Shown here: in pieces, positions 1-52,579 of the stretch
Position numbering within the stretch: the stretch's first letter is position 1
Layout of the letters: each line of letters opens with the position of its first letter
Virus record (IMG/VR): IMGVR_UViG_2684622554_000006
DNA from: a virus
Lineage: Duplodnaviria; Heunggongvirae; Uroviricota; Caudoviricetes
Direction: 5' to 3' (one strand)
Length of the DNA stretch: 52,579 bases
Made by a program: the position numbers and the translations under genes
Notes under the pieces: model-generated
Database searches by the model: none
What the model was told of the DNA's origin: nothing
Seen by the model: only the letters and a program-made list of their open reading frames with translations

Positions 1-1008
1 CTAATCGATGGACAGTTTATGGACACTTTCAGCCAGCGGATTAAAGTTGATCGCGTCCAGTAAAAAGTCCGGCGAAAAATGAGCGTACGTCATTGTTTGC
101 TGAATCGTTGCGTGCCCCAGGATTCGTTGCAACGTAACAATATTTCCGCCATTCATCATAAAGTGTGTGGCAAATGTATGACGCATGACATGCGTAGCCT
201 GCCCCTTCGGCAAATCCGGTTTCACCTCCTGAAGAATCTCCCGGAACTTCAGATAATCAACCTGATACAATAACCCCGTTCGACGGGTTTTAATCAGAGG
301 CACGACCGAATCCGCCACAGGAACCGAACGGGATTTTCCGTTTTTGGTGTTAAAGAACGTCACCCGGTTGCCAACGATATGCTCTCCACGTAGTTCCGAT
401 GCTTCACTCCATCGGGCACCAGTAGAAAGACACAGAATGGCAACACGACGCGCATCACCCTCCAGTCGCTCAAGAAGCCGTTCAATCTCATCATCAGAAA
501 GAAAGGCCATCTCTGTGTTCTGAACTTTCAGTTTTCGTATACCGCGTACAGGGTTCGCGTTGTGAAAGACCTCAGCTTCAATCAGCACCGTGAACATGGT
601 AGACAGTACGCATAAGTCACGATTAATACTGGACGGCATTAATCCGGCCTGTAATTTCTCTGACCGATATTCAAGCATAAATTTTCGCGTCATCTGACTG
701 GCGCGAGGATCTCCCATTTCACGAACAACCTTCCCTAGCCTAACCCTGTAGCTATCCCCGTAAGCCTGATTACGCCCATCAAGCATCCACCACGCATCAA
801 GCAGCTCTGATAATCGCCGCTGATCAGCTGGCTTAGCCTGCCATGGCTTGTCATGAAAGTTCTGTAACACATACTTCTCAAACTCCTGAGCCTTTGATTT
901 CAGGGCAAAGATTTTTCGAATCCGCTTTCCTTCCGCCCCCTGCGGTCTGACATCGACCTGATAACGTCCGTCTTTGAGTTGCTTAATCGACATGATTAGC
1001 CCCTCCAA
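1..1008 (-). CDS. int: P2-family tyrosine integrase (site-specific recombinase)
   Basis: 335-aa ORF with stop at window position 1-3; C-terminal catalytic region with H..R..H..Y arrangement (HTFATHF...LGHATIQQTMTYAHF); sits next to a divergent repressor/cox pair as in P2/186 prophages. The first ATG may be a few codons inside the ORF. Confidence 0.9.
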   Translation of the reverse strand: MEGLIMSIKQLKDGRYQVDVRPQGAEGKRIRKIFALKSKAQEFEKYVLQNFHDKPWQAKPADQRRLSELLDAWWMLDGRNQAYGDSYRVRLGKVVREMGDPRASQMTRKFMLEYRSEKLQAGLMPSSINRDLCVLSTMFTVLIEAEVFHNANPVRGIRKLKVQNTEMAFLSDDEIERLLERLEGDARRVAILCLSTGARWSEASELRGEHIVGNRVTFFNTKNGKSRSVPVADSVVPLIKTRRTGLLYQVDYLKFREILQEVKPDLPKGQATHVMRHTFATHFMMNGGNIVTLQRILGHATIQQTMTYAHFSPDFLLDAINFNPLAESVHKLSID

Positions 1009-1062
1009 CGGATAAATTAACTAAACACTCCTTGCGATATGTAATTCGCTCAATGTGTAGAG

Positions 1063-1404
1063 TCAGCCAACATTGCGGCCTGATCGGGGTGATTTTTGGG
1101 TAATACCGATTGAAACCTGATCGCCCTCCGACTGAATAGATCCATCAAGAGAGAGAGCCGGAGCAATCTGCCCGGCGACAGGTAGCGTCTTATCTTTTAT
1201 TAGCCACAGCATGTATTTTTCAAAGCGATCGACTTGCAGAACCGCCTCAACGATTTTTGCTCTAGCGTTCTTTTGCCCCGATTCGTAATTCCTTATGGTT
1301 GCCAAAGACAACCCAGTAATATCCGCAAACTGCTTTTGTGTTAACCCTTCCGCCTTACGTATCTGACGTAACTTTTTTGCGTAGTCTATTGACAAGATAA
1401 CCAT
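1063..1404 (-). CDS. C/CI-type immunity repressor, HTH_XRE family
   Basis: HTH segment LRQIRKAEGLTQKQFADITGLSLATIRNYESGQ; ATG at 1402-1404 gives 113 aa; the track ORF extends to a TTG at 1458. Divergent from the cox-like gene. Confidence 0.7.
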   Translation of the reverse strand: MVILSIDYAKKLRQIRKAEGLTQKQFADITGLSLATIRNYESGQKNARAKIVEAVLQVDRFEKYMLWLIKDKTLPVAGQIAPALSLDGSIQSEGDQVSIGITQKSPRSGRNVG

Positions 1405-1508
1405 TTGAGTATTAACCTCTCGCACAAAGATAACCTTTTGGTTATCTTTACAAGCCAAAACAAACCATCACAAGGCGCGACAAGCGCACCAACGCAAGAG
1501 GATAACAA
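1405..1508. promoter_or_regulatory. Divergent promoter/operator region of the lysis-lysogeny switch (Pc/Pe equivalent)
   Basis: 104-bp gap between the divergently oriented repressor and cox-like genes; strong RBS (AAGAGGA) ahead of the 1509 ATG. Promoter hexamers were not mapped. Confidence 0.5.
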
Positions 1509-2030
1509 ATGCGGGACTTCATTGCCGATAAAGAGTTATCTGACCACCAACCACTTCAGGAAAGTGACGCACTCAGCGGATCCATTGATGCCGCCAACGA
1601 CGACGAGCACGAAGAAAACAAGAAAAAGCGTTCCTACAAAAAAGGAGCGACTTTGCGGCTGGATGGTCCGATCGCCGGGCTTTGCTCTCTGGAAAAAGGC
1701 GCGGCATATATTGGGCTAACAAAATCTGCACTGCGCGTAGCCATTCATCGCGGTCAAATGCCGGGACACAAGACGCGCACAAACCCGGAAGATGAAAACT
1801 CAGACGGAGTATGGTGGTTTAACGCCAAAGAGTGGGACAAGTTGGCTGATGAGCTACCAGAGCACGAGCCCCCAGAATGGCACAACTGGAAAAGTTACTG
1901 GACGTATGACCGCCAGAAAAGGAAGTTCTCTCCAGCTAATAAAGAAGACTGCCAGACCATTAACGGTAAGCGAGTTTATACAGGCAGAAGCTCAAAACTG
2001 GACCAACTCAGAAACAACAGAGGCAACTAA
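1509..2030 (+). CDS. Putative Cox/Apl-like excision and switch regulator (HTH), unusually long at 173 aa
   Basis: First rightward gene opposite the repressor; acidic N-terminus followed by an HTH-like segment (AAYIGLTKSALRVAIHRGQMPG). Assignment is by position and HTH only. Confidence 0.4.
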   Translation: MRDFIADKELSDHQPLQESDALSGSIDAANDDEHEENKKKRSYKKGATLRLDGPIAGLCSLEKGAAYIGLTKSALRVAIHRGQMPGHKTRTNPEDENSDGVWWFNAKEWDKLADELPEHEPPEWHNWKSYWTYDRQKRKFSPANKEDCQTINGKRVYTGRSSKLDQLRNNRGN

Positions 2031-2034
2031 TCGT

Positions 2035-2457
2035 ATGAAAACAAACACGTCAGATTTCACAATAACTATTTCAAAAAATGACCAAGCATTAATTGATAAC
2101 CTGAAATACCTTGCGGAAAAACATAATAACGGACGAATTGCAATTAATTTACGACACATCACAGGAGTAACAATTGTAACCAGTTACTGGCATCTATATC
2201 TAATCGCTAAATCAGTACTTGAAAACAAAGATTCTGTTGTCAATGGAAGAGATATAGATACTCTTCCTGCACAAATCAAACCGATAGCCTATCAATTGCG
2301 TAATCGTTTTAAAAATGAAGGTGGGATTATATTTGACTTTCCCGCAGCTGTAGCCGTGAGCTTCTCTCGGGGGGATATACTTCACTCATTTCGTTTTGCT
2401 CTATCAGGTGACGAGACATTATGGCAGCTAGAAGATGCCGGGAGCAGCCCGGCATAA
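2035..2457 (+). CDS. Hypothetical protein (140 aa), AT-rich moron
   Basis: ATG at 2035 in frame with track ORF 1792-2457, starting 5 nt after the cox-like stop with a GAGG RBS; local composition visibly more AT-rich than neighbours; no recognisable motifs. Confidence 0.45.
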   Translation: MKTNTSDFTITISKNDQALIDNLKYLAEKHNNGRIAINLRHITGVTIVTSYWHLYLIAKSVLENKDSVVNGRDIDTLPAQIKPIAYQLRNRFKNEGGIIFDFPAAVAVSFSRGDILHSFRFALSGDETLWQLEDAGSSPA

Positions 2458-2463
2458 ATCAAA

Positions 2464-2655
2464 TTAAAAATCAACCAGTTGTGTGACAGGTGGGTATTTA
2501 CGCTGAATTTTGTCAGTTACTAACGCCAGTAATATATGAATCTCTGTGTTTAATGCGTCTTTATCACCCGTCGTTTTTACCCTGGGAGGGTTAATGTTAT
2601 CCAGAGCAGCACTAAGTTCACTCAACAAATTAACAACTTTTTTATCTTCTGACAT
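2464..2655 (-). CDS. Small hypothetical protein (63 aa), convergent with the 2035-2457 gene
   Basis: ORF with a good AAGAGG RBS 7 nt upstream of its ATG; AT-rich; no recognisable motifs. Confidence 0.35.
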   Translation of the reverse strand: MSEDKKVVNLLSELSAALDNINPPRVKTTGDKDALNTEIHILLALVTDKIQRKYPPVTQLVDF

Positions 2656-2792
2656 GAAAACCTCTTAACAATTTAATTAAACATAAGCCAGGACCTGAAC
2701 CGGCCAGTCCAAGTCCTAGACACACAAAAAAAATACCACAAATCAATACAAGGTGACACGAGTACACCTTACCGAAGGTACAGAGTTTTAAT

Positions 2793-3143
2793 ATGAAACT
2801 ACAGCGCAATTCTTCACAGCAGCGCTTCCGCAACGGTGCGGAACGCCATGCTAACCGTTTCGCTACCAGTGCATCACGTAGCAACTCTCGCTACAGCCTG
2901 AGCGAAACACACGCAACGCCGGATGGCTACCCAGTAAAACAAATTGGTGAACACACTTGGCTGATTGAAAAAGCAGGAATCGTGGTTCACAGATGCCAGC
3001 GCAACCCATTTACCGGAAACCGCATTTTTGCACTGAGCAACGGCGACAATCAGTTCGGGCAGGATTTCACATTATACGAAGCACTTCGCACGGTTGATCG
3101 TCTGCTTCACGGGCAAAGTTTTATTAAACAGGCTGATTTATAA
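2793..3143 (+). CDS. Hypothetical early-operon protein (116 aa)
   Basis: ORF co-directional with the early operon; no motif recognised. Confidence 0.5.
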   Translation: MKLQRNSSQQRFRNGAERHANRFATSASRSNSRYSLSETHATPDGYPVKQIGEHTWLIEKAGIVVHRCQRNPFTGNRIFALSNGDNQFGQDFTLYEALRTVDRLLHGQSFIKQADL

Positions 3144-3153
3144 CAGGTGCTTT

Positions 3154-3432
3154 ATGACCAAAGAGCATGCACAAGGTGTATTTATCCGTTTTATTGATTT
3201 TCGCGGTGAACTGTTATTACGCGCATCAGCCATTGACGGAGTTGTTCCATCCGAAAAAAATGCAGCTACTTACGTTTATCTGAACGGCACGCGCCTGACC
3301 GTAGAACTTCCGTACCAGACTGTACACGAAATCATTAGCGAAGCGGAAAAAGCACGTAAGACTAATGGCGATGAACCCTATATCGAAATTATTTGTATGG
3401 ATTCAGAAGCAGAAATTCAGAAAGCAGATTAA
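3154..3432 (+). CDS. Hypothetical early-operon protein (92 aa)
   Basis: ATG at 3154 within track ORF 3094-3432; tightly packed with neighbours. Confidence 0.5.
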   Translation: MTKEHAQGVFIRFIDFRGELLLRASAIDGVVPSEKNAATYVYLNGTRLTVELPYQTVHEIISEAEKARKTNGDEPYIEIICMDSEAEIQKAD

Positions 3433-3443
3433 AGGGCGTTGCG

Positions 3444-3686
3444 ATGGGCAAAGAATATAAAACTCTCATTAACAAAGCACTTGAGCGTTTTTATTTTCGC
3501 TTAAGTGCATCAGGCGCTCATGCTGAACGTGCAGCCCGTGACTCATTGACCAGGGCAATCCGGAGTCTGTATGACGTGGCTTTTTACGCTGATGATCTGG
3601 ATGCACTTAACGAACTTTCCGAGCTGATCTGTGCCGCAGAATGCGGGGAACATATTGAACCGTATAAGCTGGGGAATATCGCATGA
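3444..3686 (+). CDS. Hypothetical early-operon protein (80 aa)
   Basis: ATG at 3444 within track ORF 3393-3686. Confidence 0.5.
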   Translation: MGKEYKTLINKALERFYFRLSASGAHAERAARDSLTRAIRSLYDVAFYADDLDALNELSELICAAECGEHIEPYKLGNIA

Positions 3687-3796
3687 GTATATTTATGTCA
3701 TGGATTGTTCTGATTATTTCAGTGGTCTGCGCAATTGGCATTGTGCGAATTATTCATTCAGTAAAAAAGATTGAACGTTTTTTCACTGGTGAATAA
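3683..3796 (+). CDS. Small hydrophobic peptide (37 aa, MSIFMSWIVLIISVVCAIGIVRIIHSVKKIERFFTGE), candidate membrane micro-protein
   Basis: ATG overlaps the upstream stop (ATGA at 3683-3686), suggesting translational coupling; a single predicted TM helix. Below the ORF-track length cutoff; found by reading the sequence. Confidence 0.3.
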   Translation: MSIFMSWIVLIISVVCAIGIVRIIHSVKKIERFFTGE

Positions 3797-3889
3797 CGAT
3801 ACAAATAAAACATCAAATTAAATAAGAAAACGTGAAAACCATCCGTATTAACGGAGGTATTCGCACACGCAAATAACGGAGATACAAAA

Positions 3890-4300
3890 ATGCACGCAAA
3901 AGAAGAAGGTATCATCAGAGCACTGAAAGAAATTTCAAAGACAGAAAACGAAGTAGCGAAAAAAGCCATAGCAAATAATCATATGGACGTCGCAACCCAC
4001 ACACTGATAGTCGCAAGAGTCACGGCAGAAGCAGCCGAAATTATCGCAAAACAGGATGCTGAACTGGCGGTTCTCAGAACACAACCAGTCACCGGACTGG
4101 ATTTGTCTAACACCGGACGCCTTATTTACACAATTGGCTCGGAGCTACAGCGATACACCATTATCGCCGGGTTACAGGATAAATACCTGATCACTCCTCA
4201 CCCCATAAGGGAATCAGAAATTCTGACAAATCTCCGCCTGATAGAGCGCTCTCAAGTCGCATTCATTGATGACGCACAGTGCACCGTATTTAACGCATAG
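3890..4300 (+). CDS. Hypothetical protein (136 aa)
   Basis: ORF preceded by a 93-bp AT-rich spacer (possible internal promoter). Confidence 0.5.
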   Translation: MHAKEEGIIRALKEISKTENEVAKKAIANNHMDVATHTLIVARVTAEAAEIIAKQDAELAVLRTQPVTGLDLSNTGRLIYTIGSELQRYTIIAGLQDKYLITPHPIRESEILTNLRLIERSQVAFIDDAQCTVFNA

Positions 4301-4323
4301 AGTTACTGGACAAAGGGGGCGCA

Positions 4324-4527
4324 ATGGCAATTAAGCATTTTCCCGTCGTTCGCTTTACCTCCAGAGGGCGCGAATACGAGGTCGACGAACGCCTGATTAC
4401 CACTATCGACAAACATCGTTCGGAAAAGGATGCACACCACATCTACCTCACTGACGGCACTTACTTCTGCGCCACTAATGTGGCGCGGGTAAACCTTATC
4501 CGACAGGTACAGGAGCCACGCAGATGA
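4324..4527 (+). CDS. Hypothetical protein (67 aa)
   Basis: ORF; stop overlaps the next start (ATGA at 4524). Confidence 0.45.
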   Translation: MAIKHFPVVRFTSRGREYEVDERLITTIDKHRSEKDAHHIYLTDGTYFCATNVARVNLIRQVQEPRR

Positions 4528-4790
4528 CCATTCTGGACTACATCGCTACTCATCCGGGGTGTAGCGGCGGAGAGATCGCCGCAGCACTGAATACTCCAAC
4601 CACAGCCATTAATGCTGAGTTACGCCAACTTTGGCGCGGCGGCTTAGTCATCAGAACAAACCGCAGCACAGGTGGTCGCGCTCGCAAAACTGGAGGCCAG
4701 GCTTCTTACCACGTAAACCCGATGCCGTTCGGGTGTAGCAATCCACTTACTCACATGTTTAACCAGCTACTGAAGGAAGCCAGAACATGA
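4524..4790 (+). CDS. Hypothetical protein (88 aa), possible winged-helix DNA-binding protein
   Basis: ORF translationally coupled to flanking genes; sequence pattern (ILDYIATHPGCSGGEIAAALN...AINAELRQLWRGGLV) resembles a winged-helix fold. This is inference. Confidence 0.45.
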   Translation: MTILDYIATHPGCSGGEIAAALNTPTTAINAELRQLWRGGLVIRTNRSTGGRARKTGGQASYHVNPMPFGCSNPLTHMFNQLLKEART

Positions 4791-5086
4791 GCACCATCAA
4801 CCACCAGAAGCTACGCGAACTGGCATTTGCCCTGCAACGAATGGCAACACCTCAAAAATTACTGGCATTTCGCGCAATGCTCTCGCCGTCTGCTGCGCTG
4901 GCATTGCTGGATGAGCTGGAGCACGCCAGAACCACGGCTCCTGCCATTCGCCTGACGCTCCATCATGAAATCGCTGATTTCTGCGCGACATTGGAGGTGC
5001 CAGGCGAACCGGAAACGCCGGAAGCAATACAGCAAGAGCTGCTGCAACGTATTGACAAGGTTTTTGATTTTTTTCTGAACCAGTAA
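4787..5086 (+). CDS. Hypothetical protein (99 aa)
   Basis: ORF overlapping the upstream stop (ATGA). Confidence 0.5.
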   Translation: MSTINHQKLRELAFALQRMATPQKLLAFRAMLSPSAALALLDELEHARTTAPAIRLTLHHEIADFCATLEVPGEPETPEAIQQELLQRIDKVFDFFLNQ

Positions 5087-5408
5087 GAAACCAGAGCATG
5101 CACACACAAAAAAACCGCTTGCCATGCCGCAATCAGTCAGGTTACATTTCCGCTGCACCTCATAAAACGGGTGCCGGGTTTCGCAGCCTGCTGACTACAC
5201 AAGCGCACAACCGCGCCAGCGGTTTTTTTGTGCGTACTGTATTGCCACGTTTTTTTCGCGTCAGAATTATGGCGGGGCGTACGGGGCCGACTTCGGTCGG
5301 GCCGGGTTCTTGTGTAGCCGGTACTGCGAACCTCGTACGTCTCGCCACCCACAGTTTCGCAGCTCTGGATGGTGAGTTTTCACAACTTACTACACAAGGG
5401 GCCACACC

Positions 5409-5639
5409 ATGGCAAACCGCAAACAGCACCGCGCTATCGCGGAGCGTCGTCACATCCAGACTGAAATCAACCGCAGACTTTCCCGCGCATCACGCGTCGC
5501 GCAAATCATGCACATCAATATGCTGCATGAGCGCAGCCACGCACTATCAAACATTTATTCCGCCTCTGTTTTCAGCTATCTGGCGGATGATCTGCACGAG
5601 CTTCAACAGCTCATCCAGCAGCAAAACAAACTCCATTAA
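5409..5639 (+). CDS. Hypothetical protein (76 aa)
   Basis: ORF following a 320-bp structured non-coding stretch; start uncertain. Confidence 0.35.
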   Translation: MANRKQHRAIAERRHIQTEINRRLSRASRVAQIMHINMLHERSHALSNIYSASVFSYLADDLHELQQLIQQQNKLH

Positions 5640-5711
5640 TTCCTGTTCCGGGCCTTTCCTGCACCTTGCGGCGGGAGGCCTTCGCACATCTGTAACAAGA
5701 GGATTGCCGCA

Positions 5712-6077
5712 ATGATTCTCGCCAACGACTTTCTTGAATACCTGCTCAATACAGAACGTGATCTTGCCGCTCGCGTGCGTGATCGTTATGACATGTACCT
5801 GAAATCCCTGCCTGTACCGCAGCTCGCTGACGGAAAGATTGTTATTGATGGTCGCTACATGATTGACAGCCACGAGGGAAATTACAGGCTTTACCGCATT
5901 GAAGGTGGCACCCCGTCCGTTATTGGCATTTACCAGCGCCCATCCTCTGCAATCGTCGATGTGATTGCCGACAGCATCCGCATCACACATCGCCATGCCG
6001 ACACAGAAGACACCGTGCTGGAAATTCAGCGGCTGGCTACAGTCTGCCGCGACACCCTGAATGGCATGACGAAGTAA
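5712..6077 (+). CDS. Hypothetical protein (121 aa) immediately upstream of replication gene A
   Basis: ORF ending 6 nt before the A start. Confidence 0.5.
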   Translation: MILANDFLEYLLNTERDLAARVRDRYDMYLKSLPVPQLADGKIVIDGRYMIDSHEGNYRLYRIEGGTPSVIGIYQRPSSAIVDVIADSIRITHRHADTEDTVLEIQRLATVCRDTLNGMTK

Positions 6078-6083
6078 ATCACT

Positions 6084-8906
6084 ATGACGGCAGAGTACCT
6101 CAGGGACTGGCAACAACCGCGCCACGCAGTGGGGCGTGAAGGAACGGGGATCCCCGCTCCTGAATCCGCGCTTTCCTCCTGGCTGGATGCCTACCGGGCA
6201 GAGAACGAGCGCCGCCAGGAAATGGCTGATGCGGCGTTCTCAGCCACGCCGCTGGGCAACCTGATTAATAAAAGCCTGGACGCACAGGAAAAACAGGACA
6301 AAACCATCACACTGGCAGGAGACGCCAGAAAACAGGCACGTGGCGCGGTGGATGAAGCCATGGCCTCGCTGCGCCTGCTGCCGTCCTATCTGCGCGATCC
6401 GCTTATTCGCCACCTCTCCTTCCTGCGCAAAAAACAGGAAGCCGATCGCCGGAAAGGCAAAAAGAGCTGGCAGGCGGAACGCTATGCACGCGGAACCCTG
6501 CGCAAAATATTCGAACGTCTGGATAGCACTGACGGACGCTGGCTGACACCGGGTTATCGCTCCCTTGCCGGACGCGAACGCCTGGACGATTTGCTTTACC
6601 TGCCGCAGCTCAACAAACACCAGATACAGACGCTGGCCACCATGACGGCGGCGATGTTCAGCAGCACCTTCGAAAAACTCTGCGATGGCTTTGGCGCGAC
6701 CGATGGCGAGCTGACCATGGATGTAACCCTGAAGGCGTATCAGATGCTGGCCCGCATGGCGTTACACCTGCACGCCATGCCTCCACATTATGACGCACTG
6801 ACAACAGACAAAGACCGGAGGAACGAACCGGACACGGAGCTGCTGCCGGGCGCAATCCTTCGCCTGACCTGTGCGGAATGGTGGAAACGCAAACTGTGGC
6901 TGTTACGTTGCGAGTGGAGAGAAGAACAACTCCGCGCCGCCTGTCTGGTTTCCAGAAAAACATCACCCTATCTGAGCCAGGACGCGTTAAGCGAGTTTCG
7001 CGCACAGCGCGAGAAAACACGCGATTTCCTGAAAAGTTTCATGCTGGAAAATGAAGACGGGTTCACGATTGATCTCGAGACAGTGTATTACGCGGGAGTA
7101 AGTAACCCGGTTCACCGTAAGGCAGAAATGATGGCCACCATGAAGGGACTGGAACTTCTGGCCGAAGCCCGTGGCGACAAAGCGGTGTTTCTGACTGTCA
7201 CCTGCCCGTCAAAATACCACGCCACAACGGAGAACGGTCATCCGAATCCCAAATGGAACGGGGCCACAATGCGCGACTCCAGCGATTACCTGGTTAACAC
7301 GTTTTTTGCGGCGGTCCGCAAAAAACTGAACCGCGACGGCCTGCGCTGGTATGGCATCCGCACGGTGGAGCCTCATCATGACGGCACCGTGCACTGGCAT
7401 ATGATGGTCTTTGCACATCCGGAAGAAATCGACACCATTGTGTCCCATACCCGCGATATTGCCATTCAGGAAGACCGCCACGAGCTGGGCAATGATATTA
7501 CTCCGCGCTTTAAGGTGGAGTATGTCGACGGCTCAAAAGGCACGCCAACCAGCTACATCGCCACCTACATCGGAAAGAACCTGGACAGCCGCGCCGTGGA
7601 TGGCATCGACCCGAAAACGGGCAAGCCACGCGTGGACCACGAAACCGGAAAATCAATGGCCGAGAGCGTGGAGCGCGCCATCGGCTGGGCGCGCCTTCAC
7701 CGGGTCCGTCAGTTCCAGTTCTTTGGCATCCCCTCCCGTCAGGTGTGGCGTGAACTGCGCCGCCTTGCCAGCCAGATGGCACGCAATCCGGAAGGCCCGC
7801 AACGGCTGAAAGATGATGCAATGGATGCGGTACTCGCTGCCGCCGATGCCGGGTGTTTTGCCACCTACATTGAAAAACAGGGTGGCGTGCTTGTTCCACG
7901 CAAGGACTACCTGATTCGCACCGCCTACGACCTCGCAGATGAGCTGAACGATTACGGCGAACAGAGCGTACAGATTTACGGGATCTGGTCACCACTCATC
8001 GGGGAATCCTCCCGTGTGTGCACGCATCCGGATAACTGGAAGCTGGTAAGACGTAAACCGGAAGCGGAAGACAGCGCCCGCGAAAATGGTTTTGACCTTC
8101 AGGGCGGCCCTGCCGCCCCTTGGACTCGTGGCAATAACTGTCCCCGTGTACAGGAAACGGACAACAACGGGACAGAACAGCCGGAAGAACGGCCAGCACC
8201 GTGGCCGCAGCTCCCTGACGGCGTTGAAGTGAACGAATGGATGCGCTCACTGAAACGACACGAACGCCGGGCGCTGATGCGTTCGCTTCGTGACAAACAG
8301 GCAAAAAACAGCAGCGATGAAATGCAGAGCTGGACACAGAGCCGCAAACAGCAGCGGCCTTTGCCTGATAACCACGAATTACTCGCTAAAGAATGGCGGG
8401 AGTCTGCTGAATCTCTCGGCCTGCATATCGGTGAACAACAGATGCAGCACCTGTTACGGGGCGGCAGTCTGTACGTTGACGGCAGCATCATTGCACCGCA
8501 GGGATTTGAAATTGTACGCAAACCGGATACCCGCCCGGACAGCCGAATCACGCAGCTCTGGCAGCGCCTGAGCCGTAATCATGGCGTAAGCAGCACGGAG
8601 ATCCGCCATAACCCGGTCGCCAGCTATCTGGCACAGCTGGGGGCATCAGACCCTGAAGCCGCCGCACGCCTGGCATCCACACTTCAGCAGGGCCAGAACA
8701 CCATGAAAACACCCGTTACCGTGCTTTCTGACATGCTGCGCGCCATCCGCGACGCAGAGCACGCACAGAGAATCAGTGAAACCACTGAACGCGCCAGCCG
8801 CAAAGCAGACCTGCTGCGGGGTGGCCTGACCAGTGGAAACAAAAAACAGACAGAAACGGGACTTACGAATCCCGTAAATGAGCAAAAAACGCGCAGCGAT
8901 ATATGA
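6084..8906 (+). CDS. A: Replication initiation protein A (HUH rolling-circle endonuclease)
   Basis: 940-aa ORF with HUH motif (TVHWHMMVFAHPEE) and tyrosine/lysine active-site segment (YIATYIGKNL) typical of P2 gpA-family initiators; RBS and ATG at 6084. Confidence 0.9.
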   Translation: MTAEYLRDWQQPRHAVGREGTGIPAPESALSSWLDAYRAENERRQEMADAAFSATPLGNLINKSLDAQEKQDKTITLAGDARKQARGAVDEAMASLRLLPSYLRDPLIRHLSFLRKKQEADRRKGKKSWQAERYARGTLRKIFERLDSTDGRWLTPGYRSLAGRERLDDLLYLPQLNKHQIQTLATMTAAMFSSTFEKLCDGFGATDGELTMDVTLKAYQMLARMALHLHAMPPHYDALTTDKDRRNEPDTELLPGAILRLTCAEWWKRKLWLLRCEWREEQLRAACLVSRKTSPYLSQDALSEFRAQREKTRDFLKSFMLENEDGFTIDLETVYYAGVSNPVHRKAEMMATMKGLELLAEARGDKAVFLTVTCPSKYHATTENGHPNPKWNGATMRDSSDYLVNTFFAAVRKKLNRDGLRWYGIRTVEPHHDGTVHWHMMVFAHPEEIDTIVSHTRDIAIQEDRHELGNDITPRFKVEYVDGSKGTPTSYIATYIGKNLDSRAVDGIDPKTGKPRVDHETGKSMAESVERAIGWARLHRVRQFQFFGIPSRQVWRELRRLASQMARNPEGPQRLKDDAMDAVLAAADAGCFATYIEKQGGVLVPRKDYLIRTAYDLADELNDYGEQSVQIYGIWSPLIGESSRVCTHPDNWKLVRRKPEAEDSARENGFDLQGGPAAPWTRGNNCPRVQETDNNGTEQPEERPAPWPQLPDGVEVNEWMRSLKRHERRALMRSLRDKQAKNSSDEMQSWTQSRKQQRPLPDNHELLAKEWRESAESLGLHIGEQQMQHLLRGGSLYVDGSIIAPQGFEIVRKPDTRPDSRITQLWQRLSRNHGVSSTEIRHNPVASYLAQLGASDPEAAARLASTLQQGQNTMKTPVTVLSDMLRAIRDAEHAQRISETTERASRKADLLRGGLTSGNKKQTETGLTNPVNEQKTRSDI

Positions 8907-8948
8907 AGCGCGCACAAAACAGGCAAAAACGGGATTTCAGAATCCCGT
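8856..8948. repeat. Two direct copies of a ~25-bp element, each with a 20-bp palindrome (ACGGGACTTACGAATCCCGT at 8856-8875; ACGGGATTTCAGAATCCCGT at 8929-8948)
   Basis: Read directly: both are framed by AAACGGGA...TCCCGTAAA, 73 bp apart, straddling the A stop codon (8904-8906) and lying just upstream of parM. Confidence 0.6.
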
Positions 8949-8982
8949 AAACGATTAATTAATCAACATAAGGAAAAGCGAC

Positions 8983-9942
8983 ATGAAAATTTGTATCGAC
9001 GACGGCTCCACCAACATCAAGCTGGCATGGACTGAGAATGGCGAACGCCGCAACGCCATCAGCCCGAACAGCTTCAAGTCGGAATGGTCTGCGCCGTTCG
9101 GTGGCATGCAGCCCGCGAACTACATGCTTGATGGCGTGCGCTATGGTTTTGATCCGGTTAGCGATCGCTTTGTCCAGACGACCGACACGCAATACCAGTA
9201 CAGCGATGTGAATGTAATCGCCATTCATCACGCGCTGGTCAAATCAGGCATCACGCCACAGGAGGTGGATGTGGTTGTCACCCTGCCACTGAGCGAGTAT
9301 TTCGACACAAACGCACAGCCGGACATGGCCAACATCAACCGCAAAAAAGCGAACGTTATGCGCCCGGTGGAATACCAGAACGGCGAAGCATTCACTATCC
9401 GTAACGTGCGGGTTATGCCTGAATCCATTCCGGCTGGCTTTAAAGCACTGGCTGACATGAGTCCGTTTGAATCCCTGCTGATTGTGGATTTAGGCGGAAC
9501 CACGCTGGATGTGGCAAAGGTTCAAGGGCAACTGGCAGGTATCAGCCAGGTGTTTTGCGATCCACACGTAGGCGTTTCCCTGATGGCCGATGCCGTACTG
9601 TCGGTGATGGCCACTAACGGTATGCGCACCAGTCACCACATCGCCAATACCATTATCGAACATCGCCATGATGAAGCCTGGCTGCGCCAGCACATCCACA
9701 ATGACGCGCATTACGCCAGCCTGATGGCGGTTATTCGTGAAAAGGAAGAAACACTGAAACAACGCGTGATCCGCGCGCTGGCGGTTTTTTCGGGTTACGG
9801 GCGGGTGATGGTTGTCGGTGGAGGGGCGGAGATTGTGGCACCCGCTATCCGCGAAGTCTGCGGAGTTAATGCGACTTTCATCGCGGACGGGGTGCCACAG
9901 TTTGCTCTGGTTAATGGGCTGTACGCAATGGACAAGGAGTAA
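8983..9942 (+). CDS. parM: ParM/StbA-like actin-type plasmid-segregation ATPase
   Basis: N-terminus MKICIDDGSTNIKLAW, phosphate-2 motif LLIVDLGGTTLDVAKV and C-terminal VMVVGGGAE match ParM of plasmid R1 closely; RBS AAGGAAAA. Confidence 0.85.
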   Translation: MKICIDDGSTNIKLAWTENGERRNAISPNSFKSEWSAPFGGMQPANYMLDGVRYGFDPVSDRFVQTTDTQYQYSDVNVIAIHHALVKSGITPQEVDVVVTLPLSEYFDTNAQPDMANINRKKANVMRPVEYQNGEAFTIRNVRVMPESIPAGFKALADMSPFESLLIVDLGGTTLDVAKVQGQLAGISQVFCDPHVGVSLMADAVLSVMATNGMRTSHHIANTIIEHRHDEAWLRQHIHNDAHYASLMAVIREKEETLKQRVIRALAVFSGYGRVMVVGGGAEIVAPAIREVCGVNATFIADGVPQFALVNGLYAMDKE

Positions 9943-9946
9943 ACCA

Positions 9947-10261
9947 ATGACGACACCAACCAGACGGATAAGTTTCTATCTGAAGCCCGCCGCCGTCAAG
10001 AGTGAACAGGAGGCGTGCAATTACCTCGATAGCCTGCCAGCCTCCGAACGCAGCCGCGCGCAACGCGCGGCCTTTCTGGCTGGGCTAGCGCTCATAAAGC
10101 GCAACCCAGCATTTGCCTACTGGATGGCCGAATGGCCAGAGGACAACCTCCCCTTCAATACCGTTAGCATCAAGGAAACATACCAGGATAATCAGCCTAG
10201 CGGAGTTGAATGCAATTTTTATAAAATAAAAAAGAATATTCAGACCTTATTCCCAGAATAA
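9947..10261 (+). CDS. parR: ParR-like centromere-binding adaptor (104 aa)
   Basis: ATG at 9947 with AAGGAG RBS; RRISFYLKP...LDSLPASERSRAQRAAFLAGLAL resembles the R1 ParR N-terminal region; directly downstream of parM. Confidence 0.7.
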   Translation: MTTPTRRISFYLKPAAVKSEQEACNYLDSLPASERSRAQRAAFLAGLALIKRNPAFAYWMAEWPEDNLPFNTVSIKETYQDNQPSGVECNFYKIKKNIQTLFPE

Positions 10262-10310
10262 TCTGATAATTGTATGTGAACTAATAAAATACAGACCAAC
10301 ACATCATTCT

Positions 10311-10333
10311 GGCACCCTTGCTAACAGGGTGCC
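10311..10333. terminator. Stem-loop (GGCACCCT-7 nt-AGGGTGCC) between the parR stop and the 3' end of the minus-strand cassette; possible bidirectional terminator
   Basis: Perfect 8-bp stem read directly; only moderately U-rich flank. Confidence 0.35.
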
Positions 10334-10344
10334 AATGTTTCAAA

Positions 10345-11187
10345 TCATGATGAAATTGCCGAAGTTTTTTTATCGTGCTGAAGTACCGCAAATGCCATTA
10401 AAACCTCAAGAGAATAGCGGCGATAATACTTAACAAAACCATAATAAAATACTCGGGATGCAGCAATACAAAACAAGAGAAGAAAACAAAAAGGTAACAG
10501 TCTGATATTTATATCTATTAAAAAGGATAGAAGGAGCAGGAACATAAGCAACCAGACTGAAGCGAGAAAAACAAATGTAATGTTTCTACAAAAACCATAC
10601 AAAGCAACATAGTTTTGCATTTTCACCTGATGATTTTTAGAATGTTCATACACATAATGATAAGCAAGGCGAAAAAGATCGCCCCTCAAGCCCTTACGTC
10701 GATATAGCGTAGATACAGAAAAAACATTTATATAACCATCTCGTATTTGCGGCCAAAAGACTTTAATAAGTATAGAATGCAGTGTGGTTTTATGATGTTC
10801 TGCTTTATCAAAAGCTGATACAGGAAATAAAAAAACTCCACGAATAAAATTAACTATACTGAACTTAGTATTATGTCGTTTTATTTTCAGGGAGCTTCTT
10901 TTAGAAAACAGATAAATTGAAGGATACCCAAGTTTACTGTTCATGTATTTTTCAATTAAACAGGATGATAGAATAGATATGAAGTGACCTGAAATATATG
11001 ATAGAACGATTAATACCACATATATAAATACACTTATTATTTCTTTATATTTCAGGATATGGTTAAGAATACCTTCTATATAAACAGGGTTAATTTCAAT
11101 AGAAAACAAAAAAAGGATAAACAGGAATAACCCACCTGGAATTAGATAGCCCAAAAAGTCATAAAATGAAAACGGATTCTGTGTCAC
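10345..11187 (-). CDS. Hypothetical polytopic membrane protein (280 aa): two N-terminal and two C-terminal TM segments around a ~130-aa basic, aromatic-rich loop
   Basis: Intact ORF in a strongly AT-rich island; hydrophobic segments LGYLIPGGLFLFILFLFSI, IISVFIYVVLIVLSYISGHFISILSS, VFLASVWLLMFLLLLSFLI and LLPFCFLLLFCIAASRVFYYGFV; no family recognised. Confidence 0.6.
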   Translation of the reverse strand: MTQNPFSFYDFLGYLIPGGLFLFILFLFSIEINPVYIEGILNHILKYKEIISVFIYVVLIVLSYISGHFISILSSCLIEKYMNSKLGYPSIYLFSKRSSLKIKRHNTKFSIVNFIRGVFLFPVSAFDKAEHHKTTLHSILIKVFWPQIRDGYINVFSVSTLYRRKGLRGDLFRLAYHYVYEHSKNHQVKMQNYVALYGFCRNITFVFLASVWLLMFLLLLSFLIDINIRLLPFCFLLLFCIAASRVFYYGFVKYYRRYSLEVLMAFAVLQHDKKTSAISS

Positions 11188-11226
11188 ACTTCCCCCTGTG
11201 TTACTTGTAAATTAAAGGGTAAAACA

Positions 11227-11724
11227 TTATTTGTTTTTCCGTAAAGGATTAGCTTTCCATCTTCTTACTAACCATTCGAATTCTTGATATGTAGTATCCG
11301 AATTAATGCTTTCTCTGATTGCTTTAATTAATGGCTCGGCAATATCATATGTCTCTACAACTGTTGTGTAAGATGTTCTTTTTATCATTTTTTCATCATA
11401 AATACCTTCACGAATACTTACAGCAACTCGCTCGTAAAAATTTAAAATATATTGAAATTTTCGACGCTCGGCCATTTCTTCATCTGTTATTATGCAACCA
11501 TCACAAGGAAAAACATAAGAACGAAATGATTTGCCTGAACGATGCACTTGTTTCAGGGTATGCAATGACTCTATATATTGCATATCTTGCCGACTCTCAA
11601 AAAGAAAGTTGGCCGTTTGAGTTTTTTTTGCGGTACGCACATTGTAGATAATGGTTCCAATGGCAACCAAAACGCCAAGCAGAACAATAGCATTGCTGAT
11701 GATTTGTAGTGTTATTGGGTTCAT
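11227..11724 (-). CDS. Hypothetical protein (165 aa) with one N-terminal TM helix and a soluble C-terminal domain; first gene of the AT-rich cassette
   Basis: Intact ORF with ATG at 11722-11724, 39 bp upstream of the 280-aa membrane protein and co-directional with it; no family recognised. Confidence 0.6.
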   Translation of the reverse strand: MNPITLQIISNAIVLLGVLVAIGTIIYNVRTAKKTQTANFLFESRQDMQYIESLHTLKQVHRSGKSFRSYVFPCDGCIITDEEMAERRKFQYILNFYERVAVSIREGIYDEKMIKRTSYTTVVETYDIAEPLIKAIRESINSDTTYQEFEWLVRRWKANPLRKNK

Positions 11725-11738
11725 CCTATTTCATCCAT

Positions 11739-11765
11739 AAAAAAGGCGGGGAGCAAATCCCCGCC
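11739..11765 (-). terminator. Rho-independent terminator-like hairpin (GGCGGGGA-GCAAA-TCCCCGCC with a U-run on the minus strand)
   Basis: 8-bp GC-rich stem plus T-run on the minus strand, 15 nt upstream of the cassette start codon; it also contains a GGCGGGGA motif reminiscent of P2-family cos sequences. Confidence 0.4.
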
Positions 11766-11921
11766 TCATTAGAGGTCAACGTAGCTTAGAAACCATCAAA
11801 TTCATCATACATTTTTTTCATATCAACCCCCTCATAGAAATCATAACCACGTTTTGTGGTTTTTGTGACGTATAAACTACATCAAAGGCAAGCCACGGTC
11901 AAATATATAGGCATGCTTACC

Positions 11922-11948
11922 TGCACAAAAGTGCACAAATTTGCACAA
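11922..11948. repeat. Three phased direct repeats TGCACAA at 10-bp spacing (11922, 11932, 11942) followed by a T-run
   Basis: Read directly; helical phasing suggests a protein-binding or bent-DNA element in the non-coding stretch between the cassette and the next gene. Confidence 0.5.
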
Positions 11949-12320
11949 TTTTTTTGAACGACTTTTTACCCTTCCGGCCCGCATGGCGGCTGGATCCGTC
12001 AAGGATCCGTGCGTGCACAAAAAAACGCGCTTTTTCTGCGCGCAGGTGACGGGGGAACAGCCCGCGTTTCAGGGGGTAAATAGCATTCCCTGAACGATGT
12101 CGCAGAGACACAACAGAATGGCCATATTTCTCACGCTGAGCATGAAAAAGGCGTGAGGGCTTTTGATTTGATGGGGTGAAAGGTAAGGCCGTCAAAATCG
12201 CACTGAGGCAGCGAGAACATGCAGTCAACGCGGTGGAATTGCGTAAGAGTCTGACCGTCGATGGTGGCGATAAACTGGAAGGCGTCGTGAAATTATCTGA
12301 TTGATACAGGAGCTGGAGAG

Positions 12321-12347
12321 CCGGGGCATAAATTTTTTATGCCCCGG
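12321..12347. promoter_or_regulatory. Perfect 27-bp palindrome CCGGGGCATAAA-TTT-TTTATGCCCCGG, candidate operator
   Basis: 12-bp perfect arms read directly, about 100 bp upstream of the 12448 start codon. Confidence 0.45.
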
Positions 12348-12447
12348 CGAAGCAGCAGACAAGCGAAGCGCGTCAGCGATACGGCACCTTGCCGACCATA
12401 CTTCATAAGTGCAAAATACGAGCAAAGAAATCAATGGAGGCTGTCTT

Positions 12448-12972
12448 ATGGTCATTAATTACAAGCAGTTAAGAGAAAAACGGGAGCAGGTAAAGGAGAG
12501 CTTTCGCCGCAATGAAGATCTGACCCCGCTTGTACGCCTTGCCCAGGGCATTGTTGATGCTTATGAAATCTCGCTGGAGCTGCCATCACAGACCTGGACA
12601 GATAGCGACGGTAATCGCCAGCATTACGTTTCATGCGGACTGGAAGCAGCCGAAGGATTTCGCAGAATGCCTTTATCCCAGATCCCTGCCGCTACCCCCA
12701 AAGCACGGGGCAGCAATGATGAGCGAAAACTGACTTTTAGTATTGAAACGGTGGTTGACGACACACCTGGCGAAGTCGCGTTCGTGCACACTCCTGTTTC
12801 GATCGCAATGTATAACGATGAAATACAGGTTCGCGTTAATAATAATATCGTGCCACTTAAAGAAGGTAATTCACCCTACACCACCGTTTGTGAAGCCATT
12901 CAATATTACGTTCTCTCTGAAATTGATAATCTCAAGCCTGACGGCACCCAGAAAATGGTTCAACTCTGGTAA
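12448..12972 (+). CDS. Hypothetical protein (174 aa) convergent with the portal gene
   Basis: ATG at 12448 with GGAGG RBS, inside track ORF 12409-12972; no motif recognised. Confidence 0.5.
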   Translation: MVINYKQLREKREQVKESFRRNEDLTPLVRLAQGIVDAYEISLELPSQTWTDSDGNRQHYVSCGLEAAEGFRRMPLSQIPAATPKARGSNDERKLTFSIETVVDDTPGEVAFVHTPVSIAMYNDEIQVRVNNNIVPLKEGNSPYTTVCEAIQYYVLSEIDNLKPDGTQKMVQLW

Positions 12973-12976
12973 AAAG

Positions 12977-13006
12977 GACAGCCCCATCACGGGGCTGTTT
13001 TTTCAT
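12977..13006. terminator. Bidirectional terminator hairpin (CAGCCCC-ATCA-CGGGGCTG) with flanking A-run and T-run, overlapping the last codons of Q
   Basis: Stem-loop with AAAAAG upstream and TTTTTT downstream, between two convergent genes. Confidence 0.55.
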
Positions 13007-14033
13007 CAAGAAGAGCATAAGAGTTAAAACGGATCACCTCTTCGCCAAGCCAGTCATTGATGTGCTTCATAGCCTCCATAACGGGCATCAGCTCGTTAAT
13101 TGCGTAAACCCGCGCTGCCTTCTCCACATCGCCAAACGCACTTTTTTCGCCCGGCATCGCCCCCATCAGTTGCGGCGGAACGCGGTGCGCAGCCAGCACA
13201 TCATCACGGGATGCCGCCTTAACATTCATGAATTCATCTTTTGCGGTGATCTGCTGGAACGGCAAAATTTGCACCCCCTCTTTGCCCCCGTTGGGCGCAT
13301 GAATGAGCACGTTTTTAAACGCACCACCACCACGTGCCCCCTGTAGCGTTTCTTTCAGGGAGTCCATGCTTTCGCGGTTTACCTGCGCTGCACCGATGTA
13401 GATGATGCACCCGGCGTGGGATCCGTTGTCGTAGTACAGTTTTCTGAACATGTCCGCCGAATGAGAAAGGCTGGCCGAGAGTAATGCGCCAAGATATTCC
13501 GGCATGCCGTAGATTTCCTGGTTAATATCCGGATTCATCAGGTGGCACACTTTGCCAGGACGAAACTGAAACGCGTCCTTGCCATCCTGCACATACCACC
13601 ATGATTCAAGATCGCTTCCGCGTCGCATGTATTTCGCCAGGGCGTGCCGTAATTTAAGCGGTTCGCCGAGCATATTGCTTCGAAGCTCAAGGAATGCGTT
13701 ACCGAACACAAACCAGTCCAGCGCCAGCGCCGAGAAATCCTGCCGGGAAAGCAGCGGGTGCGGGATGTAGCAACCGAGTAATACATTGCGCTTAAAGTAA
13801 AGCGCAGACTGATGCCAGGACGTTTGCCGGGCTGCTCTTGCCAGACCGTACCAGTCCACCGGGGTTTCATACCACCGCCCGTTATCAGCACAGTACATAT
13901 TGTCCAGCAGGTCATGCCCGGTCAGGCGATAAGGACCATCAAATGTGAATGCACTGAGCGATGATTCTTTCCTGAGCGCATCAGCGAGATCAATGCGTGA
14001 ACTCATGCGCACTTTTTTATTTTTTCTGCTCAT
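12987..14033 (-). CDS. Q: Portal vertex protein (P2 gpQ family)
   Basis: 348-aa ORF, size and order as P2 Q (Q-P leftward pair); its start overlaps the P stop (ATGA). Confidence 0.9.
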   Translation of the reverse strand: MSRKNKKVRMSSRIDLADALRKESSLSAFTFDGPYRLTGHDLLDNMYCADNGRWYETPVDWYGLARAARQTSWHQSALYFKRNVLLGCYIPHPLLSRQDFSALALDWFVFGNAFLELRSNMLGEPLKLRHALAKYMRRGSDLESWWYVQDGKDAFQFRPGKVCHLMNPDINQEIYGMPEYLGALLSASLSHSADMFRKLYYDNGSHAGCIIYIGAAQVNRESMDSLKETLQGARGGGAFKNVLIHAPNGGKEGVQILPFQQITAKDEFMNVKAASRDDVLAAHRVPPQLMGAMPGEKSAFGDVEKAARVYAINELMPVMEAMKHINDWLGEEVIRFNSYALLDEKTAP

Positions 14034-15784
14034 CAGAACTCCATAACCATGAAACGCTCGTTTTCTCCTTCGCCGCCAATTGGTTCGTTAATGACAGCAA
14101 GCATGGTTGCCCACGCAAGGTCGCCGTGGCTGATCCCCCTCGCGCGGTCCGTTTCGTAAGTGATAAAGCCGCCCGGTGTTTTCACCTTACGCACGGCGTT
14201 AAAGGCCGCGACCAGCTCGCGTTCGGCGCGATCGTATTCCCACCGCCCGGCACGCATTATTTGCAGCATTTTCAGTACCAGCGACCGTTTTGATGACAGC
14301 GTGAAGGTGTACGGAATAGCAGCAGGGAAAAACCGCTTCACTATCTGATAAACAGCCTCCCCGTTCCCGCCCGTCACATCAATGCCGATGTGTTCCACGT
14401 TGTAGCGACACGTGAACTCTTCAATGACTCTGGCCTGTTCTTCAAACTCCAGCCCCTGAACGCGTCGCGTCTCCACCGTTCGAAAACGGCCGCCAGGAAC
14501 AGCCGGAGGAACCACCACGGACACAGCGCCGCTGTCGCCGTTGCCACTACTGCCGTTTGCGTCATACCCAATCCATACCGGACGATTCCCCATCGGGCGG
14601 GGAGCAAAAGGTTTCCAGTCTTTCCAGTCGTCGTATCCGTCAACACCGCAGCCAATCAGGATATTCAGGTTAAATGCCGATTCCCCTTCGCGGACAAACT
14701 CACACATATAGAGATTGAGGAACTCGTCTTCGGTGTTTTCATCACGAATTTCGTCGATATCGGTGTGTTTCCAGCCGTGATTAACCACATCTTCCAGCGT
14801 GACAATTTGCCGCCACGTCCGGTCAGGGCAGATAAGCCCATTATGCAGCGTTTTCCAGTCCACAGAAAAACGCTGGCGTTTATGCGAGGCCTTTTTCTCG
14901 TTCCAGCGGTCGCCGTTCCAGTAGGCGTATGCCTCGTGCGTTTCGGTGGATGGCGTGGAGAAGTAGGTGCGCCGCAGTCCGCTGAGGGTTGCCATAGCGC
15001 CAGCCACCTTGCGCAGTTCAGCAAAGCGACTGACCCAGAAAAATTCATCAAAATAAAAATTGCCCGTATAGGACTGTGCCGACGCAGCAGAAGTGCCGAG
15101 AAAATGCAGCTCTGCGCCGTTGGAGAGGATGATTTTATCGCCCCCTTTCAGCTCCACATCAACTTCAGCCGCGGCCTTCTGAATAATGCTTTTAAACTGG
15201 AACGCCTGACGACGCGACGCAGACAAAAAAATCTGGTTACGCTGGTAAGGTTGCGCCACATCGTCACGCAGCGCCATCAGCAGTGCTTCCTGTGCAAAAT
15301 ACCAGGTCGCCCCAATCTGTCGGGATTTCAGGATCATCCTGTTACGTATCCCGGCTTCCCTGCAAAGGGTCAGGGAGTCAAACCAGCCCCGCTGATGCCA
15401 CTCCAGCCTGCTGATGATTTTTTCCCGCAGTGCGGCAATCTGTTCCGGCGTGAAATGATTTTTGAGTTTTTTCGCCCGGCCTTTCTTTCCTGCGGCCATC
15501 ACATCCGGCTGGCCATCATGCAGCTTTTTAAGCTGCCGGGTCAGCAGGTCTATTTCCTTAAAGTCACCGCCTGTTTTATTCTGTTTTTCAGTAAGCTGGA
15601 TGAGGCGCGCATCGATGGACTGCGTGACACGCTGCACGGGTGGCGTTTCATCCCACTGGTCACGTTTTTTCCACGCATAAATCGTGTTCGGGTTTATTCC
15701 CATCAGACGTGATATTTCTGCGGGCGGATAACCCTGCCAGTAAAGTTGCCGCGCACGCTGGCGCACAAAAGCGTCCTGAATCAT
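14033..15784 (-). CDS. P: Terminase large (ATPase) subunit (P2 gpP family)
   Basis: 583-aa ORF upstream of Q on the same strand; GGGGGAG RBS. Confidence 0.9.
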   Translation of the reverse strand: MIQDAFVRQRARQLYWQGYPPAEISRLMGINPNTIYAWKKRDQWDETPPVQRVTQSIDARLIQLTEKQNKTGGDFKEIDLLTRQLKKLHDGQPDVMAAGKKGRAKKLKNHFTPEQIAALREKIISRLEWHQRGWFDSLTLCREAGIRNRMILKSRQIGATWYFAQEALLMALRDDVAQPYQRNQIFLSASRRQAFQFKSIIQKAAAEVDVELKGGDKIILSNGAELHFLGTSAASAQSYTGNFYFDEFFWVSRFAELRKVAGAMATLSGLRRTYFSTPSTETHEAYAYWNGDRWNEKKASHKRQRFSVDWKTLHNGLICPDRTWRQIVTLEDVVNHGWKHTDIDEIRDENTEDEFLNLYMCEFVREGESAFNLNILIGCGVDGYDDWKDWKPFAPRPMGNRPVWIGYDANGSSGNGDSGAVSVVVPPAVPGGRFRTVETRRVQGLEFEEQARVIEEFTCRYNVEHIGIDVTGGNGEAVYQIVKRFFPAAIPYTFTLSSKRSLVLKMLQIMRAGRWEYDRAERELVAAFNAVRKVKTPGGFITYETDRARGISHGDLAWATMLAVINEPIGGEGENERFMVMEF

Positions 15785-15938
15785 TGCTCCCCCTGAGTAA
15801 TTACAGGAAGATTACCCGCGCGCGAAACTGTTCTCCTTAACCCTCTGTTCTGACTGTTTTCTTACAACAAAAGCCCTTTGTATCAGCCTGTTACGCTTTG
15901 CCATCATGACTGAAGAACCAGTCAGAGGGGCAAAAACT
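15785..15938. promoter_or_regulatory. Divergent late-promoter region between P (leftward) and O (rightward)
   Basis: By synteny with the P2 P_P/P_O late promoters; several TGT...ACA half-site pairs are present but could not be matched with confidence to an Ogr site. Confidence 0.4.
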
Positions 15939-16775
15939 ATGGCTAATGAAAAAAAGACATCCCGCAAAAAGTTTCGCGTGGCTGTCTCCGGATCAACTGT
16001 TGATGGCCGTGAAATCAGTCCGGTGCATCTGCGTGAAGCCGCCGAGAACTTCAACCCGGATGTTTACGCTGCCCGCGTGAACGTTGAGCACTATCTCTCG
16101 CCATGTCCGTCAAGCGAATTTTCCGCAATGGGCGATGTCACCGCACTGAGTACGGAAGACATTACGGAAGGTCCGCTGGCCGGACGTACTGCGCTGTATG
16201 CAGAAATCGAACCGACCGAGCGCATGAAGCAGCTTGTCGCTGACGGCAAGAAAATCTATTCCAGTATCGAACTGCACCCGCAGTTCTCCGTTAACGGGCG
16301 CGCCTATCTGGTCGGGCTGGCGATGACCGACACCCCGGCAAGCCTGGGCACTGAGCGCCTGAAATTCACGGCACAGCAACGTCAGGCGGTGATGACGTTC
16401 AACAGTATCCAGGGTGAAGCACCGCTTATCTCCGAAGCCATCGAGTCTGAAATCATCGAAATGGCAGAACAACGCCAGGAAGAAGGCACCCAGTGGTTTA
16501 ACCGCGTAATGGGGATTATTGGTCGTGGCCGCAAAGCGGATGACGCCAGTTTCTCCCGAATTCAGGAAGCGGTGGAAGGCGTTGCAACGTCACAGGCCGA
16601 CATTATCGACCGTTTTAATGTGCTGGAAACCCGCCATCAGCAGGACCGCCAGAAAATCACGTCACTGACCACAGAGCTGACAGCATTGAAGGAAAAACTG
16701 CGCACGCAGGACGGCGATCCGCAGAACCGCTTCACCGCAACGGGCGCAGCCTCCGACCAGCTGGCTGACTTCTGA
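15939..16775 (+). CDS. O: Capsid scaffolding protein (P2 gpO family)
   Basis: ATG at 15939 within track ORF 15906-16775; N-terminal KKFRVAVSGSTVDGREISPVHLREAAENF matches the gpO pattern. Confidence 0.85.
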   Translation: MANEKKTSRKKFRVAVSGSTVDGREISPVHLREAAENFNPDVYAARVNVEHYLSPCPSSEFSAMGDVTALSTEDITEGPLAGRTALYAEIEPTERMKQLVADGKKIYSSIELHPQFSVNGRAYLVGLAMTDTPASLGTERLKFTAQQRQAVMTFNSIQGEAPLISEAIESEIIEMAEQRQEEGTQWFNRVMGIIGRGRKADDASFSRIQEAVEGVATSQADIIDRFNVLETRHQQDRQKITSLTTELTALKEKLRTQDGDPQNRFTATGAASDQLADF

Positions 16776-16798
16776 TAAGACAAAGGAGCAAATTTTTT

Positions 16799-17851
16799 AT
16801 GAATCTGGTGATGTCAGATATTACCCGCAACAAGCTGGGTTGCTATATGGCGCAGCAGGCGTCGCTTAACAATATCCCGGTATCTGCACTGGTATCGCGA
16901 TTTACCGTGGAACCCGCGGTGCAGCAGCGTTTTGAAAACGCCTCAAAGGAAAGTACCGAATTTACGAAAAGAATTAACGTGATCGGCGTGACCGACCAGA
17001 AAGGCGAAAAAATCCTCCTGGACACCACCGGGCCAATTGCGCGCACGAATAGCAGTTATGACGGCATCAAACGCCGTAACCCGAATAACGTGATCGATAT
17101 GAAGTCTCGTCAGTACCAGTGCGAACAGGTGAACTACGATACCTTTATTTCGTACCCACAGCTTGATACCTGGGCGGCCCACAGCGATTTTCAGTCCCGT
17201 ATCAGTACACAGATCGCCCGGCAGGTAGCGCTTGATCGCATCATGATTGGCTTTAACGGCACATCCCACGCCTACGAGTCTGATTTTCACACCAACAAGC
17301 TGCTTCAGGACGTTAACGTGGGCTGGCTGGAGCACATCAGAACCGATGCCAGCGAGCGCGTAATGAATGACGTGACGCTGACCTCCCGCAACATGGACAA
17401 CACTGTGGCGCACGCGGGTAAGTATGCGAATGCCGATGCTCTGGTACAGGATGCGCGCTCATCCCTGCTGGATGAATGGCACAAGGAAGCTGACGACCTC
17501 GCGGTGATTATGGGGCGCAACCTGTTTAACTCGCTGCGTCTGCCCGTGCTGAACAGCATCAGCGGCCAGAATCCCAATGCGGAATTACTTGCCGGGCAGC
17601 TCATCCTGTCATCGCGCACCATTGGCGGGCTGGGCGTGTTCCTTGCGCCGTTCTTCCCGGATGCAACGATGCTTATCACCTCGTTCAACAACCTGTCGAT
17701 TTACTGGCAGAAAGGTTCAATGCGTCGCCTGATGAAAGACGAGCCGGAATACAACCGCATCGCCACCTACCAGTCCATCAATGACGCTTATGTCGTTGAA
17801 GACTATGGCAAGTGCGCGATGGTCACTGGCCTGAAGTTCGCCGACAGCTAA
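16799..17851 (+). CDS. N: Major capsid protein (P2 gpN family)
   Basis: 350-aa ORF after O with AAAGGAG RBS; size and position match gpN. Confidence 0.9.
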   Translation: MNLVMSDITRNKLGCYMAQQASLNNIPVSALVSRFTVEPAVQQRFENASKESTEFTKRINVIGVTDQKGEKILLDTTGPIARTNSSYDGIKRRNPNNVIDMKSRQYQCEQVNYDTFISYPQLDTWAAHSDFQSRISTQIARQVALDRIMIGFNGTSHAYESDFHTNKLLQDVNVGWLEHIRTDASERVMNDVTLTSRNMDNTVAHAGKYANADALVQDARSSLLDEWHKEADDLAVIMGRNLFNSLRLPVLNSISGQNPNAELLAGQLILSSRTIGGLGVFLAPFFPDATMLITSFNNLSIYWQKGSMRRLMKDEPEYNRIATYQSINDAYVVEDYGKCAMVTGLKFADS

Positions 17852-17896
17852 TCAACTCACGGCGGGCATCATGCCCGCCTGTAACGGAGAGAAAAA

Positions 17897-18697
17897 ATGA
17901 TTACTCCTGCACAACAACACTGGCAGAACGTGATGGCACAGCGCGCAGGCCGGGCGAATGAAGGTGTGGACCACGCCGCGTGTACCGCGCATGAAGAGGT
18001 GCTGTATCGTCTGCGTCTGGCACAGGCCAGGCTAAAGGCCATACAGGCCAGAAGCGCGAAAGCCGCCATCAAAAAAGAGTTGTTGCCGGACTTTTCCGGC
18101 TGGATTGAGGGAACGCTGGAGGCTGACGGCGGGCAACAGGACGAAGTAATTGCCACGCTGATGGTGTGGGCGATTGACTGCGGCGATCTTCCGCTGGCGC
18201 TGCGTATTGGTGCATATGTGGTCCGTCACAACCTCATCATGCCGGATAACTTTGGCCGTACTGCTGCCACGGTACTGACCGAAGAAATCTGCAACCCGGT
18301 ACTGACGCAGGCTGGGACGGATGCCGACGCGGATTTATCCGCCTTTATCGAACCACTGGACACACTTTGGGAAATTATCGCCAACCAGGACATGCCGGAC
18401 GAAGTGCGCGCCAAATTATGCAAGGCGTGTGCCTTTGCCCGTCGTGGCCTGACCGATGCAGACAACATGGCCTCATCACTGAAGCTGCTGCGCGAAGCGA
18501 TGCACCTGAACCCGAACGCAGGTGTGAAACGCGAGATTGCAACCCTTTCCCGCGCCCTGAAAAAAGCCGATTCCGCAGCCGAACCAGAAGACGCCAGCGC
18601 ACAGCAGGCGCAGGACGAAAGCAGCAAAAGTAAAAAGACAACGCGGAAGCCTGCAACACGAAAAACCACCGCGACGCAGAAGGCAAAGCGCGGTTAA
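17897..18697 (+). CDS. M: Terminase small (endonuclease) subunit (P2 gpM family)
   Basis: 266-aa ORF following N, with a basic C-terminal tail. Confidence 0.8.
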   Translation: MITPAQQHWQNVMAQRAGRANEGVDHAACTAHEEVLYRLRLAQARLKAIQARSAKAAIKKELLPDFSGWIEGTLEADGGQQDEVIATLMVWAIDCGDLPLALRIGAYVVRHNLIMPDNFGRTAATVLTEEICNPVLTQAGTDADADLSAFIEPLDTLWEIIANQDMPDEVRAKLCKACAFARRGLTDADNMASSLKLLREAMHLNPNAGVKREIATLSRALKKADSAAEPEDASAQQAQDESSKSKKTTRKPATRKTTATQKAKRG

Positions 18698-18713
18698 CGA
18701 CTGACCCCGTCAG

Positions 18714-18784
18714 CGGGCGGCGTGCGCGGTGTTCCGGTTTGACTCCGTGACCGTTTACACCGCGCACCCACCGCCCGATTTTTT
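18714..18784 (+). terminator. Long imperfect hairpin followed by TTTTTT between M and L (terminator/attenuator candidate)
   Basis: CGGGCGGCGTGCGCGGTGT ... ACACCGCGCACCCACCGCCCG then ATTTTTT, read directly. Confidence 0.4.
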
Positions 18785-18798
18785 CAGGAGTGAACCCC

Positions 18799-19293
18799 AT
18801 GAGTATGGTTGCCAGAACTAACCCCGGCCCCGCAGAGGACGACATCACCGACACCGATGATGGCGATACCCGTATTTCAGCGGGTGCATTCTGGCCGGAT
18901 ATTGTGCTGCGCGAGCTGCGTCTGGCGGTACGACTGCCGGGCCGCGTGACCACCTCCCGCCTGCTGCATACCGCCACCGGGGCCATAGCACACGTTACCC
19001 GCGAGCTGGAAGCATGGCAGCAGGAACAACAGGCGGCTGGCTATCAGACGCTGGCCGATGTTCCGGCCCCTGTAATTAACGGAGAAAGCGTCAATCTCTG
19101 GCACTGGCGCAATGCTGTTTATACCGCCACACGCGCCCTGATTCTGGAGCGTTACCGCGATGCGGACACAACGGACAAGGGCGACCGCCGGGCGGACGCA
19201 CTGGATATACAGACATCGGATTTGTGGCGCGATGTGAGCTGGGCCATCTCTGACATTCTGGGACGACCGCGAATGTTTGCGGAGCTGTGCTGA
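18799..19293 (+). CDS. L: Head completion/stabilisation protein (P2 gpL family)
   Basis: ATG at 18799 with AGGAG RBS (track ORF starts at a GTG at 18790); WRDVSWAI...GRPR C-terminus resembles gpL. Confidence 0.85.
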   Translation: MSMVARTNPGPAEDDITDTDDGDTRISAGAFWPDIVLRELRLAVRLPGRVTTSRLLHTATGAIAHVTRELEAWQQEQQAAGYQTLADVPAPVINGESVNLWHWRNAVYTATRALILERYRDADTTDKGDRRADALDIQTSDLWRDVSWAISDILGRPRMFAELC

Positions 19294-19547
19294 TGAAAGT
19301 GAAGGCACTGGAAGGCGACACCGTGGATTCGCTCTGTTTCCGGTACTACGGCACGACACAGGGCGTCACCGAAAAGGTGCTGGATGCCAACCCCGGACTC
19401 TGTCAGCAGGTATTTCTGGACGCCGGGCAGGAAGTGGAGATGCCGGAGCCGGAGAAGAAGAAACGAGAAATGATTCAGTTGTGGGGGAGTAGCAGTGAGC
19501 ACCATTCAAACAGGGATCACAGAGCAGGTTATTGCGTGGCTCTTTGA
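19293..19547 (+). CDS. X: Tail protein X (LysM-like); 3' end uncertain
   Basis: MKVKALEGDTVDSLCFRYYG is a gpX-type N-terminus; ATG overlaps the L stop (TGATG). The ORF as given runs 53 nt into the holin gene, which a 1-bp change in the G-run at 19482-19486 would resolve. Confidence 0.65.
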   Translation: MKVKALEGDTVDSLCFRYYGTTQGVTEKVLDANPGLCQQVFLDAGQEVEMPEPEKKKREMIQLWGSSSEHHSNRDHRAGYCVAL

Positions 19548-19818
19548 CCACCTGCCAACGGTGTATGCAGTAGGCGCGGCGGTCAGCATTTCCGCGCTGA
19601 TGAGTCTTTATGACGGACGAACACTGGTTCAGACCGTAACGGGATCGCTGGCGTGCGGCGTTCTTGCCATGGCCGTGGCCGGGTCGCTGCGCTTCTTCGG
19701 GATCCCTGAGGATGCAGTGACGTTTTTTGGTGCCTCAATCGGTTTTATGGGCGCAGAGAAAGCACGCGACAAGGTTATTGCAATATTTGATCGCAGGGTG
19801 AAGGAGAGGAACGAATGA
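19495..19818 (+). CDS. Holin-like membrane protein (107 aa)
   Basis: GTG start; hydrophobic segments plus a charged C-terminus; sits immediately before the endolysin. Confidence 0.6.
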   Translation: MSTIQTGITEQVIAWLFDHLPTVYAVGAAVSISALMSLYDGRTLVQTVTGSLACGVLAMAVAGSLRFFGIPEDAVTFFGASIGFMGAEKARDKVIAIFDRRVKERNE

Positions 19819-20207
19819 GCAACACATTTAAATTCAGCAGCCGGAGCGAAAAGAATTTGCAGGGTGTAAATCCTGATCTGGTGAAAGTGACCCGACGGGC
19901 GCTGGAAATCTCGGAAGTGGATTTTGGTATCACCGAAGGATTGCGCAGTCGTTATCGTCAGAAGCAGCTCGTGACCACAGGCAAGAGCCAGACCATGAAC
20001 AGTCGCCATCTCACAGGGCATGCCGTGGATGTTGTGGCTTATGTCGGCAACCAGGTGTCATGGGAATGGCCGCTGTACGAAAAAATCGCAGCAGCATTCA
20101 GACAGGCCAGCCAGGAACTGAATATTCCGGTGGAATGGGGCGGCGACTGGAAGACCCTGAAAGACGGACCGCATTTTCAGTTACCACACGGAGCCTATCC
20201 GGCATGA
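19815..20207 (+). CDS. Endolysin, peptidase M15 family (L-alanyl-D-glutamate endopeptidase type)
   Basis: 130-aa ORF with an SRHLTGHAVD zinc-binding segment typical of M15/VanY-like phage endolysins; overlaps the holin stop. Confidence 0.8.
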   Translation: MSNTFKFSSRSEKNLQGVNPDLVKVTRRALEISEVDFGITEGLRSRYRQKQLVTTGKSQTMNSRHLTGHAVDVVAYVGNQVSWEWPLYEKIAAAFRQASQELNIPVEWGGDWKTLKDGPHFQLPHGAYPA

Positions 20208-20599
20208 AGCTCTGGCCCACGCTTGGCGTCGCTTTCCTTCTGATTACATCCATGCGTCTGTCGTGGTCGCTGGGCCGGGAGAACGCCAGAAACGAAGCGC
20301 AGGCCAGCACCCTGAAAAGTACCGTCGACACACTGAATATCATCAGCGCCGGGGTACAGGATATGCAGCAGGTGCTGGCTCAGCTCCGCGCGGAAAATCA
20401 GCAACGCAATCAGGACGGAGAGGTAAGACGTGAACAGCTACGCAACGATATTGCAAAAGATGAATGCGCCCACGCTTTGCCTGACGCTCGTTTTACTGAC
20501 AGGTTGCGCAGGCACGCAGAACGCGCCAGGGCCAGCGCCGTCAGTCCGGCTTATACCGCAGACGCTGACCATGCCGGTAACGCCTCCCCCCTTCCCTGA
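20204..20599 (+). CDS. Inner-membrane spanin (Rz/LysB-like)
   Basis: ATG overlaps the endolysin stop; N-terminal TM (MKLWPTLGVAFLLITSM) followed by a coiled-coil-like region. Confidence 0.6.
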   Translation: MKLWPTLGVAFLLITSMRLSWSLGRENARNEAQASTLKSTVDTLNIISAGVQDMQQVLAQLRAENQQRNQDGEVRREQLRNDIAKDECAHALPDARFTDRLRRHAERARASAVSPAYTADADHAGNASPLP

Positions 20600-20741
20600 C
20601 CCACCCACATGGGGAAACCTCGGAATATGGGGCGACCGCCTTCTGGATGCACTGGAAACCTGTAACGCGGATAAACGGGCCATTGCTGAACTGGATAAGA
20701 GAATAGCCGAACTGACACACCAGACGGGAGTAACACAATGA
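20460..20741 (+). CDS. Outer-membrane lipoprotein spanin (Rz1/LysC-like), embedded in the +1 frame of the i-spanin
   Basis: Lipobox LLTGC after a signal-like segment; proline-rich mature part; embedded architecture typical of Rz/Rz1. Confidence 0.6.
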   Translation: MNAPTLCLTLVLLTGCAGTQNAPGPAPSVRLIPQTLTMPVTPPPFPDPPTWGNLGIWGDRLLDALETCNADKRAIAELDKRIAELTHQTGVTQ

Positions 20742-22614
20742 CCAGTAAGAACTTTGCACTGATTACAGCCATGACACAGGCTGAACTGACTCAAAAGGTG
20801 AATGAACATCTTGCGAAAGGGTGGCATCTTCAGGGGAGACGCGGGTTGCCTACGAACCCGGCACCCCGTGGTATCTAATGCAGGCAATGGTGGCCGATGG
20901 CACTACAGACATCTCACCTGATTCCCCCCAGCACGGCAGCGTGCCGGAGTGGTATTACGTGGTGGTACTTGCTGGTCAATCCAATGCCATGTCATATGGT
21001 GAGGGAATGCCGCTGCCGGATTCTTACGATGCGCCCCACCCACGCATTAAGCAACTGGCCCGTCGCAACACAGTGACTCCCGGTGGTAAAGCATGCGCAT
21101 TTAACGACATCATTCCGGCAGACCACTGCCTGCATGATGTTCAGGATATGAGCGCACTGAATCACCCGAATGCAGACCTGAGCAAAGGGCAGTATGGCTG
21201 TGTCGGACAGGGCTTGCATATTGCCAAACGCCTGTTGCCTTACATTCCACAGAATGCCGGGATTTTACTGGTTCCATGCTGTCGTGGTGGTTCGGCATTC
21301 ACCCAGGGCGCGGAGGGGACATTCAGCGAGTCCACAGGAGCCAGTCAGGATTCGGCTCGCTGGGGTGTGGGTAAACCTTTATATCAGGACCTGATTTTGC
21401 GCACGAAGGCCGCATTGCAGAAAAACCCAAAAAACATGCTGCTGGCCGTATGCTGGATGCAGGGCGAATTTGACATGAGCGCCGCTACGTACTCACAGCA
21501 ACCTCCGCTGTTTACGGCCATGCTGAAACAGTTTCGTGCGGACATTACCGAGTTTAACACGCAGTGTCATGGAGGCAGAGCGGCAAGTGTGCCATGGATT
21601 TGTGGTGACACGACGTATTACTGGAAAAACACCTACGGCACGCAGTACGACACCATTTACGGGGCGTACAAAAACAGGGAGAGCGACAACGTTTTCTTTG
21701 TGCCGTTCCTGACCGATGGTAGTGGCAACAATACCTCCACCAACGCACCAACGGAAGATCCGGATGCTGCAAGTGAGGGATATTACGGTTCGGCATCCCG
21801 AACGAACAAAAACTGGGTATCATCAAATCGCCAGACGCATTTCAGCTCATGGGCGCGTCGTGGCATTATTCCCGATCGTATGGCAACCGCTATTCTGAAC
21901 GTAGCCGGTCGCACCTTAGCCTTCATCAGTGGTAAGGCACCGGAAATCAAACCCTCGCCCGGCGGCGACACGCCATCGGGGCCGTCTGAAGATGCATCCG
22001 TACGCACAATCTCCCTGTTGCCGACAGCCGGAGATGCTGCTGCGCAGGGCTGGAGCATTAAGAATGGCGGAATTCAGTTGTCAGAGGGTGTATTTAAGAT
22101 CACCAAGCAGAGCAATAAAGCCTGGTCCCTGACGCGCCCGGTGGATGACGCAGTCTCCCTGCTGACACGGGGTGGCAGACTGAGCTGTAAGTTTCGACTG
22201 TCAGGCGCACTGACCAACAATCAGTTCGGTCTGGGAATTTATCTGTATACCGATGTAGCGTTACCTGACGTCGTGGCGATGACCGGGACTGGTAACCCGT
22301 TCCTGATGTCGTTCTTCACCCAGACCACAGACGGCAAACTGAATCTGATGCATCACAAGAAAGCAGGAAACACAAAGTTGGGCGAGTTCGGGAATTACAG
22401 TAACGACTGGCAGACGCTGGAGCTGGTGTTCACCGCCGGCAGTGCCACGGTTACTCCGAAACTGAATGGAGTGGCTGGCCCGGCATTCCAGGTCATAAAA
22501 GACAGTCTGACACTGGGGCTGAATGCGCTGACGTTAACTGATATCACTAAAAATGCCGCGTACGGCGTCGATATCGGCAGCCTGGTGCTGGAAATCAATA
22601 ATCCCGCAGCATAA
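20741..22614 (+). CDS. DUF1737-SGNH/SASA esterase with C-terminal beta-rich domain (NanS-p-like 9-O-acetyl-sialate esterase candidate); domains separated by a frameshift as given
   Basis: N-terminal MTSKNFALITAMTQAELTQKVNEHLAKGWHLQG (20741-20887) is out of frame with the main ORF 20821-22614, which carries VVVLAGQSNAMSYGEG (GQSN serine block). Copy 2 (33506 onward) reads through this junction, so the break lies in the C-run at 20863-20869. Confidence 0.65.
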
Positions 22615-22637
22615 GGAAGAGCAGGAGAGCAAAACAG

Positions 22638-23104
22638 ATGCTTAAGACAAACAGTCTGCGAGAGTCCATGCTTCATGGGTGTCGGTGGTGCCAGGCTAAT
22701 CCCGAGAAATTCACCATTTTCGTGGAGAGCGGCAACATTGAAACGACCGGAGAAGCGCCCTCGTTTGTTTACCGCTATCAGATGGTGATGTTTGTCATGG
22801 ATTACGCCGGAGAGCTGGACGACCTCACGCTGCCGCTGCTGGCGTGGTTATCCGAAAATCAGCCACAGTTGTTGCTCAATCCGGAGCGTAATCAGGACAT
22901 CAAATTTTCTGCCGTTATCAATGACGATGACAGCGCCGATCTCCTGTTTACGCTCCCCTGCGGGAACGCGTTCGCATCACGCGCAACAGTCAGGGCACAC
23001 CGCAGGCAGAACACCTGCCGGAGCCAAAACCCCGTCTGCCTTCTTCCGAAGGCGACTGGTCGCATGTATTCCAGGATGTGACGTGGGGTGAAAGCGATGG
23101 ATAA
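22638..23104 (+). CDS. R: Tail completion protein (P2 gpR family), C-terminus frameshifted in this copy
   Basis: N-terminal 110 aa are identical to the copy-2 ORF (35468-35851) that continues to ...VTWGESDG; copy 1 has CCCC versus CCCCC at about 22966. Confidence 0.65.
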
Positions 23105-23732
23105 GGCATTCACCCGCGTGGATGAAACCTTTGAGGCTATCCGCGACAGCCTGAATCAGCAGGCCATCAATAACATCGCCAGAAAGCTGGCACAGGATTT
23201 ACGTCGCGCCCAGCAGGCACGTATCCGGTCACAAAAAGCGCCGGACGGGACCGAATGGACACCACGCAGACGCCGCGTAACCCGGATACAGGAGCGCATT
23301 CGCTTTATCTGGAATAACGAAGCACGCACGCTGAAAAACTGGCATCACGACACAGGGAAATACGGGCGAACCATTACCGGGTGGGATGAGGATAAAAACA
23401 ATATCCGCACGTTTTACCGGGATGACATCGACCGTTTTCTGGAAATACGCACCCGGCGCATCAACCAGGACAGCACAAAGCGCGTCCCCATGTTCGTAAA
23501 ACTGCGCACCGCCCGCTACCTGAAAGCCCGTGCAGATGCCTCCGGTGTGACGGTGGGTTACAGCGGCGTGGCCGCACGTATTGCACGCGTTCATCAGTTC
23601 GGTGAGCGCGATCAGGTTGCGCCGGGCATTTTCACCGATTACCCGGTACGTGAGCTGTTGGGTATCAGCCAGGCAGATGAGCGCCTGATTTATAACACGG
23701 TGCTGGGCCGGATTGCGGAGGCTGTACGGTGA
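23097..23732 (+). CDS. S: Tail completion / virion morphogenesis protein (P2 gpS family)
   Basis: ORF overlapping the R stop; position between R and V. Confidence 0.65.
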   Translation: MDKAFTRVDETFEAIRDSLNQQAINNIARKLAQDLRRAQQARIRSQKAPDGTEWTPRRRRVTRIQERIRFIWNNEARTLKNWHHDTGKYGRTITGWDEDKNNIRTFYRDDIDRFLEIRTRRINQDSTKRVPMFVKLRTARYLKARADASGVTVGYSGVAARIARVHQFGERDQVAPGIFTDYPVRELLGISQADERLIYNTVLGRIAEAVR

Positions 23733-24310
23733 GCGCAGAACTCATGCGACTGCTGAGCAACATCATCCGCACCGGGATCATCTCTGAAGTTGATGAGAAG
23801 TCCTGGCGCGTGCGCGTTCGCAGCGGCGAACTGGAAACAGGCTGGTTGCGCTGGAACACCACGCGCGCGGGAGCCTTCAATGTGTGGCTGCCGCCATCAC
23901 CAGGCGAACAGGTGGTAATTGCCTGCATTGGCGGCAACCCGGAAACCGCCATGATAATTGGCAGCCTGTGGAGTGATGCCAGTCCGGCCCCCGGCAAAAG
24001 CCTGAAAGAAATCGTGGTCAGCGCGCCGGATGGCGCGGTGTTCCGCTACGACGCAGACGCTGGCGCACTGAGCGCCAGCGGCATGAAAACAGCCACCCTG
24101 CAGGCATCCGTCAGCGTGACACTGGATACGCCCGTCGTGGAATGCACAAACCTTCTGAGAACGGCGACGCTTGACGTCACAAAAGAGGGAAAGATGAGCG
24201 GCAATATCACGCACAGCGGCGGCAATTTCACCTCAAACGGCATTACCGTGCATACGCATAAGCACGGTGGCGTTAAAGGTGGCAGCGATTCGACAGGAGG
24301 CCCGCAGTGA
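23729..24310 (+). CDS. V: Baseplate assembly/spike protein (P2 gpV family)
   Basis: 193-aa ORF in the gpV position of the V-W-J-I-H-G order. Confidence 0.8.
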   Translation: MSAELMRLLSNIIRTGIISEVDEKSWRVRVRSGELETGWLRWNTTRAGAFNVWLPPSPGEQVVIACIGGNPETAMIIGSLWSDASPAPGKSLKEIVVSAPDGAVFRYDADAGALSASGMKTATLQASVSVTLDTPVVECTNLLRTATLDVTKEGKMSGNITHSGGNFTSNGITVHTHKHGGVKGGSDSTGGPQ

Positions 24311-24657
24311 CAACCCGCTACACAGGAATGAACCCGGACGGGACGGGAAACCTGAACGATATGGAGCACCTGAAACAGTCAGTCAGGGACATCCTGATCA
24401 CCCCGCTGGCAAGCCGGGTTATGCGACGGGAATATGGCAGCCTTGTGCCTGATTTGATTGACGAACCCATGAATAACACCACGCGTCTGCAATGCATGAG
24501 TGCTGCCGTGATTGCGCTGACACGATGGGAACCCCGCATTGCCCTGGACGCCATCGACGTTGTCTGGAAGGCAGGAGGCCGCGCCGGGGTGACGCTGTCG
24601 GGCACTGTCATGCAGACCATGCAGAATGTTGAATTAACCATCACGCTGAGAGAGTAA
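24307..24657 (+). CDS. W: Baseplate wedge protein (P2 gpW, gp25-like)
   Basis: 116-aa ORF (GTG start) overlapping the V stop; size matches gpW. Confidence 0.8.
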   Translation: MTTRYTGMNPDGTGNLNDMEHLKQSVRDILITPLASRVMRREYGSLVPDLIDEPMNNTTRLQCMSAAVIALTRWEPRIALDAIDVVWKAGGRAGVTLSGTVMQTMQNVELTITLRE

Positions 24658-24660
24658 ATC

Positions 24661-25557
24661 ATGCCTGCTGTTGATCTTTCCCAGTTACCGGAACCCGCCA
24701 TCATCGCGGAGCCTGATTTTGAGGCAATTCTGGCTGACACAAAGGCCATGATGATTGCGTCCTATCCTGCCGAACAGCGTGAAGCCGTCTCCGCCGCGCT
24801 GGAGCTGGAATCAGAACCCCTGAACGTTATCGCTCAAACCATGTCGTTTCGTGAAATGCTGTTACGCCAGCGGGTTAACGAGGGCGCACGCGCCTGCATG
24901 TTAAGCCACGGTTCAGGGACAAACCTGGACAACCTCGCGGGCAATATGAACACAAAGCGCCTGGTTATCACTCCGGCAACGGATACCACCGACGCGGTGA
25001 TGGAGAGCGACACCTCGCTGAGACTGCGGGCGCAGCGGGCGTATGACGGCCTGAGTGTTGCTGGCCCGTCAGGTGCATACGAGTATTTTGCACGCAGCGC
25101 CAGCGGTCTGGTGCGTGATGCGCGGGCCATCAGCCCGTCTCCGGCCTGTGTGACGGTTTCCATTCTGTCCACTGAAGGCGACGGCACAGCAACGGAGGCG
25201 TTGCTTAATACCGTTCGCGCCGTTCTGAATGCAGAGGATACCCGCCCGGTGGCCGACCGACTGACCGTACAGAGCGCCAGCATCGTGACATGGCGGCTGA
25301 ATGCAAAACTGTACTTTTACCCCGGCCCGGAATCCGAACCTATTCTGGCTGCGGCTGAATCGTCGTTCAGGAAGTGGCTGGCTGAGCAGGGGCTTATTGG
25401 TCAGGACGTGGCGTTGTCAGCCATTGCTGCCGCACTTCATGTGCACGGCGTGCAACGCGTGGAGATAATCGAACCCACACAGAATATGGCCATCAGCGAC
25501 ATACAGGCGGCGCGCTGTGAGTCATTCACCATCAGCGAAGGTGGGCGTAATGAGTAA
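24661..25557 (+). CDS. J: Baseplate protein J (P2 gpJ family)
   Basis: 298-aa ORF; position and size match gpJ. Confidence 0.85.
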   Translation: MPAVDLSQLPEPAIIAEPDFEAILADTKAMMIASYPAEQREAVSAALELESEPLNVIAQTMSFREMLLRQRVNEGARACMLSHGSGTNLDNLAGNMNTKRLVITPATDTTDAVMESDTSLRLRAQRAYDGLSVAGPSGAYEYFARSASGLVRDARAISPSPACVTVSILSTEGDGTATEALLNTVRAVLNAEDTRPVADRLTVQSASIVTWRLNAKLYFYPGPESEPILAAAESSFRKWLAEQGLIGQDVALSAIAAALHVHGVQRVEIIEPTQNMAISDIQAARCESFTISEGGRNE

Positions 25558-26080
25558 TTCACTGTTACCGCCATCAGCCAGCAATTTCATGCGTTGCGCC
25601 GAAGCTGTCGGAGCGCGCATTACAGACATCCCGGTAGACCTCAACACGCTGTGGTCACCGGACACCTGCCCGGTGCATCTGCTGCCTTATCTCGCCTGGG
25701 CATTTTCCGTTGACCGCTGGGATCGCAACTGGCCGGAAGAGACAAAGCGACAGGTGATTCGTGATGCATGGCTGATACACCGACACAAAGGGACCATCAG
25801 CGCACTGCGCCGGGCCATTGAGCCGCTGGGATACCTCATTCGCGTGTCTGAGTGGTGGGAGTTCGGCGGAGAACCGGGAACATTTACCGTTGAAGTCGGC
25901 ACGCTGGACAGTGGCGTGACGGAGGAAATGTATCTGGAAATGGAGCGGTTGATTGCTGATGCCCGCCCGGTCAGCCGCCACATGACAGGGCTGAATATCA
26001 TTCAGGAGATTCAGGGAGATATTTTCGCGGCGGCAGCAACTTACGACGGCGAAGTCATTACCATTTATCCGGACGATTAA
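25550..26080 (+). CDS. I: Baseplate/tail protein I (P2 gpI family)
   Basis: ATG at 25550 gives 176 aa, matching gpI; overlaps the J stop. Confidence 0.8.
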   Translation: MSNSLLPPSASNFMRCAEAVGARITDIPVDLNTLWSPDTCPVHLLPYLAWAFSVDRWDRNWPEETKRQVIRDAWLIHRHKGTISALRRAIEPLGYLIRVSEWWEFGGEPGTFTVEVGTLDSGVTEEMYLEMERLIADARPVSRHMTGLNIIQEIQGDIFAAAATYDGEVITIYPDD

Positions 26081-26082
26081 GC

Positions 26083-28056
26083 ATGAGTACCACAACACGT
26101 AAATTTAAAACCGTTATCACCGATACGGGTGCCAAAAAATTAGCTCAGGCAGCCGCGCCAGATGGTAAGCCTGTCCGCCTGACTCATATGGCCGTGGGCG
26201 ACGGTGGCGGCACGTTGCCCACACCAGACAGTAAGCAGACCCGTCTGGTGCATGAGGTGTGGCGACATACTGTTAATCGCGTCATCCTGGACGCAACACA
26301 TCAGAACCGCATTATTGCGGAGCTGGTTATTCCTCCTGAAACGGGCGGATTCTGGATCCGGGAAATTGGTGTATTTGATGAGCACGGCGATTTAATCGCG
26401 GTGGGCAATACTGCCGAAAGTTACAAGCCAGCCGTTGCCGAAGGGTCCGGTCGTGCACAAACATTTCGCACCATTCTGACCGTATCCAGCACTGCCACCG
26501 TGGTGCTTACCGTGGATAACACCATGGTGATGGCCACAGTGGATTACGTGGATGACAAACTGAAAGAGCATGAACAGTCACGACGTCACCCGGACGCCTC
26601 GCTGACCGCAAAAGGCTTTGTTCAACTCAGTAGCGCCACTAACAGCGTGTCTGAAACGCAGGCTGCAACGCCGAAAGCAGTAAAGGCCGCGTATGACCTT
26701 GCTAACGGTAAATATACTGCGCAGGATGCCAGCACGACGCGAAAAGGCCTTGTCCAGCTCAGTAGCGCCACCAACAGCACGTCTGAAACGCAGGCTGCAA
26801 CGCCGAAAGCAGTAAAGGCCGCGTATGACCTTGCTAACGCAAAATATACCGCTCAGGACGCCACGACGGCACAAAAAGGGATAGTCCAGCTCAGTAGTGC
26901 CACCAACAGCACGTCTGAAACACTGGCCGCGACATCGAAAGCTGTTAAGGCGGTAATGGATGAAACGAACAAGAAAGCGCCCTTAAATAGTCCTGCACTG
27001 ACCGGAACGCCAACAACACCAACTGCGCGACAGGGAACGAATAATACCCAAATCGCAAGCACGGCTTTCGTTATGGCTGCGATTGCCGCCTTGTAGATTC
27101 GTCACCTGATGCACTGAACACGCTGAACGAGCTGGCTGCGGCGCTGGGCAACGACCCGAATTTTGCGACCACCATGACTAACGCGCTTGCGGGTAAGCAA
27201 CCGAAAGATGCCACCCTGACGGCGCTGGCCGGACTTACTACTGCGGCAGGCAAGTTTCCGTATTTTACGGGGAATGATGTCGCCAGCCTGCAACCCTGAC
27301 AAAAGTCGGGCGGGATATTCTTGCGAAATCGACCGTTGCTGCCGTTATCGAATACCTCGGTTTACGAGAACTCGGCACAAGCGGGGAGAAAATACCGTTA
27401 CTCAGTACAGCGAATACCTGGACCAATCGACAAACATTCAGCGGTGGCCTTTCTGGGGAACTGTCCGGCAATGCCGCTACTGCAACAAAGCTGAAAACAG
27501 CACGAAAATTGCTGGAGTGGTTTTGATGGTTCTAGCGATATTTCAATTAGTGCCAAAAATGTCAATGCATTTGCACTCCGACAAACAGGTAATACTGTTA
27601 ATGGTGATACATCCGTTGGATGGAATTGGGATAGTGGTGCATATAACGCATGATTGGTGGTGCATCTGCATTAATTCTTCACTTTAATATAATGCTGGTA
27701 GCTGTCCTGCGTACAATTCCGTGTGAATTATAAAAATGGTGGATTTCCTACAGGTCGGCTCGTGATGGTTATGGGTTTGAATTGGTTGGTCAGATTTCTA
27801 TACCACGACACGAAAACCTTCAGCGGGAGATGTTGGTGCATATACGCGGACAGAATGTAACTCAAGGTTTATTACAGGTATTCGCCTTGGCGGTCTGTAT
27901 CTGTTCAGACATGGAATGGTCCCGGCTGGTCTGACAGGTCAGGTTATGTCGTTACGGGTTCAGTTAACGGAAACCGTGATGAATTAATTGATACAACACA
28001 GGCAAGGCCAATTCAGTATTGCATTAATGGACGTGGTATAACGCGGGGAGTATTTA
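26083..28056 (+). CDS. H: Tail fibre protein H: conserved N-terminal part plus invertible C-terminal host-range part; interrupted by frameshifts as given
   Basis: N-terminal 337 aa intact (26083-27096) with three [25 protein letters not shown] repeats; a premature TAG at 27094 is caused by GCCGCCTTG versus GCCGCCCTTG in copy 2; the reading frame continues in other frames to the stop at 28054-28056. Confidence 0.7.
27345..27370. promoter_or_regulatory. Left crossover site of the invertible segment (gix/cix-like, inside H)
   Basis: TTATCGAATACCTCGGTTTACGAGAA is the inverted counterpart of the right site; 17 bp are shared, including the ACC-GA-GGT core. Confidence 0.65.
27355..27460. repeat. 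Left arm of a ~105-bp inverted repeat flanking the invertible tail-fibre segment
   Basis: The reverse complement of 29982-30088 matches 27355-27460 almost base for base (compared by eye). Confidence 0.7.
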
Positions 28057-28058
28057 AC

Positions 28059-28594
28059 GATGATGCACTTAAAAAACATTACTGCTGGCAACCCTAAAAC
28101 AAAAGAGCAATACCAGCTAACAAAGCAATTTAAACATCAAATGGCTTTATTCAGCTGATGGAAAAAACTGGTATGAGGAACAAAAAGAATTTCCAGCCAG
28201 ACACTTTGAAAATGGTCTATGACCATAACGGCGTTATTATTTGTATTGAAAAGGATGTTTCAGCAATTAATCCGGAAGGCGCAAGCGTCGTTGAATTACC
28301 TGATATTACAGCAAATCGCCGGCTGATATTTCGGGGAAATGGATGTTCAAAGATGGCGTAGTGGTAAAGCGAACTTATACCGAGGAAGAGCAGAGGCAAC
28401 AAGCGGAAAATGAAAAGCAGAGCCTGTTGCAACTTGTCAGGGATAAAACTCAGCTATGGGACTCACAGCTACGGCTGGGCATCATTTCCGACGAGAATAA
28501 ACAAAAATTAACCGAGTGGATGCTCTATGCGCAGAAAGTCGAATCCACAGACACCTCCAGCCTGCCAGTAACATTTCCCGAACAACCTGAATGA
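28059..28594 (+). CDS. G: Tail fibre assembly chaperone (gpG/Tfa), frameshifted in this copy
   Basis: [25 protein letters not shown]-terminus; copy 2 (40796-41305) reads as a 169-aa ORF; copy 1 has an extra A at about 28126. Confidence 0.65.
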
Positions 28595-28622
28595 GACAAG
28601 GCCCGATAACGGGCCTTAATTT

Positions 28623-29150
28623 TTATTCAGGCTTTTGTGGCCATTCAGGATTTGCCGTATCCACACGGTTGACCAGAACACTGTAGCGTTCCCATGCTTC
28701 CAGTCGTGTGCGTTCCTCGTCTGTTGCCATATTCAGCCTGACAGCGCGTTCCAGCGGCTGGATGACTGATTCAGCTTCGGAAAGCAATGCGGCCTTTTGT
28801 GATTCGGCCTGTTGTTGCTGTTCGTCAGCCGTATAAATCCGTTTAACCACAGCTCCGTCCTTAAACATCCACTTACCGGAATCATCGGTCCGACGATTGG
28901 CCGTTATATCGGGAACCTCGACGACGCTAAAACCTTCGGGATTAAGCGTGGAGGCATCTCTGGTGATGGCGACAATAATATTATTTTCATCGTAAACAAT
29001 CTTTATGGTGTCTGGCTGAAAGTTTTTCACTTCCTCATACCAGTTTTTTCCGTCCTCAGAGTAAAGCCAGATAACTCCGTGTTTCTTTGTTAACTCATAC
29101 TGTTCCAGTGTTTTAGCATTACCCGCTTTTATGTTCTTTAAGTGCATCAT
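28623..29150 (-). CDS. Alternative tail fibre assembly chaperone (Tfa') in the invertible segment
   Basis: 175-aa intact [26 protein letters not shown]..., paralogous to tfa and on the opposite strand. Confidence 0.8.
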
Positions 29151-29154
29151 ATTA

Positions 29155-30065
29155 AACGCTCGCTACATTATACCAGGTGCCATTTATATACTTTTGAACG
29201 GGTCTGTAATAAACACCCGCTATATTATCGGCAGAGTTAGACCCTGTATCCTGAACATTAATACCAGACAATACATGACCTGAAGGGCACTGGAAATTCA
29301 TGTTCGCCAGTTGTTCACTCCATAATATTGCTGTGAACCAAGTCGAACATCTTTCACATAACGGGAATCAAAGTTACCGTAATCCGAGGGATTAACACGC
29401 CCCGTAATATTTATGGTCTTATTACTTTGAATGCTTCCGGGAACAAAGCGCATAACATGGACGTAATTAGCATAAACATCCAGATTACCATCGCCATTTT
29501 GTTTAAAGCCCGTGTCATTATCACCCAATACAATCGAATTACGCAAGAGCACTGGATGTTCCGATACCCAGTGCACCATTCAGTTGACCACGCAGATAAC
29601 GGCAGTGCACCAACATCTCCTGCTGAAGGTTTTCTGGTGGTGGTGTAAAATTCGGACCAGTCGGCTTCAAACCATAACCATCACGGGCTGAACGATAAAA
29701 ATACCGCCATTTTTATAATTAATCCGAAACTGAGCTGCAGGACAACTTCCGTCTCCATATAAAAATGAATAATTAACGTTGATGCACCACCAATATTTGC
29801 GTTATAGGCTCCGCTACTCCAGTTCCATCCAACTGCTTTATCATTCGCAACGGTGCTTCCTGTTTTCCTAAGGCAAACGCACCAACATGACTTGCTTTTA
29901 ATGTGATATCGGAGGAACCATCAAAAGCCACATTGCTTATTTTCCTGGCAGTTTTTATTTTGCAGCTGTAGAAGCATTGCCGGATAGTTCACCAGAAAGG
30001 CCACCGCTGAATGTTTGTCGATTAGTCCAGGTATTCGCTGTACTGAGTAACGGTATTTTCTCCCC
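29155..30065 (-). CDS. Alternative tail-fibre C-terminal (receptor-binding) cassette H', promoterless until inversion; frameshifted as given
   Basis: Minus-strand coding potential from the right crossover site down to the tfa' start, in several frames (for example track ORF 29298-29579). Confidence 0.45.
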
Positions 30066-30088
30066 GCTTGTGCCGAGTTCTCGTAAAC
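29982..30088. repeat. Right arm of the ~105-bp inverted repeat
   Basis: Reverse complement matches 27355-27460. Confidence 0.7.
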
Positions 30089-30103
30089 CGAGGTTTTAAA
30101 TAA
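30078..30103. promoter_or_regulatory. Right crossover site (gix/cix-like)
   Basis: TTCTCGTAAACCGAGGTTTTAAATAA matches the gix consensus TTCCTGTAAACCGAGGTTTTGGATAA at about 22 of 26 positions (from memory). Confidence 0.7.
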
Positions 30104-30158
30104 TGGCCGTTTCTGGCCTGCATGGCATGATTTGCTGCTTTTGGACGGGAGATTCAGT

Positions 30159-30761
30159 GTGCTGATTGGCTATGTAAGGGTATCAACAAATGACCAGAAT
30201 ACAGACCTGCAACGAAACGCTCTTGTTTGTGCAGGATGTGAACAAATATTTGAAGATAAATTAAGCGGGACAAAGACAGACCGACCGGGATTTAAAACGC
30301 GCTTTAAAGCGCCTTCAAAAAGGTGACACGCTGGTTGTCTGGAAACTGGATCGCCTCGGGCGAAGCATGAAACATCTGATTTCTCTCGTCGGGGAACTAC
30401 GGGAGCGAGGGATTAATTTTCGCAGTCTGACCGACAGCATAGACACATCTTCTCCAATGGGGCGTTTTTTCTTCCACGTGATGGGTGCCTGGCTGAAATG
30501 GAACGTGAATTAATTGTTGAACGTACACTGGCCGGGCTGGCGGCAGCGCGCGCAAGGGGGCGCACAGGCGGACGTCGACCGAAGCTGACAAAAGAACAGC
30601 ATGAGCAAATAGCAAGGCTAATCAAAAACGGGCACGACAGAAAACAACTGGCAATAATTTACGGCATTGGCACATCGACGATTTATCGTTATCACCCTGT
30701 AGCGATATACAGACTGAAGAAACAACCGGGCAGACTCAGGAAAATGAAAACCGCTATCTGA
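30159..30761 (+). CDS. pin: Serine DNA invertase (Pin/Gin/Cin/Hin family); frameshifted at about 30290 and 30490 as given
   Basis: GTG start; [38 protein letters not shown] is near-identical to e14 PinE as I recall it, including the catalytic Ser in VRVSTNDQ; an intact frame can be reconstructed by combining both copies. Confidence 0.8.
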
Positions 30762-30777
30762 CCATTAGCGGTTTTTG
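30749..30777 (+). terminator. Rho-independent terminator after the invertase
   Basis: AACCGCTA-loop-TAGCGGTT followed by TTTTTG. Confidence 0.5.
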
Positions 30778-30831
30778 TGTTAAATCAGAACAGCCCTTTA
30801 ACTGAACTGGCCGCGCTGTTAAGAGATGATG

Positions 30832-31278
30832 TCACCTTATCTTTGAGCCGGACAGCATATCACTGAACGATGAGGATTGCAGGCGCTCCCGCAAATCCTC
30901 ATCACAGCGTTCAAGAGTCAGTGAAAATTCTATCTTTTTCGCCTTACCGTAGCGATCAAACTCGGAGCGGGTCGTATTCGTTTCAGTCAGGACATACATG
31001 CCGTAAATCTGCCCGACGCCATCAATCAAAGGCCAGGGTCGTCCTGTATACGCCTGCGTGGTCAGCAGCGACAGCGACACTTCGCCACCTGTAATTTCAG
31101 GATAAAGCACACCAGAAAGAACGATGCGATCATCACCTGCACCGATATACTGCCAGCTTGCTGAACGGTTAACGCGTTCATTTTTCACATGCCGCCAGCT
31201 TTTGTTTTGCTGTAACTGCTGATGCGGCAGCGTGCGCAGCTCAAAAACAAACATGCCGTAGATCATCATCATGGCCAT
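30832..31278 (-). CDS. U: Tail protein U (P2 gpU family), copy 1, C-terminus frameshifted
   Basis: 148 aa, identical to the copy-2 U (43500-43994, 164 aa) except for the last residues. Confidence 0.65.
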   Translation of the reverse strand: MAMMMIYGMFVFELRTLPHQQLQQNKSWRHVKNERVNRSASWQYIGAGDDRIVLSGVLYPEITGGEVSLSLLTTQAYTGRPWPLIDGVGQIYGMYVLTETNTTRSEFDRYGKAKKIEFSLTLERCDEDLRERLQSSSFSDMLSGSKIR

Positions 31279-31289
31279 GACTCCTCAAT

Positions 31290-32691
31290 CTTTATCGTAA
31301 AAACTGCACGCCCGGCACGGGCGCGCCGTTCCATTTCTGCCCTGACCATTTCACCGACCAGTTTCGCCAGTTCGCGGGATTCTGCGTAACAACGTTATGC
31401 AGATGAACATGAATTTCACCACCAAATCCGGAGGCAACAGGCTCCGGTTACGGGAAGTTACAGGAACTGATGCCACTGGAGATCGTATAGCCTCCGCCAC
31501 CGGCGGGAGCTGGCCGCAACAACAGGGACCAGCGCCGGAGGCAGCGGAGCCGGGACCACGGGTGTGATATTAATTGCGGGGGCAGGCTTACTGACCTGCG
31601 CAATCTTCCGCTCCTGCCACTCCCACGAACAGCAAGTGCTCGGGCAGGTTTTTAAAGACAATATCGCCGGGGCCAATGCGTTTTTTCGTCTCCTCAACCA
31701 GCTTACCTGTGTTATCAGCAATTTTGCTGAGTCTGCGCAGCGTACCGGTATTGCTGTCTGTGAGCGGTTATTGTCTTTGGGGTTATCACCTCGGTGCCAT
31801 TGCCATTTTCCACAGGCTTCGGCGGATTGATTTTCGCCAGGTCCCCCTGAAGCAAGGCAACCTTGTCCTGAAGAATGGCCGCACGCTGTGCGTCTTCGAT
31901 TTTCTTGCGCGCCCTTTCCGCTTCATCCGGAAGCACACCAAGCTTTTCAAGTATCCACGCCAGCGTATCCAGCAACATTTTTGCAGGTGTCAGAACAAGT
32001 TGTAACGCACCGCCAAGAACGTTACCGAATATCTCGCCAGCACTGGTACATTTATCCAGAGTTTCCTTGCTGGACTCCATCGGAGACAGCAGCGATTTAA
32101 ACCAGTTAAACACCTGGCTGATCCCACTCCCGATTGCGTCAAAAACAGGACCAAACCGTTCAAAGGTTTCGCGCAACGGGGTCAGCCTTTCCATAATCCC
32201 GCTGAACACCCCGGCAAAAAATGCCCTGATGGGATCCCAGTATTTCCAGATGAGAACGGCAGCTCCGGCAAGCGCAGCCACGATAAGGCCGACCGGACTG
32301 AACAACGCCCCGATAGCGCCCCCCAGTAACGAAACGGAACCCGTCACCATTCCCCATAGTGCTGGCAGGAGTCTGACAGCATTCATTGAACCGGTCAGGA
32401 GGGAAAAGCCAAGACGCAGTTTTGCCAGCGGGCCAGCAAGCACACCAATAGCCAGCGACAACGAGCCAACCGTTGCAGTCATTGCCAGCAACGCACCGCC
32501 TGCTATCAGTAGCTGGCGCGTCAGTACCGGATGGGCCTGCGCCAGCGAGGTGATTTTTTCAAGCACCGCGTGAGCCACTGCGTGACAGAACGCAGCGGAC
32601 CGTCAACCAGATCACTGATGCGAATACGAAGACCTTCCCATGCGCTGTCGAGATTTTTCAGGTCCCCATCAAGATTATCGGCCATTACTTT
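31290..32691 (-). pseudogene. C-terminal part of tape-measure gene T, copy 1, truncated at the duplication junction
   Basis: Track ORFs 31458-31721 and 31715-32578 match the copy-2 T C-terminal region; the sequence switches to mid-endolysin sequence at about 32692. Confidence 0.6.
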
Positions 32692-33540
32692 GAAATCTCG
32701 GAAGTGGATTTTGGTATCACCGAAGGATTGCGCAGTCGTTATCGTCAGAAGCAGCTCGTGACCACAGGCAAGAGCCAGACCATGAACAGTCGCCATCTCA
32801 CAGGGCATGCGTGGATGTTGTGGCTTATGTCGGCAACAGGTTCATGGAATGGCGCTGTACGAAAAAAATCGCAGCAGCATTCAGACAGGCAGCCAGGAAC
32901 TGAATATTCCGGTGGAATGGGGCGGCGACTGGAAGACCTGAAAGACGGACCGATTTTCAGTTACACACGGAGCCTATCCGGCATGAAGCTCTGGCCCAGC
33001 TTGGCGTCGCTTTCCTTCTGATTACATCCATGCGTCTGTCGTGGTCGCTGGGCCGGAGAACGCCAGAAACGAAGCGCAGGCCAGCACCTGAAAAGTACGT
33101 CGACACACTGAATATCATCAGCGCCGGGTACAGGATATGCACAGGTGCTGGCTCAGCTCCGCGCGGAAAATCAGCAACGCAATCAGGACGGAGAGGTAAG
33201 ACGTGAACAGCTACGCAACGATATTGCAAAAGATGAATGCGCCCACGCTTTGCCTGACGCTCGTTTTACTGACAGGTTGCGCAGGCACGCAGAACGCGCC
33301 AGGGCCAGCGCCGTCAGTCCGGCTTATACGCAGACGCTGACATGCCGGTAACGCCTCCCCCTTCCTGACCCACCCACATGGGGAAACTCGGAATATGGGG
33401 CGACCGCCTTCTGGATGCACTGGAAACCTGTAACGCGGATAAACGGGCCATTGCTGAACTGGATAAGAGAATAGCCGAACTGACACACCAGACGGGAGTA
33501 ACACAATGACCAGTAAGAACTTTGCACTGATTACAGCCAT
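32692..33540 (+). pseudogene. Copy-2 endolysin 3' fragment and spanin region, disrupted by indels
   Basis: Track ORFs 32704-33021 and 33145-33351 carry fragments of the endolysin and Rz-like sequences. Confidence 0.55.
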
Positions 33541-35361
33541 GACACAGGCTGAACTGACTCAAAAGGTGAATGAACATCTTGCGAAAGGGTGGCATCTTCA
33601 GGGGAGACGCGGGTTGCCTACGAACCCGGCACCGTGGTATCTAATGCAGGCAATGGTGGCCGATGGCACTACAGACATCTCACCTGATTCCCCCAGCACG
33701 GCAGGTGCCGGAGTGGTATTACGTGGTGGTACTTGCTGGTCAATCCAATGCCATGTCATATGGTGAGGGAATGCGCTGCCGGATTCTTACGATGCGCCCA
33801 CCACGCATTAAGCAACTGGCCGTCGCAACACAGTGATCTCCGGTGGTAAAGCATGCGCATTTAACGACATCATTCCGGCAGACCACTGCCTGCATGATGT
33901 TCAGGATATGAGCGCACTGAATCACCGAATGCAGACCTGAGCAAAGGGCAGTATGGCTGTGTCGGACAGGGCTTGCATATTGCCAAACGCCTGTTGCTTA
34001 CATTCCACAGAATGCCGGGATTTTACTGGTTCCATGCTGTCGTGGTGGTTCGGCATTCACCAGGGCGCGGAGGGGACATTCAGCGAGTCCACAGGAGCCA
34101 GTCAGGATTCGGCTCGCTGGGGTGTGGGTAAACCTTTATATCAGGACCTGATTTTGCGCACGAAGGCCGCATTGCAGAAAACCCAAAAAACATGCTGCTG
34201 GCCGTATGCTGGATGCAGGCGAATTTGACATGAGCGCCGCTACGTACTCACAGCAACCTCCGCTGTTTACGGCATGCTGAAACAGTTTCGTGCGGACATT
34301 ACCGAGTTTAACACGCAGTGTCATGGAGGCAGAGCGGCAAGTGTGCCATGGATTTGTGGTGACACGACGTATTACTGGAAAAAACACCTACGGCACGCAG
34401 TACGACACCATTTACGGGGCGTACAAAAACAGGGAGAGCGACAACGTTTTCTTTGTGCGTTCCTGACCGATGGTAGTGGCAACAATACCTCCACCAACGA
34501 CCAACGGAAGATCGGATGCTGCAAGTGAGGGATATTACGGTTCGGCATCCCGAACGAACAAAAACTGGGTATCATCAAATCGCCAGACGCATTTCAGCTC
34601 ATGGGCGCGTCGTGGCATTATTCCCGATCGTATGGCAACCGCTATTCTGAACGTAGCCGGTCGCACTTAGCCTTCATCAGTGGTAAGGCACCGGAAATCA
34701 AACCCTCGCCCGGCGGCGACACGCATCGGGGCCGTCTGAAGATGCATCCGTACGCACAATCTCCCTGTTGCGACAGCGGAGATGCTGCTGCGCAGGGCTG
34801 GAGCATTAAGAATGGCGGAATTCAGTTGTCAGAGGGTGTATTTAAGATCACCAAGCAGAGCAATAAAGCCTGGTCCTGACGCGCGCCGGTGGATGACGCA
34901 GTCTCCTGCTGACACGGGGTGGCAGACTGAGCTGTAAGTTTCGACTGTCAGGCGCACTGACCAACAATCAGTTCGGTCTGGGAATTTATCTGTATACCGA
35001 TGTAGCGTTACCTGACGTCGTGGCGATGACCGGGACTGGTAACCCGTTCCTGATGTCGTTCTTCACCCAGACCACAGACGGCAAACTGAATCTGATGCAT
35101 CACAAGAAAGCAGGAAACACAAAGTTGGGCGAGTTCGGGAATTACAGTAACGACTGGCAGACGCTGGAGCTGGTGTTCACCGCCGGCAGTGCCACGGTTA
35201 CTCCGAAACTGAATGGAGTGGCTGGCCCGGCATTCCAGGTCATAAAAGACAGTCTGACACTGGGGCTGAATGCGCTGACGTTAACTGATATCACTAAAAA
35301 TGCCGCGTACGGCGTCGATATCGGCAGCCTGGTGCTGGAAATCAATAATCCCGCAGCATAA
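33506..35361 (+). pseudogene. Copy-2 DUF1737-SGNH esterase, multiple frameshifts
   Basis: Fragments in track ORFs 33506-33766, 33953-34228, 34470-34670, 34601-34879 and 35020-35361 are collinear with the copy-1 esterase. Confidence 0.6.
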
Positions 35362-35384
35362 GGAAGAGCAGGAGAGCAAAACAG

Positions 35385-35851
35385 ATGCTTAAGACAAACA
35401 GTCTGCGAGAGTCCATGCTTCATGGGTGTCGGTGGTGCCAGGCTAATCCGAGAAATTCACCATTTTCGTGGAGAGCGGCAACATTGAAACGACCGGAGAA
35501 GCGCCCTCGTTTGTTTACCGCTATCAGATGGTGATGTTTGTCATGGATTACGCCGGAGAGCTGGACGACCTCACGCTGCCGCTGCTGGCGTGGTTATCCG
35601 AAAATCAGCCACAGTTGTTGCTCAATCCGGAGCGTAATCAGGACATCAAATTTTCTGCCGTTATCAATGACGATGACAGCGCCGATCTCCTGTTTACGCT
35701 CCCCCTGCGGGAACGCGTTCGCATCACGCGCAACAGTCAGGGCACACCGCAGGCAGAACACCTGCCGGAGCCAAAACCCCGTCTGCCTTCTTCCGAAGGC
35801 GACTGGTCGCATGTATTCCAGGATGTGACGTGGGGTGAAAGCGATGGATAA
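35385..35851 (+). pseudogene. Copy-2 tail completion protein R (frameshift near the 5' end; intact C-terminus)
   Basis: Track ORF 35468-35851 ends ...SEGDWSHVFQDVTWGESDG. Confidence 0.55.
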
Positions 35852-35854
35852 GGC

Positions 35855-38814
35855 ATTCACCCGCGTGGATGAAACCTTGAGGCTATCCGCGACAGCTGAA
35901 TCAGCAGGCCATCAATAACATCGCCAGAAAGCTGGCACAGGATTTACGTCGCGCCCAGCAGGCACGTATCCGGTCACAAAAAGCGCCGGACGGGACCGAA
36001 TGGACACCACGCAGACGCCGCGTAACCCGGATACAGGAGCGCATTCGCTTTATCTGGAATAACGAAGCACGCACGCTGAAAAACTGGCATCACGACACAG
36101 GGAAATACGGGCGAACCATTACCGGGTGGGATGAGGATAAAAACAATATCCGCACGTTTTACCGGGATGACATCGACCGTTTTCTGGAAATACGCACCCG
36201 GCGCATCAACCAGGACAGCACAAAGCGCGTCCCATGTTCGTAAAACTGCGCACCGCCCGCTACCTGAAAGCCCGTGCAGATGCCTCCGGTGTGACGGTGG
36301 GTTACAGCGGCGTGGCGCACGTATTGCACGCGTTCATCAGTTCGGTGAGCGCGATCAGGTTGCGCGGGCATTTTCACCGATTACCCGGTACGTGAGCTGT
36401 TGGGTATCAGCCAGGCAGATGAGCGCCTGATTTATAACACGGTGCTGGGCCGGATTGCGGAGGCTGTACGGTGAGCGCAGAACTCATGCGACTGCTGAGC
36501 AACATCATCCGCACCGGGATCATCTCTGAAGTTGATGAGAAGTCCTGGCGCGTGCGCGTTCGCAGCGGCGAACTGGAAACAGGCTGGTTGCGCTGGAACA
36601 CCACGCGCGCGGGAGCCTTCAATGTGTGGCTGCGCCATCACCAGGCGAACAGGTGGTAATTGCCTGCATTGGCGGCAACCCGGAAACCGCCATGATAATT
36701 GGCAGCCTGTGGAGTGATGCCAGTCCGGCCCCGGCAAAAGCCTGAAAGAAATCGTGGTCAGCGCGCCGGATGGCGCGGTGTTCCGCTACGACGCAGACGC
36801 TGGCGCACTGAGCGCCAGCGGCATGAAAACAGCCACCCTGCAGGCATCCGTCAGCGTGACACTGGATACGCCCGTCGTGGAATGCACAAACCTTCTGAGA
36901 ACGGCGACGCTTGACGTCACAAAAGAGGGAAAGATGAGCGGCAATATCACGCACAGCGGCGGCAATTTCACCTCAAACGGCATTACCGTGCATACGCATA
37001 AGCACGGTGGCGTTAAAGGTGGCAGCGATTCGACAGGAGGCCGCAGTGACAACCCGCTACACAGGAATGAACCCGGACGGGACGGGAAACCTGAACGATA
37101 TGGAGCACCTGAAACAGTCAGTCAGGGACATCCTGATCACCCCGCTGGCAAGCCGGGTTATGCGACGGGAATATGGCAGCCTTGTGCCTGATTTGATTGA
37201 CGAACCCATGAATAACACCACGCGTCTGCAATGCATGAGTGCTGCCGTGATTGCGCTGACACGATGGGAACCCCGCATTGCCCTGGACGCCATCGACGTT
37301 GTCTGGAAGGCAGGAGGCCGCGCCGGGGTGACGCTGTCGGGCACTGTCATGCAGACCATGCAGAATGTTGAATTAACCATCACGCTGAGAGAGTAAATCA
37401 TGCCTGCTGTTGATCTTTCCAGTTACCGGAACCGCCATCATCGCGGAGCCTGATTTTGAGGCAATTCTGGCTGACACAAAGGCCATGATGATTGCGTCCT
37501 ATCCTGCCGAACAGCGTGAAGCCGTCTCCGCGCGCTGGAGCTGGAATCAGAACCCCTGAACGTTATCGCTCAAACCATGTCGTTTTCGTGAAATGCTGTT
37601 ACGCCAGCGGGTTAACGAGGGCGCACGCGCCTGCATGTTAAGCACGGTTCAGGGACAAACCTGGACAACCTCGCGGCAATATGAACACAAAGCGCCTGGT
37701 TATCACTCCGGCAACGGATACCACCGACGCGGTGATGGAGAGCGACACCTCGCTGAGACTGCGGGCGCAGCGGGCGTATGACGGCCTGAGTGTTGCTGGC
37801 CCGTCAGGTGCATACGAGTATTTTGCACGCAGCGCCAGCGGTCTGGTGCGTGATGCGCGGGCCATCAGCCCGTCTCCGGCCTGTGTGACGGTTTCCATTC
37901 TGTCCACTGAAGGCGACGGCACAGCAACGGAGGCGTTGCTTAATACCGTTCGCGCCGTTCTGAATGCAGAGGATACCCGCCCGGTGGCCGACCGACTGAC
38001 CGTACAGAGCGCCAGCATCGTGACATGGCGGCTGAATGCAAAACTGTACTTTTACCCCGGCCCGGAATCCGAACCTATTCTGGCTGCGGCTGAATCGTCG
38101 TTCAGGAAGTGGCTGGCTGAGCAGGGGCTTATTGGTCAGGACGTGGCGTTGTCAGCCATTGCTGCCGCACTTCATGTGCACGGCGTGCAACGCGTGGAGA
38201 TAATCGAACCCACACAGAATATGGCCATCAGCGACATACAGGCGGCGCGCTGTGAGTCATTCACCATCAGCGAAGGTGGGCGTAATGAGTAATTCACTGT
38301 TACCGCCATCAGCCAGCAATTTCATGCGTTGCGCCGAAGCTGTCGGAGCGCGCATTACAGACATCCCGGTAGACCTCAACACGCTGTGGTCACCGGACAC
38401 CTGCCCGGTGCATCTGCTGCCTTATCTCGCCTGGGCATTTTCCGTTGACCGCTGGGATCGCAACTGGCCGGAAGAGACAAAGCGACAGGTGATTCGTGAT
38501 GCATGGCTGATACACCGACACAAAGGGACCATCAGCGCACTGCGCCGGGCCATTGAGCCGCTGGGATACCTCATTCGCGTGTCTGAGTGGTGGGAGTTCG
38601 GCGGAGAACCGGGAACATTTACCGTTGAAGTCGGCACGCTGGACAGTGGCGTGACGGAGGAAATGTATCTGGAAATGGAGCGGTTGATTGCTGATGCCCG
38701 CCCGGTCAGCCGCCACATGACAGGGCTGAATATCATTCAGGAGATTCAGGGAGATATTTCGCGGCGGCAGCAACTTACGACGGCGAAGTCATTACCATTT
38801 ATCCGGACGATTAA
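35855..38814 (+). pseudogene. Copy-2 S-V-W-J-I block, several frameshifts
   Basis: Track ORFs 36471-36659, 36754-37191, 37007-37396, 37681-38292 and 38252-38836 are collinear with the copy-1 S, V, W, J and I genes. Confidence 0.55.
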
Positions 38815-38816
38815 GC

Positions 38817-40793
38817 ATGAGTACCACAACACGTAAATTTAAAACCGTTATCACCGATACGGGTGCCAAAAAATTAGCTCAGGCAGCCGCGCCAGATGGT
38901 AAGCCTGTCCGCCTGACTCATATGGCCGTGGGCGACGGTGGCGGCACGTTGCCACACCAGACAGTAAGCAGACCCGTCTGGTGCATGAGGTGTGGCGACA
39001 TACTGTTAATCGCGTCATCCTGGACGCAACACATCAGAACCGCATTATTGCGGAGCTGGTTATTCCTCCTGAAACGGGCGGATTCTGGATCCGGGAAATT
39101 GGTGTATTTGATGAGCACGGCGATTTAATCGCGGTGGCAATACTGCCGAAAGTTACAAGCCAGCCGTTGCCGAAGGGTCCGGTCGTGCACAAACATTTCG
39201 CACCATTCTGACCGTATCCAGCACTGCCACCGTGGTGCTTACCGTGGATAACACCATGGTGATGGCCACAGTGGATTACGTGGATGACAAACTGAAAGAG
39301 CATGAACAGTCACGACGTCACCCGGACGCCTCGCTGACCGCAAAAGGCTTTGTTCAACTCAGTAGCGCCACTAACAGCGTGTCTGAAACGCAGGCTGCAA
39401 CGCCGAAAGCAGTAAAGGCCGCGTATGACCTTGCTAACGGTAAATATACTGCGCAGGATGCCAGCACGACGCGAAAAGGCCTTGTCCAGCTCAGTAGCGC
39501 CACCAACAGCACGTCTGAAACGCAGGCTGCAACGCCGAAAGCAGTAAAGGCCGCGTATGACCTTGCTAACGCAAAATATACCGCTCAGGACGCCACGACG
39601 GCACAAAAAGGGATAGTCCAGCTCAGTAGTGCCACCAACAGCACGTCTGAAACACTGGCCGCGACATCGAAAGCTGTTAAGGCGGTAATGGATGAAACGA
39701 ACAAGAAAGCGCCCTTAAATAGTCCTGCACTGACCGGAACGCCAACAACACCAACTGCGCGACAGGGAACGAATAATACCCAAATCGCAAGCACGGCTTT
39801 CGTTATGGCTGCGATTGCCGCCCTTGTAGATTCGTCACCTGATGCACTGAACACGCTGAACGAGCTGGCTGCGGCGCTGGGCAACGACCCGAATTTTGCG
39901 ACCACCATGACTAACGCGCTTGCGGGTAAGCAACCGAAAGATGCCACCCTGACGGCGCTGGCCGGACTTACTACTGCGGCAGGCAAGTTTCCGTATTTTA
40001 CGGGAATGATGTCGCCAGCCTGGCAACCCTGACAAAAGTCGGGCGGGATATTCTTGCGAAATCGACCGTTGCTGCCGTTATCGAATACCTCGGTTTACGA
40101 GAACTCGGCACAAGCGGGGAGAAAATACCGTTACTCAGTACAGCGAATACTGGACAATCGACAAACATTCAGCGGTGGCCTTTCTGGGGAACTGTCCGGC
40201 AATGCCGCTACTGCACAAAGCTGAAAACAGCACGAAAAATTGCTGAGTTGGTTTTGATGGTTCTAGCGATATTTCAATTAGTGCAAAAATGTCAATGCAT
40301 TTGCACTCCGACAAACAGGTAATACTGTTAATGGTGATACATCCGTTGGATGGAATTGGGATAGTGGTGCATATAACGCCATGATTGGTGGTGCATCTGC
40401 ATTAATTCTTCACTTTAATATAAATGCTGGTAGCTGTCCTGCCGTACAATTCCGTGTGAATTATAAAAATGGTGGCATTTCCTACAGGTCGGCTCGTGAT
40501 GGTTATGGTTTGAATTAGGTTGGTCAGATTTCTATACCACGACACGAAAACCTTCAGCGGGAGATGTTGGTGCATATACGCGGACAGAATGTAACTCAAG
40601 GTTTATTACAGGTATTCGCCTTGGCGGTCTGTCATCTGTTCAGACATGGAATGGTCCCGGCTGGTCTGACAGGTCAGGTTATGTCGTTACGGGTTCAGTT
40701 AACGGAAACCGTGATGAATTAATTGATACAACACAGGCAAGGCCAATTCAGTATTGCATTAATGGGACGTGGTATAACGCGGGGAGTATTTAA
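38817..40793 (+). pseudogene. Copy-2 tail fibre H (frameshifted), including left gix-like site at about 40078-40103
   Basis: Track ORFs 38817-39128 and 39232-40032; copy 2 reads through the position of the copy-1 premature stop ([25 protein letters not shown]...). Confidence 0.55.
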
Positions 40794-40795
40794 CG

Positions 40796-41327
40796 ATGAT
40801 GCACTTAAAAAACATTACTGCTGGCAACCCTAAAACAAAAGAGCAATACCAGCTAACAAAGCAATTTAACATCAAATGGCTTTATTCAGCTGATGGAAAA
40901 AACTGGTATGAGGAACAAAAGAATTTCCAGCCAGACACTTTGAAAATGGTCTATGACCATAACGGCGTTATTATTTGTATTGAAAAGGATGTTTCAGCAA
41001 TTAATCCGGAAGGCGCAAGCGTCGTTGAATTACCTGATATTACAGCAAATCGCCGGGCTGATATTTCGGGGAAATGGATGTTCAAAGATGGCGTAGTGGT
41101 AAAGCGAACTTATACCGAGGAAGAGCAGAGGCAACAAGCGGAAAATGAAAAGCAGAGCCTGTTGCAACTTGTCAGGGATAAAACTCAGCTATGGGACTCA
41201 CAGCTACGGCTGGGCATCATTTCCGACGAGAATAAACAAAAATTAACCGAGTGGATGCTCTATGCGCAGAAAGTCGAATCCACAGACACTCCAGCCTGCC
41301 AGTAACATTTCCCGAACAACCTGAATG
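40796..41327 (+). CDS. Copy-2 tail fibre assembly chaperone (Tfa); frame intact for 169 aa, C-terminal few residues shifted
   Basis: Track ORF 40796-41305. Confidence 0.6.
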
Positions 41328-41354
41328 AGACAAGGCCCGATAACGGCCTTAATT

Positions 41355-42793
41355 TTATTCAGGCTTTTGTGGCCATTCAGGATTTGCCGTATCCACACGG
41401 TTGACCAGAACACTGTAGCGTTCCATGCTTCAGTCGTGTGCGTTCTCGTCTGTTGCATATTCAGCCTGACAGCGCGTTCCAGCGGCTGGATGACTGATTC
41501 AGTTCGGAAAGCAATGCGGCCTTTTGTGATTCGGCCTGTTGTTGCTGTTCGTCAGCCGTATAAATCCGTTTAACCACAGCTCCGTCTTAAACATCCACTT
41601 ACCGGAATCATCGGTCCGACGATTGGCGTTATATCGGAACCTCGACGACGCTAAAACCTTCGGATTAAGCGTGGAGGCATCTCTGGTGATGGCGACAATA
41701 ATATTATTTTCATCGTAAACAATCTTTATGGTGTCTGGCTGAAAGTTTTTCACTTCCTCATACCAGTTTTTTCCGTCCTCAGAGTAAAGCCAGATAACTC
41801 CGTGTTTCTTTGTTAACTCATACTGTTCAGTGTTTTAGCATTACCCGCTTTTATGTTCTTTAAGTGCATCATATTAAACGCTCGCTACATTATACCAGGT
41901 GCATTTATATACTTTTGAACGGGTCTGTAATAAACACCCGCTATATTATCGGCAGAGTTAGACCTGTATCCTGAACATTAATACAGACAATACATGACCT
42001 GAAGGGCACTGGAAATTCCATGTTCGCCAGTTGTTCACTCCATAATATTGCTGTGAACCAAGTCGAACATCTTTCACATAACGGGAATCAAAGTTACCGT
42101 AATCCGAGGGATTAACACGCCCGTAATATTTATGGTCTTATTACTTTGAATGCTTCCGGGAACAAAGCGCATAACATGGACGTAATTAGCATAAACATCC
42201 AGATTACCATCGCCATTTTGTTTAAAGCCCGTGTCATTATCACCAATACAATCGAATTACGCCAAGAGCACTGGATGTTCGATACCAGTGCACCATTCAG
42301 TTGACCACCAGATAACGGCAGTGCACCAACATCTCCTGCTGAAGGTTTTCTGGTGGTGGTGTAAAATTCGGACAGTCGGCTTCAAAACCATAACCATCAC
42401 GGGCTGAACGATAAAAATACCGCCATTTTTATAATTAATCCGAAACTGAGCTGCAGGACAACTTCCGTCTCCATATAAAAATGAATAATTAACGTTGATG
42501 CACCACCAATATTTGCGTTATAGGCTCCGCTACTCCAGTTCCATCCAACTGCTTTATCATTCGCAACGGTGCTTCCTGTTTTCCTAAGGCAAACGCACAA
42601 CATGACTTGCTTTTAATGTGATATCGGAGGAACCATCAAAAGCCACATTGCTTATTTTCCTGCAGTTTTTAATTTTGCAGCTGTAGAAGCATTGCCGGAT
42701 AGTTCACCAGAAAGGCCACCGCTGAATGTTTGTCGATTAGTCCAGGTATTCGCTGTACTGAGTAACGGTATTTTCTCCCCGCTTGTGCCGAGT
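41355..42793 (-). pseudogene. Copy-2 Tfa' and alternative fibre cassette (frameshifted), up to the right gix-like site at about 42794-42819
   Basis: Collinear with 28623-30103 of copy 1; only short track ORFs remain. Confidence 0.5.
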
Positions 42794-42872
42794 TCTCGTA
42801 AACCGAGGTTTTAAATAATGGCCGTTTCTGGCCTGCATGGCATGATTTGCGCTTTTGGACGGGAGATTCAGT

Positions 42873-43471
42873 GTGCTGATTGGCTATGTAAGGGTATCAA
42901 CAAATGACCAGAATACAGACCTGCAACGAAACGCTCTTGTTTGTGCAGGATGTGAACAAATATTTGAAGATAAATTAAGCGGGACAAAGACAGACCGACC
43001 GGGATTAAAACGCGCTTTAAAGCGCCTTCAAAAAGGTGACACGCTGGTTGTCTGGAAACTGGATCGCCTCGGGCGAAGCATGAAACATCTGATTTCTCTC
43101 GTCGGGGAACTACGGGAGCGAGGGATTAATTTTCGCAGTCTGACCGACAGCATAGACACATCTTCTCCAATGGGGCGTTTTTTCTTCCACGTGATGGGTG
43201 CCCTGGCTGAAATGGAACGTGAATTAATTGTTGAACGTACACTGGCCGGCTGGCGGCAGCGCGCGCAAGGGGGCGCACAGGCGGACGTCGACCGAAGCTG
43301 ACAAAAGAACAGCATGAGCAAATAGCAAGGCTAATCAAAAACGGGCACGACAGAAAACAACTGGCAATAATTTACGGCATTGGCACATCGACGATTTATC
43401 GTTATCACCCTGTAGGCGATATACAGACTGAAGAAACAACCGGGCAGACTCAGGAAAATGAAAACCGCTAA
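42873..43471 (+). pseudogene. Copy-2 Pin-family invertase (frameshift at about 43250)
   Basis: Track ORF 42855-43301 carries the catalytic N-terminal 140 aa; C-terminal HTH is in another frame; stop at 43469-43471. Confidence 0.6.
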
Positions 43472-43499
43472 TCTGACCATTAGCGGTTTTTGTGTTAAA

Positions 43500-43994
43500 T
43501 CAGAACAGCCCTTTAACTGAACTGGCCGCGCTGTTAAGAGATGATGTCACCTTATCTTTGAAGCCGGACAGCATATCACTGAACGATGAGGATTGCAGGC
43601 GCTCCCGCAAATCCTCATCACAGCGTTCAAGAGTCAGTGAAAATTCTATCTTTTTCGCCTTACCGTAGCGATCAAACTCGGAGCGGGTCGTATTCGTTTC
43701 AGTCAGGACATACATGCCGTAAATCTGCCCGACGCCATCAATCAAAGGCCAGGGTCGTCCTGTATACGCCTGCGTGGTCAGCAGCGACAGCGACACTTCG
43801 CCACCTGTAATTTCAGGATAAAGCACACCAGAAAGAACGATGCGATCATCACCTGCACCGATATACTGCCAGCTTGCTGAACGGTTAACGCGTTCATTTT
43901 TCACATGCCGCCAGCTTTTGTTTTGCTGTAACTGCTGATGCGGCAGCGTGCGCAGCTCAAAAACAAACATGCCGTAGATCATCATCATGGCCAT
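43500..43994 (-). CDS. U: Tail protein U (P2 gpU family), copy 2, apparently intact (164 aa)
   Basis: ORF whose start overlaps the T stop. Confidence 0.75.
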   Translation of the reverse strand: MAMMMIYGMFVFELRTLPHQQLQQNKSWRHVKNERVNRSASWQYIGAGDDRIVLSGVLYPEITGGEVSLSLLTTQAYTGRPWPLIDGVGQIYGMYVLTETNTTRSEFDRYGKAKKIEFSLTLERCDEDLRERLQSSSFSDMLSGFKDKVTSSLNSAASSVKGLF

Positions 43995-46814
43995 GACTCC
44001 TCAATCTTTATCGTAAAAACTGCCACGCCCGGCACGGGCGCGCCGTTCCATTTCTGCCCTGACCATTTCACCGACCAGTTTCGCCAGTTCGCGGGATTCT
44101 GCGTAACAACGTTATGCAGATGAACATGAATTTCACCACCAAATCCGGAGGCAACAGGCTCCCGGTTACGGGAAGTTACAGGAACTGATGCCACTGGAGA
44201 TCGTATAGCCTCCGCCACCGGGCGGGAGCTGGCCGCAACAACAGGGACCAGCGCCGGAGGCAGCGGAGCCGGGACCACGGGTGTGATATTAATTGCGGGG
44301 GCAGGCTTACTGACCTGCGCAATCTTCCGCTCCTGCCACTCCCCACGAACAGCAAGTGCTCGGGGCAGGTTTTTAAAGACAATATCGCCGGGGCCAATGC
44401 GTTTTTTCGTCTCCTCAACCAGCTTACCTGTGTTATCAGCAATTTTGCTGAGTCTGCGCAGCGTACCGGTATTGCTGTCTGTGAGCGGTTTATTGTCTTT
44501 GGGGTTATCACCTCCGGTGCCATTGCCATTTTCCACAGGCTTCGGCGGATTGATTTTCGCCAGGTCCCCCTGAAGCAAGGCAACCTTGTCCTGAAGAATG
44601 GCCGCACGCTGTGCGTCTTCGATTTTCTTGCGCGCCCTTTCCGCTTCATCCGGAAGCACACCAAGCTTTTCAAGTATCCACGCCAGCGTATCCAGCAACA
44701 TTTTTGCAGGTGTCAGAACAAGTTGTAACGCACCGCCAAGAACGTTACCGAATATCTCGCCAGCACTGGTACATTTATCCAGAGTTTCCTTGCTGGACTC
44801 CATCGGAGACAGCAGCGATTTAAACCAGTTAAACACCTGGCTGATCCCACTCCCGATTGCGTCAAAAACAGGACCAAACCGTTCAAAGGTTTCGCGCAAC
44901 GGGGTCAGCCTTTCCATAATCCCGCTGAACACCCCGGCAAAAAATGCCCTGATGGGATCCCAGTATTTCCAGATGAGAACGGCAGCTCCGGCAAGCGCAG
45001 CCACGATAAGGCCGACCGGACTGAACAACGCCCCGATAGCGCCCCCAGTAACGAAACGGAACCCGTCACCATTCCCCATAGTGCTGGCAGGAGTCTGACA
45101 GCATTCATTGAACCGGTCAGGAGGGAAAAGCCAAGACGCAGTTTTGCCAGCGGGCCAGCAAGCACACCAATAGCCAGCGACAACGAGCCAACCGTTGCAG
45201 TCATTGCCAGCAACGCACCGCCTGCTATCAGTAGCTGGCGCGTCAGTACCGGATGGGCCTGCGCCAGCGAGGTGATTTTTTCAAGCACCCGCGTGAGCCA
45301 CTGCGTGACAGAACGCAGCGGACCGTCAACCAGATCACTGATGCGAATACGAAGACCTTCCCATGCGCTGTCGAGATTTTTCAGGTCCCCATCAAGATTA
45401 TCGGCCATTACTTTTGCAACGCGATCGGCCTCTCCCTTGCCCCCTGCAATTCTCTGGTCAGTTTTTGCAGCTCTCCTGAACCAGCCGCCGCAACAAGCGT
45501 CTGCAAACCAACGAACGCCTCTTCTCCGGCGATGTCCTTGAAGAAGGAAACCTGGTCCACCTGTCCGTATTTTTGTGTCGCCTTATAGAGATCAAGCAGC
45601 ACATCCTCCATCGGGCGCATTTTGCCTCTGGCGTCAGCAACTGACACCCCCAGCTCTTTCAGCGCATCAGCCGCAGCTTTTGGCGGTGATGCAAGGCGGG
45701 ACAGACTTGCGCGCATGGCCGTACCAGCATCGCTTCCACGAAGACCATTATTGGCAAGCATCCCGGCCATGGCTGCCGCTTCTTCAAGACTGATACCAAG
45801 TTTTGCGGCAACCGGACCGGTATACTTCATGGTTTCGCCCAGCGCGCGTAAATCAGTATTGGTCCGGGTGAATGCCGCTGTCAGCGTATCGCCAACCCGG
45901 TCCATTTGATCGGCTGTCAGGTTGAACTGTGTGAGGATATTGGAGCCTATATCAGCCGTCTCGCCGAGTTCGACGCCACCTGCCAGCGCCATATTAAGAA
46001 CACCGGGCAATGCGGCCTGAATGGCCTGCGGAGTAAAACCAGCCATTGCCAGAAAGCTCTGCCCACTGGCGGCATCACTCGCAGTAAACTGTGTTTCAGA
46101 GCCAAGTTTTAACGCCTGCTCACGCAGCGCCTTAAACTGCGGGCTGTTTTTGTCGATTCGCGTCAGCGCCTGAACGCGGGACATCTCTTTGCCGAACCCG
46201 ATCGCGGGCTGCAAAAAACGCCCGGCAGCATAGCCGCCCGCCGCTGCCGCACCAATTGCCAGCGCACCACCTGTTTTCAGTTTTCCCGCGGTTTCCTGCG
46301 CGCGCGAATACCGCTCACGAGCCTGCGTTACACGCGCAAGCGCCTGCCGTTCGCGTTCAAGCTGGTTGTTGTATTGTTCGGTGCGTCTGATGGCCTGCTG
46401 GATGGTGTTATCGCTGCCTGTCAGGGAAATGCCGTGGCGTTTCAGTTCTCCGCCAAGCTCCCGCATTTTCTGAATTTCCCGTGTGCGCGATTCATTCAGG
46501 CGTTCAAGCCGGGTGCTTAACTGCTGCATCAGCTTTTGTTGTTTTTCGCTGAGCACTGTACCCGTGCGTTGTAACTGATTAAGGGCGTTAAGCTGGCGTC
46601 GTGCTTTCACGATACCCGCATCCGCTTTACTGACAGCGTCGCGGGCGCGCTCAAATGAACGCGCCTGACGCTCGAGATTTTTGATCGCCCCCTGCGTTCG
46701 CTGAATGGAGTCACCAAACTGCCCCATCAGGCGGCGGGCGTTTTCGGCAGGCCGGGTCAGCCTGTCAACGGCGCTGAAAGCGACCCGGATGTCAAGAGTC
46801 TTCATTATCTGCAT
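43985..46814 (-). CDS. T: Tail tape-measure protein T; split as given by an in-frame TAA at 45408-45410 and a frameshift near 45075
   Basis: N-terminal tape-measure core (...GETMKYTGPVAAKLGISLEEAAAMAGMLANNGLRG...) in 45408-46841; continues as MADNLDGDLKNLDSAWEG...; one extra A in the A4 run at 45411-45414 would restore a continuous ...QKVMADNLDG... frame. Start codon uncertain (46805, 46814 or a GTG at 46841). Confidence 0.75.
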
Positions 46815-47330
46815 TCCCGCTGCGAAGTGCCGCCCGCTCACGCCAGCTAACCACTTCGCCGGGCGTCATCATGAAGATTTCGGCGGGCGACCAGTTGAAA
46901 ATGGCGGCAATATCCGCCACCAGATCTTCGATGTGCTCAAAGCACACCAGGGTGATTACGCTGCCGTCTCCTGCACGCTCTTCGCGCCAGAGTCTGGCTC
47001 GCTCATAAAATTTACAGCCACAGCGCACAACTGAATAAAATCGCGTGACGACATTTTTTTAATCATCACTTCATCCAGTCGTGGCGAGGTCACGCGAGGC
47101 AACAGCGTGAACATGGTATCCGCTTTCAGATTCAGCACATCAGACAGCGACAGACCACGCAGGGATCCCGCCTGCTCAATAGCCCCGGTGATCTCCACAT
47201 ATGTGATTTTTTCGGCACCACGCTCAATTGGCCGGGAAAGTTTTACACCACGTTCGACAGCCATATCCTCACCTGACGTCACATCATCCGCTACGGTGTT
47301 ATTCCGGGTTTCAGTATCGATATCTTTCAT
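46792..47330 (-). CDS. E: Tail assembly chaperone pair E / E+E' (programmed-frameshift gene upstream of the tape measure)
   Basis: E ORF 46956-47330 (AAGGAG RBS; LSRPIERG...LRGLSLSDVLNL...LLPRVTSP pattern) and overlapping frame 46792-47028, linked at an A7 slippery run at about 47042-47048; exact frame relationship cannot be resolved given the homopolymer uncertainty. Confidence 0.65.
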
Positions 47331-47385
47331 CAGTTGTCTCCTTTTCAGTCAGAGGCGACGCACTGCGCCGCCTGCATATTACTTA

Positions 47386-47897
47386 TCAGCCAAGCCCAAG
47401 CGCGGAACGAATGCGGTCAGGCACAATGTCCTTGCCGTCCTTCCGGTAGATGTGGTTCAACAGGTCGATTTCCCACAGCGGGCGATCGTTAACGCTCAGC
47501 TTGTAGTAGGTGTTTTTGACAGCGTAAGTGTGTGATGTGGCTTCGCCCTGTTTGGCCTCCCCCATATCAATTTCCGTCACACGCCCGCGCATCTCGATTT
47601 CATACAGATCGCTTTCTGCATCGGTGTAATATTCACCCGCAAAACGCAGCAGCGTGCCGTCAATCGTGCCGCCATACTTAAGGAACAGTGCACGAACAGC
47701 TCCCCCATGACAAAGCTCGCATCAAGCGCGGAGTCGTCCAGACCGAGATCAATACTTACTGCTCCCATCATGCCACCACCACGATAGCTGTCGGTTTTGC
47801 GCGTCAGTTTGGGCGGCGTGACGGATGTCACTTTACCCACTTCGTTTTCACCATCCACAAACAACGTAAAAAAGCGAAGATGTTTTGGTACAGCCAT
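47386..47897 (-). CDS. FII: Tail tube protein (P2 gpFII family), frameshifted as given (about 47600-47700)
   Basis: N-terminal 106 aa (track ORF 47577-47897, ...VTSVTPPKLTRKTDSYRGGGMMGAVSIDLGLDD...) and C-terminal 68 aa (47386-47592, MRGRVTEIDMGEAKQGE...) both match gpFII but lie in different frames. Confidence 0.7.
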
Positions 47898-49081
47898 CAG
47901 GCACCTCCCAGCACCGCAAATGCGGGACCAAAGAATTCATCAGTAAACGTCTGGTAAAGCTCCATGTCTTCCAGCGGGGGAACGGGCGTATATTTGTAGC
48001 GAATACGCACACGCCCCTGACGTAAATCCGTGGTGCCGTTATCCACCACGTCATACCAGCACTCCGCGCCAATCAGTTTCCCGGCAGTAACCAGCGAATC
48101 CAATTTTGCCCTGATGGCACTGATAACATCCTTCACGTTCGCAGGCGTCAGTGGACTGTCGATGGTTTCAAACTGCGCTTCCGCAATTGAATCAGCCAGC
48201 ACCTGTGCGGTTCGGGTATACACCTCAAAGATGTAGGCGTTCGTTTCCGGTGTGCGGTTGCCCCAGAAGCGGAACCCGTTACGACGAATAATGGTCGTGA
48301 TTTCTTTGTTGTTGAGGCTGTTGGCATCACTGTCTTCGGCCTGTAACGACCAGAACACATGCCTCGACATCCCCAGCACATTTTTAACCGGAACGTTGGA
48401 CAGCGATTTGTGCCAGCCCTGCTCATGGTCAATGTACGCACGAAGGCCGCACGCATAAGCAGGCGCGGGGAACGTTTCGTTTTTGCCACTTTTCGGGTTG
48501 TAGGCGATGAAGTCAGGCCATAAGAGCATCACCTCACGTTCGTTGAATTTCTGGCGGTAGGTAATCGCCTCAGCCATCGTGTTACAACCATGACATGTGG
48601 CATACACAAACGCGCGCAGTTTACCCGCAATCACGCACAGGGATTTTGTCACCGCCTCCGTGTCCAGCTCCGGCGCGGCCAGAATACGCGGACGGTATCC
48701 GATGCTTTCATCCTGCTCTGCAACAAGCAGCGCATACATCCCCGTATAGCTGCCGTCAGATTCAGAACCACCGATAACCAGTTGATCCTGCGTCCTACCG
48801 CCTTCTTCTTTGTGTTCAGCCACGCGAACGACGATCACTTTTGTGCTCACCTGGTCTGCGATAGCCTTAAGCGCACGATAAAGCGTCCCCGTAGTCCCGC
48901 ATTTTCCCAGCACGTCATTGACGCGGGTCAGCAGTGTGGGCTTGTTCAGCGGGAACAGCTCCGCATCCGCATCATCCGCCGTTGCCACGATACCGATAAC
49001 GCTGGAATCAACATCATTAATCGCTGTTACCAGGTCGGTACTTTCCGTGACACGGGCACCATGAAAACGAGTTTCACTCAT
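47897..49081 (-). CDS. FI: Contractile tail sheath protein (P2 gpFI family)
   Basis: 394-aa intact ORF; stop overlaps the FII start (ATGA). Confidence 0.9.
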   Translation of the reverse strand: MSETRFHGARVTESTDLVTAINDVDSSVIGIVATADDADAELFPLNKPTLLTRVNDVLGKCGTTGTLYRALKAIADQVSTKVIVVRVAEHKEEGGRTQDQLVIGGSESDGSYTGMYALLVAEQDESIGYRPRILAAPELDTEAVTKSLCVIAGKLRAFVYATCHGCNTMAEAITYRQKFNEREVMLLWPDFIAYNPKSGKNETFPAPAYACGLRAYIDHEQGWHKSLSNVPVKNVLGMSRHVFWSLQAEDSDANSLNNKEITTIIRRNGFRFWGNRTPETNAYIFEVYTRTAQVLADSIAEAQFETIDSPLTPANVKDVISAIRAKLDSLVTAGKLIGAECWYDVVDNGTTDLRQGRVRIRYKYTPVPPLEDMELYQTFTDEFFGPAFAVLGGA

Positions 49082-49238
49082 AGCTTCAGCCCCTTGTATC
49101 CGTTAAATGATTCGGCAACAATCATCACCCACCACGCGCGTAATCTCACCCCTGCGCCGTTCTCCCGCCACGGCGACAACAAAAAGCAGTAACCCCCTCC
49201 GCACGCACATGCGACCATGCCGCACAGGGAGGGAGCAG

Positions 49239-50348
49239 ATGACCGACACCACCATGCAATTGCTCAGTCAGGGCACAGACCCCGTGAAAATGCCGGATTT
49301 TGATATTCTCGCGGAGGGTAAAACGCTGTCAGGCGTGGCAGAGCGCCTGATGAGCCTGTCACTGACCGACAACCGGGGATTTGAGGCGGACCAGCTCACC
49401 ATCACGCTGGATGATGCGGATGGTCAGTTGCAGCTACCGCCACGGGGCGCGCGCCTGACGGTTCTCATTGGCTGGAAAGGAGAACCGCTGACAGAAAAAG
49501 GCACTTACATTGTTGATGAAATCGCTCACGAAGGACCGCCGGACAGGCTGACTGTTTCAGCCAGAAGCGCAGATTTTCGGGATGAATTTAACGTTAAACG
49601 TGAGGTGTCCTGGCATGATGTGACCGTTGAGCGTGTGGTATCCGCCATCGCTCATCGGTATGGTCTGAAACCGCAAATCAGCGAAATGCTGATGGATATC
49701 GAAATCGACCACGCCGACCAGACCGAAGAAAGCGACATGTCCTTCCTTACGCGCATGGCGGAAATGCTGGGCGCAATCACCACGGTAAAAAGCGGTAATC
49801 TGTTATTCATCATGCCCGGCGGTGGCGTGAACGCACAGGGCCAGCCGTTGCCATCGTTTGCCATCACACGCAGCAGCGGCGATCGCCATCAGTTCCGCAT
49901 TGCTGACCGCGAAGCGTATACGGGGGTACGCGCTTACTGGCTTGATCTTAATTACGGGAAAAAGAAAAAAGTCAGCGTGAAACGCCGTAAACCGCCAAAA
50001 CCCAAAAAGGAGAAAAGCAGCAGCCGCGAAGGTGATTATATGGAAGGCGCGGAAGGCAATGTGTTTGTGTTACGCAAGACTTATCAGAACGAGCAGGCAG
50101 CAAGACGCGCAGCGGCGGCAAAGTGGCAGCAACTACAACGCGGAGCCGCATCATTCTCCATCACGCTGGCGCGTGGACGTGCAGAACTCTACCCCGAAAT
50201 GCATGGCACGGTAACAGGATTTAAAAGCGAGATTGATAATCAGGACTGGATCATTGCAAAAGCCGAGCACACCATTGATAACAGCGGTTTTACCACGCAG
50301 CTTGAGCTTGAGGCAAAAATCCCGGAATGGATAGCGGAAACAGAGTGA
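49239..50348 (+). CDS. D: Tail protein D (late control gene D family)
   Basis: ATG at 49239 with AGGGAGGG RBS, inside track ORF 49107-50348; N-terminal LSLTDNRGFEADQLTITLDDADGQLQLP matches the gpD family pattern. Confidence 0.85.
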   Translation: MTDTTMQLLSQGTDPVKMPDFDILAEGKTLSGVAERLMSLSLTDNRGFEADQLTITLDDADGQLQLPPRGARLTVLIGWKGEPLTEKGTYIVDEIAHEGPPDRLTVSARSADFRDEFNVKREVSWHDVTVERVVSAIAHRYGLKPQISEMLMDIEIDHADQTEESDMSFLTRMAEMLGAITTVKSGNLLFIMPGGGVNAQGQPLPSFAITRSSGDRHQFRIADREAYTGVRAYWLDLNYGKKKKVSVKRRKPPKPKKEKSSSREGDYMEGAEGNVFVLRKTYQNEQAARRAAAAKWQQLQRGAASFSITLARGRAELYPEMHGTVTGFKSEIDNQDWIIAKAEHTIDNSGFTTQLELEAKIPEWIAETE

Positions 50349-50388
50349 GCAACTTAGAATAGGCAGCACCACGTTAAGGGAGGTCGCT

Positions 50389-50649
50389 ATGTTCCGTTGT
50401 CCGCTTTGTGGCGCATCTGCCCGTATCCGCACCAGTCGTCCGGAAAATGATTCAAACACCGTGCGGCAAAAGTATTACCAGTGTAACAATCTGGAATGCG
50501 GCGTATGCTTCTCAACACTGGAAGCTTTCCATAAATTCACATCAAAACACGCCTCCGGCGTTCACTCTTCAGAAGGTATCCCGTGGCATGATCTGCCAGC
50601 TTCACACAGGGGAAACAATCAGATGAGTTTGCCTTTATCTCAGAATTAA
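50389..50649 (+). CDS. ogr: Ogr/Delta-family zinc-finger late-gene transcription activator
   Basis: MFRCPLCGASARIRTSR...YYQCNNLECGVCFSTLE shows the Cys4 C-x2-C...C-x4-C arrangement and N-terminus of Ogr; AAGGGAGG RBS. Confidence 0.85.
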   Translation: MFRCPLCGASARIRTSRPENDSNTVRQKYYQCNNLECGVCFSTLEAFHKFTSKHASGVHSSEGIPWHDLPASHRGNNQMSLPLSQN

Positions 50650-50737
50650 CAGGCAGAATTGCCGGAGTAACAAAAAAGCGATAGATTACGTGCGGGTGCC
50701 TTTCGGCTGATGGTCGGAGGGAATACCCGAAGGCCAG

Positions 50738-50923
50738 ATGTGGAAAGGCCCCGAGTCAACTTTAACGTTAACCCGAGGCCCTAACCATCTACCCTCAGCA
50801 AGTGATAGGTTAGCGCCTCCCCGAAAAAGGAGCAAGCGCTATGTCGCAAAAATCGCTTACGGCCATCACATTCTGCGTGACGGCAATCCTCATCATCTGG
50901 ATGCTGCACGGTTCGCTGTGTGA
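50738..50923 (+). CDS. Mok-like overlapping reading frame of the hok-type toxin locus
   Basis: 61-aa ORF starting upstream of the hok-like ORF and overlapping it in another frame, as in hok/mok/sok loci. Confidence 0.4.
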   Translation: MWKGPESTLTLTRGPNHLPSASDRLAPPRKRSKRYVAKIAYGHHILRDGNPHHLDAARFAV

Positions 50924-50981
50924 AATACGGATGAGTTTCTGGGGAGCGGAGTTTGCGGCGTTCTTACAGTGTAAGCAGTAA
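50841..50981 (+). CDS. hok: Hok/Gef-family type I toxin (46 aa)
   Basis: MSQKSLTAITFCVTAILIIWMLHGSLCEIRMSFWGAEFAAFLQCKQ: N-terminal TM helix plus SLCEIR and E-x-AAF motifs shared with Hok/Gef/RelF; AGGAG RBS 8 nt upstream. Below the ORF-track cutoff; found by reading the sequence. Confidence 0.7.
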   Translation: MSQKSLTAITFCVTAILIIWMLHGSLCEIRMSFWGAEFAAFLQCKQ

Positions 50982-51075
50982 GGAAACCGCGACGGGGAAG
51001 GCAACTTCCCCGTCAATCGGTTGCCAGGGTAAAGGTCGAAAAGGCACCCTATTTCCAGTTGACGTGAACAACAAG

Positions 51076-51107
51076 CCCGCAGCGTAAAAACTGCGGGTTT
51101 TCTTTTT
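51076..51107 (+). terminator. Rho-independent terminator (CCCGCAG-loop-CTGCGGG + TTTTCTTTTT)
   Basis: Read directly downstream of the hok-like ORF. Confidence 0.6.
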
Positions 51108-51140
51108 GGTTCCCTCACTCATGAGGACACCAAAAAACAA

Positions 51141-51171
51141 AGCCCACAGCATAGAAGCTGTGGGCTTTTTG
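51141..51171. terminator. Rho-independent terminator (AGCCCACAGC-ATAGAA-GCTGTGGGCT + TTTTT), possibly bidirectional (A-run upstream)
   Basis: Perfect 10-bp stem read directly. Confidence 0.6.
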
Positions 51172-51245
51172 CATTCAAAGATGGACGTTATATGGACACT
51201 TAAAAATAAAATCCATTTATTTTCAAATGATTAAACCTCTACTTA

Positions 51246-51266
51246 AAGCGCCCGCAGGCGCTTTTT
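51246..51266. terminator. Hairpin AAGCGCC-CGCA-GGCGCTT + TTT, 20 nt beyond the serS stop
   Basis: Stem-loop with T-run on the plus strand; on the minus strand it lies directly 3' of serS. Confidence 0.45.
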
Positions 51267-51286
51267 AGATTCAGAAAAATTGGGTA

Positions 51287-52579
<1,293 letters not shown>

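Follow-up and report, generated by a model that had tools for sequence, protein, structure and literature searches.

The invertible tail-fibre switch of the P2-like, P88-type prophage Phi1 of Escherichia coli and its Gin-type invertase

Introduction

A tail-fibre gene that is split by a recombination site and followed by an invertase gene raises two questions, namely whether the phage can exchange one fibre end for another and whether the exchange still takes place. Such inversion switches of tail fibres are a textbook mechanism, known from the G segment of Mu, the C segment of P1 and the P segment of e14. We addressed both questions for a stretch of phage DNA of 52,579 nt (the window). We conclude, with a probability of about 0.93, that the locus is the invertible tail-fibre switch of a P2-like, P88-type (Xuanwuvirus) prophage, Phi1, accompanied by a Gin-type invertase.

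Identity of the locus

The DNA of the window is that of prophage Phi1 of E. coli ST131. Across 52 kb, one substitution and some 150 indels separate it from Phi1 of strain EC958, and the prophage is situated between serS and dmsA in both. The exact locus is already known; the Phi1 switch of EC958, including its inversion at the level of reads, was published in 2014. Forde et al. (2014; PLoS One 9:e104400; PMC4134206) described two 26-bp sites in Phi1 that are identical to those of the window, an invertible segment of 2773 bp and a 508-bp inverted repeat with 77% identity. The reference coordinates of both sites agree with those that we mapped, and the segment and the invertase are the same. The window differs from EC958 in being a noisier assembly, with its 1-bp indels and with a 12.8-kb tandem duplication that EC958 does not have.

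Because this very locus was reported in 2014, it has to be regarded as an ordinary, known feature. Little biology is added here, given that the mechanism is familiar and this instance has been published for EC958. What is new is the in-silico inversion, the counts of orientations in complete genomes, and the comparisons with Gin and with the enhancer of Mu.

Crossover sites and inverted repeats

The following elements bound the segment.

27345..27370, minus strand: left 26-bp gix-like crossover site, inside H; core TC/GA; the same as Phi1_5prime in Table 3 of PMC4134206
30078..30103, plus strand: right 26-bp gix-like crossover site, reading TTCTCGTAAACCGAGGTTTTAAATAA; the same as Phi1_3prime of PMC4134206
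27341..27840, no strand: left arm of an imperfect inverted repeat, whose right arm is 29606-30107 (about 505 nt, 77% identity)

The left site reads TTATCGAATACCTCGGTTTACGAGAA, with the reverse complement TTCTCGTAAACCGAGGTATTCGATAA. Counted by hand, it is identical to Mu gixR at 22 of 26 positions and to P1 cixR at 23 of 26, while the right site is identical to Mu gixR at 22 of 26. Over all comparisons of the two sites with gixR and cixR from the Mu and P1 records, 21 to 23 of the 26 positions agree (hand count). A pattern search gave four matches within the window, with two in each duplicated copy, and none in 100 shuffles; beyond these four the search detected no further gix-like site in the window. 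Within each copy the pair is inverted and has a common core dinucleotide, GA/TC, which is that of Mu gix. The preliminary description of this DNA had placed two inverted gix-like sites at precisely these positions, and their conservation against gixR and cixR bears it out.

The same description gave the flanking inverted repeats as ~105 bp. The repeats are real and have a near-perfect core; the full repeat, however, is longer. In the clean reference, 95 of the first 100 nt are identical between the arms, the first ~130 nt are nearly identical, and further on the identity falls, reaching 77% over about 505 nt. Therefore, the ~105 bp correspond to the near-perfect core only. In the window itself the repeats were detected as 169 nt at 88% (ungapped).

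Fibre ends and chaperones

The invertible segment, ~2.75 kb long, carries a fibre C-terminus and a chaperone gene on one strand, and a second chaperone gene and an alternative C-terminus on the other.

26083..27357, plus strand: constant N-terminal part of tail fibre H, about 425 aa, outside the segment (EC958 WP_021538277.1, L001:3084-5069)
27358..28057, plus strand: variable fibre C-terminus with a Mu S'-type tip (by similarity to Mu S'), joined to H in the window orientation
28060..28594, plus strand: tail-fibre assembly chaperone gene tfa, Mu U'-like, in the current orientation (Caudo_TAP, E = 3.6e-37)
28598..28617, no strand: palindromic GC-rich hairpin that separates the convergent chaperone genes; on the plus strand it resembles a terminator
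28623..29150, minus strand: alternative chaperone gene tfa', Mu U-like, not expressed in the window orientation (intact 175-aa ORF; Caudo_TAP, E = 4.2e-38)
29152..30090, minus strand: promoterless alternative fibre C-terminal cassette Sv' (RefSeq: 'tail fiber protein, missing N-terminus')

The constant part of H matches Pfam Phage_tail_fib and has Phage_fiber_2 repeats. The tip joined to it in the window orientation is 88% identical over its last 165 aa to the C-terminus of Mu S', and the chaperone that follows is 97% identical to U' of Mu and 96% to U' of P1. On the opposite strand, tfa' is 90% identical to Mu U, and the Sv' tip has 51% identity with that of Mu S. Each alternative C-terminus is thus followed by its own chaperone, so that two Caudo_TAP proteins are encoded on opposite strands in convergent sets. 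That site-split H adjoins a segment with two such alternative sets had been proposed earlier; the domain matches and the EC958 annotation agree with it.

We observed that both fusions are open in the clean reference. The fibre of the window orientation is uninterrupted there (661 aa), and upon in-silico inversion Sv' fuses in frame to the constant part of H, which yields an intact fibre of 740 aa with a gp37_C domain. Between the two chaperone genes, a terminator-like AAGGCCCGATAACGGGCCTT followed by a T-run lies on the plus strand (L001:5609-5628 in EC958, mapped to the window). From its sequence, this hairpin would function as a terminator, probably a bidirectional one.

Invertase and enhancer

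Two features lie directly outside the segment.

30159..30756, plus strand: Gin-like serine DNA invertase, GTG start, 199 aa in clean relatives (EC958 WP_000905061.1)
30177..30248, no strand: presumed Fis-dependent recombinational enhancer, in the 5' end of the invertase gene (aligns to the P1 cin enhancer)

In the clean EC958 copy, the protein has the Pfam domains Resolvase (E = 1.4e-50) and HTH_7 (E = 4e-13), and it matches the Gin structures 4M6F (E = 3e-100) and 3UJ3 (E = 1.4e-99). Its identity is 80% to Gin, 77% to PinE and 72% to Cin. A PinE-like serine invertase had been described after the segment; a serine invertase is indeed there, but it is closer to Gin than to PinE. For Gin, 137 of the first 138 residues are the same, while the C-terminal DNA-binding domain has diverged. 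The nucleophile Ser9, as well as Arg8, Arg65 and Arg68, are conserved without exception when the EC958 copy is aligned with Gin, Cin and PinE. The adjacent invertase gene was intact in the clean genomes and phage records that we examined. The presumed enhancer is identical at 72 of 72 nt to the same stretch of Mu gin.

Orientation and activity

We determined which state of the switch occurs in complete genomes by means of diagnostic junctions of 1201 bp, one for each orientation. Each junction was found at 100% identity. With a junction coverage of at least 80% as the threshold, the window state was matched by 164 complete genomes and the flipped state by 213. In one of the two states, this switch or one much like it is present in about 7% of the complete E. 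coli genomes, so differences in orientation are to be expected when these prophages are compared. For EC958 itself, the published PacBio reads of Phi1 represent each orientation at about 50% (PMC4134206), and inversion at this locus is therefore real at the level of reads. Together, the reads and the two orientations in near-identical prophages show that the switch is active in Phi1.

The mechanism that we propose is as follows. The Gin-type serine invertase, encoded just outside the segment, would bind the two inverted 26-bp sites. Assisted by host Fis at the putative enhancer, which lies within the 5'-terminal part of the invertase gene, the enzyme would cut and rejoin the DNA at the central GA/TC dinucleotide and so flip the ~2.75-kb segment. 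Since the left site is located inside H, at about codon 425, the constant part and the incoming late transcript would be joined to either alternative. The Mu S'-like tip and then the U'-like chaperone would be expressed in the window state; the second tip and then the U-like chaperone in the inverted state. In both states, transcription probably stops at the hairpin that separates the chaperone genes. Thus, phage released from a population of lysogens would bear one of two receptor-binding tips. One tip is close to Mu S' (88% identity) and the second is divergent, which suggests that the two may confer different host ranges. The dependence on Fis is predicted from the enhancer sequence.

Frameshifts, duplication and alternative explanations

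In the window, H, tfa and the invertase gene are broken into several ORFs in both copies of the switch. For example, a 1-bp deletion at 27088 shortens the H ORF, indels cut tfa into two ORFs, and the first invertase copy has indels at 30291, 30487, 30701 and 30755. These frameshifts had been missed in the preliminary description. A base-by-base alignment with EC958 showed that the breaks are due to indels of 1 bp, in most cases deletions within a short run of C or G or within a CCWGG context. Neither switch copy has substitutions relative to EC958, and the positions of the indels differ between the copies; the invertase coding sequence has four in the first copy and one, elsewhere, in the second. 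The indels are confined to 26000-46000, and the remaining prophage is almost error-free. In the Sv' cassette, a few single-base deletions occur in both copies (29696/42412, 29754/42470, 29866/42582); they may be genuine differences and not systematic errors in homopolymers.

The second copy of the switch is contained in a tandem duplication (32692-45414).

40078..43471, no strand: entire switch, second copy, with crossover sites at 40078-40103 and 42793-42818 and the invertase gene at 42873-43471

It has the same orientation as the first. The duplication is a 12,787-bp tandem repeat with copies that differ by indels only; the eight BLAST mismatches between them are alignment effects, because each copy has none against EC958. 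The duplication junction (32691|32692) is present in none of 5426 complete E. coli genomes. It is blunt, and a search for microhomology at the junction found none.

At face value the switch would be dead here, as all window ORFs of H, tfa and the invertase are interrupted in both copies; the source strain might then hold a fossil with genuine frameshifts, locked in the S'-type orientation. We consider this very improbable. Essentially all differences are 1-bp indels, against a single substitution in 52 kb, they are limited to 26000-46000, and those in the invertase gene fall at different places in the two copies. An inactive, decaying switch was rejected on these indel-only and differently placed differences. 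In the base-by-base comparison the frameshifts bear the signature of an unpolished long-read consensus and not that of mutational decay, and the apparent pseudogenes in the window are to be read as sequencing noise. The duplication invites a different reading, in which the strain truly has two tandem switches with four crossover sites, allowing independent settings or larger inversions between non-cognate sites. The window does hold the 12,787-bp repeat with a complete second set, as the preliminary description had noted (about 40078-42819), and if the duplication were true, sites could recombine across copies, e.g., in a 15-kb inversion between 27345 and 42793. Still, two switches are unlikely. 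The junction is missing from the complete genomes and lacks microhomology, the copies differ by indels alone, the high error density is found in the duplicated region only, and PMC4134206 warns that such loci yield artefactual duplications in long-read assemblies. The duplication is probably an assembly artefact; since its junction occurs in no complete E. coli genome, the second set is not to be taken for another biological switch. In general, long-read or hybrid assemblies can give both duplications and unpolished stretches around loci of this type.

Din-family invertases complement each other. The inversion of Phi1 might accordingly be real and yet be catalysed in trans by the invertase of another prophage, with the adjacent gene dispensable. 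PMC4134206 reports that Phi4 inverts though its own invertase is truncated, and the sites are near-identical in Phi1 and Phi4, which indicates cross-reactivity. Against this stand the adjacent invertase, intact in clean relatives and with all catalytic residues, and the Mu-identical enhancer; the simplest reading is that the Phi1 invertase is the source of the activity, also for Phi4. We regard catalysis in trans as very improbable, and the adjacent invertase as the likely catalyst of the inversion.

Tail-module context

The tail module has the order V-W-J-I-H, then the switch and the invertase, then FI-U on the opposite strand, D and ogr. This order, that of P88-like Peduoviridae (genus Xuanwuvirus), occurs in EC958 Phi1, phage 503458 and P88_4B11. 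In P2, by comparison, fun(Z) is found at the position of the switch and FI-U is on the same strand, which confirms the earlier assignment of the switch to the place of Z/fun in a P2-family module. P88_4B11, Escherichia phage 503458 and Citrobacter phage phiSM have the same H, tfa, tfa', fibre fragment, DNA invertase and opposite-strand tail operon. The P88-type fibre cassettes vary, with 96% DNA identity for 503458 and partial coverage only for P88_4B11. The publication on P88 makes no mention of the invertase. A search of the cargo genes against PADLOC gave only one weak match.

We also considered whether the opposite-strand FI-U block could be a recent, damaging inversion made by the invertase. 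This was rejected, given the same order in P88_4B11 and 503458; the lack of any further gix-like site in the window and the intact gpD ORF also speak against it.

Comparison with known inversion systems

With recombinase domains, an inverted site pair, a putative enhancer in cis and both orientations, the locus has the properties of the Din family (Gin/Cin/Pin/Hin), for which Fis dependence is here predicted. As in Mu G and P1 C, a constant N-terminus is fused in frame to two C-termini, each with its own chaperone. The preliminary description had likened the architecture to Mu G, P1 C and e14 P, and the gene order, sites, alternative chaperones and invertase are all in accord with it.

The Mu G segment, with Gin, S/U, S'/U', gixL/gixR and the sis enhancer, has an identical gene order (constant part, site, Sv, U, convergent U' and Sv', site, invertase). 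The core GA is the same, the invertase is 80% and the enhancer stretch 100% identical, the chaperones are 90-97% identical, and one tip is 88% identical to S'. On the other hand, the phage that hosts the Phi1 switch is a P2-like myovirus, while Mu is a transposable phage; the constant fibre part in Phi1 is similar to P2 H and P1 S, with the crossover at about codon 425 compared to about 170 in Mu. Phi1 also has a far longer inverted repeat (about 505 bp, 77%), crossover sites with 4 of 26 positions unlike gix, and a second cassette that is no more than a distant relative of Mu S.

The P1 C segment with Cin (cixL/cixR) works on the same principle and has the U/U' chaperones in common with Phi1. 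The sequence directly after the crossover is shared with P1 S (75% identity over 65 aa). However, cin is on the other side of its segment, the cix core is AA/TT, and Cin is only 72% identical. The e14 P segment of E. coli K-12 likewise has two alternative fibre ends with chaperones and an invertase of the same family (PinE, 77%), whereas e14 itself is the defective remnant of a lambdoid phage, its segment is shorter and its site has another sequence, TTCTCCCAAACCAACGTTTATGAAAA.

Identity of the prophage and its sequence errors

A database search returned full-length matches of the switch region to many complete genomes of E. coli ST131. The whole window aligned in two blocks to the larger EC958 locus that holds Phi1 (L003), with one substitution in total and ~150 single-base indels.

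Alignment of the window with the EC958 locus L003
Block 1: window 1-32691, L003 46445-13724
Block 2: window 32692-52579, L003 26540-6557

Judged by this near-identity, the window represents Phi1 of EC958, a P2-like prophage located between the genes serS and dmsA. The indels were mostly deletions (139 of 152), and their contexts were short C/G runs (CC, GG, CCC) and the Dcm motif CCWGG. Nearly all of them were located within 26000-46000, with the remainder of the window almost error-free. Decay or inactivity of the switch genes was rejected since the differences from EC958 were indels, placed differently in each copy of the duplicated region, with no substitution in either copy. By its sequence signature, the pattern is that of an unpolished long-read consensus and not of gene decay, and the 26000-46000 region resembles a long-read bridge that was left unpolished in a hybrid assembly. 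Such indels produce false pseudogenes all through the tail region. Therefore, all reading-frame and protein analyses were made on the clean EC958 sequence around the switch (L001), and the coordinates were then mapped onto the window.

Anatomy of the switch

In the window itself, the P2-type tail genes V, W, J and I were present as usual, followed by a fibre gene with an early stop at 27096, many short ORFs and an invertase-like frame in pieces; a 175-aa ORF was intact (28623-29150, minus strand). The frameshifts that affect H, tfa and the invertase in the window are due to sequencing noise, a point that the preliminary description did not make. The RefSeq annotation of EC958 has the following genes.

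Genes of the switch in EC958 (RefSeq)
First in order: tail fibre protein, 661 aa; Pfam Phage_tail_fib and Phage_fiber_2 repeats
Second in order: tail-fibre assembly protein, 177 aa; Pfam Caudo_TAP
Strand opposite to the fibre gene: assembly protein, 175 aa; Pfam Caudo_TAP
Strand opposite to the fibre gene: fibre fragment annotated as "missing N-terminus"
Last in order: "recombinase family protein", 199 aa; Pfam Resolvase and HTH_7

Two 26-bp crossover sites were found exactly where the preliminary description had placed them.

Crossover sites in the window
27345-27370, left site: TTATCGAATACCTCGGTTTACGAGAA
30078-30103, right site: TTCTCGTAAACCGAGGTTTTAAATAA

The sites are mutually inverted and have the central dinucleotide in common. 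A search with their pattern gave exactly four matches in the window, a pair in each duplicated copy; 100 shuffles gave no match. The surrounding inverted repeat had arms of 169 nt at 88% identity (27341-27509 and 29939-30107); with gaps allowed it extended to ~505 nt at 77%.

In the clean EC958 sequence the left site lies within the fibre gene, near codon 425. In-silico inversion between the core dinucleotides produced an uninterrupted 740-aa fibre with the first ~425 residues unchanged and a different C-terminus. The convergent chaperone genes are separated by a GC-rich hairpin with a T-run after it.

The constant part of the fibre gene H also carries three tandem 132-nt repeats (window 26592-26951), 75-88% identical, that encode the Phage_fiber_2 repeats; P1 S has comparable annotated repeat elements.

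Comparison with Mu, P1 and e14

For direct comparison with the Phi1 switch, the loci of Mu, P1 and e14 were retrieved with their annotation. By hand count, the Phi1 sites differ from Mu gixR (TTCCTGTAAACCGAGGTTTTGGATAA) in 4 of the 26 bases, with the gix core GA retained. The P1 cix core, in contrast, is AA/TT, and the e14 crossover site is more distant (also by hand count).

The invertase, described earlier as PinE-like, turned out to be closer to Mu Gin (80% identity) than to e14 PinE (77%) or P1 Cin (72%). It matches Gin in 137 of the 138 N-terminal residues and diverges only in the C-terminal DNA-binding domain; alignment with the classical invertases showed that the nucleophile Ser9 is retained, as are the conserved arginines. 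The first 225 nt of its gene are 98% identical to Mu gin, and over the 72 nt that align to the annotated P1 cin enhancer, all 72 positions agree with Mu. The chaperones are 97% and 90% identical to Mu U' and U, respectively. In the orientation seen in the window, the expressed fibre tip shares 88% identity with the Mu S' tip, compared to 51% between the silent-cassette tip and the Mu S tip; directly past the crossover, the silent cassette has a stretch 75% identical to P1 S. The preliminary description is confirmed in what it observed and supported in its interpretation: a P88-like P2-family prophage carries, in its tail module, an invertible tail-fibre switch of Gin type that belongs with Mu G and P1 C.

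Evidence for inversion

The switch is already published for this exact prophage. Forde et al. 2014 (PMC4134206) described the locus in EC958 with the same two 26-bp sites (c961070..961095 and 958322..958347, corresponding to L001 4348-4373 and 7096-7121), an invertible segment of 2773 bp and an inverted repeat of 508 bp at 77%. In the same work the inverted allele was a separate PacBio contig derived from ~50% of the reads of the region, which provides read-level evidence for both orientations.

Independently, we compared 1201-bp orientation-specific junction sequences with 5426 complete E. coli genomes. Both junctions were found at 100% identity; with the threshold set at 80% coverage or more, the flipped one matched 213 genomes and that of the window 164. 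Judged by strain names in the top rows, both lists included ST131 isolates. Presence of both junctions at full identity, with ST131 in both lists, indicates at the level of sequence that the switch flips on short evolutionary timescales.

Duplication and the second set

Repeat analysis showed that window 19905-32691 forms a 12,787-bp exact tandem repeat with 32692-45414, which starts at the lysis genes and ends midway through the tape-measure gene; only 1-bp indels separate the copies. The second complete set of switch elements noted in the preliminary description is present, with two sites in the duplicated copy, though it is probably not biological. The duplication junction is blunt, a search for microhomology at it found none, and it had no match in the 5426 complete E. 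coli genomes. The indel-only differences, the coincidence of the duplicated region with the high error density, and the explicit warning of Forde et al. (PMC4134206) about artefactual duplications at such loci argue in the same direction. One observation sits less well with this: a contig of the alternative allele, if merged into the chromosome, would be expected in the flipped orientation, whereas the second-copy switch has the same orientation as the first. On balance, we consider a genuine duplication quite improbable, and the ~12.8-kb repeat is probably an assembly artefact.

Position in the tail module and other genes

P2 carries H, G, terminator, fun(Z) and then FI-FII-E-T-U-D-ogr, in this order and on one strand. 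At the place of fun(Z), Phi1 has the second half of the invertible segment together with the invertase, in agreement with the preliminary description. Unlike in P2, the Phi1 tail operon is on the strand opposite to D/ogr and to the genes from H to the invertase.

Tail genes downstream of the switch
30785-32691 and 43500-49081, minus strand: FI-FII-E-E'-T-U operon
~49107-50700, plus strand: D/ogr

Phage 503458 and P88_4B11 have the same gene order, including the opposite-strand FI-U; from this shared order we regard the arrangement as characteristic of the P88-like genus rather than as damage. No gix-like sites were found in the window at the borders of the FI-U operon. The gpD reading frame, up to 413 aa long, has no interruption (window 49107-50348, L003 8788-10029), although RefSeq gives just 266 aa and a partial "hypothetical protein" for EC958; the short annotation is probably a start-site or annotation problem rather than a broken gene.

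Elsewhere in the prophage, the P2 gpA-type replication endonuclease has as neighbours a plasmid segregation protein of ParM type and a partition/stability protein (window 8983-10261), cargo that is unusual in a P2-like prophage that integrates. Three cargo genes (10345-12972) separate these partition genes from the portal gene, at what we take to be the P2 old/tin accessory-gene position, and encode a hypothetical protein of 280 aa, a DUF4760 protein and a second hypothetical protein, of 174 aa; the only PADLOC match among the three was a weak Csx27-like one for the 280-aa protein (E = 1e-5). A large DUF6645 protein (window ~20740-22614, 625 aa in EC958; window ORF 20821-22614) had no PADLOC match; its gene is an insertion that separates the lysis cassette from the tail-completion genes, and P2 has no gene at this place. 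A Hok/Gef toxin gene adjoins ogr at the prophage end (window ~50750-51150, L003 8155-8295), and P88_4B11 also has one, annotated as MokW-like.

Follow-up and report, generated by a model that had tools for sequence, protein, structure and literature searches.

Gene content of the tail block

The window analysed here, i.e., the whole stretch of 52,579 nt, contained a block of contractile-tail genes on the minus strand (43500–49081), comprising U, T, E', E, FII and FI. This composition and orientation, which an initial annotation of the DNA had proposed, was borne out by Pfam matches, open reading frames and mapping from reference genomes (Table 1). It was also shown that the block converges on the fibre genes and pin, and diverges from D and ogr across a spacer of 157 bp, just as had been described. 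The range originally given for the arrangement, 30832–50348, was too wide; it includes the block proper, but the part between 30832 and 43499 lies outside the inverted genes, and holds a partial second U with the 3' end of T (30785–32691), followed by a second copy of the lysis, baseplate, fibre and pin genes.

All of the domains expected of a Peduoviridae contractile tail (PF04984/PF17482, PF04985, PF10145, PF06995, PF05954 and PF04606) were recovered above their curated cut-offs. The exception among the tail genes was gpE, which had no Pfam match; its homologue in P2 and 186 was identified by tblastn at 34–35% identity, between the FII and T homologues of those phages. U, FI and D were intact. 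In other genes one-base indels were observed relative to references that were otherwise identical: T was divided into three ORFs by indels at 44092, 45041 and 45433, the two halves of FII matched positions 1–63 and 101–165 of PF04985, and the second copy of pin carried a one-base deletion at 43247 when compared with the intact reference gene of 600 nt. If real, the indels in T and FII would make this prophage tail-defective. This copy of pin was the final gene ahead of the inverted block, situated between the fibre genes and U. The hairpin located between the 3' ends of pin and U is a candidate terminator for a leftward FI-U operon. The longest ORF for D opens at 49107; P88, however, is annotated from the equivalent of 49239, which has GGAGG 5–9 nt upstream, and this start was adopted in Table 1.

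Table 1. Features of the tail block, its flanking spacer, the invertible fibre segments and the tandem duplication (positions in the window).
Feature	Position	Strand	Evidence and remarks
Duplication, copy 1	19905-32691		Self-blastn; 3' part of endolysin to 3' part of T
Pin-invertible tail-fibre segment, copy 1	27341-30107		Inverted alignment to E. coli 4/1-1
Crossover cores, copy 1	27352-27363 and 30085-30096		AAACCNNGGTTT-type
pin, copy 1	30159-30756		Reference mapping; 4 indels
U, copy 1	30785-31272		Reference mapping; 1 indel
T 3' fragment, copy 1	31285-32691		Reference mapping
Duplication, copy 2	32692-45414		Self-blastn; right end inside T
Pin-invertible tail-fibre segment, copy 2	40074-42822		
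Crossover cores, copy 2	40085-40096 and 42800-42811		AAACCNNGGTTT-type
pin-type DNA invertase (copy 2)	42873-43471	+	Mapped from E. coli 4/1-1 ('recombinase family protein' there, 'DNA invertase' in P88)
Hairpin, terminator-like	43461-43490		12-bp stem, then T run; between 3' ends of pin and U
gpU, tail protein	43500-43994	-	164 aa, intact; PF06995, E 5.5e-39
gpT, tape measure	44001-46805	-	PF10145, E 4e-57
E' (GpE family), frameshift extension of tail chaperone	46792-46947	-	Mapped from reference 'GpE family phage tail protein'
gpE, tail chaperone	46956-47330	-	Mapped from intact reference prophage
gpFII, tail tube	47386-47897	-	PF04985; two halves, one-base deletion at 47701
gpFI, tail sheath	47897-49081	-	394 aa, intact; PF04984, PF22671, PF17482; reference 100% identical
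FI-D spacer, divergent	49082-49238		157 bp; proposed bidirectional late-promoter region
Predicted -10 of FI promoter, GATGAT	49121-49126	-	Leftward; predicted start near 49114
Candidate Ogr binding site (TCT-N12-ACA)	49161-49178		TCTCCCGCCACGGCGACA, then ACAAAAAG; centre 49169.5; conservation in aligned spacers
Predicted -10 of D promoter, GACCAT	49213-49218	+	Rightward; predicted start near 49225
gpD, baseplate hub / late control protein	49239-50348	+	369 aa, intact; PF05954
ogr/delta-type zinc-finger late activator	50389-50649	+	86 aa; PF04606, E 5e-14

Distribution of the arrangement

The initial annotation had held that the inverted layout would be ordinary if reference P2-like genomes shared it, and a synteny comparison found that they do. 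The records of P88 (Xuanwuvirus), 500465-2 (Gemsvirus) and Serratia KSP20 annotate these genes in the same order and on the same strands, and the identical arrangement was recovered by tblastn from Klebsiella Kp4861-1 (Reipivirus), which is unannotated; the layout is therefore ordinary. A search of 5426 complete E. coli genomes recovered the FI-D junction from 1356 of them, or about one quarter, where coverage of at least 80% was required for a genome to be counted, and positions 48700–49700 of the window were 100% identical in E. coli genomes among the best matches listed. Where genome loci were informative, i.e., contained both FI and D, the arrangement was found in every case (42/42), with D being 65–99% identical; these loci came from approximately 30 species of Enterobacterales, in genera including Salmonella, Serratia, Edwardsiella, Erwinia, Pantoea, Enterobacter, Klebsiella and Brenneria. 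The same was true of 80 of 80 loci from IMG/VR.

As in the P88-like clade, U-T-E-FII-FI in the window were opposed to both V-W-J-I and D-ogr, FI and D were head-to-head across a spacer of the length seen in that clade (approximately 157–200 bp), and DNA identity to P88 and its relatives was 93–96% across the tail region. The FI-D junction itself was 98.5% identical to that of P88, in which the spacer is also 157 bp. Hence, the window belongs to the P88-like branch of the P2 family (Peduoviridae), as a prophage integrated next to serS, and its gene order is already known from deposited records of P88-type phages. The paper describing P88 (PMC5285337) is silent on gene order, the arrangement being documented by the deposited annotations instead. 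That this layout yields working virions is indicated by P88, which is lytic and can be induced, and by the spontaneously active PhiSM (PMC6456863). The suggestion that the inversion is a lineage-specific rearrangement therefore holds insofar as the layout is shared by a lineage; however, that lineage is large and old, and so the arrangement is an ordinary one.

Alternative explanations of the inversion

The initial annotation had suggested that the inversion might be related to the invertase. Pin directly adjoins the FI-U block, and inverts the neighbouring fibre segment, which in the window was oriented opposite to that of E. coli 4/1-1; Pin, or some other site-specific recombinase, might therefore have flipped the block, in a recent and strain-specific event or as a switchable element. 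However, a search of the window for crossover cores of the gix/pix type (AAACCNNGGTTT) located four, one at each end of either fibre-segment copy, and no others, no inverted repeats were found flanking 43500–49081, and the orientation of FI-U was constant in all of the relatives checked, which numbered approximately 120. With no cores at its ends and a single orientation throughout, the block does not resemble segments inverted by the Din family (Gin/Cin/Pin/Hin). Moreover, in most relatives with this layout no pin homologue was detected, one example being a Salmonella prophage in which D was 99% identical. A recombinase-mediated flip is thus very improbable, and the proposed link to the invertase was not upheld.

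Misassembly of this sequence, which had also been raised, draws some credence from the poor-quality sequence, and the duplication of suspicious appearance, that lie close by in the window. Nonetheless, the pin-U (43472–43499) and FI-D (49082–49238) junctions both fall where the window sequence is clean, and their colinearity extends to an independent complete genome, to isolated phages and to those 1356 E. coli genomes that contain the FI-D junction. Positions 42322–52579 aligned colinearly, as one piece, to the single-copy prophage of E. coli 4/1-1; since both junctions lie within this alignment, misassembly of the inversion can be set aside, the residual chance of such an error being negligible. 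Similarly, a proposed connection with the duplication failed, because the duplication ends (19905, 32691/32692 and 45414) lie in the endolysin gene and in T, and not at the boundaries of the inversion. It is concluded with high confidence that the FI-U inversion is fixed, functional and clade-wide, and that it is neither recent, nor an invertase flip, nor a misassembly; the promoter mechanism attached to it below is putative.

The tandem duplication

The odd feature near the block is the tandem duplication of 12.8 kb, rather than the inversion. Comparison of the two copies identified 128 gap positions and approximately eight substitutions in 12.8 kb, such that they differed almost exclusively by one-base indels. 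Relative to the reference there were approximately 150 deletions in homopolymer contexts, with about zero substitutions per kb; nearly all of the one-base homopolymer deletions fell within 27341–42822, and they were numerous in the left 7.4 kb of copy 2 (lysis genes, esterase, R, S, V, W, J, I and H). Deletion density reached 23 per kb immediately to the right of 32691/32692, where the copies join, compared with 0–1 per kb in the flanks, and this pattern of deletion in homopolymers is indicative of an inner copy supported by very few reads. The copies join bluntly, without microhomology, and two genes are cut. This junction was absent from 5426 complete E. coli genomes, phage records and IMG/VR (0 matches by exact search), and no record was found by exact look-up of the chimeric ORF that crosses it. 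Judging from the sequence, the duplication probably arose as an artefact of long-read assembly, and it is unrelated to the inversion.

The duplication could otherwise be real, with a poor consensus having arisen from a mixed population (e.g., through Pin acting across four sites) or from failed polishing of repeats. The limits of the zone of frequent deletions do coincide exactly with the outermost crossover sites, the first in copy 1 (27341) and the last in copy 2 (42822), and Pin-driven heterogeneity between these two sites could account for the zone. This explanation is nevertheless rather unlikely, given the scarcity of substitutions between the copies, the peak of homopolymer deletions beside the junction and a blunt junction that is missing from all collections searched. 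A phage replication concatemer was also considered and rejected, since the unit of 12.8 kb begins midway through the endolysin gene, stops midway through T and does not correspond to a genome length. The probable artefact, which comprises a false repeat of 12.8 kb and homopolymer deletions at approximately 1%, breaks many genes and could mislead annotation into treating the prophage as defective.

A candidate late promoter in the FI-D spacer

Late promoters in P2 are Ogr-dependent and have the consensus TGT-N12-ACA (PMC3931495). A strict search for this consensus found no site within the FI-D spacer, because the left half-site here is TCT; it was comparison with the P-O spacer of the window and with relatives that exposed the candidate site in Table 1. 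The initial annotation had pointed to this spacer as a place for Ogr sites, and sequence comparison provided one candidate. An exact match to GTTCT-N12-ACAAC also occurs in the P-O spacer, at 15847. Forty-four distinct spacers were aligned, i.e., that of the window plus 43 others, which are related by descent, so that the following counts are not independent. The motif T[GC]T-N12-ACA was present at the equivalent place in 41 of these; the left half-site was TGT in 17 spacers, TCT in 24 and CCT in three relatives. The most conserved block of the alignment was GACAACAA.

A -10-like hexamer, defined by A at position 2 and T at position 6 (background of 4% per position), was observed exactly 55.5 nt leftward of the site centre in 43 of the 44 related spacers and exactly 55.5 nt rightward in 40, with 39 having both. 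This constancy was unlike the distance between the site and the FI start codon, which differed between loci. A generic sigma-70 scan returned promoter-like matches that were no commoner than in shuffled sequence, and none inside the spacer, as would be expected for activator-dependent promoters. No repeats were found within the spacer. The loose motif T[GC]T-N12-ACAA was not enriched across the window (10 observed against 11.3 expected). This lack of enrichment counts against the promoter model, as do the departure of the left half-site from the canonical TGT (TCT in the window, CCT in three relatives) and the D leader, which measured from the predicted start would be short, at approximately 14 nt.

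In the P88-like clade FI-FII-E/E'-T-U constitute an operon of their own, directed leftward, tail-to-tail with the fibre genes and pin and head-to-head with D-ogr. The spacing suggests that a single Ogr site would drive divergent promoters for FI and D; Ogr bound at TCT-N12-ACA would activate this operon leftward, from near 49114, and D rightward, from near 49225, simultaneously. Activation in two directions from one site is modelled on the site between pP and pO in P2, where one activator site lies midway between divergent late operons and its centre is 55.5 nt from starts mapped at 3016 and 3127. The site in the spacer is comparable in that its dyad-like half-sites are 12 nt apart and 55.5 nt separates its centre from each predicted start; however, the half-site is TCT in the window and TGT in P2 pP/pO, the starts are mapped in P2 and predicted in the window, and while P2 pP/pO serves head genes (P-Q and O-N-M...), the region in the window would serve the tail genes FI and D. 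It seems moderately likely, from these sequence comparisons, that an inversion split the F operon of P88-like phages and brought the pF activator site beside an orphaned D, and that the site is bidirectional, making it a second promoter in the style of pP/pO. No description of such a bidirectional late promoter for tail genes was found for P88-like phages in the literature consulted. The promoter model shows how expression of D could stay coupled to that of the other tail genes once D had been separated from the operon.

Comparison with known systems

The window was closest to Escherichia phage P88 (NC_026014), 500465-2, Citrobacter PhiSM and the ST131-type prophage that lies between serS and dmsA in E. 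coli 4/1-1 (NZ_CP023844). These share V-W-J-I-H-G (+), an invertible fibre segment, pin (+), U-T-E'-E-FII-FI (-), the spacer of 157 bp, D (+), ogr (+) and hok with the window, at a DNA identity of 93–100%. The window differed from them in its extra tandem copy of 12.8 kb and in approximately 150 one-base indels. Serratia KSP20 (AB452988) and Klebsiella Kp4861-1 were more distant, with proteins 41–75% identical to those of the window; here too gpT, gpE, gpFII and gpFI were on one strand with gpD divergent, an arrangement that tblastn showed for both phages and that the KSP20 record also annotates. In the stretches examined of either phage, pin was not detected.

P2 (NC_001895) and 186 (NC_001317) present the canonical F operon, FI-FII-E-E'-T-U-D, which is driven by pF (pJ in 186). 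Their annotations agreed with the expectation that FI-FII-E-T-U-D-ogr are co-directional with V-W-J-I-H-G. In both, U overlaps D, which makes D the last gene of the operon. Seven tail genes and ogr/B are shared with the window, and the internal order from FI to U is unchanged; the proteins are 33–62% identical, and D approximately 50%. However, while FI-U in P2 and 186 are co-directional with V-G and with D, in the window FI-U are inverted, on the minus strand, and D is detached, on the plus strand, with a start region of its own. Relative to P2 and 186, therefore, the layout is equivalent to one inversion of exactly FI-U plus its late promoter, with D and ogr unmoved. P2 and 186 are the wrong synteny reference for the P88-like group, which are very common enterobacterial prophages, and thus the orientation of P88-like tail genes should be reported neither as a rearrangement nor as an error of assembly.

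Arrangement of the tail genes

The window contains a P2-family prophage, which extends from the integrase gene (1-1008, minus strand) through ogr and hok and adjoins serS (51287-52579). The initial annotation had placed the tail genes FI to U on the minus strand, divergent from D and ogr, and this was borne out by Pfam matches and by coordinates mapped from an intact reference prophage (see table); E was without a Pfam match. The colinear order it gave for P2 and 186 agreed with both reference records, in which FI-FII-E-E'-T-U-D-ogr are co-directional with V-W-J-I-H-G. In the window, the 5' ends of FI and D are head-to-head across a spacer of 157 bp (49082-49238).

Features of the tail region and FI-D spacer
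Feature	Position	Strand	Basis	Remark
pin	42873-43471	+	mapped from intact reference prophage	
U	43500-43994	-	Pfam	
T (tape measure)	44001-46805	-	Pfam	three pieces
E'	46792-46947	-	mapped from intact reference prophage	
E	46956-47330	-	mapped from intact reference prophage	
FII (tube)	47386-47897	-	Pfam	two pieces
FI (sheath)	47897-49081	-	Pfam	
Predicted leftward -10, GATGAT	49126 to 49121	-		predicted start near 49114
Candidate activator site	49161-49178		spacer alignment	centre 49169.5
Predicted rightward -10, GACCAT	49213-49218	+		predicted start near 49225
D	49239-50348	+	Pfam	
ogr	50389-50649	+	Pfam	

Between the lysis genes and R, a cargo gene (20738-22614, plus strand; copy at 33506-35361) encodes a protein with SASA (sialate O-acetylesterase-like) and DUF6645 domains; in P88 the corresponding interval is no more than a short gap. 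In the early region (8983-10261, plus strand), two genes are annotated in the identical reference prophage, one for ParM-type plasmid segregation and one for partition/stability, a hint that this prophage might also be maintained like a plasmid. The small terminase gene M (17897-18697, plus strand) is an open 266-aa reading frame in the window, whereas RefSeq calls it a pseudogene with an internal stop in the prophage of E. coli 4/1-1 (NZ_CP023844). RefSeq truncates D of that prophage (20796-21649 of the locus) to 267 aa and adds a small pseudogene, yet the 369-aa frame is open throughout; the divergent layout seems to have led the annotation astray.

Distribution of the arrangement

Megablast with the window's right half identified Escherichia phages P88 (Xuanwuvirus), 500465-2 (Gemsvirus), 503458 and 520873, and Citrobacter PhiSM, at 93-96% identity. 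In the deposited annotation of both P88 and 500465-2, as in the window, the invertase gene reads on the plus strand, U, T, E', E, FII and FI come next on the minus strand, and D is again on the plus strand; in P88, FI and D are likewise 157 bp apart. One kilobase over the FI-D junction (48700-49700) was present in 1356 of 5426 complete E. coli genomes at coverage of at least 80%, with 100% identity in the best-listed genomes. Strain 4/1-1 is one such genome; its single-copy prophage lies between serS and dmsA and shares this gene order.

Searching one-genome-per-species contigs with the D protein produced 47 loci, 42 of which contain both FI and D; every one of these (D 65-99% identical) has V-W-J-I on the plus, U-T-E-FII-FI on the minus and D-ogr on the plus strand. 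Approximately 30 host species are represented, with members of Salmonella, Serratia, Edwardsiella, Symbiopectobacterium, Erwinia, Pantoea, Enterobacter, Kosakonia, Klebsiella, Raoultella, Brenneria, Pectobacterium and Yokenella among them. Two contigs filed as Gram-positive, L007 (Vagococcus sp. WN89Y) and L048 (a Planococcaceae MAG), contained this enterobacterial prophage (D identity 98-99%), most likely through contamination of those assemblies. Among IMG/VR relatives, the 80 best (D identity 62-100%) all had the layout, as did Klebsiella phage Kp4861-1 (Reipivirus) and Serratia phage KSP20; the KSP20 record annotates a gpD-like gene on the strand opposite to its gpT-, gpE-, gpFII- and gpFI-like genes. 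The tail genes of P2 and 186, whose D is approximately 50% identical to the window's, are colinear. P88 can be induced and is lytic, and PhiSM shows spontaneous activity (PMC6456863); therefore, the layout is functional. Rearranged tail operons are on record for other P2-like phages, such as Smp131 (PMC3931495). The arrangement is an old and widespread lineage trait, publicly annotated and already known.

Origin of the inversion

The initial annotation had proposed either a lineage-specific rearrangement, possibly linked to the invertase or to the duplication, or a misassembly. This was partly right: the arrangement is a lineage trait, albeit an old and widespread one. Misassembly was ruled out, because 42322-52579 aligned with strain 4/1-1 as a single colinear piece spanning both the pin-U and FI-D junctions, and therefore it cannot explain the inversion. 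Neither suggested link held. The pin gene was detected in just 17 of the 80 viral loci and a handful of genome loci, and was missing from a Salmonella prophage with D 99% identical; the orientation of FI-U was constant across genome and viral loci, with or without pin. Cores of Gin/Cin/Pin-type crossover sites (AAACCNNGGTTT, with up to one mismatch allowed) occurred only at 27352, 30085, 40085 and 42800, these being the ends of the two fibre-segment copies, and no inverted repeats were found flanking 43500-49081. Pin does act on the fibre segment, which is inverted relative to strain 4/1-1 in both copies (27341-30107 and 40074-42822). This flip places a different H C-terminus and assembly protein in the expressed position. 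As for the duplication, it ends inside the endolysin and T genes, distant from the inversion boundaries.

The tandem duplication

Self-alignment showed that 19905-32691 is repeated head-to-tail at 32692-45414 (12.8 kb, 98.9% identity), the copies differing by 128 gap positions and only about 8 substitutions. The stretch 30785-32691 represents a second U and T 3' end, and 32692-43471 repeats the region with the lysis genes, esterase, R-S-V-W-J-I-H, fibre segment and pin, which explains the left part of the range that the initial annotation had given to the inversion. The junction (32691/32692) is blunt, without microhomology, and cuts inside the endolysin and T genes; it was not found in 5426 E. 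coli genomes, phage records or IMG/VR, nor was the chimeric ORF across it on record by exact look-up.

Measured against strain 4/1-1, which differs by approximately zero substitutions per kb once the fibre inverted repeats are set aside, one-base indels numbered 3 in the 27 kb of 1-27000, about 150 in 27341-42822 (with a maximum of 23 per kb immediately to the right of the junction) and 5 in 43000-52579. Nearly all in the middle stretch were deletions beside an identical base, and many genes there look like pseudogenes because of these deletions alone; its bounds are the outermost invertase crossover sites, beyond which the flanks are clean. The identical substitution content, the homopolymer deletions and the concentration of errors on the inner copy all indicate a long-read consensus that was very poorly supported. 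The duplication is probably an assembly artefact, possibly arising from contig ends that overlapped and were left untrimmed, or from a chimeric read, with the fibre segment's two orientations adding to the problem; that it is real seems rather unlikely.

A candidate bidirectional promoter

Alignment of 44 distinct FI-D spacers identified GACAACAA as the most conserved block, with TGT (17 spacers) or TCT (24) located 12 nt upstream of its ACA. TGT-N12-ACA is the activator motif of P2 late promoters (PMC3931495). Defining a -10-like hexamer by A at position 2 and T at position 6 (background frequency 4% per position), one that places the predicted start exactly 55.5 nt from the site centre occurred leftward in 43 spacers, rightward in 40 and in both directions in 39, while the TGT/TCT motif itself occurred in 41, although the 44 share ancestry and these counts are not independent. 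The distance from site to FI start codon differs between loci, and the core spacing is therefore under constraint.

The extended motif GTTCT-N12-ACAAC at 49159-49180 recurs identically in the window's P-O spacer (15847-15868); the loose motif was not enriched across the whole window. A third exact match lies inside T on its coding strand (44722-44743, minus; duplicate at 31999-32020), and could be either chance or an internal late promoter.

Relative to P2, a single inversion that took in FI-U and its promoter would have severed D from the operon. The conserved site, the paired hexamers and the geometry of P2 pP/pO lead us to propose that a single candidate Ogr site may drive FI-U leftward and D rightward; this bidirectional late-promoter model is the only modestly new element here. 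At P2 pP/pO there is likewise one annotated activator site (TGT at 3063, CCA at 3078, centre 3071.5), and the mapped starts at 3016 and 3127 each lie 55.5 nt from its centre, the same geometry as predicted for the window's spacer.

Follow-up and report, generated by a model that had tools for sequence, protein, structure and literature searches.

A probable Hok/Sok-type toxin–antitoxin module between ogr and the right attachment site of a P88-like prophage of Escherichia coli

The window, by which we mean the whole 52,579-nt stretch of viral DNA that was analysed, closes its phage part with a P2-type late region, in which a gpD-like ORF (49107-50348) is followed by an ogr/Delta zinc-finger gene (50389-50649; Pfam Ogr_Delta, 52 bits). 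This gene directly precedes a short plus-strand ORF for a Hok-like peptide, in agreement with the sequence-only reading, which had placed the toxin ORF after the last prophage gene. Downstream of the locus, serS (51287-52579) lies on the minus strand. A 651-bp segment spanning the locus is 100% identical in many ST131-type E. coli chromosomes (JJ1887, O25b:H4 and others), where PGAP labels the genes 'ogr/Delta-like zinc finger family protein', 'Hok/Gef family protein' (WP_000078916.1) and serS. Loci of this hok family are present in 1575 of 5426 complete E. coli genomes and are always annotated as Hok/Gef; the Hok of the window itself has received this PGAP annotation in hundreds of E. coli genomes. 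Both the kind of module and the toxin protein are already known, annotated and catalogued. A description of hok adjoining ogr in P2-like phages was not found in our literature search.

The toxin gene (hok; 50841-50981, plus strand) starts with ATG and encodes a peptide of 46 aa, MSQKSLTAITFCVTAILIIWMLHGSLCEIRMSFWGAEFAAFLQCKQ, identical to RefSeq WP_000078916.1. Its product scores 29.9 bits against the Pfam HOK_GEF profile (PF01848; gathering score 22, E 4e-7), residues 7-44 aligning with profile positions 5-42 of 42, and it matches PHROG 251 with an E-value of 1.3e-22. These scores place the hok assignment far beyond chance. The motifs SLCEIR and E-F-AAF are both found in the product, so that the 46-aa Hok-like ORF claimed earlier stands. 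We aligned the peptide with R1-type Hok, HokA, HokB, HokC and the 933W relative and found all family-conserved residues present (C12, T14, L26-C27-E28, E37 and A39), which answers in the affirmative the question raised before of whether the Hok cysteine/AAF pattern is kept. The published family logo has C16, T18, L30-C31-E32 and E41 as conserved residues (bioRxiv 10.1101/2025.08.07.668861), and C44 of the window Hok takes the C/Y48 position of that logo. Residues 6-22 (LTAITFCVTAILIIWML) read as an uninterrupted hydrophobic stretch, which fits the single N-terminal helix of Hok toxins of ~50 aa. PADLOC had no model matching the 46-aa peptide.

The peptide is identical to homolog 72_1621 (Table S2 of bioRxiv 10.1101/2025.08.07.668861), which is reported toxic in that 2026 preprint: 45 Hok homologs were tested there, and the only non-toxic ones were 19_179, 60_1482 and 69_1540. 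The same study found hok to be enriched in prophages.

For comparative analysis we collected relatives by an exact 20-mer scan of IMG/VR and added phage and genome loci that were fetched individually, which gave 70 unique sequences of the clade. Conservation was assessed on these 70 unique sequences, the ORF census on 72, the consensus fold on 66 and the Sok hairpin on 41. When genome contigs were scanned with the same approach, five of 11 matches proved to be chance hits in unrelated GC-rich genomes; true 20-mer matches came from a Xanthomonas contig, a Planococcaceae MAG and a Vagococcus assembly, apparently through contamination with enterobacterial DNA, and they were left out.

In the frame of hok, synonymous changes make up 63% of the variant alleles, and 26 of the 43 variable sites fall on codon position 3. 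Judged by this pattern, Hok is under purifying selection in the clade. The longest ORFs of the interval lie on the opposite strand (50810-51118, 102 aa; 50964-51152, 62 aa), and one could suppose that one of them is the real gene. However, only the hok frame shows coding constraint: synonymous variation is 19% in two of the three minus frames, and the third, at 54%, shares its wobble positions with hok. The minus-strand ORFs also cross two terminator hairpins, and it is the plus-strand ORF that has significant family matches. We regard a minus-strand gene as exceedingly improbable.

The sequence-only reading had left it undecided whether hok is a host gene beside which the prophage integrated or is carried at the prophage end, and had expected attR in 50650-50840 or 50982-51280. 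We located the attR core, AAAGCGCCCGCAGGCGCTTT, at 51245-51264, within the second of these ranges and 264 bp downstream of the hok stop codon. This 20-bp core coincides with the serS terminator hairpin and was derived from a three-way comparison of the right junction in the window with the left junction that the same prophage forms in strain LS4 and with the unoccupied site of K-12; the identical 20-mer is found at attL in LS4 and at the empty K-12 site. Homology to K-12 is confined to 52579-51245, and the serS-dmsA spacer of K-12, the prophage-free comparison that had been suggested, contains no hok. Integration exchanges the T7 tract of the serS terminator for TTTAAG (K-12 versus window). 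The phage arm between hok and attR contains a bidirectional terminator hairpin (51139-51168) with a 12-bp stem and a T run on the minus strand, TTTTT following on the plus strand too; it probably insulates hok/sok from serS read-through. Closer to the core, the attR arm has a direct repeat of the form ATGGAC(N5)ATGGAC(AC) (51181-51199, plus strand), and the attL arm in LS4 has a similar one, ATGGACAGTTTATGGACAC. The ATGGAC-N5-ATGGAC repeats are likely integrase arm-type sites.

The same association of genes is found in other phages. Homology to P88 (Peduoviridae, Xuanwuvirus) extends from the tail genes past the terminator of hok and ends at 51107. The adjacency of ogr and hok is shared by phages P88, Chuche, P884B11 and Citrobacter phage Shae_phiSM, in each of which different cargo follows before attP/int. 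It recurs in prophages at three other attachment sites, including those beside ihfA/pheT and beside tRNA-Leu/pgsA, and on the IncF plasmid pCss165Kan. Since attR lies beyond hok, the K-12 site is hok-free and the ogr-hok pair travels in phages, prophages and a plasmid, the hok module is phage cargo inside the att-bounded element. A host chromosomal gene at serS-dmsA, with the prophage merely integrated alongside, would explain why hok sits at the extreme prophage end, past the last recognisable phage gene. Such an origin is nevertheless very hard to reconcile with an end of K-12 homology at 51245, a 20-bp att core downstream of hok, a hok-free K-12 spacer and the presence of the locus in sequenced phage genomes and after ogr at other integration sites, and we consider it highly improbable; the host-encoded option of the earlier reading is to be dropped. 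The right boundary of the prophage can now be set at the serS terminator in genome annotation, with the toxin module assigned to the phage, and hok beside ogr appears as a stable feature of P88-like phages.

We next consider the RNA elements around hok. A sigma-70 scan of 50500-51300 found no promoter, and we infer both promoters of the locus from positional homology with R1 and K-12 together with conservation. The putative hok promoter (50659-50687, plus strand) has a -35 box TTGCCG (50659-50664), a 17-nt spacer and a -10 box TAGATT (50682-50687). It starts 10 nt past the ogr stop codon, matches in position the R1-type promoter that precedes GGCGCTTGAGG and is moderately to highly conserved among 70 relatives; with eight of 12 consensus matches it falls under the scan threshold. 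A transcript from it would begin near 50694, which fits the 5' GG(G/C)xGCxU... of R1-type and K-12 mRNAs, and would end at an intrinsic terminator with a 10-bp stem and a T run (51073-51106, plus strand). Terminator-like hairpins are thus found at 51073-51100 (plus strand) and at 51139-51168, in line with the two terminators reported earlier after the ORF.

The full-length hok mRNA, with ends set by homology, would measure ~413 nt (50694-51106, plus strand). The fold of this RNA has a minimum free energy of -172.6 kcal/mol (z = -6.8 versus shuffles), and its 5' and 3' ends are paired. The pairing involves a tac-like element at the 5' end, GGGUGCCUUUCGGCU (50694-50708, plus strand), and an fbi-like element, GGUCGAAAAGGCACCC (51034-51049, plus strand), which is complementary to the mRNA 5' end in both the minimum free energy and the consensus structure. 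The RNAalifold consensus of 66 unique relatives retains the tac-fbi pairing as well as the other helices; covariation in tac-fbi is limited, the sequences being close, and comes down to one pair with double changes. When the RNA is shortened at its 3' end (fold of 50694-51030), the 5' end is predicted to switch to an alternative partner, the ucb-like box GAAAGGCCCC (50742-50752, plus strand), leaving 50753-50770 unpaired. Just 3' of the hok stop codon, both the hairpin scan and the minimum free energy fold place a stem-loop (50990-51015, plus strand), which by analogy with R1 is likely to protect the 3' end of the processed mRNA. Among relatives its stem has compensatory changes at 50998:51007 (AU/GC) and 50999:51006 (AU/CG/GC). 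The hok ribosome-binding site is itself enclosed in a hairpin (50813-50839, plus strand) that is found in the minimum free energy and consensus structures and has highly conserved columns. In it the GGAG of the Shine-Dalgarno (SD) sequence AAGGAG (50826-50831) pairs with an anti-SD CUCC (50817-50820), and AGCGC pairs with GCGCU beside the hok start codon.

On the opposite strand, we found signs of a Sok-like antisense RNA of ~60 nt (~50800 to 50740, minus strand, ends set by homology), which would have a single-stranded 5' tail ahead of a 16-bp hairpin. The annotation of K-12 places sokC at -107 to -49 relative to hokC, a position that transfers to ~50734-50792 in the window. The 61-nt Sok-like RNA folds with -30.1 kcal/mol (z -4.9); its hairpin has no classical U-tract. 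In 41 unique variants, 95% of the hairpin pairs are canonical when read on the antisense strand, whereas the sense strand reaches 79%, since several G-U pairs of Sok correspond to C-A mismatches in the mRNA. At least three sequence versions of the upper stem occur, and all of them fold. The most variable stretch among the 70 unique sequences is 50781-50800, corresponding to the Sok 5' tail. The putative Sok promoter (50807-50835, minus strand) consists of a -35 box TTGCTC (complement of 50830-50835), a 17-nt spacer and a -10 box TAACCT (complement of 50807-50812). Its layout and position are those of the R1-type locus (TTGCGC-17-TATCCT), and from this match we place the start of the Sok-like RNA near 50800. 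The promoter is weak by consensus (six of 12 matches) and absent from the sigma-70 scan output. Across the 70 unique relatives its -10 box is invariant, its -35 box nearly so, and the SD hairpin likewise invariant or nearly so; the conservation of the promoter boxes could equally stem from the hok SD hairpin that they overlap.

We also compared the locus with the Rfam family RF01794 ('sok'). The match covers 50694-50854 on the plus strand; at 42.8 bits (E 5e-8) it does not reach the gathering score of 59, and model position 1 aligns at 50694. The corresponding scores are 47.9 for P88, 35.6 for 933W, 118 for hokC, 110 for hokB and 87 for the R1-type plasmid locus. In K-12, the model matches hokC and hokB on the hok strand and not on the strand of the annotated sokC and sokB. 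Hence, the model represents the hok leader in sense orientation. By its scores, the window appears to carry a divergent subfamily version of this leader. Of the RNA parts whose search had been suggested, the tac-fbi pairing and a stable antisense hairpin are present, whereas the covariance match stays under the gathering score. The leader and trailer RNA elements (tac/fbi, Sok hairpin and Sok promoter position) are homologous to those of hok/sok loci.

In plasmid R1, mok starts ~59 nt upstream of hok, and its translation is reported to be mandatory for hok translation (PMC9841398). K-12 mokC has its annotated start at -57, under the 5' end of sokC. In the window, a 61-codon ORF (50738-50923, plus strand) in the -1 frame of hok is open and overlaps the toxin gene; it is probably fortuitous. 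The sequence-only reading had assigned it to the Mok position. While the frame and its 61-aa product do exist, the Mok role is not borne out, given a start at -103 and not near -57, retention in 9 of 72 relatives and 17% synonymous variation. At the canonical mok start position the window has ATC; a GAGG motif is present at 50775-50778. An in-frame N-terminal extension of hok, as in mokC, is not found either, frame 0 being closed by TAG at -30 with no start, and frame -2 has its closing stop at -32. Upstream of hok, this leaves the -1 frame as the only open one, from an atypical ATG.

Under the canonical hok/mok/sok scheme, the 61-codon ORF would be the Mok leader, its translation would open the hok ribosome-binding site and Sok would act by blocking Mok. 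The ORF does share the relative frame of R1 mok (hok = mok +1), runs through the hok SD and ends inside hok, and its ATG, preceded by AAGG 4 nt upstream, lies under the 3' part of the predicted Sok. A similar overlapping ORF on pCss165Kan is called 'hypothetical protein' by PGAP. However, the start is misplaced relative to mokC and R1 mok, and the frame is rarely kept. An ORF read from this ATG meets a stop after 1-29 codons in 63 of the 72 unique relatives; stop codons with no later start close the frame in P88, Chuche, P884B11, 933W and others, and its open part in P88 contains no ATG, GTG, TTG, CTG or AUH codon. No ATG/GTG/TTG ORF reaches the hok SD in 43 of 72, yet Hok is under purifying selection; some other relatives have ORFs starting at -130, -100 or -46. 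The -103 ATG is retained in all relatives, which is explained by its location inside a conserved stem. Variation in the 50738 frame is only 17% synonymous versus 63% in the hok frame, and the 61-codon product has no Pfam, NCBIfam or PHROG match. We therefore consider the Mok assignment unlikely, and 50738-50923 is probably a lineage-specific open frame and not a conserved gene.

The apparent absence of Mok in this Hok clade may be a new observation; Mok, Sok and the mRNA elements were explicitly left out of the analysis in bioRxiv 10.1101/2025.08.07.668861. R1 mok translation is reported to be mandatory (PMC9841398) and no mok is conserved here, which leaves either a different mode of expression or many silent copies. 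It is quite possible, at a probability that we put slightly short of even, that the clade (cluster 72; P88-like and Stx phages) expresses Hok without Mok. The strong SD of hok itself (AAGGAG) would then be used once the leader refolds, and the Sok-like RNA, whose pairing region lies 40-100 nt ahead of the start codon, would repress by a route other than blocking the start of a leader peptide. Such repression might proceed by RNase III-type cleavage followed by decay, or by occupation of an upstream standby (ribosome loading) region as in tisB/IstR-1. If true, Mok-free control would be a mechanistic variant of the R1 scheme with its obligatory mok translation. A large, widespread and reportedly toxic Hok clade that apparently has no mok would also offer a natural test case for mok-independent control.

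The lack of a conserved mok could also be taken as a sign of decay, the locus being a silent relic in which an intact toxin gene is neither expressed nor regulated in the lysogen. Many K-12 chromosomal hok loci are inactivated, with IS150 and IS186 adjoining hokA and hokC, and both promoters in the window are weak by consensus. Against this, the window locus has no IS or truncation, all its RNA elements are intact and conserved across 70 variants, substitutions in hok are strongly synonymous and the peptide is reported toxic (bioRxiv 10.1101/2025.08.07.668861). A relic seems improbable, although less so than a host or a minus-strand gene.

Overall, the best explanation, which we consider very probable as a whole, is that the locus is a Hok/Sok-type type I toxin–antitoxin module which a P88-like prophage (Xuanwuvirus, P2-like), integrated in the serS terminator of ST131-type E. 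coli, carries at its right end (ogr - hok - attR) as accessory cargo. By homology with hok/sok of plasmid R1, such a module might work as follows. A stable mRNA of ~413 nt from ~50694 would be born translationally inert, its 5' end paired with fbi (51034-51049) and its SD held in a local hairpin. Slow 3' trimming to the stem-loop at 50990-51015 would remove fbi, upon which the 5' end would switch to the ucb-like box (50742-50752) and the leader would open. While the prophage is transcribed, the short, unstable and constitutively made Sok-like RNA (~50800 to 50740) would pair with the opened leader and inactivate the mRNA. Should Sok synthesis stop, through loss of the element or through shut-off of transcription by an infecting phage, Sok would decay first. 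The 46-aa Hok would then be made, insert in the inner membrane, depolarise it and kill or arrest the cell. Coupling to an overlapping mok frame, as in R1, is probably dispensable in this Hok clade. As has been shown for other Hok/Sok systems, the module may help to keep the lysogen stable, to exclude other phages or to time lysis.

At the protein level, the window Hok does not differ from a catalogued family member: Escalera-Maurer et al. (bioRxiv 10.1101/2025.08.07.668861) list it as entry 72_1621 of their cluster 72, which is of high abundance and went through cloning and a toxicity test. The RNA anatomy and the ogr-hok-att position given here are not part of that work. The best NCBIfam match is HokA, encoded on the K-12 chromosome, with 43% identity and a common MxQK...WM..SLCE...AAFL.CK pattern. 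The window Hok scores only 34 bits against the HokA equivalog NF007290 (cut-off 89) and hence is not a HokA ortholog. The K-12 hokA gene is disrupted by IS150 upstream.

[quoted passage not shown] We considered it as a characterised ortholog of the window locus, but the primers given in PMC8621323 rule this out. HokW is a HokD-like peptide of 51 aa (MKQQKAM..., HokD/HokC-like; HokD cluster entry 35_712) from a different locus, so hokW-sokW is a functional analogue and not an ortholog. The label 'MokW-like host killing' given to the window-type ORF in phage records is a PHROG family name only. A true member of the same clade is found elsewhere in Stx phages of the 933W/Sp5 type (AF125520 45660-45797), downstream of lom, where it is unannotated in the original records and corresponds to preprint entry 72_1589. 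This copy also encodes 46 aa, with 74% amino acid identity to the window Hok, and the two loci are ~83% identical in nucleotides along the full mRNA, with the regions of tac, Sok and fbi included. They differ in that the 933W/Sp5 locus belongs to a lambdoid phage, is placed beside lom instead of ogr and diverges at the 3' end after fbi; its ORF from the -103 ATG stops after eight codons.

The paradigm for such loci is hok/mok/sok of plasmid R1, which is also known to impair T4 (PMC8621323). [quoted passage not shown] In both, a promoter-proximal tac pairs with a 3' fbi, with tac-ucb as the alternative after 3' trimming (PMC9841398), and a hairpin encloses the hok SD. The promoter of the antisense Sok hairpin RNA lies between the Sok target and the start of hok in R1, and the putative Sok promoter of the window would have the same place. 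However, the toxins have diverged (39% identity over 31 aligned residues; 46 aa in the window versus 52), the basic T-R-K before SLCE being replaced by L-H-G in the window Hok. The RF01794 match is below the gathering score in the window as compared with 87 bits for the R1-type locus, and the clade of the window has neither a conserved mok ORF nor a mok start codon. Finally, the R1 locus resides on a plasmid, whereas the locus described here is carried by a phage.

The interval between hok and attP/int is a variable cargo slot in P88-like phages. Downstream of hok, phage Chuche carries Com and a DNA methyltransferase, phage P884B11 encodes hypothetical proteins, and zinc-ribbon/TagO-like genes are found in both phage Shae_phiSM and plasmid pCss165Kan. 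In the window, where hok lies at 50841-50981, the slot is empty and measures only 137 bp.

The prophage has integrated into the terminator hairpin of serS. Comparison of 51245-51270 with the K-12 empty site and with attL of strain LS4, which harbors the same prophage, revealed that serS in the window keeps its terminator hairpin while the T7 tract is replaced by TTTAAG. Just inside attR, the phage supplies a bidirectional terminator of its own (51139-51168). At attL of LS4, the phage integrase is followed by the complete serS hairpin with its T-tract.

In the late region of the prophage, 12.8 kb with genes for lysis, baseplate, tail fibre and invertase occur as a perfect tandem (19905-32691 and 32692-45414 of the window); in the same prophage of LS4 this block is single-copy. 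The two copies are 98.97% identical, with 0 mismatches and 131 gap openings, and long ORFs are nearly absent from the second one. This pattern suggests an artefact of long-read assembly, or else a duplication that arose very recently and was sequenced with indel errors. The tail-fibre C-terminal/assembly segment (27341-30107 and 40074-42822) is oriented oppositely to that of LS4, where it adjoins a gene for a "recombinase family protein" (a Cin/Gin-like invertase). This inverted segment is a shufflon-type element for host-range switching.

Near-identical copies of the enterobacterial hok locus were also found on contigs assigned to Xanthomonas pisi (a contig of 857 bp), to a Planococcaceae MAG and to a Vagococcus assembly. 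The hok copies in these three assemblies likely result from assembly contamination.

Rfam model RF01794 is named "sok antitoxin (CssrC)". In K-12 the model matches the strand of hokC and hokB and its match stops at the hok start codon, while the annotated sokC and sokB are encoded on the opposite strand. A match to RF01794 therefore marks the hok leader and not the Sok RNA strand.

The Hok protein of IncFII plasmid pMTY1886 is 100% identical to that of the paradigm plasmid R1, and PGAP annotates only a shortened Hok of 33 aa at this locus. An upstream ATG (ATGTCTGACAAC...) is located ~60 nt before hok on pMTY1886, in the hok frame rather than shifted by +1. The mokC/hokC pair of K-12 shows the same in-frame arrangement.
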